DNA of 59,499 nt, the filler included. It is 6 parts of 6 records of this genome, joined end to end, with 100 filler letters (N's around TTAATTAATTAA, not from the genome) between each part and the next. Parts side by side here need not be neighbours in the genome. Positions count along the whole stretch, not along the records: positions 1 to 11,599 come from SRR2962707_4477; 5 more parts are not named here. One strand, given 5' to 3'. The number at the start of each line of letters is the position of its first letter. Position 1 is the first letter of the stretch. The notes under the pieces were generated by a model that was not told where the DNA came from, did no database searches, and saw only the letters and a program-made list of their open reading frames with translations. Of the stretch, positions 1 to 59,499 are shown in pieces. The position numbers and the translations under genes were made by a program.

Positions 1-52
1 GGGGGGGGGGGGGGGGGGGGGGAGGGAGGTATGTCGTGGAGCGCGAGCTCGT

Positions 53-3000
53 TTACGTGGAACATGCCTTCTTGCTCTTTCGCTTGGCTCGTTCTGCACT
101 CCGAGCCTCCTCTTCTTCGTCCGCAAGCGTCTTTTCGCGCAAGCCGCGACGCCGCCGCCGCTCGCGCCGAGCACGGCGACCACTCAGCGGTGTCAAATCG
201 TCAATGTCATCGTCAATCTGCAAATAAACAGCCACATTCTGTTGTTCATGACAGACATTATCTCAAACAAAGACTGCCTCAAAAGTAATTCGATTGAATA
301 ATACCTTTGGCGATGTTTGCTCATCCACTCCAGAGTGTCGCCCACGCCGGCGGCGTTGGTTGGTCCCAAGTGTCACAGGCTTTACCGCTGCGCCAGACTC
401 GTCGTCACTGTCATTTCCGCGCTTGCTAACTGTCAAACCTTCGCGATGAGCCCCGCCTTCGTACGCCACCTTGCTATCGGTCGCAACGATGCCACCGCCT
501 CCTGACATGACACATTGCAACAGAAAACATCACCTCGCTTACTTTGATCGTTGATTGGGCAACAGCTGATCATACGTTCAAAGCAATTGGCTCACCTTCG
601 GCTCCCTGTCCTTCGCCATCTTGCTCGGCATCCTTGCCTTCTTCTTGCACATGTTGCTGCTTCGCCTCCGGTGCACTCTTCGCGTCAATCTATCACACAA
701 GCAAATCGAATAAACCGGGTGCGAGGCGACGCTATTGTGCGTATTACGGACTATGACGGACTTTGGATGTGCAAATCACACACACCTTTTTTCGCCGTTG
801 CTTCTTCCTATTTCGCAGCACAAGCACAATCACGACGATGATGACCAACAGCAAAACGACCACGACCACAATAATGATGATTATCGTGTTGTCGTCTTCT
901 TGCTGATCCGGCGGGTTGTCGATGTTGAAGTCCGGGTCTTGTGTCGACGTCGAGGTTAGCGCCTGGTTGGTGCTCGTGACGATGACGACACCACGTGAGG
1001 TTGGCGGAATTCGAGCCGTCGTGGGAGTGAATTCAGTGATGATCGACTGCGAACTCACATCTGCAGTGGGACTGCTGGTGGAGGTTCCAGTCTCGCTCGT
1101 CACAACGCTGGTCGGGGCAGAACTTGTCGATGAAATTGTTCCAGCATGCGTCGACAAGGACGAACCACCGCTCGTCGAAACTGTTGCAATAGTTGTTGTG
1201 AAAATGGTTGATGTGGACATTGTGGAAAGCGTCGTCTTCGTCGTGCGAATGGGAGTTGCGACGACACTACTCAAAGGCAGAGTTGTGAGAAGGTCGGCTG
1301 CAGTTGATTCAGAGGACGCGGGTTCAGACTGTGTCGATGGCTGAACGTTTGACTTTGCAGAGGACGTCAGCGACGACTCCGTGCTCACTGCAAGCGAAGT
1401 TATCGACGGTGTGAATGCATCGGATGTGCTCGCAGTGGTCGTGGAGACAACTGTGGTCCAGGTGCCTGTGGTCGTTGTGGAGGTGGTGGTCGATGCAGTT
1501 GCTGTTGCTGTGGTCGTGGACGTGGTCGTCGACATAGTCGTGGACGTGGTCGTCGTTGTCGTGGTCGTCGTTGTTGTGGTTGTCGAAGTTGATGTCGTGC
1601 ACGAACTTTCGTCCACGGCGAATCCCGCGATAAATGGCCTGCGAAAACACCGCGTAAAACCAGAGGTGAGCGCGGGCACCTGTCGGCAAACTACCATCCA
1701 AACGACGAAGAAACAGGCAAAAAACAAACACACAGCAACACATACTGAAATGTTGAGCCATCAGATCCAAACTCCCCGTAAGCTGTTCCATACCACGGGA
1801 ACCGACGAGTCTCGTCCGTTGTGACTCCGTCATCCTCGAAAGTGAACACCATAATGGCGAGATCCATCGTGCTGCTGACGGCGCCTACATTTGCAGAATA
1901 CAATCGTGCAACCATTGGCTCATTTTACCGATTGGTCATCAACTTGATACCAGGCTCAGCACCAAACAGTTGTGGCAGACCTTGAGACAATGTAAATGCA
2001 ACGGAAAAGACGCCATTTTCGTCTGGCGCGGCGAGTTGAAGCACAACGCCATCTGCGTGGTCTTCGACCACGGCACCACCAGCGGCCGTATCCACGACGA
2101 GTGAGCTTTCCGACCAGCCACCAATCTGCAGGAAAGTAACATTGCAAAAGTGAGAACTGAAAGTGGTCGCAGGTGAACAATGTTTTCTTGGCATCCATTG
2201 AGCAACGCAGAAACACACCTGAACAAGTACAGATGTGGTGGCCCCATTGACAACCGCGAGGCCTCCATCCGTCAGCAAGCGGGCTGAGAACAAGAAGTCG
2301 CAACCATTCTGCACCATCTTGGGGCCCGATTCGGACGAGTCGTCGAGGAAACGGTACTTTCTTGCAATGGTGAACTGCAGGAAAAGCGCATCGATGATGT
2401 CCACCTTGCTATTGTAGTCGACATCCATTGCCGCAAACGACACATCAGGGTAGCTGGCTGAGTTTGAAATGTACCTGCACAGCAGAAGCATGTGGCGGTC
2501 GGAATTCTTTTGATGTATCAATCAAGCAACTGAAGAACATCATGGCCACGGAGACAGCAACGCGAACCGTACCGCATTATGAGCGCCAAGTCAGAAATCG
2601 TTATGCCGCAATCTTCGGTAACATCCCCAACCGCATCGCAATTGTTCTGCAATGATCGCCGCCGCGCCTGCGAGGGAGCAAACTGGGCTTTAAATACCGT
2701 TGTTGGGGCCGCTTCATACTCGTTTTGAAACGCAGCACGCAGGCCACGACGCAGACGGGACGAGTCGCCCACAACAACGGCGCCATTTCCAGCAACTCCC
2801 ACTGCATCACTAGCCAAAACTGTGTCCAAATTGGACCCAGCTTCTGAGCCCAAAAGCTCAACAATTTCAACAAAAATTTCGCAGGCACCGGCACCAACAG
2901 CTTCGAACTGAAGACTAGAAATATGAAGGTATCTGGCAGCACACAAATCAGTGTCAGTTAGAGTCCTATTCTACAGCACAAAGGCACAAAGGTTGGTGTG

Positions 3001-6000
3001 CTGGCACACCACTTTTACGAGGTTGTGAGCACGAACCCGCCCGAAACCGTCGAGTCCGTGGCCACCGAACTCAGCAAAACAGCGTTCGATGGGCTTCCAT
3101 AAGTATACACAACAGACTCGTCCCAGTCATCGCCTGTCGACTCCCCGTCCTTCACCGCAACAATCACCGACGTGTTAAAATATACAGCAAGTTGGAAGCC
3201 GGTCAAATAGAAATCTCCTGAATTCACGACAACATCGACCTAGAGTCATTGCACAAAGAACACCGAATGTGGTTGGTTTGATGAAGAAACACGCTTGCTT
3301 CAGCGTAATTGCCAGTCCAATGCTCTTTGACCAAGCACTCACCGTAAACTTGTCCCCAACAGCTTTTCGTGGGAACTGACTGCTTGACTTCTTGCCAAGA
3401 TCCACATCGTAAAGCGAAGGAACTAGGTTCACCGTTAAGTCCACGCTGTCCAATAGCCCGCTATCTAAGCTCGAAAAGGCGCTGATAGTCACTGTAAAAG
3501 AACCAGCCGTGTTCAGGAGAGCGGTCAACACACCTTCAGCATCAACGTCCAATGTGCTTGCCCTGCTCGTATCAAAGACGAGATAATCCGAATATGACAC
3601 AAAAGTTATTCCCTTGAGGTCACCAAGTGTTGTGCCATCGTCGAAGTCTGCGCTGACCACCATAGCTGTTGAAGCACCAGACACAGTCCGGACTGTGGAC
3701 GTTGGGCTAGTGACAGTAACATCAACAACAACAGTTGCTGCTTCAACCACAGATATAGAGATGTGTGTCTGAGCACCAAACCAATCGACTGCCACCGTTG
3801 CATCTCCGGCTCCAACGCCCGTAATCGCTGCAGTCTCAAGGCTTCCATCAGAAATCTCGCACTCACTGGCACCTTCCGAGCGGCAATGGTCCCCGACTGT
3901 TTCAGATGCTGAAATTAGGGTGTCCGTAGAACTCAAAGTCACTACGACATCCGAGTCTACATCGATTATTTTTTGAGTAAGCTCTTTGGAGACTGCTGTT
4001 AACTTCAATTTCAGCCGTTGAAATGGACCTTCCAGTGTTTGGATGCGTCGAATCGTTGTCTTGCCACTGCATTCCGTTGCAGCACAAGCTGGATATGCAT
4101 CAGCAGACAACTGGAGTGCATCAAACACGTCCACGACGAGCATGGCATTGCCAGTTACGTTCGTTCCAGCAAACGCAGCTGTTATGGTAATGGATTGACT
4201 GGTAACAGGCAGTTTGGCAACAATCACAACACACAACAACACTCAGAATACAAATGCTGATGTTGGAGTTCGCGCAATCAGTAACCATGTTCGCCATGCC
4301 CCACATCAAATGATGCCCGCACCTGTCACTGAGGCCCAGACTCTCAAAAGTGCTCAGGTCAGCAGAGTGTGACAGCTGCAATACCCCATCAGCAGAAAAA
4401 GCCAGATCCAATCGATCGTCGAAGGTGAAATCGCGCGTTGAGCCATCAGCAAACGTGCCTGTAGTAAGGTCGAGCAAAATTGTGGGGGCGAATTTCTCAA
4501 ATAACGCACAACTGGGCAAAACCCTGCGAGCCAAGCAAGCTTGCGACTTCGACCCAACAAATGAAGCAACCTACCTTCAACAGTCAAACGTGACGAAACT
4601 GGTATCCCCATTGCTGCAGCAAGGTCATCAGCTGGGGCAATGACATTCTTTGACAAGCTCACGGTGAGCTTCGAAATCGCCGGGAGAGAGACTTGCACCC
4701 ACGGGGTTGTCGAAACAGCTACAAATCCGGTTGTTGGACACCCGGCATTCCACGCCACTTTCAAAATGTCAACGCCTTCGATCGAGCTTCCAGCTACAGG
4801 CACACCCACGACCGGGGGGGCATTCCATGTTCCATTACTGAGTGTGGCGAGCGAATCAGGTTTCCAAGACACAACCGACAAGCCTTCAGACACAAACACG
4901 CTAGTCCCATCGCCGAAATCTACGTAAGCAAATACGGAGGCTGTGTCGCCCTCCGCCGTCAAAGACAAGGATGCTGCAGCCGACGCATCCATCGCTGGGG
5001 ATAGGCCAGTGTACCTGCCAACGATGCAAACAACACGCAAAACTCGCATGAGGATGAGGATGAGACACAATCGGAACTTTTGGTTGCGCGCCACCAGCAA
5101 ATAAACTTACGAAGTGAGGTCCTTTGGCACTGACAGAATCTCCACCGTGTTTAGGATAGTGGCGATGAGTTGACGCGTCACCACAACGGAGTCGACCACA
5201 ACAAACTGGACACTCGCAAGTTCTCCGTAACCAACAGAGACGGTGGCGGGCGAGGCGTCTGGGGTTGTACCCTGGGCAATCGCAAACATGCCGTAGGCAA
5301 ATGTATCCACTCGGATGTACCGTTCGCTCTGTGCTGACGGAACGTAAAACTCAGCAATGTTTGTGACATCAACACGGTCGGACTCCTTCAGCCCTGTTGA
5401 AGACTTCAGCCCCAACAGTGCAGTCGCACGCAACTCTGAGCGCTGATACGTAAAGTTCGAAACGGTGCCGGTGGTGGCCTTGCACGCCGCAGCCTGATCC
5501 ACAGTGAGGATTCGCTCCAGCGTCGTGTCTGAGGCGGTTATTTGCAGAGAGAACGGGTGCCAGACACGGAATCGAACCAATTGACTGAAGCCCAGATGGG
5601 TGACATTCACTGCGACATCCCCGCCAAACGTTGCAGTTGGGAGGACACTGACAGCACAGCCGCTACTAAAACGAGTTTCGATAATTGTCTCCGCGTTACC
5701 GTAGCTCGCTAAACCGCATACGACTGTGGTCGAGGCAGCAGTCGTTGACTCAGCGGATTCAAAGCAGCCACCAGCACCATCGGTGTGGCACGAAAAAATG
5801 CTTTTGACATTTACGACTGATTTCTGCTCAGATTGGCTCGAGCGACGGAGCACGGCAGTATTCAGAAACTCCAGCTCCGCAGCATTTTGAACATACGGCT
5901 GCACTCCCACAACTTCCTGATTGGCAACGTCGACCAAACCAGTATCTCGGAGCCCAACACGCGATCGGACAAGGCCAGAAAATCCAGGCTTCTCGATGTT

Positions 6001-9000
6001 GGCTGTGGAGACGACTTGCTGCACAATCAAGTCGTGCGAATTTGCAATCGTTGCATTACGCGAAAGGAAATTGCTGGATATTTTAAAGATCAGATTGGCA
6101 ACTGTGAGCTCGCGGCCTCGCACCTCACTGAGATCTGTGACGCTGCTCAGTATGGTCGCAGCGCACCTGGTGAAGGACGAGTTGACCGAAGCACATTCAA
6201 GCTTAAACAGTGAGGAAGAAGCTTCTTGGAATGTGATCTCGGCGTTTGTTGTGATGCCAACAATCCATCCACCGAGACTGAAAAAACTACCACGGGAAAG
6301 TAACTCTTCCGTGCTGACCACGAGAGGTGCTGCAAACGCCTTGCCTGGTAAAATGGGAAATGTGGGAAGACGGAGAACAAACTGACCGGGCGACACATCG
6401 CCAGAAAAATGCGGGGGGACTTGGGCAAGAATGATGCTCACATCATTTGACACGAGCGGCGCAACAGAGTCATCTGTGGTGGCCTCGAGTGAAATTTCGA
6501 CAGGCCCAGTGCTGGAAAACCAGTCAGAGAATTCCGAGGCGGCGTCGACGACGCATTCCAGCCCCCGTGCGGCGGTAAAGTCGCCGCCATCGGCACAATG
6601 AAGAAACAGAGTGTCTCCGCTTGCGGGATTGGACGCCACGAGGACGACTGTTGGGAAACTAGGAATGCCGAAGCCAGGCCCAGAAACCCAAATTCGAGTC
6701 ACAAGCGTGGCGCTGTCAGCATACAGAACTGGAGTCCGCACGATTTGCTGCAAGTGGGTCAATGCTGTGGATGCCATCTGCACGGGAGAAGACGGCATCT
6801 CCGCATACCACCCTTTGAGAGATGCGGAGAAACTTACGGCCGTTCGGTGGGGGGTCGTGACCATCTTTTGCTGCCTTGATGAAATGCGGGCAGGACTCAT
6901 GGATGTGATTTGACCACCCATGTTGTCGAGGTTGCGGAAATCACCGTCCCATAACGAGTAAGCAGCTCCCACAGGATCAATCTGTAGAAAGGATCGATTT
7001 TGCAACGGGCGGAAGGCGCCAACGTCGATTGCGGCGGTTCCATTGAACGTTTGCCGCAAACAAGGGGCCCAGCTGACAGACACAATGTCATTTGAGGTGG
7101 CATGGATGAAGGCACCCTCCGAAATGGACAACATTCCCGCAACGCCATTCTGTGGCTGAGCAAACACAAGATCAGCTGCCGAGCTCGATAACACGAGGTT
7201 GTTGGGAGACAGGTACACGTTTCCCGGGCCAGACCAAAGCGACGACGGGCCAATCGGATTGGACATTCCATCCGAGAATTGAGCGAAAGCGTACACACCA
7301 GCTTCTCGATGTTCTGCGTCCAACTCGTGGAAAGCAAAAGCAGTGATGTTGCCAACGATTGCATCATCGTTTTCGGAACCGCGTGCTTGAATAATCTCCC
7401 CAGCAATTGAAAGTCTATTTACAACGGCAGCACTTACAAGGGTCACGGACACGGCATCGTCGGTCGCCTGGACCAGTGTTGCACGATCGCAACCGGGAAA
7501 GCAGGTCACTGAAACAGCCCCAGGCTCCTGGACCATCAACAATGACCCCTCAAAAAAGGCATTTTGCACAACGCTCTCAGAGGAGACATTGAACGTCACG
7601 AGTGGAGAGATATCTACCCCGTCGATGCGAGCCACAACCGTGTTCCGGGTAGAGACTAAGCCCCGCGATGACGCTGGATCCAAGTCCATCTCCTCGGCCA
7701 GAAAACGATCCCGACGGCTTAGCCGAGTGCCGCCACGACTCGCCGTTGTTCGCCCACCACCTCTGCCTGCTGCTGTTGTTGTTAATCTCGGCGACTCAGT
7801 TGTGTATGGCAGGCATGCTCCAGTGCGATCGCGCGCGTTCGTCGGATTGTACGGGCACACGTCCACATTCCCGCACAGCAAGTCTCCGTCTGCATCGTTT
7901 TCTGCATCGTAGGCACAACTGTCATCAAGCCGACACAGCCCATCTTGATCAGCATCATTCTCTCCATCATACGGACAAGAATCCTCGTCGGCGCACAGCA
8001 TATCGACATCAATGTCATTATCACCATCGGACGGACAGGAATCGGAACTTGAACAGATGTCATCACTGTCTTCGTCAACATCACCTGGGCAGAAGTCTAA
8101 GTCGCCACACACACCGTCGAGATCGATGTCATTTTCTGCATCATGAGGGCACGAATCGATGTTCGCACAGAGCAGATCGGCGTCTGAGTCATTTTCTCCG
8201 TCAATTGGGCAAGAATCCACCCCTGTGCAAATTCCGTCGCGGTCCGCATCGTTTTCCCCATCGTACGGGCACTGGTCGTCCGGGGCACATATCATATCTG
8301 CATCTGCATCGTTTTCCCCATCATACGGACAGGAGTCGACATCGCGACACAAGTCGTCCGCGTCCGAGTCATTTTCCCCATCGAGAGGACACGAATCCTC
8401 ATCGTTCAGGATCCCGTCGAAGTCAATGTCCACTGACGGCGTGGTACTTGGCGCATCACACGCCTTGCAAATGTTAGATTGTCCGCCCGTCGTCTGTTCC
8501 GTGCTCGTGAGTGCAAAGTTGAATTTCAGTGCGCCACCGGACAAATGGTAGCACCCTGCAACCCGTGTCAATTTGTCAAGAACACCTGCCTTTGTGTCCG
8601 ACAGTCCAACAAACGCCGCGGCTGATTCGCATTCCTCTGCCGTTTCAATTGTACAAAAACCATAGTAATCGTTGCACGTGCCAACCCCAACGAACGCCTC
8701 GTAGTAAGGTGCGTCTGTTGATTCATGAGTAGCAGCAAGTGTTGTTGTGGTGCGGCGATTTTCGGACGTTGTGGTGCCCACACTGGTTGTGGTCCTTCCG
8801 GTCCGTATGGGGAGTGTTGTGGTGCGAGCTGTCGTCGTGGTGCGGCGTGTGGGCGCTGGTGCACCCGCGGGTTTCAGATCTTCCCGCTGCGGTGTTGGCG
8901 CAACTGGGTCTCTAGCTGGCGCTGGGGCAGGCAACCCTCCATGCTGGTCGCTTCCATCATCAGCAGCAGGCTCGCCACTGCGCAAGGGACTCGGATGATG

Positions 9001-11599
9001 CTGTCGCAGGGGAGGCAGCGAAGGTGCTGGTGCTCGGAAAGGGCTTGGTTGTGGTGTTTGGCGCACGGGCGTTGGCGCATGTTGCCGAGGTCCTGGTTCC
9101 CCTGCTCGTAGCGGCGTTGGGGCCATCTCTCGGGGGGCTGGCACGAGAGCCCGCGGCGCTGGCACAAAGGTTGGGCGTCCTGTTGTTGTGACACGTGGCC
9201 GTGTTGTGGTCGTACCACGACCAGGCGCCGGTACTCGTCCCCGTGGTGCCGGAGCGGGAACGACAGGACGCCGTGGCGCTGGTGCAGGTGCTCGTCGAGC
9301 TGGCGCTGGTCGAGCGCTCGGCGACGGAGTACGACCATTGGACGTTCCACCGCCAGGAGTTCGACCGTTGCTGTCATCATCGGGTGCAGGAGTTCGACCC
9401 CGTGGAGCAGGGGCCTTGACAAAGCATGTGGATCCGGGTCGGAAATTATCGGGGTCAAAAGGGCACGCGTCTGTGTCGGAGCAAACCATGTCGCTGTCAA
9501 CATCGTTGAGAGCGTCATCCAAGCACGAATCCAAGTTGTCACAAATACCATCGCTATCGTTATCATTGCCAGAAAAATAAGGACAAGGATCAACGCCTGC
9601 ACAAAGGTTGTCTTGGTCCGCATCGTTCTCTCCATCGTAAGGACAAGTATCAATCGGAAAGCAAATGCCATCATTGTCAAAATCATTGTTTGGATCGTAC
9701 GGGCATTCATCAACGTTTGCGCAAATCAAGTCACCGTCCGTATCGTTTTCACCATCATAAGGGCAACTGTCCATGTTTCCACAAATGCTGTCTGCATCAA
9801 TATCGTTCTCTCCGTCGTACGGGCACTCATCAACGTTTCCACACTGTTGGTCACCGTCAGCATCGTTCTCTGCATCATACGGACATGTGTCGGCATTCGC
9901 GCAGAAGCCGTCACCGTCAATGTCATTTTCTCCGTCATATGGGCAGGTGTCGTCAGGGGCACACACCAGGTCTGCATCTGCGTCGTTTTCACCGTCGTAA
10001 GGACAGGAGTCAGTGTCAGCACACACAAAGTCACCATCGGCGTCGTTTTCACTGTCCCGCGGGCAGGAGTCCGTGTTACCACAAACCTGGTCGGCATCTA
10101 CGTCATTTTCGGCATCGTATGGACAAGAATCAATGTTCGCGCACACGCTGTCATTATCAGCATCATTTTCCCCGTCATAAACGCACGAATCCTTGTCGCC
10201 ACACACAAAATCCCCGTCTACATCATTTTCACCGTCATAAGGGCAGGAATCGGCATCGCTGCAGGTGTCGTCTCCATCGGCATCGTTTTCGGGATCACTG
10301 GCACATGAATCGTTGCTTGTGCACAGGCCATCGCTATCTGCGTCGTCAACGAAGTCGTATGGACACACATCATCAGGAAAACAAACTCTGTCCGCATCAG
10401 CATCATTCTCGCCATCAGCAGGACATGAGTCCACATCCATGCACGCGTCGTCCCCATCTTTATCATTTTCCGCATCGTGCGGGCAGGAGTCATCCGCAAG
10501 GCACAAATTGTCGTTGTCGACGTCGTTTTCTGCATCGAAAGGGCATGTGTCGTCGCTGCGACAGATCCCATCAGCATCTGCATCGTTTTCACCATCATCA
10601 GGACAAGAGTCAACGTCGCTGCACAGCAAATCACTGTCAGCGTCGTTGAAAAAGTCAAGCGGGCAACTGTCCACGTCCCCACAAACTTCATCACTGTCTG
10701 CATCGTTATTTGCATCGTATGGACACACGTCGATATTTTTGCAAATAGCATCCCCATCTGCGTCATTCTCGCCATCTGCAGGGCAACTATCAACGTTTCC
10801 ACAAAGCAGGTCTGAATCGAGGTCGTTGGCAGCGTCGTCCGGACAACTGTCGTGGTTAGTGCACACGTTGTCTGAGTCATGATCGTCAAGGGCATGGTTC
10901 GGACAAGAGTCGATATCGCCACACGTGTTGTCACCGTCGATGTCGTTAAACAAGTCATATGGGCAAGAATCCTGCTGAAAGCACAGGTTGTCACTGTCGT
11001 GATCATTCCCTGGGTCCAAAGGACAACTGTCTAAATTGCCGCAGATGCCGTCTTTGTCTGCGTCGTTTTCTGCATCGTAGGGACAAACGTCCTTGTCTGC
11101 GCAGAGTCCATCCCCATCGCTGTCGTTCTCTCCGTCGAGTGGACAAGAATCGGCGTCGCGACAAAGAAAGTCGCTATCGGCATCATTATTCAAGTCAAAT
11201 GGGCAGCTATCGACGTCGCCACAGAGTCTATCATCGTCAAAGTCATTGGCGATATCGTTGGGGCAAGAGTCGTCTGGGCCACACAGCCCGTCATTGTCCG
11301 CGTCATTGTCAGGGTCCACTGGGCAAGAGTCTTCATCTGCACAGAGACTGTCGCTGTCGACGTCGTTTTCACGGTCAGTTGGGCAACTGTCAATCGGGGC
11401 GCACATGCCGTCGCCATCGGCGTCGTTTTCGACGTCGTTTGGACATGAATCTGCATTACCACACACACCGTCGCCGTCAGTGTCGTTCTCGGGATCAAAC
11501 GGGCAGGAGTCGACCTCACTGCAAAGTCCGTCGTTGTCGGCGTCGTTCTCCCCATCGTTGCCACAACTGTCCTCATCTCCACAGAGCATATCGCTGTCA
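53..11599 (-). CDS. Giant intron-containing eukaryotic type-I membrane protein (TSP3-like repeats, TMEM132-like/cohesin, dockerin, mucin stalk, TM); 5'-truncated
   Basis: Hand-spliced exons, minus strand: 11599-5111, 5014-4575, 4458-4323, 4198-3343, 3239-3037, 2932-2573, 2474-2219, 2125-1981, 1884-1746, 1638-786, 689-596, 501-305, 217-53. All 12 introns are GT..AG, 87-124 nt, and phases match at every junction (about 10.3 kb CDS, about 3,440 aa). Donors at 3036 and 1980 have in-phase alternatives. The last exon end is uncertain. Confidence 0.85.
816..884 (-). other. Transmembrane helix followed by basic stop-transfer sequence
   Basis: IIIIIVVVVVLLLVIIVVIVLVL then RNRKKQRRKK. Confidence 0.9.
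940..1600 (-). repeat. Thr/Ser-rich mucin-like stalk with poly-Thr (ACN)n tract
   Basis: TTSTSTTTTTTTTTTTTTSTTMSTTT... in ORF 744..1733. Confidence 0.85.
2368..2640 (-). other. Dockerin-like duplicated Ca-binding loop-helix domain, split by intron 2475-2572
   Basis: Spliced GDVTEDCGITISDLALIMRYI...MDVDYNSKVDIIDALFLQ gives two copies of the dockerin DxxxDxxxxxxD-helix motif. Confidence 0.75.
2856..3370 (-). other. Second cohesin-like domain, spanning 2 introns
   Basis: Spliced sequence VGDKFTVDVVVNSGDFYLTGFQLAVYFNTSVI...YLHISSLQFEAVGAG fits the cohesin strand pattern. Confidence 0.65.
5111..6400 (-). other. TMEM132-like cohesin plus Ig-like (BIG) region of the giant protein
   Basis: LPTFPILPGKAFAAPLVV (cohesin-like start); VNVTHLGFSQLVRFRVWHPFSLQITASDTTLERI...YQRSELRA...RVDVT resembles recalled TMEM132 motifs (VWxP..LQIxxSDxxLxxI..YQ). 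Confidence 0.6.
7840..8430 (-). repeat. Coding tandem repeat block 2: about 10 TSP3-like 20-aa repeats
   Basis: Same unit, from DIDFDGILNDEDSCP to CGNVDVCPYNP; one unit is shortened. Confidence 0.85.
9424..11599 (-). repeat. Coding tandem repeat block 1: at least 36 x 60 bp (20 aa) thrombospondin type-3-like Ca-binding repeats
   Basis: Unit CxxxDxCPxDxENDxDxDxx counted 36 times without indels in ORF 5107..11589; runs off the contig end. Confidence 0.9.
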
Positions 11600-11699
11600 N
11601 NNNNNNNNNNNNNNNNNNNNNNNNNNNNNNNNNNNNNNNNNNNTTAATTAATTAANNNNNNNNNNNNNNNNNNNNNNNNNNNNNNNNNNNNNNNNNNNN
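11600..11699. other. Artificial contig linker
   Basis: N44-TTAATTAATTAA-N44; gene content changes abruptly across it. Confidence 0.98.
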
Positions 11700-13358
11700 C
11701 CAAGGCATCCAGGCAAAGATCATCGCCTGTGTCGCGTCCGTGGGCGCTGGGTTCAGTTTCTGCTGCAACCACATCGAAATACCAAGCAGGATTGGCAGGA
11801 TGCCAAGGCTCGCGATGGCAAAGATCGAACCAGGCTCTGGCGGCGCGAAGGACAACAGGCCAAACAGGTTCAGGATGGATGTGGGATCAGGCGCGGAAAG
11901 GTCATGAATCCAGCCGATCCAAGGGGCGTGACGCAGCTCCATCGTGACAAAGATAACCTTGTACAGCGAGAAGAAGATCGGCACCTGCATCAGGATCGGC
12001 AAACAACCGGACGCCGGGTTGACCTTTTCCTTCTTATACAGCGCCATCATTTCTTGCTGAAGCTTGGCGCGGTCGTCGCCTGCACGCTCTTTTAGTTTTT
12101 CCATTTCTGGCTGGAGCTCTTTCATCTTTGCCATGGAGACATAAGATTTATAGGCCAGCGGGAAGAGGACCGCTTTGATCAGCAGTGTCAACAGAATGAT
12201 CGACCAACCCATGCTGCCTGGAACGTTCAAGCCCGACAGGGTTTTGTTCAGCCAATGCAAAACCGCGAAAATCGGCTTTGTCAGGAAAAAGAACCAGCCC
12301 CAATCGATGCTGTCGACGAACCGGTCAACGCCTTCATCGTTTTGATAAGCGCGGATGGTTTCCCATTCCTTGGCGCCGGCGAACAAACGCGTGGTCACTT
12401 CGCTCGATTGACCGTCAGCAAGGGTTAGCGTCGGGAGAACCGTTTCAGTTTGATAGATATCGCGGGCTTCGTCATATTTTGCGACTGATTTGAACGCAGA
12501 ACCGGGCGCAGGGATCAGTGTCGACATCCAATAATGGTCTGTGAAGCCGGTCCAGCCGTTTTCGGTGACCTGCGTTACTTCTGCGCGGGCGCCTTCGCTG
12601 GCGACAACGCTAAAGTCGGCCATGTCGCCATAGTCGCTCTCGGTCAGCTCACCGTCTGACATCGACACCAAACCTTCATGCAGAATGAAGAAGTTTTTTG
12701 TGTCTTGAGGCTCGCCGTGGCGGGCAAGGATCCCATAAGGAGCCAGCGCTGCGGTGCCACCAGACGTGTTTTGCACCGATTGTGTCACGGTGAACATAAA
12801 GTCTTCGTCGACGGCAATCGTGCGACGGAAGGTCAAGTTGGCGGGACTCTGCCATGCCAAAGTGATCGGTGACTCTTCGGTCAGGATCGAACCGCTTTCC
12901 AGACCCCAAATCGTGTTTGGTCCCGGAACGTCGTCCAGACCCAGACCCGCGCCAGGCGCCCAGCCGTAAAGGGCGTAATACGGCGAATCTGATCCAACCG
13001 GCGACAAGATTTGAACGATGTCTGAGTCAGGCTCAATCGTGTCGCGGAAATCTTTCAAATACAGGTCATCGATCCGACCGCCTGTAAGGGAAATTGTCCC
13101 TTTCAAGCGGGGGGTGTCGATGTCGACACGGGCCGCTTCGGTTGTCTCGACCATGGCACCTTGTTGCGTGGTCACACCGTTTGCAGGTGACGTCGCCAAG
13201 GGAGCTTGGCTCGGCGCGGTGGTCGCGTCCGAGATTGCAGCCGGGGCCGGCGTTGCTATTTCCGCTGTATCTGGCGGTGGAAACAACACGAACCAAACAA
13301 GTATGACGGCGAAGCTTAACGCCGTCGCCAAAATGAGATTCTTGTTTTGATTGTCCAT
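11700..13358 (-). CDS. yidC: Membrane protein insertase YidC (3'-truncated)
   Basis: MDNQNKNLILA..., IDWGWFFFLTKP, GCLPILMQVPIFF; next to yidD/rnpA/rpmH. Confidence 0.96.
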
Positions 13359-14194
13359 CAGGGACCACCACCTATCGCTTTTGAAGTTCAGGCAGGGTTC
13401 AACAGAGTGAGGCACCAAAGGTCAAGCGGAATCGGGTGGAATGCGACGCCATGAGGCCGACAGTTGGTTGCTGACGGGCGTTTCTGCTCGAACAGCCCCT
13501 GTTTTTGTCAGTTTCCCTCGGCGTTGTACCACGTCCCTATGATTTATTGGCCGTCATGGGGCGTCGGGTTCTGATCATGTGAACTTGGTAGAAATGCTCA
13601 TTTCACCGCGTCGTATTGAATGCCCGGTTTCCCAAAGCTTCTGTAACAGTTTCAAGGCACAACCGTCATGGTATTGGCTATTTCTGAAAGTAAGGAAGCG
13701 ACTGCCCTTCTTATTGCGCCAAAGAGTTGATACCGGATTTGAGGGACTTCGGGCTCAGATGCTGAGCTTGAGGAAGGGGCGCAGGCCTGCGAATTCATCC
13801 GCAAAACACGCTTTGATAAATTCGTGAACCCGGTTTCGGCTACGAGTTCAGTTTTTTCAGATGTGGGTCGCCAACGGCGTTCAATATCAGAGTTTGCCGC
13901 ACCTCGATTCGCGGCGTGAGCAGCATAAACATTTCAGACAACGCCACCAGGAAGCTGGCTTTAGGAAATCCGAGTTTCTACGACTCTGGCTTGAAGGAAT
14001 TCAGCGCAAAGCAGGTTCAGTTCTCGGCTTTGAACCTGCGTGCTCTGGCCGTCATGCAGGGCTTTGCTGCAGACCGTTATGCAGATGGCAAACAGGCGTC
14101 TAAAACGTTAGGAAACAATGAAGGACGATGCACAGTTTTCTCAGCTCACTCGCCAAGCCAATGGCAGAGGGGCAAAGCGAGCCGACTTGAGCTG

Positions 14195-15067
14195 CTATTG
14201 ACGCAACTTTGGAATGCCCAAAGAGTCCTTGGCGCTTTTGTCAGGGTCCAGACTTAGCCCAGCGAAGTCAAATAATTTGGGGTCCAGCAAATGCGAGGGG
14301 CGCGCATTCATCAAAGCGCGGAACATCACTTGGCGACGTCCGGGGCTGTTCTTTTCCCAGCCATCTAAGATTTGTTTTACTTGCTGCCGTTGCAGCCCGT
14401 CCTGCGACCCGCAAAGGTCACAAGGAATAATCGGATAGTCCATGGCGCGGGCGAATTTCTCACAATCAACCTCGGCCACATGCGCCAAGGGACGGTAAAG
14501 AAAAAGGTCACCCTCTTCGTTAACCAGTTTCGGGGGCATTGTGGCCAATCTGCCGCCGTGGAACAGGTTCATGAAGAAGGTTTCAAGTATGTCGTCGCGG
14601 TGGTGGCCCAGAACGACGGCTGAACACCCCTCTTCGCGGGCAACCCGGTAAAGATTGCCACGACGCAAACGCGAACACAGGGCGCAAAAGGTGCGCCCTT
14701 CCGGCACTTTGTCCATGACGACGGAATAGGTGTCCTGATATTCGATGCGGTGCGGAACTTTCATCCGCTCAAGGAACTCTGGCAGGACCGTCGCTGGAAA
14801 GCCGGGCTGACCCTGATCCAAATTGCAGGCCAGAATATCCACCGGCAACAAGCCACGCCATTGCAGCTCGTACAGGATGGCAAGAAGGGTGTAGCTGTCC
14901 TTGCCCCCCGACAGGCAGACAAGCCAGCGTGCGCCACGCTCTACCATGCCATAGGCTTCGATCGCGTCGCGGACATTGGCCACGATACGTTTTCTCAGTT
15001 TCTTGAACTCGGTGCTTTTGGGCGCGCCGTGAAACAAGGGATGGATGTCGTCAAGATCGTCGAGCAT
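14195..15067 (-). CDS. ttcA: tRNA 2-thiocytidine(32) synthetase
   Basis: SGGKDS PP-loop, [20 protein letters not shown]. Confidence 0.95.
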
Positions 15068-15166
15068 GTGCGGCGTTCCAGTGTGAAATATCGCGCAGGT
15101 CATAACGCGCAACGCCGCAACAATCCAGAGGAGGCGGCGTCAGGTCGGGGCGAGAGCCGCGCCGGT

Positions 15167-15388
15167 CTAGTCTGGAACGTTGTCGATTCCAGAGCCACCA
15201 AAGGGATTGCATCGCCCGACACGGCGTGCCGCCAGCCATCCACCTTTTATCGCCCCGTGCTTTTCGAGCGCTTCCAATGCGTAAGCGGAACAGGTTGGGT
15301 GGTATCGGCAGCCACGCCCCACCCAGGGCGACCACAACAGCCGGTAGGCGCGGACAGGAAGAGAAAGGAGATAGGCGGCGGGTGTCAT
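15167..15388 (-). CDS. yidD: Membrane protein insertion efficiency factor
   Basis: [11 protein letters not shown]...RCNPFGGSG. Confidence 0.93.
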
Positions 15389-15389
15389 G

Positions 15390-15794
15390 TCAGGCATGTA
15401 TTTTTCTGAGGGCATAGATCAAGTCGCCCTGCAAATCGGTAAAGTCCCGCTCGGCCGTTGTTTTGGGGCGGCCAATCAACACGTAGTCATGCCCGGCTTT
15501 GCCATGCTTCAGTAGAACCAAACGGGCCACTTCGCGCAGCCGCCGTTTGGCGCGATTGCGCGCCACGGCATTGCCGACCTTTTTGGAGCAGGTAAAGCCG
15601 ACACGAATCGTTGGATCACCGTCATCGCGGAACCGCGCCTGAACGCCCATGCCATTGGTGCCACGACGCATAGCGCGGGCCGCGGCCAGAAACTCCGACC
15701 GTTTGCTGAGCACCGGAAGTGATCCTGCTGAACATGAAGAAACCGCCAGAGGCGTGTTCCCCAATGAAGTGTCGGGGGCCTCTGGCGGTATCAT
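15390..15794 (-). CDS. rnpA: Ribonuclease P protein component
   Basis: [25 protein letters not shown]. Confidence 0.95.
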
Positions 15795-15817
15795 CTTGTC
15801 TGAACCTAAAAGGTCGC

Positions 15818-15952
15818 TTATGCGCTAAGCACTTTGCGGCCTTGTGCGCGGCGCGAGTTCAAGATCTTGCGGCCGGCTTTAGTTGCCATACGCGCACGAA
15901 AACCGTGACGCCGTTTGCGAACCAGGTTCGAAGGTTGAAATGTGCGTTTCAT
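15818..15952 (-). CDS. rpmH: 50S ribosomal protein L34 (below the ORF-track cutoff)
   Basis: Manual translation [44 protein letters not shown]. Confidence 0.97.
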
Positions 15953-16248
15953 CGCGAGCTACTCCGTACTGTCGTTCACCGACATCGCGGATTCGCGTGG
16001 TCGGATGTATTCGAAGCCCGTGCTATAGGGGGGGTCTTGGAATAAGTCAAACGTTGCAGACGACTGTTTGCAACAATTTCGGTCTGTTGGCGCATTTGAC
16101 CTTGAGAAATGTTTCAATCCTGCAAAATCACCCCTGTTTTCTAGCAGAACTTGTCACCCGTGATCAACGCGGCGTGAGGCGGGTGTCGTTTTCTGTCCTC
16201 AGAGCGCATCTGTGATAGCAACACCAGACAAACTAGGAGCGCAAAGAA

Positions 16249-16980
16249 GTGACCATGATGACTGATTCCCCGTCCAAGGGCCTGATGCGGTATGTGCCGA
16301 TGATCGCCATTCTTGTGGTTGCTGTGATTGGGGCGATTACACTGCGTGATTATCTGAGCTTTGACGCGCTGCGCGAGAACCGTGAGGCGTTGTTGGCCTT
16401 TCGTGATGCCAATTACCTTCTGACTGTTCTTGTGTTTATCGGGGCTTACATCACGATTGTTGCGTTCTCTTTGCCCGGGGCCACTGTGGCGACGTTGACC
16501 GGCGGGTTCCTCTTTGCAACCTTCCCCGGTGCCTTGTTCAACATCCTTGGTGCAACGCTGGGCGCTACGGCGATCTTTCTCGCGGCGCGGTGGGGGCTGG
16601 GCGAGCGATTGGCAGCCAAAATGGAAGGCAGCGATGGGGCCGTGAAGCGGATCAAAGACGGTATTGATGAGAACCAATGGTCCATGCTGTTCCTTATTCG
16701 GTTGGTCCCGGCCGTGCCATTCTTTGTGGCCAACTTAGTGCCTGCGCTGGTTGGTGTGCCGCTTCGCCGTTTCTTTGTGTCAACGTTCCTCGGAATTATT
16801 CCCGGTGCGGTGGTCTATACGTCGGTCGGCGCCGGACTTGGCGATGTGTTCGAACGGGGTGAAACGCCGAATCTCGGCATTATCTTTGAGCCTCAAATCC
16901 TTCTGCCGATCTTGGGTCTGTGTGTTCTTGCTGCGCTTCCCATCATTTTCAAAGCCCTTCGTGGCAAAAAGGACGTCTGA
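16249..16980 (+). CDS. TVP38/TMEM64 (DedA/VTT) family membrane protein
   Basis: Hydrophobic; LIRLVPAVPFFVAN and FFVSTFLGIIPG motifs. Confidence 0.88.
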   Translation: MTMMTDSPSKGLMRYVPMIAILVVAVIGAITLRDYLSFDALRENREALLAFRDANYLLTVLVFIGAYITIVAFSLPGATVATLTGGFLFATFPGALFNILGATLGATAIFLAARWGLGERLAAKMEGSDGAVKRIKDGIDENQWSMLFLIRLVPAVPFFVANLVPALVGVPLRRFFVSTFLGIIPGAVVYTSVGAGLGDVFERGETPNLGIIFEPQILLPILGLCVLAALPIIFKALRGKKDV

Positions 16981-16983
16981 GCC

Positions 16984-18402
16984 ATGCAAAGTGTGAAAAC
17001 TGATATTCTGGTCATTGGCGGCGGTTCGGGTGGGCTTTCCGTTGCAGCGGGTGCGGCTCAAATGGGCGCAGACGTGGTCCTGTTAGAAGGTCACAAAATG
17101 GGTGGCGATTGCCTGAACTATGGCTGTGTTCCCTCCAAAGCGCTGATCGCCAGTGGTAATGCGGCTTATGGGATGGGGCATGCGGCACAATATGGTATCG
17201 CAGACATGGTGCCTTCTGTGGATTATGCTGCCGCCAAAGATCATGTGGCCGACGTGATTGCTCAGATTGAGCCGGTCGACAGTCAGGAACGGTTCGAAAG
17301 TCTTGGGGTCCGGGTGATCCGGGAATTTGGCCGTTTTATCTCTTCTACCGAGGTCGAGGCCGGCAATTACAGGATTACGGCGCGCCGAATCGTTATATCG
17401 ACGGGGTCATCGCCGTTTGTGCCACCTATTTCGGGTTTGGACACAGTGCCCTACCTTACGAACGAATCCCTATGGGAATTACGGGAAAAGCCTGAACACC
17501 TGTTGGTGATTGGTGGCGGCCCCATTGGCATGGAGATGGCACAGGCACATCGTCGCTTGGGGTCAAAGGTTACGGTGATCGAAGGCTTCAAGGCGCTTGG
17601 CAAGGATGATCCCGAAACGGCGGCAATCGTCCTAGATCAGGTGCGCGCCGAAGGAATAGAAATTGCCGAAGACGCGCTGGCTCAGGAAATTCGCGGCAAA
17701 GCCGGAGCCATCGAAATCGAAACCAAAGACGGGCGTGTTTTCAAAGGCTCTCATCTGTTGGTAGCCGTCGGTCGTAAGGCCAACGTCGAAAAGCTAGGAC
17801 TGGACGAGGCCAGAATTGAAACGACAAGGACGGGTATTCAGGTAGATGCCAGCCTCAAAACGACCAACAAGCGGGTCTATGCCATCGGCGACGTCGCAGG
17901 GGGTTTGCAGTTTACCCATGTGGCGGGATACCACGCCGGTATAGTGATCCGCTCTGCCTTGTTTGGTCTTCCGGCAAAAACGCGCACCGACCATATCCCC
18001 TGGGCCACGTATACTCAGCCAGAGCTGTCTCAGGTTGGCATGACAGAAGCTCAGGCAAAGGACGCCCATGGCGCAGCGCTCGAAGTGGTCCGTTTTCACT
18101 ATAGTCATAACGACAGAGCCATCGCCGAACGAAAAACCGAAGGCTTGATCAAGGTCATGGTTGTCAAAGGCCGCCCCGTGGGCGTATCGATCGCAGGTTA
18201 CCAAGCCGGAGAGCTGATCAATCTATGGTCGCTTGTCATTGCCAATAAGCTTAAGATGTCCCACGTTGCGAACATGGTGTCGCCCTATCCGACAATCGGA
18301 GAGGTTAACAAACGTGCTGCAGGTGCTTATTTCTCGCCCCGACTGTTTGACAGCAGCAAAGTCAAAAAGGTGGTCGGATTTGTACAACGCTGGCTGCCAT
18401 AA
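16984..18402 (+). CDS. Pyridine nucleotide-disulfide oxidoreductase (mercuric reductase-like/LPD family)
   Basis: GGGSGG, GGDCLNYGCVPSK redox disulfide, GGGPIG, YPT; lacks the C-terminal CC pair. Confidence 0.88.
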   Translation: MQSVKTDILVIGGGSGGLSVAAGAAQMGADVVLLEGHKMGGDCLNYGCVPSKALIASGNAAYGMGHAAQYGIADMVPSVDYAAAKDHVADVIAQIEPVDSQERFESLGVRVIREFGRFISSTEVEAGNYRITARRIVISTGSSPFVPPISGLDTVPYLTNESLWELREKPEHLLVIGGGPIGMEMAQAHRRLGSKVTVIEGFKALGKDDPETAAIVLDQVRAEGIEIAEDALAQEIRGKAGAIEIETKDGRVFKGSHLLVAVGRKANVEKLGLDEARIETTRTGIQVDASLKTTNKRVYAIGDVAGGLQFTHVAGYHAGIVIRSALFGLPAKTRTDHIPWATYTQPELSQVGMTEAQAKDAHGAALEVVRFHYSHNDRAIAERKTEGLIKVMVVKGRPVGVSIAGYQAGELINLWSLVIANKLKMSHVANMVSPYPTIGEVNKRAAGAYFSPRLFDSSKVKKVVGFVQRWLP

Positions 18403-18421
18403 CGGGAACTGAACGTCGATC

Positions 18422-19804
18422 ATGTTGAATTCGCTTTCTGGTCGCTTCCTGCTTTTGACCACGGTCTTTGTCATGTTGGCAGAGATCCTGATCTTTGTGC
18501 CTTCTGTTGCCCGCTTCCGAGAGGACTATCTCTTAGCGCGCCTTGAACGGGCTCAAATTGCGTCGCTGGCGCTGTTGGCGGATGACATGATCAGCGCCGA
18601 TCTAGAAGAAGAGCTGTTGCAAAACGCGGGCGTTTTCAACGTTGTGTTACGCCGGGACGAAGCCCGCCAATTGGTGCTGTCCTCTCCAATGCCAGGGCCG
18701 ATCTACACAACATTTGATGTGCGGGATGCGCCGGCTCTGACCCTGATACGGGACGCGATCGCCTGTTTGCTGGACCCCACTCCGCGCATCATTCGTGTGA
18801 TTGGAAACCCGCTGTTGGATGCGGGGCAATTGATCGAAGTTACGATGGAAACGGCGCCTCTACGTTCGGCTATGGTCGACTATGGATTGCGCATTTTGCT
18901 GTTGTCCGCAGTGATTTCGGTGTTCACGGCCTTTCTCTTGTTTCTTGCGGTTCAGCGCCTTTTGGTGCGGCCAATCAAAGGTGTTGTTGGCCACATGCAA
19001 AACTATGCAGCAGCGCCAGAGGATGCGCGGCGGGTGATCGAACCCAGTGCTAAAGTCCGCGAATTGCGCGAGGCTGAGGAGGCCCTGCAGTCCCTGCAAA
19101 CGCAACTAACTCAGGCATTGAAACAAAAAGAGCGTTTGGCACAGCTTGGGGGGGCGGTTGCGCGGGTTAGCCATGATTTGCGCAACATCCTCACCACGGC
19201 GCAATTGTTCACCGACAGGATCGAGATGTCTCAGGATCCGACGGTCGTGCGTTTGGCGCCAAAACTGGTGAATTCGATCTCAAGGGCCGTGTCTTTGTGT
19301 GAAAACACGCTTGCTTTTGGCCGCGCAGAAGAACCGGTGCCTAAACTCTCATTCGTTAACTTGGCCGAACTGGTCAGCGATGTTTTGGACGGTGAAAGAC
19401 TTGCCATTGGGAACAATGATCTTAGCCTTAGCGAAGACATCCCGGCCACTATGATGATCAGGGCAGATCACGAACAGCTGTATCGCGCCTTGTCCAATCT
19501 TGTGCGCAATGCGCGCCAGGCAATCATCGGGGTAGGTGGCGAAGGCGAAATCAATATCAAGGCTTATGCGGCAGATGAAGCTTGGCATATCGAAGTTTCG
19601 GACACGGGTCCGGGGCTGCCGCCAAAAGCGCGCGAGCATTTGTTTCAGGCATTCCAGGGAGGGGTGCGCAAGGGAGGCAGCGGTTTGGGCCTGGCCATCG
19701 TGGCCGAACTCATTCGCGGCCACGGTGGGAGCTTGGATTTGCGCCGCTCTGATGAGAGCGGCACATGTTTCGAGATTACGCTGCCTATGGGAACTGTCGG
19801 CTGA
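18422..19804 (+). CDS. Membrane sensor histidine kinase
   Basis: Two TM segments, H-box SHDLRN, NLVRNA, DTGPG, GSGLGL. Confidence 0.92.
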   Translation: MLNSLSGRFLLLTTVFVMLAEILIFVPSVARFREDYLLARLERAQIASLALLADDMISADLEEELLQNAGVFNVVLRRDEARQLVLSSPMPGPIYTTFDVRDAPALTLIRDAIACLLDPTPRIIRVIGNPLLDAGQLIEVTMETAPLRSAMVDYGLRILLLSAVISVFTAFLLFLAVQRLLVRPIKGVVGHMQNYAAAPEDARRVIEPSAKVRELREAEEALQSLQTQLTQALKQKERLAQLGGAVARVSHDLRNILTTAQLFTDRIEMSQDPTVVRLAPKLVNSISRAVSLCENTLAFGRAEEPVPKLSFVNLAELVSDVLDGERLAIGNNDLSLSEDIPATMMIRADHEQLYRALSNLVRNARQAIIGVGGEGEINIKAYAADEAWHIEVSDTGPGLPPKAREHLFQAFQGGVRKGGSGLGLAIVAELIRGHGGSLDLRRSDESGTCFEITLPMGTVG

Positions 19805-20608
19805 TCAGTTTTGTTCCGCGCTTTCAGAGCTGAGACCGTCCAGCATTACTAGCCCTTTGTCGACCATGTTAGACAGCCAAACTCGGGCACTGTCGACGGC
19901 GGCGACAAAAGGTTCCAATACGACGTTTAGCTGCGGCACAGCTTCTCCCAGCATTGGGGCAAACACGTAAAGCCCGATCAAAACAACTACGGCAATGATG
20001 GCAACGCGCAGACCGATCAGGAAGCCGTCTCTGTCAGGTTCATCAAAATCAAAATCATCTCTATGTTCGGCCTCTATGGCCCGCCGTTCGGTCGCCGAGC
20101 GCAAAGTCGAATTGATTTCATCGATGTCCGGCAGCATGTTGCCTCGGGACTTGCCCTTTGCCTTTTGCCTGTCCTCACGTTCTGGGACCGGGTCTTCAAT
20201 GACGGTCTGCTTTGGTGGGCGGCTTCTTGCGGCCGGGGCCTCTAAGCCCAGGTCAGGCTGGCTTTCCAGAGATTGGCGTTCCGCGGCCCGAGCGCGTGTT
20301 TCAATTTCCGCTTCCTGACGCAACACATCGGCAATTTCGGGGTCGAGTTTGCGCTGGCGTGGCGGAGCCACGCTAGGTGGTGGCACAGGAATGCCCTCAT
20401 CGTCATCATCATAGACGTCACCGCGTTGCTGCGGTTTCGGCGTTGGTAAAACTTTGCCCAGCTCATCGGCCAGGTCTGCATCGAAATCAGGATGTGGCTG
20501 AAACCATGTGTTACCACAATTTGAGCATTGTACATCCCGACCGACATCCGGAATGACGTCTTTAGACACTTCATACTGTGCGCCGCAGTTCGGGCAGACT
20601 AGCCGCAT
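19805..20608 (-). CDS. Zinc-ribbon (MJ0042-type) domain membrane protein
   Basis: MRLVCPNCGAQY...VQCSNCGNTWFQ; C-terminal TM; divergent from ftsE. Confidence 0.88.
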   Translation of the reverse strand: MRLVCPNCGAQYEVSKDVIPDVGRDVQCSNCGNTWFQPHPDFDADLADELGKVLPTPKPQQRGDVYDDDDEGIPVPPPSVAPPRQRKLDPEIADVLRQEAEIETRARAAERQSLESQPDLGLEAPAARSRPPKQTVIEDPVPEREDRQKAKGKSRGNMLPDIDEINSTLRSATERRAIEAEHRDDFDFDEPDRDGFLIGLRVAIIAVVVLIGLYVFAPMLGEAVPQLNVVLEPFVAAVDSARVWLSNMVDKGLVMLDGLSSESAEQN

Positions 20609-20769
20609 ACGATTCCCCATGGTCAATAAGGCCTCAAACAGCCCTTTCGGACACCATAGGGCGATGTTTGGGTGTGGAAAAGTCCTATGTCTTAACAGGA
20701 GGCGCATTGAATCCTCCCCGATGCTCAGGCACAACAAGCGCAAATTGTCCGATATTGGTGGGTGCCCGT

Positions 20770-21447
20770 TTGATCGAACTTGAAAATGTCGCTTATAGCT
20801 ATGGCGGCGGTGAGTTATTGACTGATATTTCGCTTAAACTTGCGCCGGGATCGTTCCATTTCCTGACCGGGCCATCTGGAGCGGGCAAATCGACATTTCT
20901 GAAACTGTGTTATGGTGCCCTGATTCCCACGTCGGGCCATGTCCGCCTGTTCAACCGGGATGTCCGTCAGCTGGATCGGGATGCAGTGGCGGAATCCCGC
21001 CGTCGTATTGGCGTTGTGCATCAGGACTGTCAGTTTCTGGATCATCTGCCCGTGTCCGAGAATATTTCGCTTCCATTGACGGTGTCCGGTCGCGACGATC
21101 TGGCCCAGATTTCCAACCTGAAAGAGCTTATGGCCTGGGTTGGTCTGAACGAACGTGCCAAGGCCTTGCCACCAGAACTTTCGGGGGGGGAACGGCAACG
21201 CGCAGCGCTTGCGCGGGCATTGATCATGTCACCCGATGTGATCCTGGCAGATGAGCCAACAGGCAACGTAGATTGGGAAATGTCTCAGCGGCTTTTGCGC
21301 TTGCTGCTGGAACTGAATAAAATGGGAAAGACAGTCATGATTGCCACCCATGATCTTGCCTTGATCCGCGCTGCAAAAAGTCAGGTGCAGGCTCGTGTGC
21401 TGCGAATTTCAAACCGTCGGCTTCAACTGGCAGGAGCGGACCTGTGA
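20770..21447 (+). CDS. ftsE: Cell division ATP-binding protein FtsE
   Basis: GPSGAGKS, LSGGE, ADEPTGNVD; TTG start inferred. Confidence 0.92.
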   Translation: MIELENVAYSYGGGELLTDISLKLAPGSFHFLTGPSGAGKSTFLKLCYGALIPTSGHVRLFNRDVRQLDRDAVAESRRRIGVVHQDCQFLDHLPVSENISLPLTVSGRDDLAQISNLKELMAWVGLNERAKALPPELSGGERQRAALARALIMSPDVILADEPTGNVDWEMSQRLLRLLLELNKMGKTVMIATHDLALIRAAKSQVQARVLRISNRRLQLAGADL

Positions 21448-22352
21448 AACGATTTGATTTCGGCAAGGCGCTGGCCGTCTTTACTTCAAATGCCTCGTCA
21501 GATCGGGTGGTCCCGCCTTCGGGTTTCACGGTACGGCTGACACTTTTCACTTCGGGCGCGATGGCGTTGTTGGCGGTTTTTGCTCTGGCGCTGGCCTTGG
21601 CGTCAGGCCGTTTGGCGTCTCGATGGGGGGAAGAGCTGGCGAGGTCTTCGACGGTTCGCATTTCCGCACCTGCTGAACAAATGGCCGCGCAAACAGCCGC
21701 GGCACTGCGGGTTCTGACAACAACACCAGGCATTGAAGACGCGGTCGCCCTTAGTCCGGAAGAGCAGCAAAAATTGCTGGAACCGTGGTTTGGCCCCGAT
21801 TTACCCGTAGCGGATTTGCCGATCCCCCAATTGATCGACATTATCGAGACGGAAGACGGCTATGACAGTGCCGGGCTGCGACTGCGCCTCTCTGCCGAAG
21901 TTCCCGGTGCGGTATTGGACGATCATACCCGATGGCGGCGTCCGCTAATTGCGTCTGCGGCGCGTTTGCGTTTGCTGGGGTGGGTGTCGATTTTGCTGAT
22001 CGGAAGTGCAGCAGCCGCCATGGTGACCTTGGCTGCCAATGCGGCGCTTGCCGCGAATGCTCAGGTGATTTCCGTCCTACGATTGGTCGGGGCAAAAGAC
22101 GACTATATCGCCGGAGCCTTTGTTCGTCGCTTTACCCTTCGGACCCTTTCGGGCGCCACAGCGGGCACCGTTCTGGGCATGATTGCTGTTTTATTACTGC
22201 CAAGCGGCGGCGATACAGCGGGCTTTTTAACCGGGTTGGGATTTCAAGGTCTGCACTGGATCTGGCCGCTACTGGTTCCGCCTTTATCTGCGGCAGTGGC
22301 CTTTTTCGCCACACAATCCGCCGCGCAACGAGTGCTTGGAGAGCTGAGCTGA
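21444..22352 (+). CDS. ftsX: Cell division permease FtsX
   Basis: 4-TM permease overlapping the ftsE stop; LRLVGAKDDYI. Confidence 0.9.
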   Translation: MKRFDFGKALAVFTSNASSDRVVPPSGFTVRLTLFTSGAMALLAVFALALALASGRLASRWGEELARSSTVRISAPAEQMAAQTAAALRVLTTTPGIEDAVALSPEEQQKLLEPWFGPDLPVADLPIPQLIDIIETEDGYDSAGLRLRLSAEVPGAVLDDHTRWRRPLIASAARLRLLGWVSILLIGSAAAAMVTLAANAALAANAQVISVLRLVGAKDDYIAGAFVRRFTLRTLSGATAGTVLGMIAVLLLPSGGDTAGFLTGLGFQGLHWIWPLLVPPLSAAVAFFATQSAAQRVLGELS

Positions 22353-23086
22353 TGGGATATGCCATTCAATGGGTGCGGTCGTTGATATTCATCATCGTGA
22401 TGTATGTGTTGATGGCGATCTTGGGGATTTTGTTTCTGCCTTGGGCGCTTTTTTCGCGGCGCGGTGCATTGGTCGCCTGTCAGACCTATTGTCGGTTGGT
22501 TTGCTGGTGCGCTGGGTGGATTGCGGGCCTCAAAACAGAAGTGCGCGGCACCCCACCAACTGGCGAAGTCCTAATCGCGGCAAAGCACCAGTCTTTCCTT
22601 GATATCATTATGATTTTCGGCTCGGTACCAGCCGGGAAATTCATCATGAAACGCGAATTGCTGTGGGCGCCGGTTTTGGGTCAATATGCCCTGAAAATCG
22701 GTTGTGTCCCGGTTGATCGCGGCAAACGTGGGCAAGCTATCAAAAAGATGGTCGCGGACGTGGCCAAAGGCGCAGCAGCTCCGGGTCAAATGATCATTTA
22801 TTCTCAGGGAACACGCGTCGCCCCGGGTGTAAAGAAACCGTACAAGGTGGGAACATACGTTCTATATCAACAACTTGGACAAGATTGCGTTCCTGCGGCC
22901 ACCAATGTTGGCGTGTTTTGGCCGCGTCACGGGATCTACCGCAAGCCGGGTGTCGCCGTAGTGGAATTCCTTCCAACGATTAAAGCAGGGCTTGAGCAAA
23001 AAGAATTTCTGACCCAATTGGAAGCCGAAGTGGAAACAGCCTCTGACGCTTTGTTGGTTGAGGCCGGATTTCATGCAAAAAATTAA
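22352..23086 (+). CDS. plsC: Lysophospholipid acyltransferase (PlsC family)
   Basis: KHQSFLD, SQGTR; start overlaps the ftsX stop (TGATG). Confidence 0.85.
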   Translation: MGYAIQWVRSLIFIIVMYVLMAILGILFLPWALFSRRGALVACQTYCRLVCWCAGWIAGLKTEVRGTPPTGEVLIAAKHQSFLDIIMIFGSVPAGKFIMKRELLWAPVLGQYALKIGCVPVDRGKRGQAIKKMVADVAKGAAAPGQMIIYSQGTRVAPGVKKPYKVGTYVLYQQLGQDCVPAATNVGVFWPRHGIYRKPGVAVVEFLPTIKAGLEQKEFLTQLEAEVETASDALLVEAGFHAKN

Positions 23087-23678
23087 GACACTTGATGACC
23101 TGCACGCATTGTATGGCAAACCGGGTGCCGCAGCGGAGCGGAAAGTTGTTTCGCAGTTAACACCGCTCTATCGGCAATGGATTATGGCGTCGCGTCTGTG
23201 CGTTGTGTCCACAGTGGGTCCAGATGGTACGGATGGCAGCCCGCGAGGCGATGACGGCCCCGTCGTGTTAGAATTGGACAGCAAGACATTGGCGTTGCCA
23301 GATTGGCGGGGGAACAACCGGCTCGATACCTTGCGCAATATCGTTCAGGATCCAAGAGTTTCGCTGATGTTTTTTGTGCCGGGCTCGTCGAATGTTGTGC
23401 GCGTCAACGGCTCTGCAATTGTGACGGATGATGCCGCGTTGCGGGCACGGTTTGAGAAGCAAGGCCGACAGCCCGCGACCGTCATTGTCATCCAGATCGC
23501 CGAAATATACAGCCAATGCGCACGTGCGCTGATGCGGGCCAAGACTTGGATCAGTGGCGACAAAAGTGCCCAGTTACCAACGATTGGTCAGCTTTTGGCC
23601 GAGGCCACAGATGGCGATGTTGACGGCGCGAGCTATGACGCCGAATGGACAGGGCGCGCGTCTAAAACCATGTGGTGA
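23073..23678 (+). CDS. Pyridoxamine 5'-phosphate oxidase family FMN-binding protein
   Basis: DGSPRGD, LPDWRGNNRLDTLRN. Confidence 0.88.
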   Translation: MQKIKTLDDLHALYGKPGAAAERKVVSQLTPLYRQWIMASRLCVVSTVGPDGTDGSPRGDDGPVVLELDSKTLALPDWRGNNRLDTLRNIVQDPRVSLMFFVPGSSNVVRVNGSAIVTDDAALRARFEKQGRQPATVIVIQIAEIYSQCARALMRAKTWISGDKSAQLPTIGQLLAEATDGDVDGASYDAEWTGRASKTMW

Positions 23679-23688
23679 GCTAGCATTA

Positions 23689-24753
23689 TCAGCTCAGGCT
23701 TCTTTCCAGACAATTGAGCCAGTTTTTGAGGGCAAATTTCTCCAATAGCGGCGCGTCAAACCCGTGGTCTGACAAGGCCTTGAACAGTTTGGGCACTCCG
23801 GTGACATCGCCGATCAGCGATGGCACGACGCAGCCATCAAAGTCCGATCCAAGACCGACATGATCTTCACCCACCTGCTCAATCAGATGATCAATATGCC
23901 GGATCATCGTGTCCCAACTCACATCTGGCGAGGCATTGCCATCCGCGCGCAAATAAAAGGTCGCATAGTTGAAACCGACCATCCCGCCTGTGTCGCGAAT
24001 TTGATGAAGCTGCCTGTCGGTCAAATTTCGGGGCGAGGCGCAATGTTCAAAGGCATTGGAATGGGTGGCCACCAAGGGAGCGGTTGAAATCGCCGCCACG
24101 TCGTTGAACCCGGCTTCGTTCATGTGGGACAGGTCGATCAAAATCCCAAGTTCATTGCACAGCCGCACAAGGTCTTTGCCTTTTTCCGTCAAACCGGGCC
24201 CAATATCCGGCGTGCCCGGGAAGGCCATAGGGACACCGTGCCCAAAGATGGTGGGGCGGCTCCAGACAGGTCCCAGGGATCGAAGGCCCATATCGTGAAA
24301 AAGGTATAGTGCATCCAGATCTGGGCCGATCGCCTCGGCCCCCTCCATATGCATCACCCCGGCTATGACGTCGTTGTTTAGCGCCTCCCGAATGTCATTT
24401 GTGGAACGGCAGACTTTAAAATCCTGCGGGGCAGCGCGTTCCATCCAATGCAATAGGCCCGCCATTTCGAGCGCGACGGGTTGCGCCACCTCATGTGTCA
24501 TCAACGGCGGAAGTGGGATGTCGTAGGGCGGGTTCGCCATAAGAGTTTTGAAATCAGGGGGCGGTCCGCTAGAGACCGGTGGGACAAATATCGCAAATAG
24601 GCCTCCCGCGAACCCGGAGTCCTTCATCCTGGCCAGATCAAGATGGCCTTGTTTTGCGGATCCCAACCAGGTTTCACTGCGAGGGGCGGAGGATTTCATC
24701 AGGCGGAGAAGAAAATCGTTATGCCCGTCAAAGAATGGAAGCTTGGGGGTCAT
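23689..24753 (-). CDS. Membrane dipeptidase family (peptidase M19)
   Basis: DGHND, IDLSH, ATHSN, GLGSDFDG. Confidence 0.93.
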   Translation of the reverse strand: MTPKLPFFDGHNDFLLRLMKSSAPRSETWLGSAKQGHLDLARMKDSGFAGGLFAIFVPPVSSGPPPDFKTLMANPPYDIPLPPLMTHEVAQPVALEMAGLLHWMERAAPQDFKVCRSTNDIREALNNDVIAGVMHMEGAEAIGPDLDALYLFHDMGLRSLGPVWSRPTIFGHGVPMAFPGTPDIGPGLTEKGKDLVRLCNELGILIDLSHMNEAGFNDVAAISTAPLVATHSNAFEHCASPRNLTDRQLHQIRDTGGMVGFNYATFYLRADGNASPDVSWDTMIRHIDHLIEQVGEDHVGLGSDFDGCVVPSLIGDVTGVPKLFKALSDHGFDAPLLEKFALKNWLNCLERSLS

Positions 24754-24790
24754 GGCGTGCACCTCTCAGAAACGGGTTTGTAATGGGGCA

Positions 24791-25525
24791 TCAGTCTTTT
24801 GATTGGTAGGCGTTCACGGCCCGAAGAAGGGAAGAGCAGTCATCATCGACAATTTCCAAGGTCGTAAACTGGTCGACGATGTTACTGAGGTATTCCTTGC
24901 TGGTCCCCAGAAACCCGGTTCCACTGGCGATGAATGAAATCTGTTCATCCCGTGTCAGATTGGGCCAAATGGAGTCCGCCTCATGATCCGCAACAAACGT
25001 CAGGGCCGTTACAGGGCGGTCGTCCAGAACCACCGGGACAAAAGTCGGAATGTAGCCAGGGCCGACCATTTCGCGACGCCATAGGACTTCGGTTTCTGTC
25101 TGAACGTCTTTAGCAGAAATTCGAAAAGCTAGACCATTGCAGCTGGGACCATGATCCAATGCGGCCATCAATCCGGGATTTTCCGGTGTGCCCCGTCCAC
25201 CGTAGACGTCTTTAAGAACGAAACGCCGGGCAAATCCCTGCACTGACGCGCGGCGAACCTCTTTGAAATGAAACGCCGGATCCCACATCAAAGACCCATA
25301 GCCGAAAACCCAAAGATCTTGGTCACCATGGTTTTCTAATGTCTCAGTTCTTGAAGCTTCGCGTATGTCGTTCGTGTGAAGCAGCTCTAACACCCAATGC
25401 AGCTCTGGCTTGCTTTCAAAAACCGAGGCGACGCTGAAGGTACGAAAAAAGGACTCATTCGGGTCTGTAATTTTACCAACCAATTCAGGATGGTTTGCAT
25501 AAGCTGTTGTTGGAATCGGCATCAA
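24791..25525 (-). CDS. ChaC-like gamma-glutamylcyclotransferase
   Basis: WVFGYGSLMW, RGTPENPGL, LWRREM. Confidence 0.88.
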   Translation of the reverse strand: MMPIPTTAYANHPELVGKITDPNESFFRTFSVASVFESKPELHWVLELLHTNDIREASRTETLENHGDQDLWVFGYGSLMWDPAFHFKEVRRASVQGFARRFVLKDVYGGRGTPENPGLMAALDHGPSCNGLAFRISAKDVQTETEVLWRREMVGPGYIPTFVPVVLDDRPVTALTFVADHEADSIWPNLTRDEQISFIASGTGFLGTSKEYLSNIVDQFTTLEIVDDDCSSLLRAVNAYQSKD

Positions 25526-25543
25526 ATTCTCCCTGAATTGGGG

Positions 25544-26068
25544 TCACGCCGCGGACGGCAGCATCTCCATGAACACAGCGAGGTCCGGGGTGTCTAAGGG
25601 AAAGTCTGCTTTCGTCCAGCTCACTTCGCAAAATCCAGCTTTGCGATAGATCGCATGGGCCGAAGCCATGGATTTGTGACTGGACAAGAGATAGCGGCGA
25701 TAGCTCATATCATTTGCCCGCGATAGCAGCTCTGCCATAAGGTTTTCGCCGATTTTGTGCCCTCGAAATTCAGGCCGGACATACATGCGTTTGACTTCCA
25801 TTGTCTCTTCATCCCGTCTGAAGAAACCAACACACCCAGCGGGCTGATTGTCGACATAAGCGACAAGGATACAGCCATGCGGCGGGCCAAATTTCCCAGG
25901 AAGCTCGGCCAATTCCTTGTCCAGTGTCGCAAAGGGGCCGGTGTTCTTGTCAATGGGCGTGTCATCCTCAACGAGGGTTGCCATCGCCCAGCCAAAGAAC
26001 TCTCTGACCAGATTGCGGAAGTCATCGAACTGATCTTCGGTGTCCGGTTGGAGAATTGTTAATGTCAT
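25544..26068 (-). CDS. GNAT N-acetyltransferase
   Basis: EVKRMYVRPEFRGHKIG...AIYRKAGF. Confidence 0.9.
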   Translation of the reverse strand: MTLTILQPDTEDQFDDFRNLVREFFGWAMATLVEDDTPIDKNTGPFATLDKELAELPGKFGPPHGCILVAYVDNQPAGCVGFFRRDEETMEVKRMYVRPEFRGHKIGENLMAELLSRANDMSYRRYLLSSHKSMASAHAIYRKAGFCEVSWTKADFPLDTPDLAVFMEMLPSAA

Positions 26069-26353
26069 CAGATTGACCCTAATTGGGATGAGCTTTTTGA
26101 CAGCGGGAAAACAAGCAACAAGTCTGTGCGGAAATCAGAACAAATGCCAGCAAAATATCTCAGACCACGAATGGTCCATGTGGGCCGGATAAGAGTGTTC
26201 GTCTTGGCCGAGAGAACATCGGATTCCCAAGATCCGCGAAACACGTTACCATGACTAAGTCACGAGAAGTAAGCGACGTTCAAATTGGCCCTCGCAGACA
26301 TGTCCGCCTAGGGGTTTGCCCGGACCGTCCCATTGGTGCCGGGCATCCATAAC

Positions 26354-27370
26354 TCAAAGGCTGGACAGGTCGACGGTTTGGCCCCTTTCCGCAGACTGAT
26401 ACGCCGCTTCGACAAGGGCGAGGGTCTTTAGGTTGTCGGCACCAGAGGTCTTTGGCTCTTCTCCGGATTTCAGACAATCAACAAAATGCTGTTGGATCAC
26501 CTGAACACTTTCCTGAATGTTGTGCCATGGCTTTTCAGCCCACGGTAAAAGCGGAGGAGACACGTCATCTTCGCGCGAGGTTTTGCCCTGAATGGTCAAA
26601 CGATACCCCGCGTCCAGCCGCAATGTCCCTTCTGTTCCATCAATCTCTAACAAAGACTGCGGAAAGGTCTCTGGTTCCCGTTTCGTGGCATAGGAACAAT
26701 CAACAACACTCGTCACGCCGTTTTCGTGCAAAAGCATCATTGTCGCGACGTCTTCTCCGTTGATCGCTGGATTGACGCGGCGCGTTGTGGCCGAAATGGA
26801 AGAGACGTCGCCAAAGAAGGCCCGAGCGATATCCAGAATGTGAATGCCAAGATCTTCGATGATAAACCGTTTGCCTTCGGCCAAATAGGGTTGACCTGAA
26901 AAGACATCATACCCTGAGCGAAAGCTGACCCGCCCGAAAAAAGGGTCGCCAATCGTGCCACCTTGTACCGCCTTCAATGCAGTCTGGATAGCTGATTGCC
27001 AGCGAAAGTTCTCATGCACCATTAGAGTTTTGCCTGCATCACTCACAGCTTTGACCATGGCATGAGCATCCGTCATGGTTTCAGCAAAAGGCTTTTGGCA
27101 AATGATGTGAACGCCACTTTTAGCGGCGGCTTCGACCAAAGGACGATGCGACGGCGGGGTTGTGGCAATATCGAAAAAATCAAACCCACCGTCGGACAAC
27201 ATTTCAGCAGAGTCTGTGTAGGTTCTCTCAATACCAAAAGTCTTGGCGGTTTCAGCAAGGCGCTCTTCATCACGATCACATATCGCCACGATGTCGACCC
27301 CTGCGATGGCACGCCAGGCATGCATCTGGTTTTGTGCGAAAAACCCACAACCGATCAAAGCACCTTTCAT
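26354..27370 (-). CDS. apsD: Gfo/Idh/MocA oxidoreductase, D-apiose dehydrogenase-like
   Basis: MKGALIGCGFFAQNQMHAW, CQKPFA, VHENFRWQ, FRSGYDVFSGQPYLAEG, PWHNIQESV closely match my recollection of rhizobial ApsD; RBS upstream of ATG 27370. Confidence 0.75.
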   Translation of the reverse strand: MKGALIGCGFFAQNQMHAWRAIAGVDIVAICDRDEERLAETAKTFGIERTYTDSAEMLSDGGFDFFDIATTPPSHRPLVEAAAKSGVHIICQKPFAETMTDAHAMVKAVSDAGKTLMVHENFRWQSAIQTALKAVQGGTIGDPFFGRVSFRSGYDVFSGQPYLAEGKRFIIEDLGIHILDIARAFFGDVSSISATTRRVNPAINGEDVATMMLLHENGVTSVVDCSYATKREPETFPQSLLEIDGTEGTLRLDAGYRLTIQGKTSREDDVSPPLLPWAEKPWHNIQESVQVIQQHFVDCLKSGEEPKTSGADNLKTLALVEAAYQSAERGQTVDLSSL

Positions 27371-27507
27371 TCGTCTCTCCCTATCGACATTGTCAGACCT
27401 CAGCCCGAACTTGCGGATCACATACCGCAGTGTTCCGCTGATAAACTCAGACAGAGACGGCAATGACAAGGAAAAAATGTCATCTTGTCACACCAGTTGA
27501 CTGGCGC

Positions 27508-27879
27508 TTACCGATGTTGATCAATCAGGATCGGGTTCCCGTCCGGATCTGTAAGCATGATATGCGCTGGGCCTTCGCTGCCGTCGTCGATTGTGGTTTC
27601 CAGCGTGAGGCCTTTATCCTGTAGTGCTTTTTGCAAGTCTCTGACATCGGTGAAACTGTCCAGATGTTCCGCGTTCTGGTTCCAGCCTGGGTTGAAAGTC
27701 AGCATGTTGCGATCAAACATGTCCTGAAAGAGCCCGATTAACGTGTCCCCGTTCTTAAGGATCGCCCAGCCTTGTTCTGCGACGCCACCCCTTTGTTCGA
27801 ACCCCAAAGCGGCGTAAAAATCCAAGGATTTTTGAAGATCTTTTACGGCGAGACTTACGGAAAATGAGCCTAATTGCAT
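27508..27879 (-). CDS. VOC/glyoxalase family protein
   Basis: [10 protein letters not shown]...[12 protein letters not shown]. Confidence 0.9.
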
Positions 27880-27934
27880 GACGTCTGTTCCTTTTGGGTT
27901 GGAAAGACTTCAGCTTAACACGAGTTTTGAAAAC

Positions 27935-27966
27935 AAAAAAAGCCGCCCCGGTGTGGGGCGGCTTTT
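27935..27966 (-). terminator. Rho-independent terminator after lpdA
   Basis: agccgcccc/ggggcggct stem flanked by A7 and T4 tracts. Confidence 0.85.
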
Positions 27967-27985
27967 GAATTAAGACCATGGACCC

Positions 27986-29374
27986 TTACATGTGGATCGC
28001 GCCATCTCCACATGCCAAGGCGGCTTCGCGAACGGCCTCTGAGAAGGTCGGGTGGGCGTGGCAGGTCAGGGCAATGTCCTCGGCAGACGCGCCGAATTCC
28101 ATACCAACACAGATTTCGTGAATCAAATCACCCGCGCCGGGGCCAATGATATGTGCGCCAAGAACGCGGTCTGTGTCTTTATCAGCCAAAAGCTTAACAA
28201 AGCCTTCGCCGGCGAAGACAGCTTTCGCGCGTGCGTTGCCCATAAAGCTGAATTTGCCGACCTTATAGGCGCGGCCTTCTTCTTTGAGCTGTTCTTCGGT
28301 TTTCCCAACCGAGGCAACCTCTGGATGCGTGTAAATCACGCCAGGGATTACGCCATAGTTCACATGGCCATGTTTGCCCGCAACGGTTTCTGCCGCAGCC
28401 ATGCCTTCGTCTTCGGCTTTGTGGGCCAACATCGGGCCATCAATCGCATCACCGATTGCGTAAATGCCCGGAACATTGGTCTGCCATTGCGCGTCTGTTT
28501 TGATCTGACCGCGGGGGGAAATCTCAACACCCAAAGCTTCGAGGCCAAGACCATCTGTAAAGGGCCGGCGCCCGGTGGCGACCAGAACAACATCCGCGTC
28601 CAAGGTCGCTTCGCTGTCGTCTTTGCGCAGCTTGTAGCTGACTTTGGCCTTGGTCTTGGTGGTTTCAACACCCTGAACCGCCGCGCCCATGATGAAGTTC
28701 AGCCCCTGCTTTTTCAGCATGCGCTGGAATTGCTTTTGAACGTCGCCATCCATGCCCGGGGTGATGGATTCCAGGAATTCCACCACGGTGACCTCTGTCC
28801 CAAGGCGGGCGTAGACCGAGCCGAGTTCGAGACCAATAACACCGGCCCCAATCACCACCATCTTCTTAGGGATCTTAGGCAGCTCCAACGCGCCGGTCGA
28901 TGTGACCACGAGCTTTTCATCAACTTCGACACCAGGGAGGCTCGAGGCCTCGGACCCTGTGGCCACGATGATATTCTTCGCTGTATGCACCTCATCGCCG
29001 ACTTTAACCTGACCGGCGGCAGGGATAGAGCCCCAACCTTTGAGCCAGTCGATCTTGTTCTTTTTGAACAAGAATTCAATGCCCTTGGTGTTTTGGCCAA
29101 TGACATCGTCTTTGTAGGCGAGCATCTTGGACCAATCGACCTTGGGTTTGCTGCCCATCAATCCCATGGTTTCGAAATTATGCTCTGCTTCGTGCAGGCT
29201 ATGGGTGGCGTGGAGCAATGCTTTGGACGGGATGCAGCCAACGTTCAGGCACGTGCCGCCGAGCGTGTCGCGCCCTTCTACACAGGCGGTCTTCAGGCCC
29301 AGCTGGGCACACCGAATTGCCGCGACATAGCCGCCAGGTCCAGCGCCGATGATGATGACATCATAATTTGCCAT
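27986..29374 (-). CDS. lpdA: Dihydrolipoyl dehydrogenase
   Basis: [21 protein letters not shown]; downstream of sucB. Confidence 0.96.
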
Positions 29375-29399
29375 TTTAAGGTCCTTTGTGTTGGGTCGG

Positions 29400-29468
29400 G
29401 AGAGGGGCGCTGCCCCTTTTGGCCTGTGGCCAATTCACCCCGGAGTATTTGTTGGAAAGATGAAGATG
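29400..29468. repeat. Rhodobacterales-type REP-like intergenic palindrome
   Basis: aggggcgctgcccct and ttggcc-tgt-ggccaa hairpins plus ttcaccccggagtattt..gaaagatgaag; resembles repeats recalled from Roseobacter genomes. Confidence 0.5.
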
Positions 29469-29470
29469 GG

Positions 29471-29881
29471 TCATAGGAGGGCTGCCAAGAGCATGAGTAC
29501 CGTGGCAGCGAACCCGGCAAACCAGAATACCGTGCGCCAAGGTGTCCAGCCGAAGTAGTAGGCTGGGATATAGAGGATACGGGCCAGTAGATAGGTGATG
29601 GCACAAAGGGCTGTGTTTGCATTGCCCTGGTCGGAGTAGGTGATGATGAAACAGGCGATCGAAAAGAGGATCAGCCCTTCGAAATGGTTGTTGAGGGCGC
29701 GGTAGAGGCGGGCGGTTTTTTCGCTGAGCTGGGATTCCAGGGTGCCGCCGAGACGCGAGGCGTCGCGCGGCGACAGAGTTTTGCCGATGCCGACTTCGAT
29801 ATTCGCAGGAATGGCCATCAAGGCGTATTGGAGGACCTGAAGCAGCGCCGCGAGGGTGAGGATTGTGAGTTCGGGGGTCAT
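29471..29881 (-). CDS. MAPEG family protein
   Basis: RLYRALNNHFEGLILF, YLLARILY. Confidence 0.9.
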   Translation of the reverse strand: MTPELTILTLAALLQVLQYALMAIPANIEVGIGKTLSPRDASRLGGTLESQLSEKTARLYRALNNHFEGLILFSIACFIITYSDQGNANTALCAITYLLARILYIPAYYFGWTPWRTVFWFAGFAATVLMLLAALL

Positions 29882-30270
29882 TTGGCGTCAATGCCCTGAA
29901 TTGCAGAAACGGCGCCTGCTAAAAATAAACCGAAGGATAGGAACACAGGTAAGACGAGACAAATAACATGCATGAATATGCCGAATTTGGAAGCTGGCTT
30001 TTTTCCCAAGAGTGACGATTGAGCGGAAAGATAGGCGACCAACATGCTGACAAAAGTGCAGGAAATGGCGGCCAGAAAGTAATACAAACCGCATTTCAGT
30101 TTCTGCAAGTCCAGAACAAAGGCTTCGCTGCCATCGATATTTCCTACAAAGGTGAGCAGTACAATAAATGCACCGGAGCATAGGGTTATCAGGAACCGAT
30201 ATGCCATGAGGCCGATTTCTTGTATCAGACCCAATCTTTGTTTGTTTGCTTCAAAGTCAATATCTGCCAC
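29878..30270 (-). CDS. Hypothetical 3-TM protein (lower GC)
   Basis: 130-aa hydrophobic ORF overlapping the MAPEG start. Confidence 0.65.
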   Translation of the reverse strand: MADIDFEANKQRLGLIQEIGLMAYRFLITLCSGAFIVLLTFVGNIDGSEAFVLDLQKLKCGLYYFLAAISCTFVSMLVAYLSAQSSLLGKKPASKFGIFMHVICLVLPVFLSFGLFLAGAVSAIQGIDAK

Positions 30271-30290
30271 GCTTCGGACTCCTGTACGGC

Positions 30291-30326
30291 ACGAAGGCTC
30301 CAGCGCATTCGCGCTGGAGCCTTCGT
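30291..30326. repeat. Perfect 16-bp inverted repeat hairpin after sucB
   Basis: acgaaggctccagcgc-attc-gcgctggagccttcgt. Confidence 0.85.
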
Positions 30327-30334
30327 TTAAACGG

Positions 30335-30419
30335 TTACAGATCCATCAGCAGGCGGCGTGGATCTTCCAGCGCTTCTTTGACGCGCACAAGGAAGGTCAC
30401 GGCGCCTTTGCCGTCGACG
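30335..30419 (-). CDS. sucB: 2-oxoglutarate dehydrogenase E2, C-terminal fragment
   Basis: Manual translation VDGKGAVTFLVRVKEALEDPRRLLMDL*. Confidence 0.93.
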
Positions 30420-30519
30420 NNNNNNNNNNNNNNNNNNNNNNNNNNNNNNNNNNNNNNNNNNNNTTAATTAATTAANNNNNNNNNNNNNNNNNNNNNNNNN
30501 NNNNNNNNNNNNNNNNNNN
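30420..30519. other. Artificial contig linker
   Basis: N-TTAATTAATTAA-N. Confidence 0.98.
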
Positions 30520-30657
30520 GAATTCCGGCAGCCGCGCCGCCGCTTCGAGTCTGCGCATCGGAAAGCCAACGGCCAGCTTGGCCAGCGCCGCCTGCAGCGG
30601 ATCATCGGCAATGGCTTCGCGGGCGTTCTGTTTGAATTGGGGAGATGTCGGTTGCAT
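30520..30657 (-). CDS. lutB: Lactate utilization protein LutB/LldF, N-terminal fragment
   Basis: MQPTSPQFKQNAREAIADDPLQAAL, directly after lutA. Confidence 0.75.
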
Positions 30658-30664
30658 GAGCGCG

Positions 30665-31453
30665 TCAGTCCCCACCCATTTCGCTGTCCTGCGGCTCGCC
30701 GATGGCCGGCGCCGCCGTCATCCCGGCGAGGACCTCCGCCGCATGGCGTGCCTTGACCGGCACACCCCGGCGCTGCAGCCGCCCGGCGATGTTCATCAGA
30801 CAGCCGAGATCGCCCGCCAGCACGGTCCCGGCACCTGTGGCGATGATGTCGTTGACCTTGGCATCGACCATTTTTTCGGAAATGTCCGGATACTTGACGC
30901 AAAACAATCCGCCGAACCCGCAGCAGGTTTCCGTTTCCTTGCCCTCGGCAATGCTGAGACCATCAACCGACGCCAGCAGTGCACGCGGCTGTTCCTTGAT
31001 GCCCAGTTCACGCAACCCGGAACAGGAATCATGGTAGGTGACGGTTCCGTCAAACGCAGCGCCCGTCGCGGTGACGCCCATGACGTCGCTGAGAAAAGAC
31101 ATCAACTCATATGTTTTCGCCGCCAGCGCTTCAGCCCGGGCCAGCCACGCCGGGTCGTCCGCCAGCGCTTCGGGGTAATGATCCTTGATCATCCCCGCAC
31201 AGGACCCGGATGGCGCGACGACATAATCATAGCCTTCAAAGGTCTCTATCACGGCCCTGGCAATATCCGTCGCATCCGCCTTATCACCTGAATTGTAGGC
31301 AGGCTGTCCGCAACAGGTCTGATTTGCGGGAACGTCGACCCTGCATCCGGCATCTTCCAGCAGTTTCACCGAAGCGAAGCCGACCACCGGCCGCATCAGA
31401 TCGACCAGGCAAGTCGCGAATAAACCGACGTGTGGGTTCTTAATTTCGGACAT
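30665..31453 (-). CDS. lutA: Lactate utilization CCG Fe-S protein LutA/LldE
   Basis: TCLVD, QTCCGQP, YHDSC, CCGFGG, DLGCLMN. Confidence 0.88.
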   Translation of the reverse strand: MSEIKNPHVGLFATCLVDLMRPVVGFASVKLLEDAGCRVDVPANQTCCGQPAYNSGDKADATDIARAVIETFEGYDYVVAPSGSCAGMIKDHYPEALADDPAWLARAEALAAKTYELMSFLSDVMGVTATGAAFDGTVTYHDSCSGLRELGIKEQPRALLASVDGLSIAEGKETETCCGFGGLFCVKYPDISEKMVDAKVNDIIATGAGTVLAGDLGCLMNIAGRLQRRGVPVKARHAAEVLAGMTAAPAIGEPQDSEMGGD

Positions 31454-31506
31454 CGCTCAAGAATGTTCTTTCAATTCCATATTGGCAAGAGCGACGCATC
31501 GAGCCG

Positions 31507-32751
31507 TCAGAACTGCGGCACGATACGCTGCGCCGATTTCGGCAGCAAAATGAAATAGCGGCCTTCTTCCTTCATCAGACCGGCACGGCGGCCGGCCTCT
31601 TCGCCGAACCCCCAGAACACATCGCCCCGAACCGGCCCCTTGATGGCGCTGCCGGTATCCTGGGCAATGACGAGGCGGCGCAACGGCCCGCCGTCGGTCA
31701 GCGGATCGGTCGTATCAAGCCAGAGCGGAACACCATAAGGAATATGAGCCCGGTCGACCGCAAGACTGCGGCCCGGCGTCAGAGGCACACCCTGTCCGCC
31801 GATCGGACCTTCGCCTTCGACGACCCTGAAGAACACGTAGGACTCGTTCCTGTTCATCAATTCAGTCGCCGCAGCCGGCCGTGCCCGCAACCAGTCCCGG
31901 ATCGCCGGGGCCGTCACGTCAGCAAGCGGCATCGCCCCCATGGCGACAAGCTCGCGGCCGATAGAGGTATATCGACGTCCGTTCCGGCCCGCATAACCAA
32001 GACGCACGTGCGAACCGTCCGGCAGACGAACCCGGCCCGAACCCTGAATATGCATGAAAAACGTATCCACGGGATCGGCGAGCCAGATCACTTCAAGCCC
32101 GCGGCCCCGCAGTGCACCGGCATTGATTTCGGCGCGTGAATAGTAGGGGATCAGTTTGTTGTCGACGATGCGCCCGGCAAGGTGCGTACCCTTCAGCTCG
32201 GCCCGATGCTGCCCCAGATCGATGGATACAAGGTCTTCCGGTCTGGAATACACCGGAATCTGAAACTCGGCTTCCGGCCCCCATCGGCCCAGTACTTCCG
32301 GTTCGTAATATCCGGTAAACAGACCTTCCGGGTCCTGATTGTTCCCCGTCCGATACACAACGAACCGGGATTCGAAAAAATACTTGGCTTCGATCTGGTT
32401 GCCGGGACGGATGATCCGGGCATCCTTGCAGATCGCCTGCCAGTCGGCGACGGTCCCCATGCGCTCGTCATCGCCCATCGGGGTATCTGGATTTTTCTTG
32501 TCGATGGCGTCACAGGAGCGGATCAACGCCGGGAGGACATCAGCAAAGTCTTCGCCGTCCCAACCGTCCAGTTCCTCAAAACTGATATCCCACAGCGTCA
32601 GCGACGGGGCTTCTGCCGGCGGCGCTGTCTGTTCGGGGATCGGCAGGCCCAGATCCGCGCAACCGGCCAAGGTGAGCAGAAGCGCAAGCGAGACCGGCCG
32701 CAGCAAATTCGAACCGCGCCACCCTGATACGCGCGCCCCCGACACACGCAC
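31507..32751 (-). CDS. mltA: Murein transglycosylase A (lipoprotein)
   Basis: LAGC lipobox, TGYYEP, HIQGSG, QDTGSAIKG..RGD. Confidence 0.94.
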   Translation of the reverse strand: MRVSGARVSGWRGSNLLRPVSLALLLTLAGCADLGLPIPEQTAPPAEAPSLTLWDISFEELDGWDGEDFADVLPALIRSCDAIDKKNPDTPMGDDERMGTVADWQAICKDARIIRPGNQIEAKYFFESRFVVYRTGNNQDPEGLFTGYYEPEVLGRWGPEAEFQIPVYSRPEDLVSIDLGQHRAELKGTHLAGRIVDNKLIPYYSRAEINAGALRGRGLEVIWLADPVDTFFMHIQGSGRVRLPDGSHVRLGYAGRNGRRYTSIGRELVAMGAMPLADVTAPAIRDWLRARPAAATELMNRNESYVFFRVVEGEGPIGGQGVPLTPGRSLAVDRAHIPYGVPLWLDTTDPLTDGGPLRRLVIAQDTGSAIKGPVRGDVFWGFGEEAGRRAGLMKEEGRYFILLPKSAQRIVPQF

Positions 32752-32752
32752 C

Positions 32753-33448
32753 TCAGTTATTGCTTTCGGTGCCGATCAGCGTCCAGTTCGGATCCGAAGA
32801 GCGGGTATCGCGTGAGAACGTCCAGAAGTCTGTCACATCGATGACTTCGTTCGGATTTCCGTCGATAATGTTGCCTTCGGCATCACGGAGCGCACTGATC
32901 TGTTCGGAAACGAACTTCACGGTCACCACACTGTGATGACCATCCATCAACGCTTCGATGATTTTTGCGGAGCGGATACCGACCAGGGTATCTTCGAGCA
33001 CTTCACCGGCCCGTTCACGTTCGGTAATCGCTTCGTCAAAATTCTTGTACACGTCAGGGCTCAACAATCCCTTCAGTGTTTTGCGGTCGCCCGACGAAAA
33101 GGCGTTGAGGATCATTTCAAAGGCCATCTTGGCGCCTTCGGTAAACCCGTCCGGGGTAAAGCCCGGATCGGCAACCCGGATCTGCGTCAGCCCGGCCGCG
33201 GACGGATCGCTGTCGTCTATATCCAACGCCGGCGCATCGGCCACGCTCTCGGAACGATCCGGCAACTGCACGACATTGTTGTCATCCTGAGCGGCATCCT
33301 GTTCCGCCTGCTCTCGGTCACGGAACCGGTCTTCATAACCGCCTTCGTGGCCGTCGCGACGGCCCAGTACCCGGCGCAACCGCAGGATCAGAAAACCGGC
33401 GATCATCGCCAGTATGATGATATCGAAAAATTGAAATTCGCCGCTCAT
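32753..33448 (-). CDS. Tim44/TimA family protein
   Basis: LRRVLGRRDG, WTFSRD..DPNW. Confidence 0.9.
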   Translation of the reverse strand: MSGEFQFFDIIILAMIAGFLILRLRRVLGRRDGHEGGYEDRFRDREQAEQDAAQDDNNVVQLPDRSESVADAPALDIDDSDPSAAGLTQIRVADPGFTPDGFTEGAKMAFEMILNAFSSGDRKTLKGLLSPDVYKNFDEAITERERAGEVLEDTLVGIRSAKIIEALMDGHHSVVTVKFVSEQISALRDAEGNIIDGNPNEVIDVTDFWTFSRDTRSSDPNWTLIGTESNN

Positions 33449-33645
33449 GATATCCTTGACCCCGTGGGTCTTGCCTGTTGTCGTATGCGAGACGCGCAAA
33501 CATTGCCGCCTCAGGTTTAGCGGTCCCGGACAAGGTATCGGCATAAGGCCGCTACGTCCAGAACGACAGAAAGAAACGCCAAAGCGCTTGCGCTCGCTGT
33601 CATACGTCTTAAATAAGCCGACCAGCCCCTCGGAACAAGGCAACC

Positions 33646-34242
33646 ATGGCATTCATCGCCCTAATAGCGTTTATCGTCGTCCCCGTCGTTGAAATCGCGG
33701 TCTTTATTCAGGTCGGCGAACGGATCGGCGTATGGTCGACCATCGGTGTTGTCATCCTGACGGCCATCATCGGAACCGCCATGCTGCGCCAGCAGGGCTT
33801 GTCGGTTCTGTTCCGTATTCAGGAAAATCTGCAGGCGAACCGGATACCGGTTCAGGAGCTGTTCGACGGGGTCTGCCTGGTCCTTGCCGGTGCGTTCCTC
33901 CTGACCCCGGGTTTCGTCACGGATACCATCGGGTTCCTGCTTTTCATCCCGCCGTTCCGGCACTGGCTTGCCGGCGAGATCGGCAAACGCGTAATCGCCA
34001 ACGCTAATGTACGCTATACCAGCCAGACCTATTCTGCCGGATCAGGCGATCCGTTTGGTCAGGGGAATGACAATCCGTACGGCAATCCGGGCCGGCGCCC
34101 GGGGGCTGGTCCGGTCATTGATGGCGATTATCAGGATGTGACGGATCAGCCGACGGGGCCGGCAGACCCCGATCATCAGATCGATAACAGCCCGTCCGGG
34201 CAAGATGACACGACATCGGATGGCCCCCGGCGCACGGATTAA
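33646..34242 (+). CDS. fxsA: FxsA family protein
   Basis: LLTPGFVTD; between Tim44 and secB. Confidence 0.92.
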   Translation: MAFIALIAFIVVPVVEIAVFIQVGERIGVWSTIGVVILTAIIGTAMLRQQGLSVLFRIQENLQANRIPVQELFDGVCLVLAGAFLLTPGFVTDTIGFLLFIPPFRHWLAGEIGKRVIANANVRYTSQTYSAGSGDPFGQGNDNPYGNPGRRPGAGPVIDGDYQDVTDQPTGPADPDHQIDNSPSGQDDTTSDGPRRTD

Positions 34243-34364
34243 TCCATTCTGATGCTGACGGGAGCGGCTTCCCGTTGATTGTGCCGCACATAAAAAGCGC
34301 TGCACAGTTGTCGATCTCCGAAAGACATGGTACCAGAAGCCCGCAATCGCTTGAGGAGTGCCAC

Positions 34365-34883
34365 ATGGCCGAAGAACAGACCCCCGCATCCGCAGAATCC
34401 GACGCCCCCGAAACCGCGCCGGTGGTGATCAATGCCCAGTATGTGAAGGACATGTCCTTCGAGGTCCCGAATGCGCCGGGCATTTTCGGCGAAATGCAGA
34501 AAACGTCTCCGGACATCAACATCGATATCCGGGTCAATGCGGATAGCCTCGGTGACCAGCTTTTCGAAGTGGCGATCACCATCAACACGAATTGCGATGT
34601 CGGCAAGCACAAGGGTTTCATCTTCGAGCTGGTCTATGCCGGGACCTTCACGCTGAACGTCCCCGAAGAGCACCTGCAAGCGGTTCTGCTGATCGAATGC
34701 CCGCGGCTTCTGTTCCCGTTCGCCCGCAACATCATTGCCGATGTCACCCGTGACGGCGGCTTCCCCCCGGTCATGCTGGGGCTGGTCGACTTCGTCGCCA
34801 TGTATCATCGCCGCATTCAGGAGCAGGGCGCAGCCGCCCAGGCCGCTGAAGCAAGCACCGAAGGCGACGTCAAACCGGACTGA
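34365..34883 (+). CDS. secB: Protein export chaperone SecB
   Basis: QYVKDMSFE, ECPRLLFPFAR. Confidence 0.95.
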   Translation: MAEEQTPASAESDAPETAPVVINAQYVKDMSFEVPNAPGIFGEMQKTSPDINIDIRVNADSLGDQLFEVAITINTNCDVGKHKGFIFELVYAGTFTLNVPEEHLQAVLLIECPRLLFPFARNIIADVTRDGGFPPVMLGLVDFVAMYHRRIQEQGAAAQAAEASTEGDVKPD

Positions 34884-34892
34884 GGTTGCGGC

Positions 34893-35603
34893 TTACACCC
34901 TGAGCCAGATCGGGTCCTTGATCTTTTCGAGAAATTCCTGATGCCGCGCCAGTTCTTCGGCACTGGCAGCGTGCGCGCGGGCTTCGCGCCGGCCGCTTGT
35001 CCCGGCCTGACCGGTCCCGCTCAAATCTGAGCCTTCGTCGGCGGCGTCGGCGGCCCTGGCGGCGGCATCCGCGGCCAGGTCCATCCCATGTTGCCGCCCG
35101 CCCAGCAATTCCAGATAGACGGCCGCGAGCAATTCGGAATCCAGGAGTGCGCCGTGCAGTTCGCGCCCGCTCAGATCGATACCGAAGCGCCGGCACAGTG
35201 CATCCAGTGACGCCTGCGCCCCGGGGAATTTGCGCCGCGCCATGCTGACAGTATCGATGGCGCGTTTTCTATCAAGTTCGGGCATCCCGAGACGGGCCAA
35301 TTCCGCATTGATGAAACCCATATCGAACGCCGCATTATGAATGACCAGCGGCGCGTCACCGACGAACTCGACGAAGGCTTCGGCAATATCGGCAAACACC
35401 GGCTGTCCGCTCAGGAAATCTTCGCTGAGGCCGTGCACCCGTTCCGCCTCGACCGGCATGTCGCGTTCGGGATTGATGTACTGATGATAGGTTTTGCCCG
35501 TGGGCACATGATTGAAAAGTTCGATACAGCCGATTTCCACGATCCTGTGCCCGGCTTTCGGGTCAAGGCCTGTGGTTTCCGTATCCAGAACGATTTCCCT
35601 CAT
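34893..35603 (-). CDS. dnaQ: DNA polymerase III epsilon subunit
   Basis: LDTETTG, HNAAFD, HGALLDS. Confidence 0.96.
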   Translation of the reverse strand: MREIVLDTETTGLDPKAGHRIVEIGCIELFNHVPTGKTYHQYINPERDMPVEAERVHGLSEDFLSGQPVFADIAEAFVEFVGDAPLVIHNAAFDMGFINAELARLGMPELDRKRAIDTVSMARRKFPGAQASLDALCRRFGIDLSGRELHGALLDSELLAAVYLELLGGRQHGMDLAADAAARAADAADEGSDLSGTGQAGTSGRREARAHAASAEELARHQEFLEKIKDPIWLRV

Positions 35604-35630
35604 CGATTGTCCCCACACTCTGAACGGTGA

Positions 35631-36245
35631 TCAGAACGGGGGCCAGTGGGTCCCCGTCGTGCTGCAGGCAATTGTCGCAATTTGACGAATGATCGGCAAG
35701 CTGTGAGAACGGCCAAGACCGGTGAAAATCACAAAATCTGCTGCTCTTCTCTTCAAATAGTCCGGTATCTGGTGTTTCAGGACCTCCTGAAACCGCTCTT
35801 CCGTCATCCCGGGACGGCGCAACACACGGCGGCGCTGTTCGCGGTAAGGGGCGGAGACGACACACACCGCATCGCAGCTGTTTTCGGCACCGGTTTCGAA
35901 CAGCAACGGTATATCCAGAACCACCGCCGGCGTCCTCAGACGGGCATGCATCCCCAGAAACGCGTTCTTCTGCCGGCGCACCATGGGGTGCAGTATACTC
36001 TCCAGCTTGCGGAGGGCCGGGTCATCGCCGAAGACGCGCTTCCCCAATGCCGGACGGTCGACCGCGCCGTCCTTGACGACGCCCGGAAAGGCATCCCCGA
36101 CCGGGCCAACCGCAGCGCCGCCTTTGGACATCAACTTGTGCACGGCGGCGTCGGAATCATGAACCGGCAGCCCCAGCCGCCGAAAATCGCCGGCTGCAAC
36201 GGTCTTGCCCATGCCGATCGAGCCGGTCAGACCCAGAATGAACAT
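35631..36245 (-). CDS. coaE: Dephospho-CoA kinase
   Basis: GLTGSIGMGKT, DIPLLFE. Confidence 0.95.
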   Translation of the reverse strand: MFILGLTGSIGMGKTVAAGDFRRLGLPVHDSDAAVHKLMSKGGAAVGPVGDAFPGVVKDGAVDRPALGKRVFGDDPALRKLESILHPMVRRQKNAFLGMHARLRTPAVVLDIPLLFETGAENSCDAVCVVSAPYREQRRRVLRRPGMTEERFQEVLKHQIPDYLKRRAADFVIFTGLGRSHSLPIIRQIATIACSTTGTHWPPF

Positions 36246-37108
36246 CAGCTGTCCGCGCGTCCGGCAAGAACATGGGTGCGCAGCTTATCATCTACGACCG
36301 GCTGCCCGCCGAACCATGCTTCGAACCCGGGGCGTGCCTGATGCAGAAGCATCCCGAGCCCGTCGACCGCTTTCAGACCCTGCGCTTCAGCCGCGGCCAG
36401 CAACGGCGTTTTCAGCGGTGCATAGACGATATCGTTGACCACGGCATCCGCGGATAACCCGTCGAGGCTGATATCCAGCGGCGGCTTGCCGGTCATGCCC
36501 AGGGTTGTCGTATTCACCAAAAGCCCGGCACCTTCGCAGGCGGCGTTGCGATCATCCCAGGCAACGACGTTGACGGGCGAGCCGAAATGACGGGCGAGGT
36601 CATCTGCGCGTGCAGACGTCCGGTTGGTCAGACGGATGTCACCAACACCGGCTGAAATCAGGGCTTCCAGCACGGCCCGCGCCGCACCACCAGCACCCAG
36701 AACGACAGCCGGTTTATCGGTCCCCTGCCAGGCTGGGACGGCGGCGCGGATGTTTTCCATAAAACCGAACGCATCCGTATTATCGCCGACCAGTTTCCCG
36801 TCTTCGCCACAGATGATCGTATTGACCGCGCCGATCCGTTCCGCCGCCGGGCGCAGGACATCGACAGTCCGGAAAGCCGCTTCCTTGTGCGGCACCGTGA
36901 CGTTTGCTCCCCTGAAGCCCAGTTTCGGCAAGGCGCGAATGGCATCTTCGATATCGTCAGGGGCAACCGGTAACGGCAGATACACACCATCGATCCCCAG
37001 CTGGTCGAGCCAATACCCGTGCAGCCGGGGCGACAGCGAATGGTTCACCGGCCAGCCGATAACGCCGGCTTTCAGGGTTGTCGATGTAACAGACGGCATG
37101 CGGTGCAC
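36245..37108 (-). CDS. aroE: Shikimate dehydrogenase
   Basis: HSLSP, NVTVPHK, NTD, GAGGAA. Confidence 0.95.
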   Translation of the reverse strand: MHRMPSVTSTTLKAGVIGWPVNHSLSPRLHGYWLDQLGIDGVYLPLPVAPDDIEDAIRALPKLGFRGANVTVPHKEAAFRTVDVLRPAAERIGAVNTIICGEDGKLVGDNTDAFGFMENIRAAVPAWQGTDKPAVVLGAGGAARAVLEALISAGVGDIRLTNRTSARADDLARHFGSPVNVVAWDDRNAACEGAGLLVNTTTLGMTGKPPLDISLDGLSADAVVNDIVYAPLKTPLLAAAEAQGLKAVDGLGMLLHQARPGFEAWFGGQPVVDDKLRTHVLAGRADS

Positions 37109-37137
37109 TCCTTTATGCGGCGAGAATGCCCCGTTTC

Positions 37138-37237
37138 NNNNNNNNNNNNNNNNNNNNNNNNNNNNNNNNNNNNNNNNNNNNTTAATTAATTAANNNNNNN
37201 NNNNNNNNNNNNNNNNNNNNNNNNNNNNNNNNNNNNN
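37138..37237. other. Artificial contig linker
   Basis: N-TTAATTAATTAA-N. Confidence 0.98.
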
Positions 37238-37360
37238 GTTGGTCACGCTCATCAGCGGGGTATGCAGTGCCGGTGTGACGGACCACACCACGAAATAGCC
37301 GACAAAGATCGCCAGCACGAAGATCGCCAGCCGGAAAGTGAACGGGTCGATGGCTTCCAT
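37238..37360 (-). CDS. pntAb: NAD(P) transhydrogenase alpha-2 (membrane part), N-terminal fragment
   Basis: Manual translation MEAIDPFTFRLAIFVLAIFVGYFVVWSVTPALHTPLMSVTN; TAATG overlap with pntA. Confidence 0.9.
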
Positions 37361-38928
37361 TACTGGTCTCCCTTGGGTGTATCAGGCTTGGTTTCGGCAG
37401 GCGTATTGGCTGGTGCCTTGGCAGCGGCCGACTTGGCGGCTGGTTTCTTGGCCGCCGGTTTCTTGGCAGCTGGCTTTTTCGCCGCTGCCGTCTTGGCAGC
37501 TGCGGTCTTGGCTGCCGCGTCAGCGTCTGCTGCTGCCTTGCTGCGCACAGGCCGGGCCCGCACGGGCTTGGGCGCTGCCGCAGCGTCGATCAGGGCCTCA
37601 GCCTTGCGCTTGGCCGCGATTTTTCTGGCGGTTGGCGGCTTGGCTGTCGCGGTCTTGGCGGCAGCTGGTTTGGCCGCGGTCGACTTACTCGCAGCAGGCT
37701 TGGCTGTTGCTGGCTTGGCACCCGCAGCTTTGGACGCAGGCTTCTTGGCTGCAGCCGACTTGGCATCGGCCTTGGCAGGCGCTGCTGGTTTGGCGTCACC
37801 ACCGGTAAAGCTTGGATGCACCACCGCACCATCGCGCGTCAGCACGGTCGCCTTGACCAGTTCATCATCCCAGTTGATGGCGAGCTTCTTTTCCTTGGCG
37901 TCGATCAACGTCGTCAGGAAGGCCAGCAGATTGCGGGCATAAAGCTGGCTGGCGGTGGTCGGGATGCGACCCTGCACATTGGTGTAACCAATGATCGTCA
38001 CGCCATTATGCTCGATAACCTGGCCTGGCACCGTCAATTCGACATTGCCGCCGCGTTCGGCCGCCAGATCGACGATCACCGAACCCGGTGCCATCGATTC
38101 CACCATTGCCTTGGTGATCAGCCGCGGCGCTGGGCGCCCCGGGATCAGCGCGGTGGTGATCACGATATCCTGCTTGGCGATGTGCGCCGCTGTCAGATCG
38201 GCCTGCTTGGCCTGATATTCGGCACTCATCTGCTTGGCGTAACCGCCAGCAGTTTCAGCCTGCTTGAACTCTTCGTCCTCAACGGCAACGAACTTGCCGC
38301 CCAGGCTCTCTACCTGTTCCTTGGCAGCGGGGCGCACATCGGTGGCCGAAACCACAGCACCCAGACGCTTGGCCGTGGCAATCGCCTGCAGCCCTGCCAC
38401 ACCCGCACCCATCACGAAGGCCTTGGCCGGACGCACCGTGCCGGCCGCCGTCATCATCATCGGGAATGCGCGGTCGAACGCTGCTGCGGCTTCAATGACG
38501 CCCTGATAGCCGGCCAGATTGGCCTGACTGGAAAGGATGTCCATTACCTGTGCGCGCGTGATGCGCGGCATGAATTCCATCGACACTGCGGTCACACCGG
38601 CCTTGGCCAGCGCCGCAACGTCCTTGTCATTGCCATAGGGGTCCAGCGCGCCGATCACCAGCGCACCCTTGCTGACGCCGGCCAGCGAGGCCGCGCTTGG
38701 GCGGCGCACGGTCAGCACCACATCAGCACTTTTCAGGGCAGCCGCAGCATTGGCCGCAATAGCCGCACCCGCCGCTTCATAGTCCTTGTCCAGAATGCGC
38801 GAGCCGAGCCCGGCGCCTTTCTCGACCTGAACGCTGGCACCCAGCGCGATGAGCTTGCCGACCGTCTCGGGGGTAGCCGCAACGCGGTTCTCTCCCTCGA
38901 CACGCTCGCGGACGATGGCAATTTTCAT
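37360..38928 (-). CDS. pntA: NAD(P) transhydrogenase alpha-1 with Ala/Lys/Pro-rich C-terminal tail
   Basis: RVAATPET, GAGVAGL, TALIPGRPAP. Confidence 0.94.
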   Translation of the reverse strand: MKIAIVRERVEGENRVAATPETVGKLIALGASVQVEKGAGLGSRILDKDYEAAGAAIAANAAAALKSADVVLTVRRPSAASLAGVSKGALVIGALDPYGNDKDVAALAKAGVTAVSMEFMPRITRAQVMDILSSQANLAGYQGVIEAAAAFDRAFPMMMTAAGTVRPAKAFVMGAGVAGLQAIATAKRLGAVVSATDVRPAAKEQVESLGGKFVAVEDEEFKQAETAGGYAKQMSAEYQAKQADLTAAHIAKQDIVITTALIPGRPAPRLITKAMVESMAPGSVIVDLAAERGGNVELTVPGQVIEHNGVTIIGYTNVQGRIPTTASQLYARNLLAFLTTLIDAKEKKLAINWDDELVKATVLTRDGAVVHPSFTGGDAKPAAPAKADAKSAAAKKPASKAAGAKPATAKPAASKSTAAKPAAAKTATAKPPTARKIAAKRKAEALIDAAAAPKPVRARPVRSKAAADADAAAKTAAAKTAAAKKPAAKKPAAKKPAAKSAAAKAPANTPAETKPDTPKGDQ

Positions 38929-38992
38929 AAAAGTCTCCTGCCCGCCTGTCCGGCGGACAGGCTCGAATAAAGTGCCTGTACCCGCGCTGAAA

Positions 38993-39160
38993 TCAGGGCT
39001 GGATCAGGAAGTAAAGAATGACCATGGATGCCGCCAGGCCAATCACGGCCCACTTCGTGCCGGTAATGAAGCCATTATAGGTGGCCTCGTGCTGGGCGTA
39101 GTCCATCGGCGATTCAACCTGCACATCGGAATGGTGTTCGGGGCGGTGCTTGGTGGCCAT
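38993..39160 (-). CDS. aa3-type cytochrome c oxidase subunit IV
   Basis: MDYAQHEATYNGF plus TM helix. Confidence 0.85.
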   Translation of the reverse strand: MATKHRPEHHSDVQVESPMDYAQHEATYNGFITGTKWAVIGLAASMVILYFLIQP

Positions 39161-39225
39161 TTCGTCCTCGTAAGTCCAGTAGTCTATAAGTCTAAGTGCC
39201 CGATTGCAGGCACGCAAATTGGCAC

Positions 39226-41028
39226 TCAGGGCGCCGTTGCTTCCAGCTCGTCGATCAGCCCCTCGATCATCGAGAGACCCAGCGACCAGAATTGGGGATC
39301 CTTGGCATCCAGTCCGAACGGCGCAAGCAGTTCGGAGTGATGCTTGCTTCCCCCGGCCTTGAGCAGCTCGAAATAGCGCTCGGCGAAGCCTTCACTGGAC
39401 TTCTCATACTGCGCGTAGAGCGAGTTCACAAGGCAGTCACCAAAGGCATAGGCGTAGACATAGAATGGGGAGTGGATGAAGTGCGGAATATAGGCCCAGA
39501 AGACATCATAGCCTTCATTGGCAATCACCGCGTCGCCCAGTGATTCCTGCTGCACATCGAGCCAGATCTGATTGATCTCTTCCGTCTTGAGCTCACCCTG
39601 GCGCCGCGCGGTGTGAACGCGCCGCTCGAAGGTGTAGAATGCGATCTGTCGTACCACAGTATTGAGCATGTCTTCGACCTTGCTCGAGAGCAGGGCGAAG
39701 CGCTGTTTTGGATCGGTCGTCTTGGCCAGCAGCGAGCGGAAGGTCAGCATCTCGCCAAACACCGACGCGGTTTCGGCCAGGGTCAATGGTGTATTGGCCA
39801 GAATGGGGCCCTGCGCCGCAGCCAGCCGCTGATGCACGCCATGCCCCAGCTCATGCGCCAGCGTCATGATATCGCGCGAACGACCCATATAGTTCAGCAT
39901 CAGATAGGGATGCGCGCTGGGCACGGTCGGATGCGCGAACGCACCGGACAGCTTGCCATCGCCACTGGGCGCATCGATCCAGCCCGAATTGAAGAACGGC
40001 TCGGCATATTCCGCCAGCTGAGGCGAGAACTGGCCATAGGCCTCCATCACCGTCGACACCGCACTATCCCAGTCCCACACCCGCTCGTCGCTTGTGGGCA
40101 ATGGCGCATTGCGATCCCAGGCGTTCAGCTTGTCCTTGCCGAACCATTTGGCCTTCATCTTGTAATAGCGATGGCTCAGGCGGGGATAGGCATCCTCGAC
40201 CGCCTTTTGCAGCGCATCGACCACTTCGCGCTCCACCGAATTGGCCATATGCCGGCTATCGGCAATGTCCTGGTAGCCGCGCCAGCGATCAGAAATCTCC
40301 TTGTCCTTGGCCAGCACATTGGTGATGTGGGTGAACAGCCGCGCATTTTGCGCCAGCGTCTTGCCCAGCGCCTTGAACGCGGCTTCGCGCTTGGTTTCAT
40401 CCTTGTCCGAAAGCAGGTGCAGCGCCGCTTCCATGCTCAGCGTTTCGCCGTTCACCTCGAATTCGAGGCTGCTCAGCGTCTCGTCGAACAGCCGGTTCCA
40501 CGCCGAAAACGACGTGGTCGACTTGTCGTGGAACAGTTCTTCTAGCTTATCATCGAGCTGATAGGGCTTGGCCTTGCGCAGTTCGTCGAACCAGGTCCGG
40601 TAGCGCGCCAGCTCGCTGTCGCCCGCCATCGCTGCCTCAAGATCGGCATCGGCAATCCGGTTCAGTTCGAGTTCGAAGAACAGCACCTTGGTGGCCAGAT
40701 TGGTGATCGCCTCATTGGTGTCACCCATGAACTTGGCCCGGTCGGGGTCGGTCGACTTCTGCGCATATTGCAGAAAAGCGAACGAGCCGAGCCGGCCGGT
40801 CAGATCGCCCAGCGCTTCGCTGTCCTTGATCGCCTTGAGCAGTTGACCCGATTTGGTCAGCGCGACCAGCTTGCCCTTATAGGCAGCTTCAAAGGCCACT
40901 GCGTCCGCCTTGGCCTTTTCCAGATCGCCCTTGAAGGCGGCGCTGTCGCCGCCGGGATAAAGGTCCGTCAGATCCCACACCGGCAAGGTGCCGAACTCGT
41001 TGTGGCTCTTTTGAGCGGGCGTGGTCAT
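39226..41028 (-). CDS. pepF: M3B oligoendopeptidase F
   Basis: WDLTDLY, HELGH, AETAS, YVYAY. Confidence 0.92.
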   Translation of the reverse strand: MTTPAQKSHNEFGTLPVWDLTDLYPGGDSAAFKGDLEKAKADAVAFEAAYKGKLVALTKSGQLLKAIKDSEALGDLTGRLGSFAFLQYAQKSTDPDRAKFMGDTNEAITNLATKVLFFELELNRIADADLEAAMAGDSELARYRTWFDELRKAKPYQLDDKLEELFHDKSTTSFSAWNRLFDETLSSLEFEVNGETLSMEAALHLLSDKDETKREAAFKALGKTLAQNARLFTHITNVLAKDKEISDRWRGYQDIADSRHMANSVEREVVDALQKAVEDAYPRLSHRYYKMKAKWFGKDKLNAWDRNAPLPTSDERVWDWDSAVSTVMEAYGQFSPQLAEYAEPFFNSGWIDAPSGDGKLSGAFAHPTVPSAHPYLMLNYMGRSRDIMTLAHELGHGVHQRLAAAQGPILANTPLTLAETASVFGEMLTFRSLLAKTTDPKQRFALLSSKVEDMLNTVVRQIAFYTFERRVHTARRQGELKTEEINQIWLDVQQESLGDAVIANEGYDVFWAYIPHFIHSPFYVYAYAFGDCLVNSLYAQYEKSSEGFAERYFELLKAGGSKHHSELLAPFGLDAKDPQFWSLGLSMIEGLIDELEATAP

Positions 41029-41171
41029 GCGGTCTCTCCGGCTGGTCAATGGCGCGCGGACCTTAGCCAGACGGGGGCCTTATGGAAAGAGTGACACTTC
41101 AGCCGCCCCGCCAAATACCGGGCTAAACCGGTGCCAATGCCAACAATGTGGCTCAAGCAAAATCACTATGA

Positions 41172-41186
41172 TTAATCCCCTCTTAA
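41172..41186 (+). promoter_or_regulatory. Putative CtrA-binding box
   Basis: Exact TTAA-N7-TTAA (ttaatcccctcttaa) about 70 bp upstream of the sigma-54 regulator. Confidence 0.65.
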
Positions 41187-41256
41187 GGCCCTCGGCTCAT
41201 CTTGTTCCCAAAACGGCACACGATTCGATGCCGTAGCAAAAAAGGCCGGAGTTTGA

Positions 41257-42741
41257 ATGACGCGCATTCTGGTAGTCGATGATGATCCGGTTCAGCTGCG
41301 CCTGACTGCCGAAGTCGCCAACAAGGCTGGCTTCAAGCCGCTTACGGCAACTGGCGGCGAACAGGCCCTGACCATTCTGCGCGAAGATCGCAACATCGGC
41401 GCGATGATCCTTGATCTGGTCATGCCTGATCTTGACGGCATGGGCGTGATGGACGCCATGCGCCGCGAAGGCCTGACCACCCCCGTCATCATCCAGACCG
41501 GCAATGCCTCGCTCGAAACCGTCATTTCTGCCATGCGCAATGGCGCCGCAGACTATTTCGTCAAGCCGGTCGCGCCCGAGCGCCTCGTCATCTCGCTGCG
41601 CAACGCCATGAAGCTGGATGCACTCGAGGCCACCATTCGGGCCGAACGCGCCCGCAAGTCGGGCAATTTCAGCGCCACCGACATGATTGCCGAGGCGCCC
41701 TCCATGGCCCGCGTCATCAGCCTGTGCGCCAAGGCCGCCAAGTCCACCATTCCAGTGCTGATCGAAGGCGAGACTGGGGTCGGCAAGGAGCTTATCGCGC
41801 GCATCATTCAGGGTTCAGGTGATCGGGCCGGCAAGCCCTTCGTCACCGTCAATTGCGGCGCCATCCCGCCCAATCTGGTGGAATCCGTCCTGTTCGGCCA
41901 CAAAAAGGGTGCCTTTACCGGTGCCATTGCCGACCAGCCCGGCAAGTTCTCCGAAGCCCATAACGGCACGCTGTTCCTAGACGAAGTGGGCGAACTGCCC
42001 CTCGAAACCCAGGTCAAGCTGCTGCGCGCCCTACAGGAAGGCGAGATCGAGCCCGTCGGCGCCACCCGCACTGAGCGCGTCAATGTCCGCGTCATTTCGG
42101 CGACCAATCGCCGCCTGCTCAATCTGGCAAAATCCGGTGAGTTCCGCGAAGATCTCTATTACCGCCTGAACGTCTTCCCCATTTATACCCCGCCCCTGCG
42201 CGAGCGGATGGAAGACATGCCCGCAATGGTCTCGATGTTCATCGCCCGCTTCGCGGCCGAGGCTGGCAAGCGCATACTGGGCATTTCGCCCGCCGCCCTT
42301 GAACTGCTGCGCAATTACGACTGGCCTGGCAATGTCCGCCAGCTTGAAAATGCCGTCTATCGCGCCGTAATCCTCAGCGATGGCGCCTTCCTCGAAAGCG
42401 TGGACTTCCCGCAGATCATCGCTCAGGCCAGCGGGCGTGAACTGGCCATCAAGGCCATCGAAGCCGCCCCCGTCGCCGCCGCGCCAACCCATATCGACAC
42501 CGCCACCGCCCGCCAACGCGTCGACTTCACCCCGCCCGCCGCACCCGACCGCTTCCTTGACCCGACCGGCGAAATCGCCGCCCTGGCCGAGATCGAACGT
42601 GCTGCCATCGTCTTTGCCATCGCCCATCATGGCGGCCGCATGTCACGCGTCGCCCGCGCCCTCAAGATTGGCCGCTCCACCCTCTACCGCAAACTGCATG
42701 AATACGGTCTGGCCGAAGAACTTCTCAGCGACGCGGCCTGA
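41257..42741 (+). CDS. tacA: Sigma-54-dependent response regulator, TacA-like
   Basis: REC + GETGVGKE + GAFTGA + Fis HTH; pepF/DUF882 neighbourhood and CtrA box support TacA. Confidence 0.75.
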   Translation: MTRILVVDDDPVQLRLTAEVANKAGFKPLTATGGEQALTILREDRNIGAMILDLVMPDLDGMGVMDAMRREGLTTPVIIQTGNASLETVISAMRNGAADYFVKPVAPERLVISLRNAMKLDALEATIRAERARKSGNFSATDMIAEAPSMARVISLCAKAAKSTIPVLIEGETGVGKELIARIIQGSGDRAGKPFVTVNCGAIPPNLVESVLFGHKKGAFTGAIADQPGKFSEAHNGTLFLDEVGELPLETQVKLLRALQEGEIEPVGATRTERVNVRVISATNRRLLNLAKSGEFREDLYYRLNVFPIYTPPLRERMEDMPAMVSMFIARFAAEAGKRILGISPAALELLRNYDWPGNVRQLENAVYRAVILSDGAFLESVDFPQIIAQASGRELAIKAIEAAPVAAAPTHIDTATARQRVDFTPPAAPDRFLDPTGEIAALAEIERAAIVFAIAHHGGRMSRVARALKIGRSTLYRKLHEYGLAEELLSDAA

Positions 42742-42761
42742 ACAGCGCCCGAATGGCTCGT

Positions 42762-43307
42762 TTACGAAGACGATCCGCGACCTGCCTCGCCACTTCTAGC
42801 CAGAATATCATCGACGACGCGCGCCAGTGGCGCCGTCGCATCGATTGCAGTGCCACGCTCGGGGATATTCTCTTTGGTGGCGTGCAATCGCATGACAAGC
42901 GCACGCTCGGCAGGCAGGCCGCCAAACTCATCCTCCGGCCGCCCGACTAGCCGCCGGGTCAACGTCTGGGCATCAATCTCGAGCACGAACACGGCGTCGA
43001 AAAGATCAATGAAGTGGCGCGAATTTCTTGAGGCGCCACAGAAGAAGGTTATGGCTTCGCCTTGATCAGCCACCAATGATCGGACCGTGTCGACAGGCCA
43101 GATCCAGTGTGCATTCACCCAGGCTGCACTGTCCGCCACCCCAGGCCCACGCGGGGGTTCAAGTCGCGCCCCGGTCTGCGGGTCGCCATGATAGGCCAGT
43201 ACCCGGTCCCCGTGAATGACATGATAGCCGCGCCGCTGCAGTTCCTCGGCCACGCTGGTCTTGCCGCTCCCCGATACGCCCTCGATCAGATAGTTCCTAA
43301 TGCCCAT
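42762..43307 (-). CDS. P-loop nucleoside/nucleotide kinase-like protein
   Basis: IEGVSGSGKT Walker A. Confidence 0.8.
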   Translation of the reverse strand: MGIRNYLIEGVSGSGKTSVAEELQRRGYHVIHGDRVLAYHGDPQTGARLEPPRGPGVADSAAWVNAHWIWPVDTVRSLVADQGEAITFFCGASRNSRHFIDLFDAVFVLEIDAQTLTRRLVGRPEDEFGGLPAERALVMRLHATKENIPERGTAIDATAPLARVVDDILARSGEAGRGSSS

Positions 43308-43446
43308 TGCATCCTCTTTGGCGCGGCGCGCCCACTCAAAGCCCGCTACCCCAGCACCAACCCCGATCTTGCGCCCAAACCAGCGCCGCCAGCGCATCCA
43401 CTCATCCTCGGTGCTCTTGATCTGGGCCTGTTAGCCCACATCACCC

Positions 43447-44988
43447 TCACCTCATCCCCCGCACAATCTCCAGAAATGCCGCATGCCCTAGCGCCTGACT
43501 GGCCGCAGCGCGGTATTCCTTGACCAGCCCGTCATAGGCCTGCCGCGCAAACTGACGCAGCTTGGGGTCTGCTTCCATTTCCCGCCGCGCAAGATTCTGG
43601 TCCAGCAGCCCCAACCCGTCCAATATCGGATAATAGAGCTGGCTCTGGACATGCGGCAGACCGAATAATTGCTCGTCAAAATGCTCGTGCCGCGGCATGG
43701 CGGTCTTCCACAGTGCCAGCCGCTCCTGCGTTTCGGGATGGATACGATTGGCCCGCACCTCGCGCCAGAACGGGGTGTCGTCGCGTTCCACCATGTAGTG
43801 CATGTTGATGAAGGTACGGAAATCATCAACCTGCCGCCCCACCCGGCCATTATAGTCGGCCCGGTCAGCATCGCTGATCTTGCTCGGGTCTTTCATATGC
43901 CGGTCGGCAAACAGCATCATCTGCACGATGGTGCCGTGGATTGAGGTGGATTCCAGTGGCTCGAGAAAGCTCGAACTCAGCCCCACCGCCAGCACATTGC
44001 CGATCCAGGCCCGGTCCAGCCGCCCGATGTCGAACCGGATATCGGCCCGCACTTCGATCTCGTGGCCAAGGGAGGCCTCGACCTCGGCCTTGGCCTGTTC
44101 GGGCGTGGCAAATTGGTCCGAATACACATAGCCGCAGCCATAGCGGGTCTGTGTCGGCGTTTGCCACATCCAGCCGCTATCCTGTGCCCAGGCCTTGGTG
44201 TAGTTGGCGATCTCCTCGCCGGGCTTGATATCGATCCAGAATGGCAGCGCGCGGTTGACCGGCAATTCATGGGCGTAGGACGTCCAGGACGCCCCCATCT
44301 CCTTGACGATCAACTGCTTGCGGAAACCGGTCGCATCAATGACGAAATCTGCCGCCAGCGTCTGCCCGTTATCCAGTTCCAGCGCCGTCACGTCGCCGCT
44401 CTCGGCATCGCGCTGCACGCCCGCCACGACCGCATCGATGATCTCGACACCTTTGGACTTGCCGGCAAAAAACCGGCCCACCAGCGCCTGATCAAAATGA
44501 TAGCCATAGTGAAACGGCCCCAGCGGAATCAGCGAACCGTCAGTCTTGCGGGCAAACGGTGCCTTGGTCTGTACCAGCAGCGGCCCGAAAAGGTGCATGT
44601 CGGTCAGGCTGCGCCCCGCCGCTGTGGCATAGACATTGAGATAGTCCGATGGCGCCCCGGCCGGCGCGCGCAGCACCTGATGCGGATCATCAATGGGCCC
44701 GTCATAGCTGTGCCCCTTGCGGCGCCAGTCCTGATGGCGAATCCCCAGCTTGATGGTCGCGCCCGTCTCGCGGATAAACTCGAATTCATCAATGCCGAAA
44801 TGCTTGAGCAACAGTCGGAATGCCGCTGTCGTCCCCTCGCCAACGCCAACTGTGGGGATTTTGGAGGGCTCGATCACGCTGATCTTGGCGTTCAGTCCTT
44901 TTCGACGCGCCGCATCTTGCACAATGAACGCGGCGATCCAGCCAGCCGTGCCGCCCCCCACCACCACAAATTGCGCTTGCCGGTCCAT
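43447..44988 (-). CDS. Flavin-dependent halogenase (tryptophan halogenase family)
   Basis: GGGTAG, VGEGT, ATIKLGI, WMWQTP, FLEPLEST. Confidence 0.9.
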   Translation of the reverse strand: MDRQAQFVVVGGGTAGWIAAFIVQDAARRKGLNAKISVIEPSKIPTVGVGEGTTAAFRLLLKHFGIDEFEFIRETGATIKLGIRHQDWRRKGHSYDGPIDDPHQVLRAPAGAPSDYLNVYATAAGRSLTDMHLFGPLLVQTKAPFARKTDGSLIPLGPFHYGYHFDQALVGRFFAGKSKGVEIIDAVVAGVQRDAESGDVTALELDNGQTLAADFVIDATGFRKQLIVKEMGASWTSYAHELPVNRALPFWIDIKPGEEIANYTKAWAQDSGWMWQTPTQTRYGCGYVYSDQFATPEQAKAEVEASLGHEIEVRADIRFDIGRLDRAWIGNVLAVGLSSSFLEPLESTSIHGTIVQMMLFADRHMKDPSKISDADRADYNGRVGRQVDDFRTFINMHYMVERDDTPFWREVRANRIHPETQERLALWKTAMPRHEHFDEQLFGLPHVQSQLYYPILDGLGLLDQNLARREMEADPKLRQFARQAYDGLVKEYRAAASQALGHAAFLEIVRGMR

Positions 44989-45087
44989 GCTCGTCCTCCT
45001 GCATCGACGCTATGGCCGGCCCCGTCGCCGCGCAAGTCAGTCTTAGGAACCCGGAACTCTCCGTGTCTTTATCGGACGACGCCGCCC

Positions 45088-45309
45088 CTAGTCGCGGTCG
45101 ATCGCCTTGGCATACAGCCGCACCATGGAAAGTGCCTGATCAGGATACTGGTAATAAACCCGCACCCGCAGATCGCTGCGGCGACCACTGCGCACCAGCA
45201 CTTCGTCAATCGCCTTGCGCGCAGCGTCTTCGGGCGAAGACGCGCTGTCCACCATCATCTCCTGGCCATCGGTTTCGCCCCCCCGGCAGTCAACAACTCT
45301 GTATTTCAC
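45088..45309 (-). CDS. Small hypothetical protein
   Basis: About 73-aa ORF co-oriented with the halogenase; GTG start inferred. Confidence 0.6.
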   Translation of the reverse strand: MKYRVVDCRGGETDGQEMMVDSASSPEDAARKAIDEVLVRSGRRSDLRVRVYYQYPDQALSMVRLYAKAIDRD

Positions 45310-45586
45310 CACGCTGCAACCTCTCCGCAAAACCGCGCGCTCTAGCAGCCGCGCGGCCCCGCGGCATTTAACTATGCTTGGTCAAACGCAGATTTTTGCA
45401 CCCGGATCCCTGCCATCGCGCTTCTCGCCAAAGCGTTGCAGACCGACCACAAAACTGGCTCACAAGTTTGCGAGATGTTGTTCCCGTTAAGGTTTGCAGA
45501 GTATTGCTCTAGCGTGCGGTGCGGCCCGCCCAGTCCGGTGCAGGATGCGGGTGTTGCCCCGATGAATTGCCTGTGCTGGAGCACCA

Positions 45587-47287
45587 ATGAACAAGATTCT
45601 GGTCTGCCTTGTCGCCGCCCTTGCCGGTGTAGGAAGCGCTTTCCCCGCCACAGCCCAGGATGTTGCCGGCCTGGCGGCCGGAACCGTCATTATCGCGCCC
45701 CCACGCACACCGCTGGCCCAAACCATTAAGGGCGGCCTGTCAGTCGCCTATTATGGCGCCAACAAGGACAGCAAGGCCTATAACGAGGCCCAAAAGCTCT
45801 ATTTCTTCTATGGCGCGCGCCATTTCGAACCCATCTGGCTTGATGAATCGCCGGACGGTCAGGTCGCCTTTTCCCCCTCGGCACAAAAAATCATCAAGCT
45901 GTTTGAAGCCGCGGCCAGCGAAGGCCTGCGCCCCAGCGATTATCTGACCGCCGAGCTCGACGTCACCACTGTCGACAATGATCCCATCAAGATGGCGGCA
46001 CTGGAAACCGCATTTTCGCGCGCCACCATGCGCTACGCGACCCATATCTATACCGGCCGTATCGTCCCCGGCTCGATCAGCTCGCAGCTCGACATCACGC
46101 CCAAAAAGCTCGATGAAGCCAGCCTGCTGGTGCAACTGGCCTCCAGCAACGATCCCGTCAAGGTGCTCTCTGCGCTTGAGCCGACCCACCCCGAATTTGT
46201 GGCGCTCAAGGCCGCGCTCGCCGATTTCGACAGGATCCAGGCCGAGCGCCCGGTGCAGATTGCCGCCGGCGCCACCCTGCGTCCGGGCATGAGCGATCCG
46301 CGCGTACCCGTGCTGCGCCAGCGCTTTGAAATCGCCGATGCCGGTGACAGCGCAACGCTTTATGACGACAGTGTCGTGGACGCCATCAAGGCCTTCCAGA
46401 AGACCCGCAATCTGGCTGTCGACGGTGTCATGGGGCCGGCGACCCTGGCAGCCCTGAACGGCGGCGCGCCGCTGACCCGGGCCGACATTCTGGCCAATAT
46501 GGAACGCTGGCGCTGGATGCCGCGCGACATGGGTGCGTTCCACGTACTCGTCAACATTCCCGAATACCGCTTGTCGATCAATCGCGACAATAGGGAAGAA
46601 TACACCACCCGCGTTGTCGTCGGCACTACCAAGAACCAGACGCCGGTTTTCTCGGAAAGCATTCGCCACATCGTGGTCAATCCATACTGGAACGTGCCCA
46701 GCTCGATTACCAAGGGCGAAATCGCCCCGGCTGTGCTGCGCAATCCCGGCTACATCGACAGCCACAATTACGATCTTCTCTATAACGGCACCGCCATCAG
46801 CCCCTATTCGGTGGACTGGAGCCAGGTCAGCGCCGCCAACTTCCCCTTCCGCGTCCGCCAGCGTCCGGGCAGCGGCAATGCCTTGGGTCAGATCAAATTC
46901 CTGTTCCCCAACAAGCATAATGTCTACCTGCACGACACCCCTTCAAAGTCGCTGTTCTCGCGCGATTTCCGCGCCTACAGCCACGGCTGCGTCCGCGTGC
47001 AGAACCCGCTCGAGTTTGCGGGTGCCCTGATGGCCAATGAAACCAAGATCAGCCGCGCCTCGCTTGAAGGCATGTTTGGCAATTCCGAGCGGTGGGTGAA
47101 CCCCGAACGGCAGATCCCGGTGCACATCGCCTATTTCACGGTACGCGTTGCCCCCGATGGTTCGCTGCAGTCCTTCGGCGACATCTATGGCCACAATGCC
47201 AAGCTGATCGCCGCCATGGGCTTGGACACACCGGCACCGGCCCCTGAAATCATTGCCGAAATTGGCGATGGCACCATCTCGCCATAA
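45587..47287 (+). CDS. L,D-transpeptidase (YcbB/LdtD-like) with PG-binding domain
   Basis: Signal peptide, AFQKTRNLAVDGVMG, YLHDTP, SHGCVR. Confidence 0.93.
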   Translation: MNKILVCLVAALAGVGSAFPATAQDVAGLAAGTVIIAPPRTPLAQTIKGGLSVAYYGANKDSKAYNEAQKLYFFYGARHFEPIWLDESPDGQVAFSPSAQKIIKLFEAAASEGLRPSDYLTAELDVTTVDNDPIKMAALETAFSRATMRYATHIYTGRIVPGSISSQLDITPKKLDEASLLVQLASSNDPVKVLSALEPTHPEFVALKAALADFDRIQAERPVQIAAGATLRPGMSDPRVPVLRQRFEIADAGDSATLYDDSVVDAIKAFQKTRNLAVDGVMGPATLAALNGGAPLTRADILANMERWRWMPRDMGAFHVLVNIPEYRLSINRDNREEYTTRVVVGTTKNQTPVFSESIRHIVVNPYWNVPSSITKGEIAPAVLRNPGYIDSHNYDLLYNGTAISPYSVDWSQVSAANFPFRVRQRPGSGNALGQIKFLFPNKHNVYLHDTPSKSLFSRDFRAYSHGCVRVQNPLEFAGALMANETKISRASLEGMFGNSERWVNPERQIPVHIAYFTVRVAPDGSLQSFGDIYGHNAKLIAAMGLDTPAPAPEIIAEIGDGTISP

Positions 47288-47462
47288 CGCCCGGTTAACC
47301 CCGCGTTTACAATTTCGCCTTGGTTGCGCCCGGTTTTGATCGTAATAACGTCTGCGTGAGCAGGCTGAGAGGGCTGATCACAGCTTGTTAGCGTTAATCG
47401 TTTGCATCGGATTTTACGCTAACGTCCGAAGATAGACTGGCAATAACCGGACAGAGTACAGC

Positions 47463-48083
47463 GTGACGGGGACTTCCTTTTTGCAACGGCATCGTATCGG
47501 GCGGCTTTTGCTCGCCGCCATGATCAGCGTTTCCCTCATCATGCCGCAGGCCGTCGTGCCCGCGGCAGCCGCTTCCGAACGCGCTATCTATCTCTATTAC
47601 ACCCACACCAAAGAGACCGCGCGCATCGTCTTCAAGCGCAACGGTCAGTTTGTTCAGTCCGGTCTGAATGAACTGAACTATTTCCTGCGTGACTGGCGCC
47701 GCAACGAGCCCACCAAAATGGACCCGCGCCTGTTCGATCTGGTCTGGGAAGTCTATCAGGAAGTCGGCGGCAGCCAGCCCATCAACGTGGTCTCGGCCTA
47801 TCGCTCACCTGCTACCAATGAAATGCTCCGCGCCAAATCCTCAGGTGTTGCTGAAAACAGTCAGCACACCAAGGGCAACGCCATGGATTTCTTCATTCCC
47901 GGCGTGCCGCTGTCGCGCCTGCGCGCCGCAGCCATGAAGAAGCAGGTCGGCGGCGTCGGCTATTATCCCACTTCGGGCAGTCCCTTTGTACATCTCGACA
48001 CCGGCTCAGTCCGGGCCTGGCCGCGCATGACCCGCGCTCAGCTCAAGGACATCTTCCCCGACGGCAAGACCATGCATGTGCCC
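47463..48083 (+). CDS. DUF882/YcbK (peptidase M15-like) protein, 3'-truncated
   Basis: LRDWR, SAYRSPATN, SQH..G.AMD, FVHLDTG. Confidence 0.9.
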
Positions 48084-48183
48084 NNNNNNNNNNNNNNNNN
48101 NNNNNNNNNNNNNNNNNNNNNNNNNNNTTAATTAATTAANNNNNNNNNNNNNNNNNNNNNNNNNNNNNNNNNNNNNNNNNNNN
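48084..48183. other. Artificial contig linker
   Basis: N-TTAATTAATTAA-N. Confidence 0.98.
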
Positions 48184-48840
48184 CCAGCGTACTTCATCCG
48201 GTTTCAGGGTAAACGACTGCGCGACATCGTCACAGGCCAACCCCCACTCACTGCTGTCCAGCCGGATCACGAAGCGATAGTTGTCCCGTGCGTCCTCCGG
48301 TGCCCGGCCCGCCATAATCCATTCCGCCGTATCCACCACTCTGAGATTACGTTCCCGGTCCGGGCGCATGCCCATATACCAGCGGGGGCTGCCGGGGATC
48401 GGCTTCACCGGCTCTTCTATTCGATGAATGGCGCCGAGCAGTATCAACGGCACCGCCAGCTGCAGCCCTGCCACCGTGAAGATCAGGCATTCGAACGGTT
48501 TGTCTGACCATTCCGGCCGCCCCGGGGGCTCCACCTCAGGAGGCGACGGAATATCGGCGGCCTGTTTGTGCTCAACCGGGGGCGACTCCACCTCCGGTGC
48601 TTTTTCCGCCACCGGGGCCGGTGTTACCGGCTTTTGCAACTCAGACTTCGCCTCCGCGACCGGACGGGCCACAATGGGCGCAGGCTTCAGCGCGATGCGA
48701 GTGCGTTCACGAGCCACCGGTTTTGGCGGTTCCGGTTCCTCACGCAGAGCGCTATCTGTCGCCGTATGCAGCAGTTCGTCCAGATAGCTGGCAATGGCGG
48801 AGCCAGGGTCCGCCACCTGTGTCATTTTTTTGTCAGCCAT
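48184..48840 (-). CDS. CheW-domain (ParP-like) chemotaxis protein, 3'-truncated
   Basis: Pro-rich N-terminus then FECLIFTVAGLQLAVPL; follows the ParA gene. Confidence 0.85.
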
Positions 48841-49630
48841 GCCGACGCTCCGCCACCGAGCGTGTTATTTCCTGTAGATCACTCAGCAGGCGGGCATATC
48901 CCCGAACACCATGGGTTTCAGCATCCATGGATGATGGGGTAATCCCGGCCTGGCTGGCATCGCGGAACTTGGTGTCCACTGGAATGGCGAAGCGCCATAG
49001 CGTATCGCTGTGGGTCTTTCTCAACTGGTTAAGACTTTTTACCGATGCCTGCGTTCGCCGGTCAAACAGCGTCGGTACAATGGTGTAGGAAAGCTGGTTC
49101 TTCTGGGAGCGCATGATCATGGTGAGCGTGTGCAGCATTCGCTCAAGGCCTTTGATGGCAAGAAACTCGGTCTGAACCGGAATGATCAGGTGTTGTGCGG
49201 CGGCAAGCGCGTTCACCATCAGCACGCCGAGCGATGGGGTGTTGTCCAGCAGGACGTAGTCGAAATCGTCCCACAACTGGGTCAGGGCCCGGGATACAAT
49301 CAGTCCCATGCCTTCAACACCGACCATTCTCCGTTCGAGAGTTGCCAGCGCTGTGCTGGCCGGCAACAGGGATAGCCCCGGACAGCTGGTTTCGGTAATC
49401 AACTGGGCCGGCAAACCATCCGGTACTTTACCCTGGTGCTGGAACAGATCGAACACACTGTGGGCAATGGTATCCGGGTCGTACCCGAACCAGCTGGTCA
49501 ATGATCCGTGAGGGTCCAGGTCGACCACCAGAACGCGCTTGCCGCTCTCGGCCAAGAGGCCACCCAGGGCGACAACCGATGTGGTTTTGCCCACACCGCC
49601 TTTTTGATTGGCTACTGCCCAGATGCGCAC
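48833..49630 (-). CDS. ParA-family ATPase of the chemotaxis cluster (ParC-like)
   Basis: ANQKGGVGKTT, DLDPHGS; GTG start inferred. Confidence 0.9.
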   Translation of the reverse strand: MRIWAVANQKGGVGKTTSVVALGGLLAESGKRVLVVDLDPHGSLTSWFGYDPDTIAHSVFDLFQHQGKVPDGLPAQLITETSCPGLSLLPASTALATLERRMVGVEGMGLIVSRALTQLWDDFDYVLLDNTPSLGVLMVNALAAAQHLIIPVQTEFLAIKGLERMLHTLTMIMRSQKNQLSYTIVPTLFDRRTQASVKSLNQLRKTHSDTLWRFAIPVDTKFRDASQAGITPSSMDAETHGVRGYARLLSDLQEITRSVAERRHG

Positions 49631-49806
49631 GCTGTGCACTCCATATCCGTCACCAAATTCATCGCCAACCTCGTCACCACACTGATTCTCCAGAAATACC
49701 CGTTCCGGAAACGTCGCACGCATAACGAGTTATCGGCCACGATCCGTTCAACTTGAAAACAATCCGGCAAGCGCTTGCCGGGATCTAAAGATGTACAGAC
49801 GTTAAT

Positions 49807-49821
49807 ACAGATATTGTGCCA
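49807..49821 (-). promoter_or_regulatory. Possible sigma-54 promoter upstream of the ParA gene
   Basis: TGGCACAATATCTGT has a good -24 element and an imperfect -12. Confidence 0.3.
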
Positions 49822-49876
49822 ACTCGCCTATAGGCACCTTCCGCCATGACTCCGCAACGTGATGATCAGAAAGGTG

Positions 49877-50659
49877 TTATCGCATCGCGCCACGGATACT
49901 GGCGTCGCGGGAGATCAGCAGGACCACGCGTCGATTGCGACGGCGGCCTTCCTCGGTATCGTTGCGGGCCACCGGTTGGTGCTCACCGTAACCAACAGCG
50001 GCCAGCCGTTCGGCCTCAACACCCTCCATCGACAACATGCGCACAACCGCCGCTGATCGCGCAGCGGACAGCTCCCAGTTGGAGGGGAAGGCACTGGTGT
50101 TTATCGGGCGGTTATCCGTGAAGCCCTCAACCCGGATCGCGTTATCCCGGTTGCGGAGTACAGCAGCGATTTTCTCCACCACGTCGAAGGCATCGTAATG
50201 GGGCTCGGCATCACCACTACCAAATAGCAGGCTGTTGCGGAGACTGAGCTCCAACCACTCGTCGCTGGTTTCCAGTGTAACCACACCCTGATTGATCAGT
50301 TCGTCAAACTCCAAAGCCAACTGGTCCGCCATGGCACGCAGCGCCTCGGTGCGCCCTTCTGCACTCATGGAGGGATTTTGCGGAGCTTCGGTCACCGGCG
50401 GGTTAATCACATCCTCGGCCGCCTGCGGCGTCGAACGTCGGGGCTGATCACCCACTTCGATAGGCTGAAAGGAGCGCTGGGGGGCATTGAAGACGCCAGT
50501 CAGAGTTTCAGAGAGCACCTTGTACTTGCCCTCGTTCACCGACGACACGGAATACATCACGACAAAGAACGCGAACAACAAGGTGATGAAGTCGGCGTAG
50601 GAAATCAGCCAGCGTTCCTTGTTATGAAGATCGTCATCCTGCTGCCTGCGTCGTCTCAT
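49877..50659 (-). CDS. motD: Flagellar motor protein MotD (MotB family)
   Basis: WLISYADFITLLFAFF; OmpA-like NWELSAAR. Confidence 0.92.
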   Translation of the reverse strand: MRRRRQQDDDLHNKERWLISYADFITLLFAFFVVMYSVSSVNEGKYKVLSETLTGVFNAPQRSFQPIEVGDQPRRSTPQAAEDVINPPVTEAPQNPSMSAEGRTEALRAMADQLALEFDELINQGVVTLETSDEWLELSLRNSLLFGSGDAEPHYDAFDVVEKIAAVLRNRDNAIRVEGFTDNRPINTSAFPSNWELSAARSAAVVRMLSMEGVEAERLAAVGYGEHQPVARNDTEEGRRRNRRVVLLISRDASIRGAMR

Positions 50660-50687
50660 CAGCTTACCCCTCAGCCAGGTGCCGGCA

Positions 50688-51425
50688 CTACAGGAAGCCC
50701 CGCAGGCGCAGCTCGATGGATTTAGGGTTCTCGCCATCGGCAATGGCGATGATGCCGTCGATCATCATGTCTTCATAACGGGTGCGTTCCCGCAGAATGC
50801 CTCGCAACTTGTTGGCAACCGGGAAGAACAGCAGGTTCGCCAGAGCAACACCATAGATGGTGGCCACGAACGCAGTGGCGATACCGCTGCCAAGTGACTG
50901 GGGGTCTTCGAGGTTGGTCATCACCTGAATAAGCCCCATCACCGCGCCAATGATGCCAATGGTCGGCGAATAGCCACCCATGGCCTCAAACACCCGGGCG
51001 GACTCCAGATCCCGCTGTTCACGGGACTCCAGGTCCACCTCCATAATGCTACGGATGGTTTCTGTCTCAGCGCCGTCCACCAGCAGTTGCAGCCCTTTAC
51101 GGGCAAAGCGCTCAGATTCCTTCTCAGCCAACCCTTCCAGCCCCAGCAAACCCTGCTTACGGGCCTTGACGCTCCAGTCGATGACTTTGCCGATACCATC
51201 TTCCAGACTGATGTAGGGGGGAAAGAACACCCAGCGCACCTGGGAAAAGGCCCGCTTTAACAGCGGCCAGGAGGTCTGGAGAATAGTGGCTGCAAGCGTA
51301 CCACCAATCACGATCAGCGCGGCCGGGCCATTGAACAGCGAGCTGATGGCGCCACCTTCCAGCAGGTTTCCACCGAGAATCGCCACAAAGGCAAGAATGA
51401 CGCCCAGCAGGCTGAGAATATCCAT
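50688..51425 (-). CDS. motC: Flagellar motor protein MotC (MotA family)
   Basis: PTIGIIGAVMGLI, AFVATIYG. Confidence 0.92.
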   Translation of the reverse strand: MDILSLLGVILAFVAILGGNLLEGGAISSLFNGPAALIVIGGTLAATILQTSWPLLKRAFSQVRWVFFPPYISLEDGIGKVIDWSVKARKQGLLGLEGLAEKESERFARKGLQLLVDGAETETIRSIMEVDLESREQRDLESARVFEAMGGYSPTIGIIGAVMGLIQVMTNLEDPQSLGSGIATAFVATIYGVALANLLFFPVANKLRGILRERTRYEDMMIDGIIAIADGENPKSIELRLRGFL

Positions 51426-52570
51426 CAGCTCACCCCATCCGCCAGGCGGGGACCAATGTCATCGAGCGCAAGGATTTCGTCAGACAACCCGGCCTTGGCC
51501 ACGGCCATGGGCATACCGTAGATCACCGAGGTTTTTTCGTCCTGGGACCAGATATCGGAGCCTGACTGCTTCATCAGGCGACAGCCTTCCTTTCCATCCG
51601 AGCCCATACCCGTCAGGATCAGGCCCAGGGTCTTGCCGGGAAAACTCCTGGCCAGGGAGCCGAACGTCACATCCACACAGGGCTTGTAGTTAAGCCGGTC
51701 ATCTCCGGGAAGAATCCTGACCCTGCCCTGGCCACCCCGGTTTTCAATCATCATCTGCTTGCCCCCGGGGGCAAGCAACGCAACGCCCGGCTTCAGCATT
51801 TCGCCGTCTTCAGCCTGGCGTACCTGAATCTGGCACAGCTTGTTCAGGCGCTCGGCAAACGCCGGGGTAAAACTGGCTGGCATATGCTGAACGAGCACCA
51901 CAGGCGCGGGAAACCCGGCCGGTAACGCCATTAGTACACGTTGCAAGGCCACCGGGCCGCCGGTGGACGTGCCGATGGCAACCACACTGTAGTGTTTAGC
52001 AGGCCCGCGGCGAATCGAACGACGGGCCGGTGCTTCAGGCTCTGAGGCGCTGGGGCGAGAGGACCTGTCCGGTACCGCCGGCCGCTCGGGCACGCTGCGC
52101 CTTGCCGGTGCAGGGCTACGGGGCGAAGGAGGCGGAGCGGTGGGAGGCGGCGCCGACGGTTTTGCACCAGGGCGACTGCCAGCGACATCCAGTACACGCT
52201 CAATGAGTATTTTTTGAAGCTGACTGGAATCCCGGGCAATTTCCTCAAAATTCTTGGGCAGGAAATCAACGGCACCTGCCTCAAGGGCATCCAGGGTCAC
52301 CCGGGCACCCTCGTAGGTGAGAGAGGAGAACATCAATACCGGCGCCGGATGTCGCTTCATGATCTCACGGACGGCGCTGATACCGTCCATGACGGGCATC
52401 TCGTAGTCCATGGTGATGACGTCAGGCCTCAGCTTTTCAGCCAGCTCGACACCTTCGCGCCCATTGGTGGCCACGCCAACCACCTTGATCTGACCGGAAG
52501 CGGTCAGGATTTCCGTCAGTCGCTTGCGGAAAAAACCTGAATCATCAACGACCAGGACAGAAACCGTCAT
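51425..52570 (-). CDS. cheB: Chemotaxis methylesterase CheB
   Basis: REC + STGGP, QHMP, LTGMGSDG. Confidence 0.96.
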   Translation of the reverse strand: MTVSVLVVDDSGFFRKRLTEILTASGQIKVVGVATNGREGVELAEKLRPDVITMDYEMPVMDGISAVREIMKRHPAPVLMFSSLTYEGARVTLDALEAGAVDFLPKNFEEIARDSSQLQKILIERVLDVAGSRPGAKPSAPPPTAPPPSPRSPAPARRSVPERPAVPDRSSRPSASEPEAPARRSIRRGPAKHYSVVAIGTSTGGPVALQRVLMALPAGFPAPVVLVQHMPASFTPAFAERLNKLCQIQVRQAEDGEMLKPGVALLAPGGKQMMIENRGGQGRVRILPGDDRLNYKPCVDVTFGSLARSFPGKTLGLILTGMGSDGKEGCRLMKQSGSDIWSQDEKTSVIYGMPMAVAKAGLSDEILALDDIGPRLADGVS

Positions 52571-52602
52571 CCATTTCTCCTAAACCTGGGCCCGCCGCAA
52601 CG

Positions 52603-53737
52603 TTATTTGCCGTAGTTTTGCAGCAGGCTCGGAACATCAATAATGAGTGCAATACGACCGTCGCCAGTGATGGTCGCACCCGCCATACCCGGCGTTCCCT
52701 GAAGGGCCCGGCCCAGGGGCTTGATCACCACCTCTTCCTGCCCGATCAGCTGATCCACCACAAAACCGACGCGCCGCGTTCCCATCGCCACGATAACCAC
52801 GTGGGCGTTTTCTGGTTCCGGCTGCCCAGCGGCGCCTTTGACCAGCCATCGCTTGATGTGGAACAACGGGAAGACTTTGTCTCGAACCACGATGCATTCA
52901 CGGCCATCCACAATGTTCTTCTTGCTGAGGTCCAGATGGAAAATCTCGACCACGTTCACCAGTGGCAGCGCGAAGGATTGGTCGCCAAGCATGATCATCA
53001 GGGTAGGCATGATGGCCAGGGTCAGCGGCACCTTGATGACGATGCGAGACCCTTTGCCCAGCTCCGACTCGACGCTCAGCTGCCCGTTGAGCTGACTGAT
53101 CTTGGTTTTCACCACGTCCATGCCAACGCCACGACCGGACACATCCGATATTTGATCCTTGGTGGAGAACCCGGCGGAGAAAATCAGGTTGTAGCACTCG
53201 GTGTTGGTCAGTCGGTCAGCGGCATCCTGTTCGTAGATGCCCTTTTCGACCGCTTTTCGGCGCAGTACATCCGGATCCATACCAGCACCGTCGTCTTCGA
53301 TGGACAACAGGATGTGGTCGCCTTCCTGCTCAGCCGACAGCGTCACACGACCCTGACGAGGCTTGCCCGCCTTTTCACGAATATCGGGTGCCTCTATACC
53401 GTGATCAACCGAGTTGCGAACAAGATGGACCAGAGGATCGGACAGCGCCTCGACCAGGTTTTTGTCCAGGTCGGTCTCTTCGCCGTGCATCTCAAGGTTG
53501 ATTTCTTTCTTCAGGCTGCGTGCCAGGTCGCGAACCACCCGCGGGAAGCGGCCAAATACTTTCTTGATGGGCTGCATCCGCGTTGCCATCACCGCTGACT
53601 GAAGATCGGTGGTCACCACGTCCAGGTTGGAGACGGCTTTGTGCATATGCTCGTCTTCACTCTGGGCGCCCAGACGCTGCAACCGGTTACGCACCAACAC
53701 CAGTTCACCCACCATGTTCATGATGTCGTCCAGGCGC
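52603..53737 (-). CDS. cheA: Chemotaxis histidine kinase CheA, 5'-truncated
   Basis: HLVRNSVDHGIE, SGRGVGMDVV, C-terminal CheW domain. Confidence 0.96.
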
Positions 53738-53837
53738 NNNNNNNNNNNNNNNNNNNNNNNNNNNNNNNNNNNNNNNNNNNNTTAATTAATTAANNNNNNN
53801 NNNNNNNNNNNNNNNNNNNNNNNNNNNNNNNNNNNNN
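53738..53837. other. Artificial contig linker
   Basis: N-TTAATTAATTAA-N. Confidence 0.98.
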
Positions 53838-53865
53838 GTCCGGCGTCCGGCGTCCGGCGTCCGGC
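53838..53865. repeat. Heptamer tandem repeat (GTCCGGC)x4, running off the contig edge
   Basis: Directly visible. Confidence 0.9.
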
Positions 53866-53927
53866 CCAACGAACGGCACGGGCCCAATGGGCTTGTGCCG
53901 TTCGTCTTTGTCCTGGAGGAAAACTCA

Positions 53928-54941
53928 ATGTCGATGGAACCCGGATTGGCGGTGGTTGGTGCCACCGGCCTGGTGGGCGATGCCCTGCTGGAGCAACTGG
54001 CGCAGCGCAAGGTGCCTTACGGAGAACTGTTCCTGTTGGCCTCGGAAGAGAGCGAAGGCACGTCTTTGCGGGTGGGCGGCCGCTCGCTGACGGTGCAGCG
54101 GCTGGATGGCTTCGATTTCTCCCGCGTGGCGCTGGTGGTGTTCGCCGCCGGCGCCGCGGTGTCCCAGGAATGGGCGCCGCGCGCGGTGGATGCCGGAGCC
54201 ATGGTCCTGGATCTGTCACCGGCGTTCCGTTACGAGCCGGACGTGCCGTTGCTGGTGGCCGGGGTCAACGACGAGCAGATTCCCGCCGCCCGCGAGCGCA
54301 ATCTGGCCGCCGCCGCCGATGCCGCCACCGTGCAACTGATGCTGGCCTTGAAGCCGCTGATGGCGATCTCCGAATTGCAGCGGGTCACCGTGACCCAGTT
54401 GCAGGCCGCCTCCTCCTCGGGGCGCAATGGCGTGGAACGTCTGGCCCGCCAGAGCGCGCGTTTGCTCAATGGCATGGACGCCAGCGAAGGCGCGGAACCG
54501 CAATACGCCTTCAACCTCGTGCCCACCGTCGGGCGTCTGCAGGACAACGGCTATACCAGCGAGGAATTGAAATTGATGCTGGAAGCCCGGCGGGTGCTCG
54601 GCCGTCCGGACCTGGCCGTGGATGTGAGCTGTGTGCAGGTGCCGGTGTTCCATGGCCTTTCCCAGGTGGTGGTGGTGCGCGGCGGTCTGCCCATCGGTCT
54701 GGCTCAGGCGCAGGCCTGCTGGGACGAGGCGCCGGGTCTGGCCCAGGACGAAGGCGGAGAGGGGGACGGCGCGTCCCCGGTACGGCAGGTGAAAGAGGAG
54801 CCGCTGGTGCGGCTGGCCCGTGCCCGGGAAGACGTGGACGGGCAGGGCGAACTGAGCTTCTGGACCGTGGCCGATAACATCAAGGCCGGTGCCGCCCGCA
54901 ATGCCGTCCTGCTGGTGGAGCAGTTGCTCGCCGGGGCGTGA
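53928..54941 (+). CDS. usg: Aspartate-semialdehyde dehydrogenase paralogue (Usg-like)
   Basis: GATGLVG, AFNLVP, VPVFHG; catalytic NPNC replaced by AAADA; upstream of fimV-truA. Confidence 0.8.
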   Translation: MSMEPGLAVVGATGLVGDALLEQLAQRKVPYGELFLLASEESEGTSLRVGGRSLTVQRLDGFDFSRVALVVFAAGAAVSQEWAPRAVDAGAMVLDLSPAFRYEPDVPLLVAGVNDEQIPAARERNLAAAADAATVQLMLALKPLMAISELQRVTVTQLQAASSSGRNGVERLARQSARLLNGMDASEGAEPQYAFNLVPTVGRLQDNGYTSEELKLMLEARRVLGRPDLAVDVSCVQVPVFHGLSQVVVVRGGLPIGLAQAQACWDEAPGLAQDEGGEGDGASPVRQVKEEPLVRLARAREDVDGQGELSFWTVADNIKAGAARNAVLLVEQLLAGA

Positions 54942-55381
54942 GGACGGCACATACCATTCGCTGCTGAAGCAGCTTCCCACAGCGGCCTTGTGGCGACGTG
55001 TATGCGGGCCGGAGGCAATTCATGGGCAAAGGAAGTGCTTACCCCCTCGACAACCCCCATCCCGCCAGAATAAAGTCGTAGCTCTCGGGCCGCCCTGGCG
55101 GCTCGGGACGGGGGCGTCTCAATCCACGGTTGCGCGCGCATTTTTTCGAAAAAACCATGAAAAATGCGTACTTACTAACAATATGTGACGCAGTTTCTAG
55201 GTTTATACCCCGTCGTCGGGCACAATCGAATGCGGACTTTCTGACCAGGGCGTCTCAGAATAAGGTTTGTTTTCTCTGGATTGTTCCAGACCTTATTCCG
55301 AGACTCGCGGAAAGAAATCCGCAGCGTGCCTGCCGGCTCAGAGGGCGGGGAATACAGAATAAGTAACTGGGGTTCAACCAC

Positions 55382-58300
55382 ATGCTCCGAAAATTTGGCA
55401 TAGGGTTTGTCGCGCTGGCGGCGATGACGCCGGGGCTTGCGGCTGCTCTGGGGGTGGGGGAATACGAGCTTAACTCCTATCTGAACCAGCCGCTGGAGAT
55501 GGACGTCGTCCTGCACGAAACCGGACGGCTGTCGACAGAGGAAATCGTGGTCAATCTGGCCCCGCAAGCGGAATTCGACTCCGCCGGGGTGGAGCGCGGC
55601 TACTTCCTCAATGATTTGACGTTCGAGGTGACCTTCACCGGCGAGGGCGACGGGGTTCTGCACATCCGTTCCCGCCAGCCGGTGCGTGAGCCCTATCTCA
55701 ACTTCCTGGTGGAGATTCTCTGGCCCACCGGCCGTCTGGTGCGCGAATACACCGTATTGCTGGATCCGCCCAGCTACGACGCCGGCGGTGAGGCGGTCAG
55801 TGCCGCCCAGGTTCAACCGGCGCCGGTGCCGGTCGTGCCGCAAGCGCAGCCGAAGACCGAACCGGCGCCGCCCGCGCCGGAGCCCGAACCACGGGCACCC
55901 GCCGTCAGCGACGCGGCGACGGAGGGCGAACCGCGAGAAGAACCCCAAGAGGAAACAGCAAACACCGTTGAGCCGGAGGACGATGCTGGAACGGTGGCCG
56001 AATCCGCGGAACCGAAGCCGGAACCGGAGCAAGCGGACTCGGACCAGGGTGGCACCGCCAGCAGCGTGACGCCGGGGCGTGGCACTCTGAACGAAAACAA
56101 TGACCGCTACCGGGTGCGCTCGTCCGATACCCTGTGGCGCATCGCCGCCGAGCATCGCCCTGGCGGCGGGGTCTCCGTCCAACAAATGATGATGGCGATT
56201 CAGGAAATGAATCCGGAAGCCTTCATCGACGGCAACATCAATCTGGTGCGGGAAGGCGCGGTGCTGCGGCTGCCCAGCGAACGTCAGGCGGCGGCGATCG
56301 CCAGCAGCGAAGCAATGCGGCGAGTGGCCGATCAAACCAGCGAATGGCGCCAGCGGCGCGCGGCCAGCACCAATGCGGAGGAAACGCTGGCGGCGGCGCA
56401 ACTGGATGCCACCGAGCAAAGCGATGCCGCGCCAGTGGAACAGGAAGGCGATGGCGGCCGGGTTACGCTGGTGGCGCCGGATGCCTCCGACGCCGCCCGT
56501 GACGGTGATGGCACCGGTACCGGCGGTGGCGGTGAAGCGGCCACCGCCGCGCTGCAGAACGAACTGGCTATTCGCGATGAGAATCTGGACCGGCTGAGCC
56601 GGGAGAACGATGAGCTGCGCAGCCGTATCGATGAGCTCGGCGAGCAGTTGGATACCAGTGGCGAAATGCTGCGCTTGCAGAATGAGAAGATCGCGGCCCT
56701 TCAAGAGGCACTGCGGCAGCTGCGGGAGGGCGAGGGCGATGGCAAGGTGGATGAGGCCTTGCTTGCACCTGCTCGGATTACCCCAGCGGAGATGGCCCCC
56801 GAGCAACAGGCGCCGGGGGAGCCGGTGCCCGCGGAGACGACGGATCCGGCGGCCAGCACCTCGCCGCCGGCCGACTCCGCCGCCATGGGGGGGGCCACCA
56901 TTGACTCTTCGACCACGGATACGGAGAGGCCCGACGGCGCCGCCAAGGCCGCGCCGAAATCCCCGTCCCAACCGGCAAGCGGCGCTGACAGTGCCGCTTC
57001 CGTGCGTCCGCTGCCGCCGGCGTCCGAGCCGGCTGCCCCGGCGCCCGCTGGCTGGCTGGACTGGGTAATGCGCAACCTGCTGTATCTGGGAGCCGCCGTG
57101 GCGGCACTGTTGCTGCTTCTGCTGTTGGCGTTGCGCCGCCGTCAGGGCGGCAAGGATGACCCGGAGGAAGACGCTTTGCCGCCCTTGATGCCGCTGGCGG
57201 ACGACGGTGACAACGAAGACGAAGGGCGGTCCGGGCAGGACCCGGTGGCGGCGCGGACCGGCGCCGGCGGCGCCGATGACGAGGATCGATCCCGTGCTGC
57301 CGCCGCCGCCAGTCAGGATCCGCTGGAAGAGGTGGAGGTCTATGTGGCCTATGGCCGCTACCCGCAGGCGGCGGATTTCCTCCGTAATGAAATCAACCAG
57401 GCGCCGGGCCGTAACGATTTGAAAGTGCGGCTGCTGGAAGTGCTGAACGAAATGGGCGATCAGGCGGCGTTCCGGCAACAGGCGGCGCTATACGCCGGTA
57501 CCGCGGAGGAACTGGACCGGGCCATCGAACGGCTGGGCGGAGGCGGGCAGGCCGGCACGGACGAGTCCGCTCCGCTATCCCTGGACGATCTGGAACTGGA
57601 TCTGGCTGGTGATCCCGGCGGGCCGGTCCCGTCGGAGCACGATCAGCAAGGGGAAACGGGGGAGGACCCGCTCAACCTGGATGACTTCGAGTTCAGTCTG
57701 GACGATGACAAGGCGCCGCCGAGCGAGGCCGATGACGACGAACCGGTGCTGATCGACGACGATCCGGAAGAGGCCCTGGCTCTGGACGAGGAGCCGTTGA
57801 CTCACGCCACGCTGACGGTCCGGGACGATACCCCGGTAAGTTCGGATGGCCTGGATCTGGATGATCTGGATTTTTCTTCCGACTTTTCTTCCGACACGGG
57901 CGACACCGATGACATTGACGGCCTGGAGCTGGACTCGACGCCGGTGGAAGCCCCGCGGGAGGAGCCTGTAACCGGGACGACGCCGCCGGGATCGGAGTCG
58001 CTGGAGTTCCAACTGGACGACCTGGAACTGGAGTGGGAGGGCGACAAGGCCGAGCCCGCTGCCGAGCCGGTCTCCGAACCGGAGAGCGACGACCACGGCG
58101 AAGAGGGGACGGAGGATCAGGGTGACGACACCTTCGAGTTTTCCCTGGACGGCCTGGATCTGGACGATGCCGGTGCCGATGAAACCCCGGAGGCGGCGAT
58201 CGAACTGCCCGAGCCGGTGGCCGCCGATGCCGGTACGGAAGCTTTCGGGGACCCGGCCTTCGACGCTCCGGCGCCCGCCGAGCCGCCGGCCAGCGAGGTT

Positions 58301-58519
58301 CAGGAACCGGCCGCGCCGGTACCGGTGTCCGCTGACGAGGATGATGAATTCGACTTCCTGGCGGAAACCGATGAGAACGCCACCAAACTGGACCTGGCTC
58401 GCGCCTACATCGAAATGGGGGATATGGAAGGCGCCCGGGATATCCTCAACGAGGTGATCAGCGAAGGCAGTGACAGCCAGCGGGACGATGCCCGCCAGTT
58501 GCTGGAGCGCGTCGAGTAA
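55382..58519 (+). CDS. fimV: Polar landmark FimV/HubP
   Basis: SYLNQPL, REYTVLLDPP, LysM DTLWRIA, TM, TKLDLARAYIEMGD. Confidence 0.95.
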   Translation: MLRKFGIGFVALAAMTPGLAAALGVGEYELNSYLNQPLEMDVVLHETGRLSTEEIVVNLAPQAEFDSAGVERGYFLNDLTFEVTFTGEGDGVLHIRSRQPVREPYLNFLVEILWPTGRLVREYTVLLDPPSYDAGGEAVSAAQVQPAPVPVVPQAQPKTEPAPPAPEPEPRAPAVSDAATEGEPREEPQEETANTVEPEDDAGTVAESAEPKPEPEQADSDQGGTASSVTPGRGTLNENNDRYRVRSSDTLWRIAAEHRPGGGVSVQQMMMAIQEMNPEAFIDGNINLVREGAVLRLPSERQAAAIASSEAMRRVADQTSEWRQRRAASTNAEETLAAAQLDATEQSDAAPVEQEGDGGRVTLVAPDASDAARDGDGTGTGGGGEAATAALQNELAIRDENLDRLSRENDELRSRIDELGEQLDTSGEMLRLQNEKIAALQEALRQLREGEGDGKVDEALLAPARITPAEMAPEQQAPGEPVPAETTDPAASTSPPADSAAMGGATIDSSTTDTERPDGAAKAAPKSPSQPASGADSAASVRPLPPASEPAAPAPAGWLDWVMRNLLYLGAAVAALLLLLLLALRRRQGGKDDPEEDALPPLMPLADDGDNEDEGRSGQDPVAARTGAGGADDEDRSRAAAAASQDPLEEVEVYVAYGRYPQAADFLRNEINQAPGRNDLKVRLLEVLNEMGDQAAFRQQAALYAGTAEELDRAIERLGGGGQAGTDESAPLSLDDLELDLAGDPGGPVPSEHDQQGETGEDPLNLDDFEFSLDDDKAPPSEADDDEPVLIDDDPEEALALDEEPLTHATLTVRDDTPVSSDGLDLDDLDFSSDFSSDTGDTDDIDGLELDSTPVEAPREEPVTGTTPPGSESLEFQLDDLELEWEGDKAEPAAEPVSEPESDDHGEEGTEDQGDDTFEFSLDGLDLDDAGADETPEAAIELPEPVAADAGTEAFGDPAFDAPAPAEPPASEVQEPAAPVPVSADEDDEFDFLAETDENATKLDLARAYIEMGDMEGARDILNEVISEGSDSQRDDARQLLERVE

Positions 58520-58553
58520 GGCGTATTACGTGTAAGCGAAAACGCCGTTCTGT

Positions 58554-58595
58554 AAAAAAAGGGGGCGATGCCGTAAGGTATCGCCCCTTCCTTTT
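58554..58595 (+). terminator. Terminator-like hairpin after fimV
   Basis: ggggcgatgcc-gtaa-ggtatcgcccc with A-tract before and T-rich tail after. Confidence 0.7.
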
Positions 58596-58618
58596 GGCGT
58601 GAAAAAAACAGGCCCATC

Positions 58619-59407
58619 ATGACCCGGATCGCGTTGGCGGTGGAATACGATGGCAGCCGCTTCCATGGGTGGCAGACCCAGGAGGATGGCGTTCGCACGG
58701 TGCAGTGGCACCTGGAGCAGGCCCTGTCGCGAGTGGCGGACCACCCGGTGACGCTGATCTGCGCCGGCCGCACCGATACCGGCGTGCATGCCACCGGCCA
58801 GGTGTGCCATTTCGATTCAAACGCCAATCGCGACATGAAAGCCTGGGTCATGGGCGGCAACCGTTTTTTACCCGACGACGTGGCGGTTCGCTGGGCGGTG
58901 CCGGTGAGCGACGACTTTCACGCCCGTTTCAGTGCTTTCCGGCGCTGCTATCGTTACGTGATCTACAATGCCGGCGCGCCGCCGGCGTTGTTCCGCCGCC
59001 AGGTCACCTGGAACCACCGGCCGCTGGATGTACAGCGGATGGCCGACGCCGCCCGGGCGCTGGTGGGCACCCATGACTTCACGTCCTACCGTTGTGTGCA
59101 TTGCCAGGCCAAGTCGCCGGTGAAGACGCTGCACCGGCTGGACATTCGGCAGCGCGGCCGGATGATCATCCTGGAAGTGGAGGCCAATGCCTTCCTGATG
59201 CATATGGTGCGCAACATCGCCGGCGTGCTGATGGCCATTGGCGCCGGTCATCAACCGGTGGAATGGGCCGCCGAGGTGCTGGCCGCCCGTGACCGCCGCG
59301 AAGGCGGTGTCACCGCGCCGCCCTATGGACTGTATCTGGTGGATATCGGTTACCCGGATCAGTTTGAATTGCCGCGGGAGCGGTTGGGGCCGCTCTGGTT
59401 GGAGTAG
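58619..59407 (+). CDS. truA: tRNA pseudouridine(38-40) synthase
   Basis: YDGSRFHGWQ, GRTDTGVHA, FHARFSA, FLMHMVR. Confidence 0.96.
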   Translation: MTRIALAVEYDGSRFHGWQTQEDGVRTVQWHLEQALSRVADHPVTLICAGRTDTGVHATGQVCHFDSNANRDMKAWVMGGNRFLPDDVAVRWAVPVSDDFHARFSAFRRCYRYVIYNAGAPPALFRRQVTWNHRPLDVQRMADAARALVGTHDFTSYRCVHCQAKSPVKTLHRLDIRQRGRMIILEVEANAFLMHMVRNIAGVLMAIGAGHQPVEWAAEVLAARDRREGGVTAPPYGLYLVDIGYPDQFELPRERLGPLWLE

Positions 59408-59430
59408 GTTGAAAAGTGGCCGAAGCCACT

Positions 59431-59499
59431 GTGGGGGCTTGCCTGCAAGCGAATGCGCCGACGCCGGAGGGCCTGAATTCGCCAGCAGGCTGGCTCCCA
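59431..59499. repeat. REP doublet (REPIN-like)
   Basis: gtgggggcttgcctgcaagcgaa ... ttcgccagcaggctggctccca: two inverted GTGG-type palindromic units. Confidence 0.75.

Follow-up and report, generated by a model that had tools for sequence, protein, structure and literature searches.

Introduction

The calcium-binding loops of dockerins carry Asp or Asn ligands at positions 1, 3, 5, 9 and 12 and, to our knowledge, a cohesin and a dockerin borne by one chain of a bacterial scaffoldin usually do not bind each other. A cohesin that does bind the dockerin of its own chain is described for Ruminococcus bromii Amy4 by array, ELISA and pull-down, and multimerisation is suggested (Ze et al. 2015, PMC4611034). 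The TMEM132 family of animal adhesion proteins, together with the TMEM132-like core of certain choanoflagellate and sponge cadherins (coherins, lefftyrins and hedglings), was treated by Sanchez-Pulido & Ponting (2017, PMC6030884), and the TMEM132 cohesin is without a known dockerin partner (PMC6030884). The TMEM132 order used here for comparison is conserved region, cohesin homologue, three Ig/BIG domains and transmembrane (TM) helix.

Here we describe a eukaryotic gene encoding a TMEM132-like core followed by a second cohesin fold and a dockerin, in which the bacterial snap-together pair may hold an adhesion protein together or to its neighbours.

Gene structure and domain architecture

The window, by which is meant the whole 59,499-nucleotide stretch that was analysed, begins with a single eukaryotic contig (1-11599). 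Beyond 11599 it consists of other contigs, parted by N/TTAATTAATTAA spacers, at least one of which is bacterial: the second encodes YidC (695.8 bits), TtcA and RnpA. The cohesin-dockerin gene, outside which the first spacer (11600-11699) falls, is cut on its 5' side at the contig end, 11599, leaving the N-terminus and signal peptide outside the visible part, and on its 3' side runs on beyond position 67. The window thus contains 11.5 kb from the 3' end of a gene that is expressed, as a spliced form. The preliminary description had proposed one spliced eukaryotic chain, and this is borne out: a 12,339-nt contig of public run X2 splices out 12 of 12 introns, whose ends read CT..AC on the plus strand and hence GT..AG on the gene's minus strand, and the joined frame stays open between 11598 and 67, a length of 3439 codons. 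In DNA run X1 the contigs are unspliced and read through the introns. The host is a microbial eukaryote, probably a protist. The features are as follows.

67..11599, minus: partial gene, at least 13 exons (spliced X2 contig; open frame)
5015-5110, 4459-4574, 4199-4322, 3240-3342, 2933-3036, 2475-2572, minus: first six of the 12 visible introns, in gene order (X2 contig)
2126-2218, 1885-1980, 1639-1745, 690-785, 502-595, 218-304, minus: remaining six of the visible introns, in gene order (X2 contig)
7800..11598, minus: N-terminal region, Asp/Cys repeats (regex count)
6406..6768, minus: all-beta domain upstream of cohesin 1 (residues 30-150 of the AlphaFold2 model are beta strands)
5914..6393, minus: cohesin-fold domain 1, a TMEM132-type cohesin homologue (fold match of model mb733c606f1a3)
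5554..5889, minus: Ig-like domain matching the TMEM132 fourth domain (Pfam PF16070, below cut-off)
3424..5553, minus: beta-rich ectodomain, about 600 residues in four exons (family-conserved, collinear with homologues)
2755..3423, minus: cohesin-fold domain 2, three exons, introns 3240-3342 and 2933-3036 (fold of homologue P0039)
2629..2754, minus: basic linker with RR/KR motifs, predicted order low (P0039 model)
2339..2628, minus: dockerin module with two Ca-loop/helix repeats, interrupted by the 98-nt intron 2475-2572 (splice, profile, Pfam on P0039)
1635..2338, minus: post-dockerin beta domain (family conservation; residues 310-408 of P0039 are beta strands)
885..1607, minus: mucin-like stalk, 241 residues, 55% Ser+Thr
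816..884, minus: single transmembrane helix, then RNRKKQRRKK (read from sequence)
67..815, minus: charged cytoplasmic tail, four exons, incomplete (spliced translation)

The encoded protein is a giant single-pass, type I-like surface glycoprotein with a TMEM132-like core, in line with the earlier assignment to the cell surface. From the outside to the membrane, Asp/Cys repeats are followed by the TMEM132-like core, the cohesin-dockerin cassette, the mucin-like stalk, the TM helix and the charged tail. In the N-terminal region a 20-residue Asp/Cys repeat, DSCPxDxENDxDxDxxC, occurs 44 times; the copies form two blocks, between which lie a spacer rich in Pro/Thr and a module containing Cys. The period is 20 in 40 of the 43 gaps, and Pfam gave no match to this region even at E 10. 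By eye only, the repeats look like thrombospondin type 3 repeats.

The all-beta domain occupies the place of the TMEM132 'conserved region' and is kept in homologues, some of which also match Ig_TMEM132_6th, weakly, in the beta-rich ectodomain. The preliminary description had suggested a search with TMEM132 models, and its outcome was divided. The window's match to Ig_TMEM132_4th (PF16070; E 0.022, 15.1 bits) lies under the cut-off of 27 bits, with the other TMEM132 Pfam domains unmatched in the window protein, whereas homologues P0004 (45 bits), P0007 (44.5), P0013 (27.6) and P0018 (27.2) pass it; with an E limit of 0.1 the model is matched by 8 of the 21 members of the family (best match, E 1.3e-15). 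The visible portion of the incomplete tail, about 157 residues, has no Phe and can therefore contain neither the WIRS nor the PP1 (RVxF) motif of TMEM132.

Cohesin-fold domains

Both of the cohesin-like domains claimed at the outset are present, with borders moved from 6070-6390 to 5914-6393 and from 2856-3370 to 2755-3423, and both superpose on solved cohesins with the nine-strand flattened jelly-roll fold. For domain 1, the AlphaFold2 model (pLDDT 85.6) matches 2jh2_C, through model residues 155-314, with Z 14.2 and rmsd 2.2 over 127 of the 130 residues of 2jh2_C; cohesins fill all of the top 40 rows of the fold search (Z 14.2-10.2), and Foldseek TM-scores on the target are 0.6-0.76. Domain 2 was assessed through residues 54-207 of homologue P0039, 95 of whose 154 residues are identical to the window. 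Here too cohesins fill all of the top 32 rows (Z 14.3-11), with rmsd values of 2.3-2.8 over 131-132 residues (6kgc_A, 2.3 over 131). Integrin leg and pilin domains rank behind cohesins, at Z about 10-11.

At the sequence level this likeness fades. The Pfam Cohesin model (PF00963), one of the checks proposed earlier, is matched by neither domain: with an E limit of 1 every window exon was negative, as was window:5893-6855 with a limit of 0.1, and P0039, P0002, P0007 and six other homologues have no match to it either. Two of 21 family members match it weakly (best E 0.0034). The A2 family profile likewise found no PDB sequence, and so no solved cohesin, at E up to 1.

The dockerin module and its linker

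The preliminary description had reported a dockerin motif hidden by an intron, and this holds: the 98-nt intron is joined out in the X2 contig, giving GDVTEDCGITISDLALIMRY|ISNSASYPDVSFAAMDVDYNSKVDIIDALFLQF (| marks intron 2475-2572), and homologues carry the module at the same place. A profile built from eight homologue modules gives the spliced window dockerin 46.9 bits. Run against the PDB, the same profile ranks solved dockerins best (4dh2_B, E 6.8e-7; 1daq_A, 4.6e-6), the first EF-hand, a polcalcin, coming in only at E 0.07. The orthologous module of P0039, identical to the window's at 48 of 64 positions (75%), stands above the Dockerin_1 (PF00404) gathering cut-off of 22.9 bits, with 24.4 bits (E 3.3e-5) and an alignment that covers positions 2-53 of the 57 in the profile. 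P0038 (25.8 bits) and P0002 (35.4 bits; module alone 25.2) also pass, P0004, P0006 and P0011 fall below (14.6-17.8 bits), and of eight homologue modules taken in isolation, 7 match within an E limit of 1. The two exon halves of the window dockerin, taken separately, gave no Pfam match at E up to 1. Judged by these profiles, membership of the dockerin family is established at the level of the protein family.

The Ca-ligand positions are retained over two 12-residue loops, each followed by a helix. Loop 1, DVTEDCGITISD, has the pattern D-x-T-x-D-x-x-x-T-x-x-D, with Thr at positions 3 and 9, the former in place of Asn/Asp; loop 2, DVDYNSKVDIID, reads D-x-D-x-N-x-x-x-D-x-x-D. The canonical GDTNGDG is present in the dockerins of most homologues. 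We infer that the module would bind calcium. In the P0039 model the dockerin forms three helices (250-261, 271-274 and 284-294; pLDDT 66-79), and the preceding linker (...SQARRRSLQNNC... in the window) falls below pLDDT 50 at P0039 residues 205-234. An RRxL-type motif recurs upstream of the dockerin in homologues.

A conserved cassette in an unnamed family

The protein is one of a small, unnamed family that combines the TMEM132-like core with a conserved cassette. In the cassette, a basic, flexible linker (about 40 residues) connects cohesin-fold domain 2 to the dockerin, and a beta domain comes last. Among the dockerin-bearing long sequences listed, cohesin 2 lies upstream of the dockerin in 14 of 14 and the beta domain follows it in 13 of 14; the exception, P0006, stops about five residues past its dockerin. 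In every long family member having a dockerin, it lies 29-66 residues past cohesin 2 in the same chain. The double pattern of Ca loop and helix is kept although family members are otherwise about 30% identical, and in some of the members a disulphide between Cys at dockerin loop position 6 and an upstream Cys is likely. The post-dockerin beta domain had no Pfam match. As anticipated in the preliminary description, homologues go unannotated, being nameless or labelled 'hypothetical protein'; its 'membrane-proximal' dockerin is so in a relative sense only, with a beta domain of about 135 residues and a stalk of about 240 separating it from the TM helix (884..816).

Predicted cohesin-dockerin complex

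Cohesin 2, the dockerin and two Ca ions were modelled together for P0039, a homologue rather than the window's own spliced protein. In the predicted complex the dockerin docks on the adjacent cohesin, scoring 0.66 in each of three runs versus 0.01 for the best of three controls, with at least 96% of contacts shared between runs and a partner (dockerin) pLDDT of at least 83. The score mark is attained by 51 of 78 solved complexes and by 2 of 108 mismatched pairs, in a calibration that, unlike these runs, had no ligand present; supplied alignments were unused. Since many structures of this textbook pair are solved, the model's pass may reflect memorised examples and show likeness only, and it cannot tell which family member binds.

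The predicted contacts fall on cohesin strands 3, 5, 6 and 8 (numbered by DSSP strand order in the P0039 model) and, in the dockerin, involve loop positions 9-11 with helix 1, as well as the end of helix 3. On the cohesin side, P0039 and the window agree at 22 of 25 contact residues, as against 73 of 129 residues elsewhere in the domain (Fisher p 0.002). Over 13 homologues, conservation at the predicted contacts is no higher than elsewhere: 0.39 vs 0.39 in the cohesin (p 0.65), 0.43 vs 0.34 in the dockerin (p 0.34).

Proposed mechanism and alternatives

The Ca-loaded dockerin may well pair with cohesin-fold domain 2, of its own chain or of a neighbouring copy, and this is the mechanism we think most likely. 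By helix 1 and the end of helix 3 the dockerin would plug into the 8-3-6-5 strand face of cohesin 2. In cis, such an own-chain latch would stiffen or shorten the stalk and could be pulled open; in trans, the dockerin would bind a neighbouring copy, so that molecules of the same cell or of different cells would associate head to tail. Because the dockerin lies 29-66 residues past cohesin 2 in the same chain, polymerisation or the bridging of cells is no more likely than an intramolecular latch. The 'cellulosome-style assembly' of the preliminary description was overstated, there being no enzyme or scaffoldin attached; with no enzymes involved, this is not a cellulosome.

A minor but appreciable possibility is that the modules are purely structural, the cohesin folds serving as rigid beta-sandwich spacers and the dockerin as a small Ca-stabilised helical hinge that binds no cohesin. 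The divergence of the cohesin folds past Pfam detection and the family-wide evenness of conservation at the interface are consistent with such roles, as is the lack of a known dockerin partner for the TMEM132 cohesin (PMC6030884), and a rigid spacer is what is assumed for TMEM132. Against them stand the Ca loop/helix pattern kept at about 30% family identity, a complex model that beats its controls and, when the window is compared with P0039, an interface whose conservation exceeds that of the remaining domain.

Alternatively, cohesin 2 could be a mere neighbour and the dockerin's real partner lie elsewhere, which we think unlikely. The dockerin might then bridge homophilically to the TMEM132-type cohesin 1 on an adjacent molecule or cell, or tether the chain heterotypically to a separate protein that bears a cohesin. 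Bacterial dockerins normally bind the cohesins of other chains, each chain here has two cohesin-fold domains, and the model's pass does not single out the binding family member, all of which would suit an outside partner. Such a partner leaves the fixed adjacency of cohesin 2 and dockerin unexplained, however, and among longer proteins the dockerin profile found only this family (9 matches) and no other dockerin- or cohesin-bearing architecture, in a word-limited search that is weak evidence. That the gene arose by chimeric assembly, or that a bacterial cohesin/dockerin gene was mistaken for a eukaryotic one, might be suspected from a window of joined contigs whose second is bacterial, but is scarcely credible given a spacer that falls outside the gene, the collinearity of P0039 over the exon junctions, and the contradiction already offered by the one transcript-like X2 contig that spans the gene with 12 GT..AG introns removed while independent DNA contigs are unspliced.

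Comparison with known systems

The favoured pairing of dockerin with cohesin 2 would take place in a protein that shares with TMEM132 a single-pass topology and, as far as the fourth-domain match, the order of conserved beta region, cohesin homologue and Ig-like domain. In the window, the beta domain is followed by cohesin fold 1 and then directly by the fourth-domain match, with the extra cassette and stalk placed before the TM helix. Beyond TMEM132, it has the Asp/Cys repeats, a second cohesin fold, the dockerin, the post-dockerin domain and the mucin stalk.

With bacterial type I cellulosome pairs (PDB 1ohz, 4dh2, 6kgc, 2vn5) it shares Dockerin_1 with its two 22-residue Ca-loop/helix repeats, nine-strand jelly-roll cohesins and, in the model, a predicted contact between the 8-3-6-5 face and helix 1 with the end of helix 3. 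Unlike those pairs, it has a eukaryotic host, introns and neither enzymes nor scaffoldin, its cohesins escape the Pfam Cohesin model, cohesin and dockerin adjoin in one membrane-anchored chain, and part of the family has the likely disulphide.

In uniting cohesin and dockerin in one chain it resembles Amy4, whose binding of its own dockerin is a precedent for the proposed pairing (PMC4611034). Amy4 is a secreted bacterial amylase, whereas the window protein is membrane-anchored, of adhesion type and without a catalytic module, and its binding is modelled. Cohesins of Clostridium perfringens glycoside hydrolases (2jh2, 2vo8, 2w1n, 2o4e) are among the best fold matches of both domains (Z 14.2-14.3); cellulosomal cohesins come within 1 Z of them, in effect a tie. 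They belong to bacterial secreted enzymes, with cohesin and dockerin on separate proteins, and are 5-13% identical to the models; being non-cellulosomal, they exemplify the pair in use outside cellulose degradation.

Composition of the window and architecture of the protein

Five spacers, each consisting of 44 N + TTAATTAATTAA + 44 N, split the 59,499-base window into six pieces with G+C contents of 53 to 66%; the window is six joined contigs, not a single locus. Piece 2 (11700-30419) is bacterial, encoding YidC (695.8 bits), TtcA and RnpA, so that the source was an assembly or bin of mixed origin in which one contig is eukaryotic. This contig, piece 1 (1-11599), contains one minus-strand gene only, and a tblastn search found no second copy of the cohesin or dockerin parts in the rest of the window. 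The modules of the encoded protein are listed below; both their order and their identities are firm.

Table. Features of the window: protein modules from N- to C-terminus, then spacers.
7800-11598, minus strand: Asp/Cys repeat of 20 residues (DSCPxDxENDxDxDxxC) in 44 copies, period 20 in 40 of 43 gaps
6406-6768, minus strand: beta domain before cohesin 1
5914-6393, minus strand: cohesin fold 1
5554-5889, minus strand: Ig-like domain, weak Ig_TMEM132_4th match (E 0.022)
Between Ig-like domain and cohesin fold 2, minus strand: further ectodomain of about 600 residues
2755-3423, minus strand: cohesin fold 2, spread over three exons
2629-2754, minus strand: basic linker between cohesin 2 and dockerin, predicted disordered
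2339-2628, minus strand: dockerin
1635-2338, minus strand: post-dockerin beta domain
Between post-dockerin beta domain and TM helix, minus strand: stalk of 241 residues, 55% Ser/Thr
816-884, minus strand: TM helix, followed by RNRKKQRRKK
After TM helix, minus strand: charged tail
11600-11699, 30420-30519, 37138-37237, 48084-48183 and 53738-53837: spacers

The N-terminal 1332 residues, including the Asp/Cys repeats, matched nothing in Pfam even at E 10, though by eye the repeats resemble the calcium-binding type 3 repeats of thrombospondin. The post-dockerin beta domain similarly lacks a Pfam match.

Gene structure

The splice model was drawn up by eye and by reading frame, after which public sequencing runs were compared with window positions 1-7600. 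A contig of 12,339 nt from run X2 joins across all 12 introns, each reading CT..AC on the plus strand and hence GT..AG for a minus-strand gene, while contigs of the DNA run X1 read through the introns unspliced. Since the RNA label of X2 is a guess, the argument for splicing is based on the joined form itself and not on the label. Ten of the 12 predicted junctions agree with the spliced contig; it ruled out the donors at 3018 and 1928, the true ones lying at 3036 and 1980. The preliminary description had inferred that an intron splits the dockerin, and that intron (2475-2572, 98 nt) is indeed removed in the X2 contig. Additional, independent support for the same mature sequence comes from the homologue P0039, a JGI protein of 553 aa annotated 'hypothetical protein', which is collinear with the spliced model over five exon junctions (51% identity over 526 columns). 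From a third run, X3, which covered a small share in scattered short pieces carrying differences, nothing was inferred.

The spliced frame is open across 3439 codons, from 11598 to 67, and the 5' end of the gene is cut off by the contig end. At the other end the spliced contig exits the window at 67 and runs for a further 2 kb or so in dissimilar sequence; no GT is present where the two part. The window's own contig ends in a C run, where reads seem cut at 1-37, and its final 66 bases may belong to an intron or represent a contig end of poor quality.

Two further observations concern the reads. Contigs of X1 are short of one base at 2674, 4814 and 6849, all in exonic G runs, where the spliced X2 contig is the same as the window; these gaps are probably homopolymer errors, not frameshift alleles. 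Summed contig depth rises abruptly at 1525-1778, reaching 4308 for X2 and 6356 for X1, and many contigs have loose ends at 1545-1585. The Thr-codon repeat of the mucin stalk located here draws in contigs from elsewhere, and may vary in copy number or length.

The dockerin module

Taken singly, the exon halves of the dockerin are too short to match Pfam. Searches of PDB sequences gave only weak hits for the exon 7 half (8x39_A, with dockerin-like repeats, at E 0.13, then the filaggrin S100 EF-hand at E 0.26) and, for the exon 6 half, an unrelated homeobox protein as the best (E 0.031). The identity of the module, claimed in the preliminary description, becomes clear at the level of the family. 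In A1, an alignment of eight homologue modules, G, D, D, D and D are invariant at loop positions, and its profile found solved dockerins first in the PDB (4dh2_B at E 6.8e-7 and 1daq_A at 4.6e-6, then 4fl4_A, 2mte_A, 2yik_A and others), EF-hand proteins starting only with polcalcin at E 0.07. Pfam Dockerin_1 was matched by seven of the eight homologue modules, with a top score of 25.2 bits (cut-off 22.9). The P0039 module, identical to that of the window at 48 of 64 positions, scored 24.4 bits in a match covering positions 2-53 of the 57 in the profile; scores were 25.8 bits for the homologue P0038 and 35.4 bits for P0002, with P0004, P0006 and P0011 falling under the cut-off at 14.6-17.8 bits. 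The spliced module of the window itself reaches 46.9 bits on the A1 profile.

The calcium loops of the window module are DVTEDCGITISD and DVDYNSKVDIID, in which the sole departure from the usual Asp or Asn is a Thr at position 3 of loop 1. In the first loop, position 6 shows a paired pattern. Where it is Cys (window, P0039, P0004, P0007, P0013 and P0017) a second Cys always lies shortly upstream, the pair falling at 2615-2645 (minus strand) in the window; in sequences with Gly, Ser or Glu at this position (P0002, P0006, P0011, P0020, P0037 and P0038) the upstream Cys is missing too. This joint presence or absence, in six sequences each way, suggests a disulphide, which would fit an extracellular module and is likely to staple the N-terminus of the dockerin.

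The cohesin folds

For cohesin 1, window 5893-6855 was translated, aligned with 20 relatives and modelled with AlphaFold2 (mean pLDDT 85.6). Foldseek ranked integrin legs highest, as two-domain matches of poor TM, and its matches to single domains were all to cohesins (TM on target of 0.6-0.76). VIA-align placed residues 155-314 of the model on cohesins with Z of 14.2-10.2, these occupying all of the top 40 rows. Since cohesin 2 of the window is split over three exons, P0039 was folded in its place. Its model has a mean pLDDT of 62.5 overall and 80-90 within cohesin 2, and residues 54-207 matched cohesins with Z of 14.3-11, again without exception in the top 32 rows. Both of the domains at first described as cohesin-like thus have the cohesin fold by structure, the second as seen in P0039.

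Evidence at the level of sequence is weaker: Pfam Cohesin had no match in the window and matched two of 21 family members (best E 0.0034), and A2, the family profile for the cohesin side, found nothing among PDB sequences. For this reason we name them cohesin-fold domains, homologues in the sense used for TMEM132, and not members of Pfam Cohesin.

A family of homologues

A word-based search with the 830-residue core yielded no match to longer proteins. Exhaustive HMMER searching of 1.84 billion representatives with the same core gave 36 proteins at E<=1e-3, of which 19 were at <=1e-10 and four at <=1e-30, none bearing a name beyond 'hypothetical protein'. Eight of 21 aligned members match Pfam Ig_TMEM132_4th (best E 1.3e-15), its cut-off being passed by P0004, P0007, P0013 and P0018.

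Cohesin 2 sits 29-66 residues upstream of the dockerin in each of the 14 listed long sequences that have one (P0002, P0004, P0006, P0007, P0011, P0013, P0017, P0020, P0039, P0044, P0048, P0049, P0053 and P0054), although P0044, P0048 and P0049 are not independent, being 90%-cluster members of P0002, P0011 and P0017. Thirteen of the 14 continue straight into the post-dockerin domain; the exception, P0006, stops just past its dockerin. P0002 (4561 aa) has two copies of the entire unit (cohesin 1, Ig domains, cohesin 2, dockerin, beta domain), at residues 557-1769 and 2304-3516, with identical dockerin segments, reflecting either a genuine duplication in tandem or an artefact of assembly. Additional modules in other members are TSP1 repeats, an LNR domain or, on the cytoplasmic side, ankyrin repeats. 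The closest homologue, P0001 (46% identical), is without a dockerin and has only half of cohesin 2, and is presumably a truncated gene model. As a taxonomic lead only, the nearest Atlas cluster (score 0.90, PF16070 in 68% of members) is labelled mostly Haptophyta, phylum being known for 14 members.

Does the dockerin bind cohesin 2?

A complex was modelled from cohesin 2 (residues 50-212) and dockerin (232-300) of P0039 with two calcium ions. All three runs gave a complex score of 0.66, compared to 0.01 for the best of three controls, a pass that may show likeness only, since the supplied alignments were unused, ligand was included and like complexes have been solved. In calibration, 51 of 78 solved complexes attained the mark, as did two of 108 mismatched pairs. 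Contact agreement between the runs was at least 96% and partner pLDDT at least 83. Predicted contacts lie on cohesin strands 3, 5, 6 and 8 (numbered by order in the P0039 model) and, on the dockerin, at loop positions 9-11, helix 1 and the end of helix 3, a pattern which we take to be the canonical cohesin-dockerin geometry.

Between P0039 and the window, 22 of 25 cohesin-side contacts are identical compared to 73 of 129 positions elsewhere in the domain (p 0.002). Across 13 homologues, however, the predicted contacts were no better conserved than other positions (cohesin 0.39 vs 0.39, p 0.65; dockerin 0.43 vs 0.34, p 0.34). The disordered linker of 29-66 residues would allow binding within one chain, and in R. 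bromii Amy4 experiments have shown a cohesin binding the dockerin of its own chain type (PMC4611034). We hold with about even confidence that cohesin 2 is the partner of the dockerin, whether in cis or in trans. A purely structural role for the modules is a reading we consider rather unlikely. That the dockerin has a partner other than cohesin 2 seems unlikely, and the probability of an artefact is negligible.

The cellulosome-style assembly originally proposed goes too far: the protein is not a cellulosome-like enzyme assembly but a receptor of the adhesion type whose plug and socket are both built in.

Implications

The cohesin-dockerin interaction is among the strongest protein-protein bonds known and, to our knowledge, has been studied almost only in bacteria. 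Peer et al. 2009 reportedly dealt with non-cellulosomal modules across the three domains of life, and may already list eukaryotic dockerin-like modules. That work is cited in the 2017 TMEM132 paper (PMC6030884). The TMEM132 domain order is there a conserved region, a cohesin and three BIG domains, and eukaryotic cohesins were previously known from choanoflagellate and sponge proteins; because no dockerin homologues are detectable in vertebrates, the ligand of the animal cohesin homologue was left open (PMC6030884). Our literature search found no account of such protist proteins, dockerin and TMEM132 occurring together, among the papers searched, in PMC6030884 only. Our analysis adds an expressed eukaryotic TMEM132-like family in which a real dockerin adjoins a cohesin fold, with their binding modelled. 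Two small domains plus calcium or EDTA make a concrete and cheap test system, which could show whether plug and socket serve eukaryotes in adhesion, self-assembly or a mechanical latch, and could also shed light on the ancestry of TMEM132-type adhesion proteins.

Just before the dockerin the linker carries basic RR/KR-x-L motifs (ARRRSL in the window, TKRRSM in P0039, QRRHL in P0002 and QRRSL in P0038), which may serve for protease cleavage or as a conserved contact. Were a kexin- or furin-type protease to cut this conserved dibasic linker (ARRR|S in the window, TKRR|S in P0039), the shed ectodomain would stay clipped to the membrane stalk solely by the calcium-dependent cohesin-dockerin bond. 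Cohesin 2, linker and dockerin would then form a cleavable, force-bearing noncovalent joint, a proposal that we judge quite improbable. If it were true, the orphan cohesin of animal TMEM132 would descend from a receptor that once bore its own dockerin ligand, and the joint would be a protist counterpart of the 'cut and hold' junctions of SEA, GAIN and Notch-S1.
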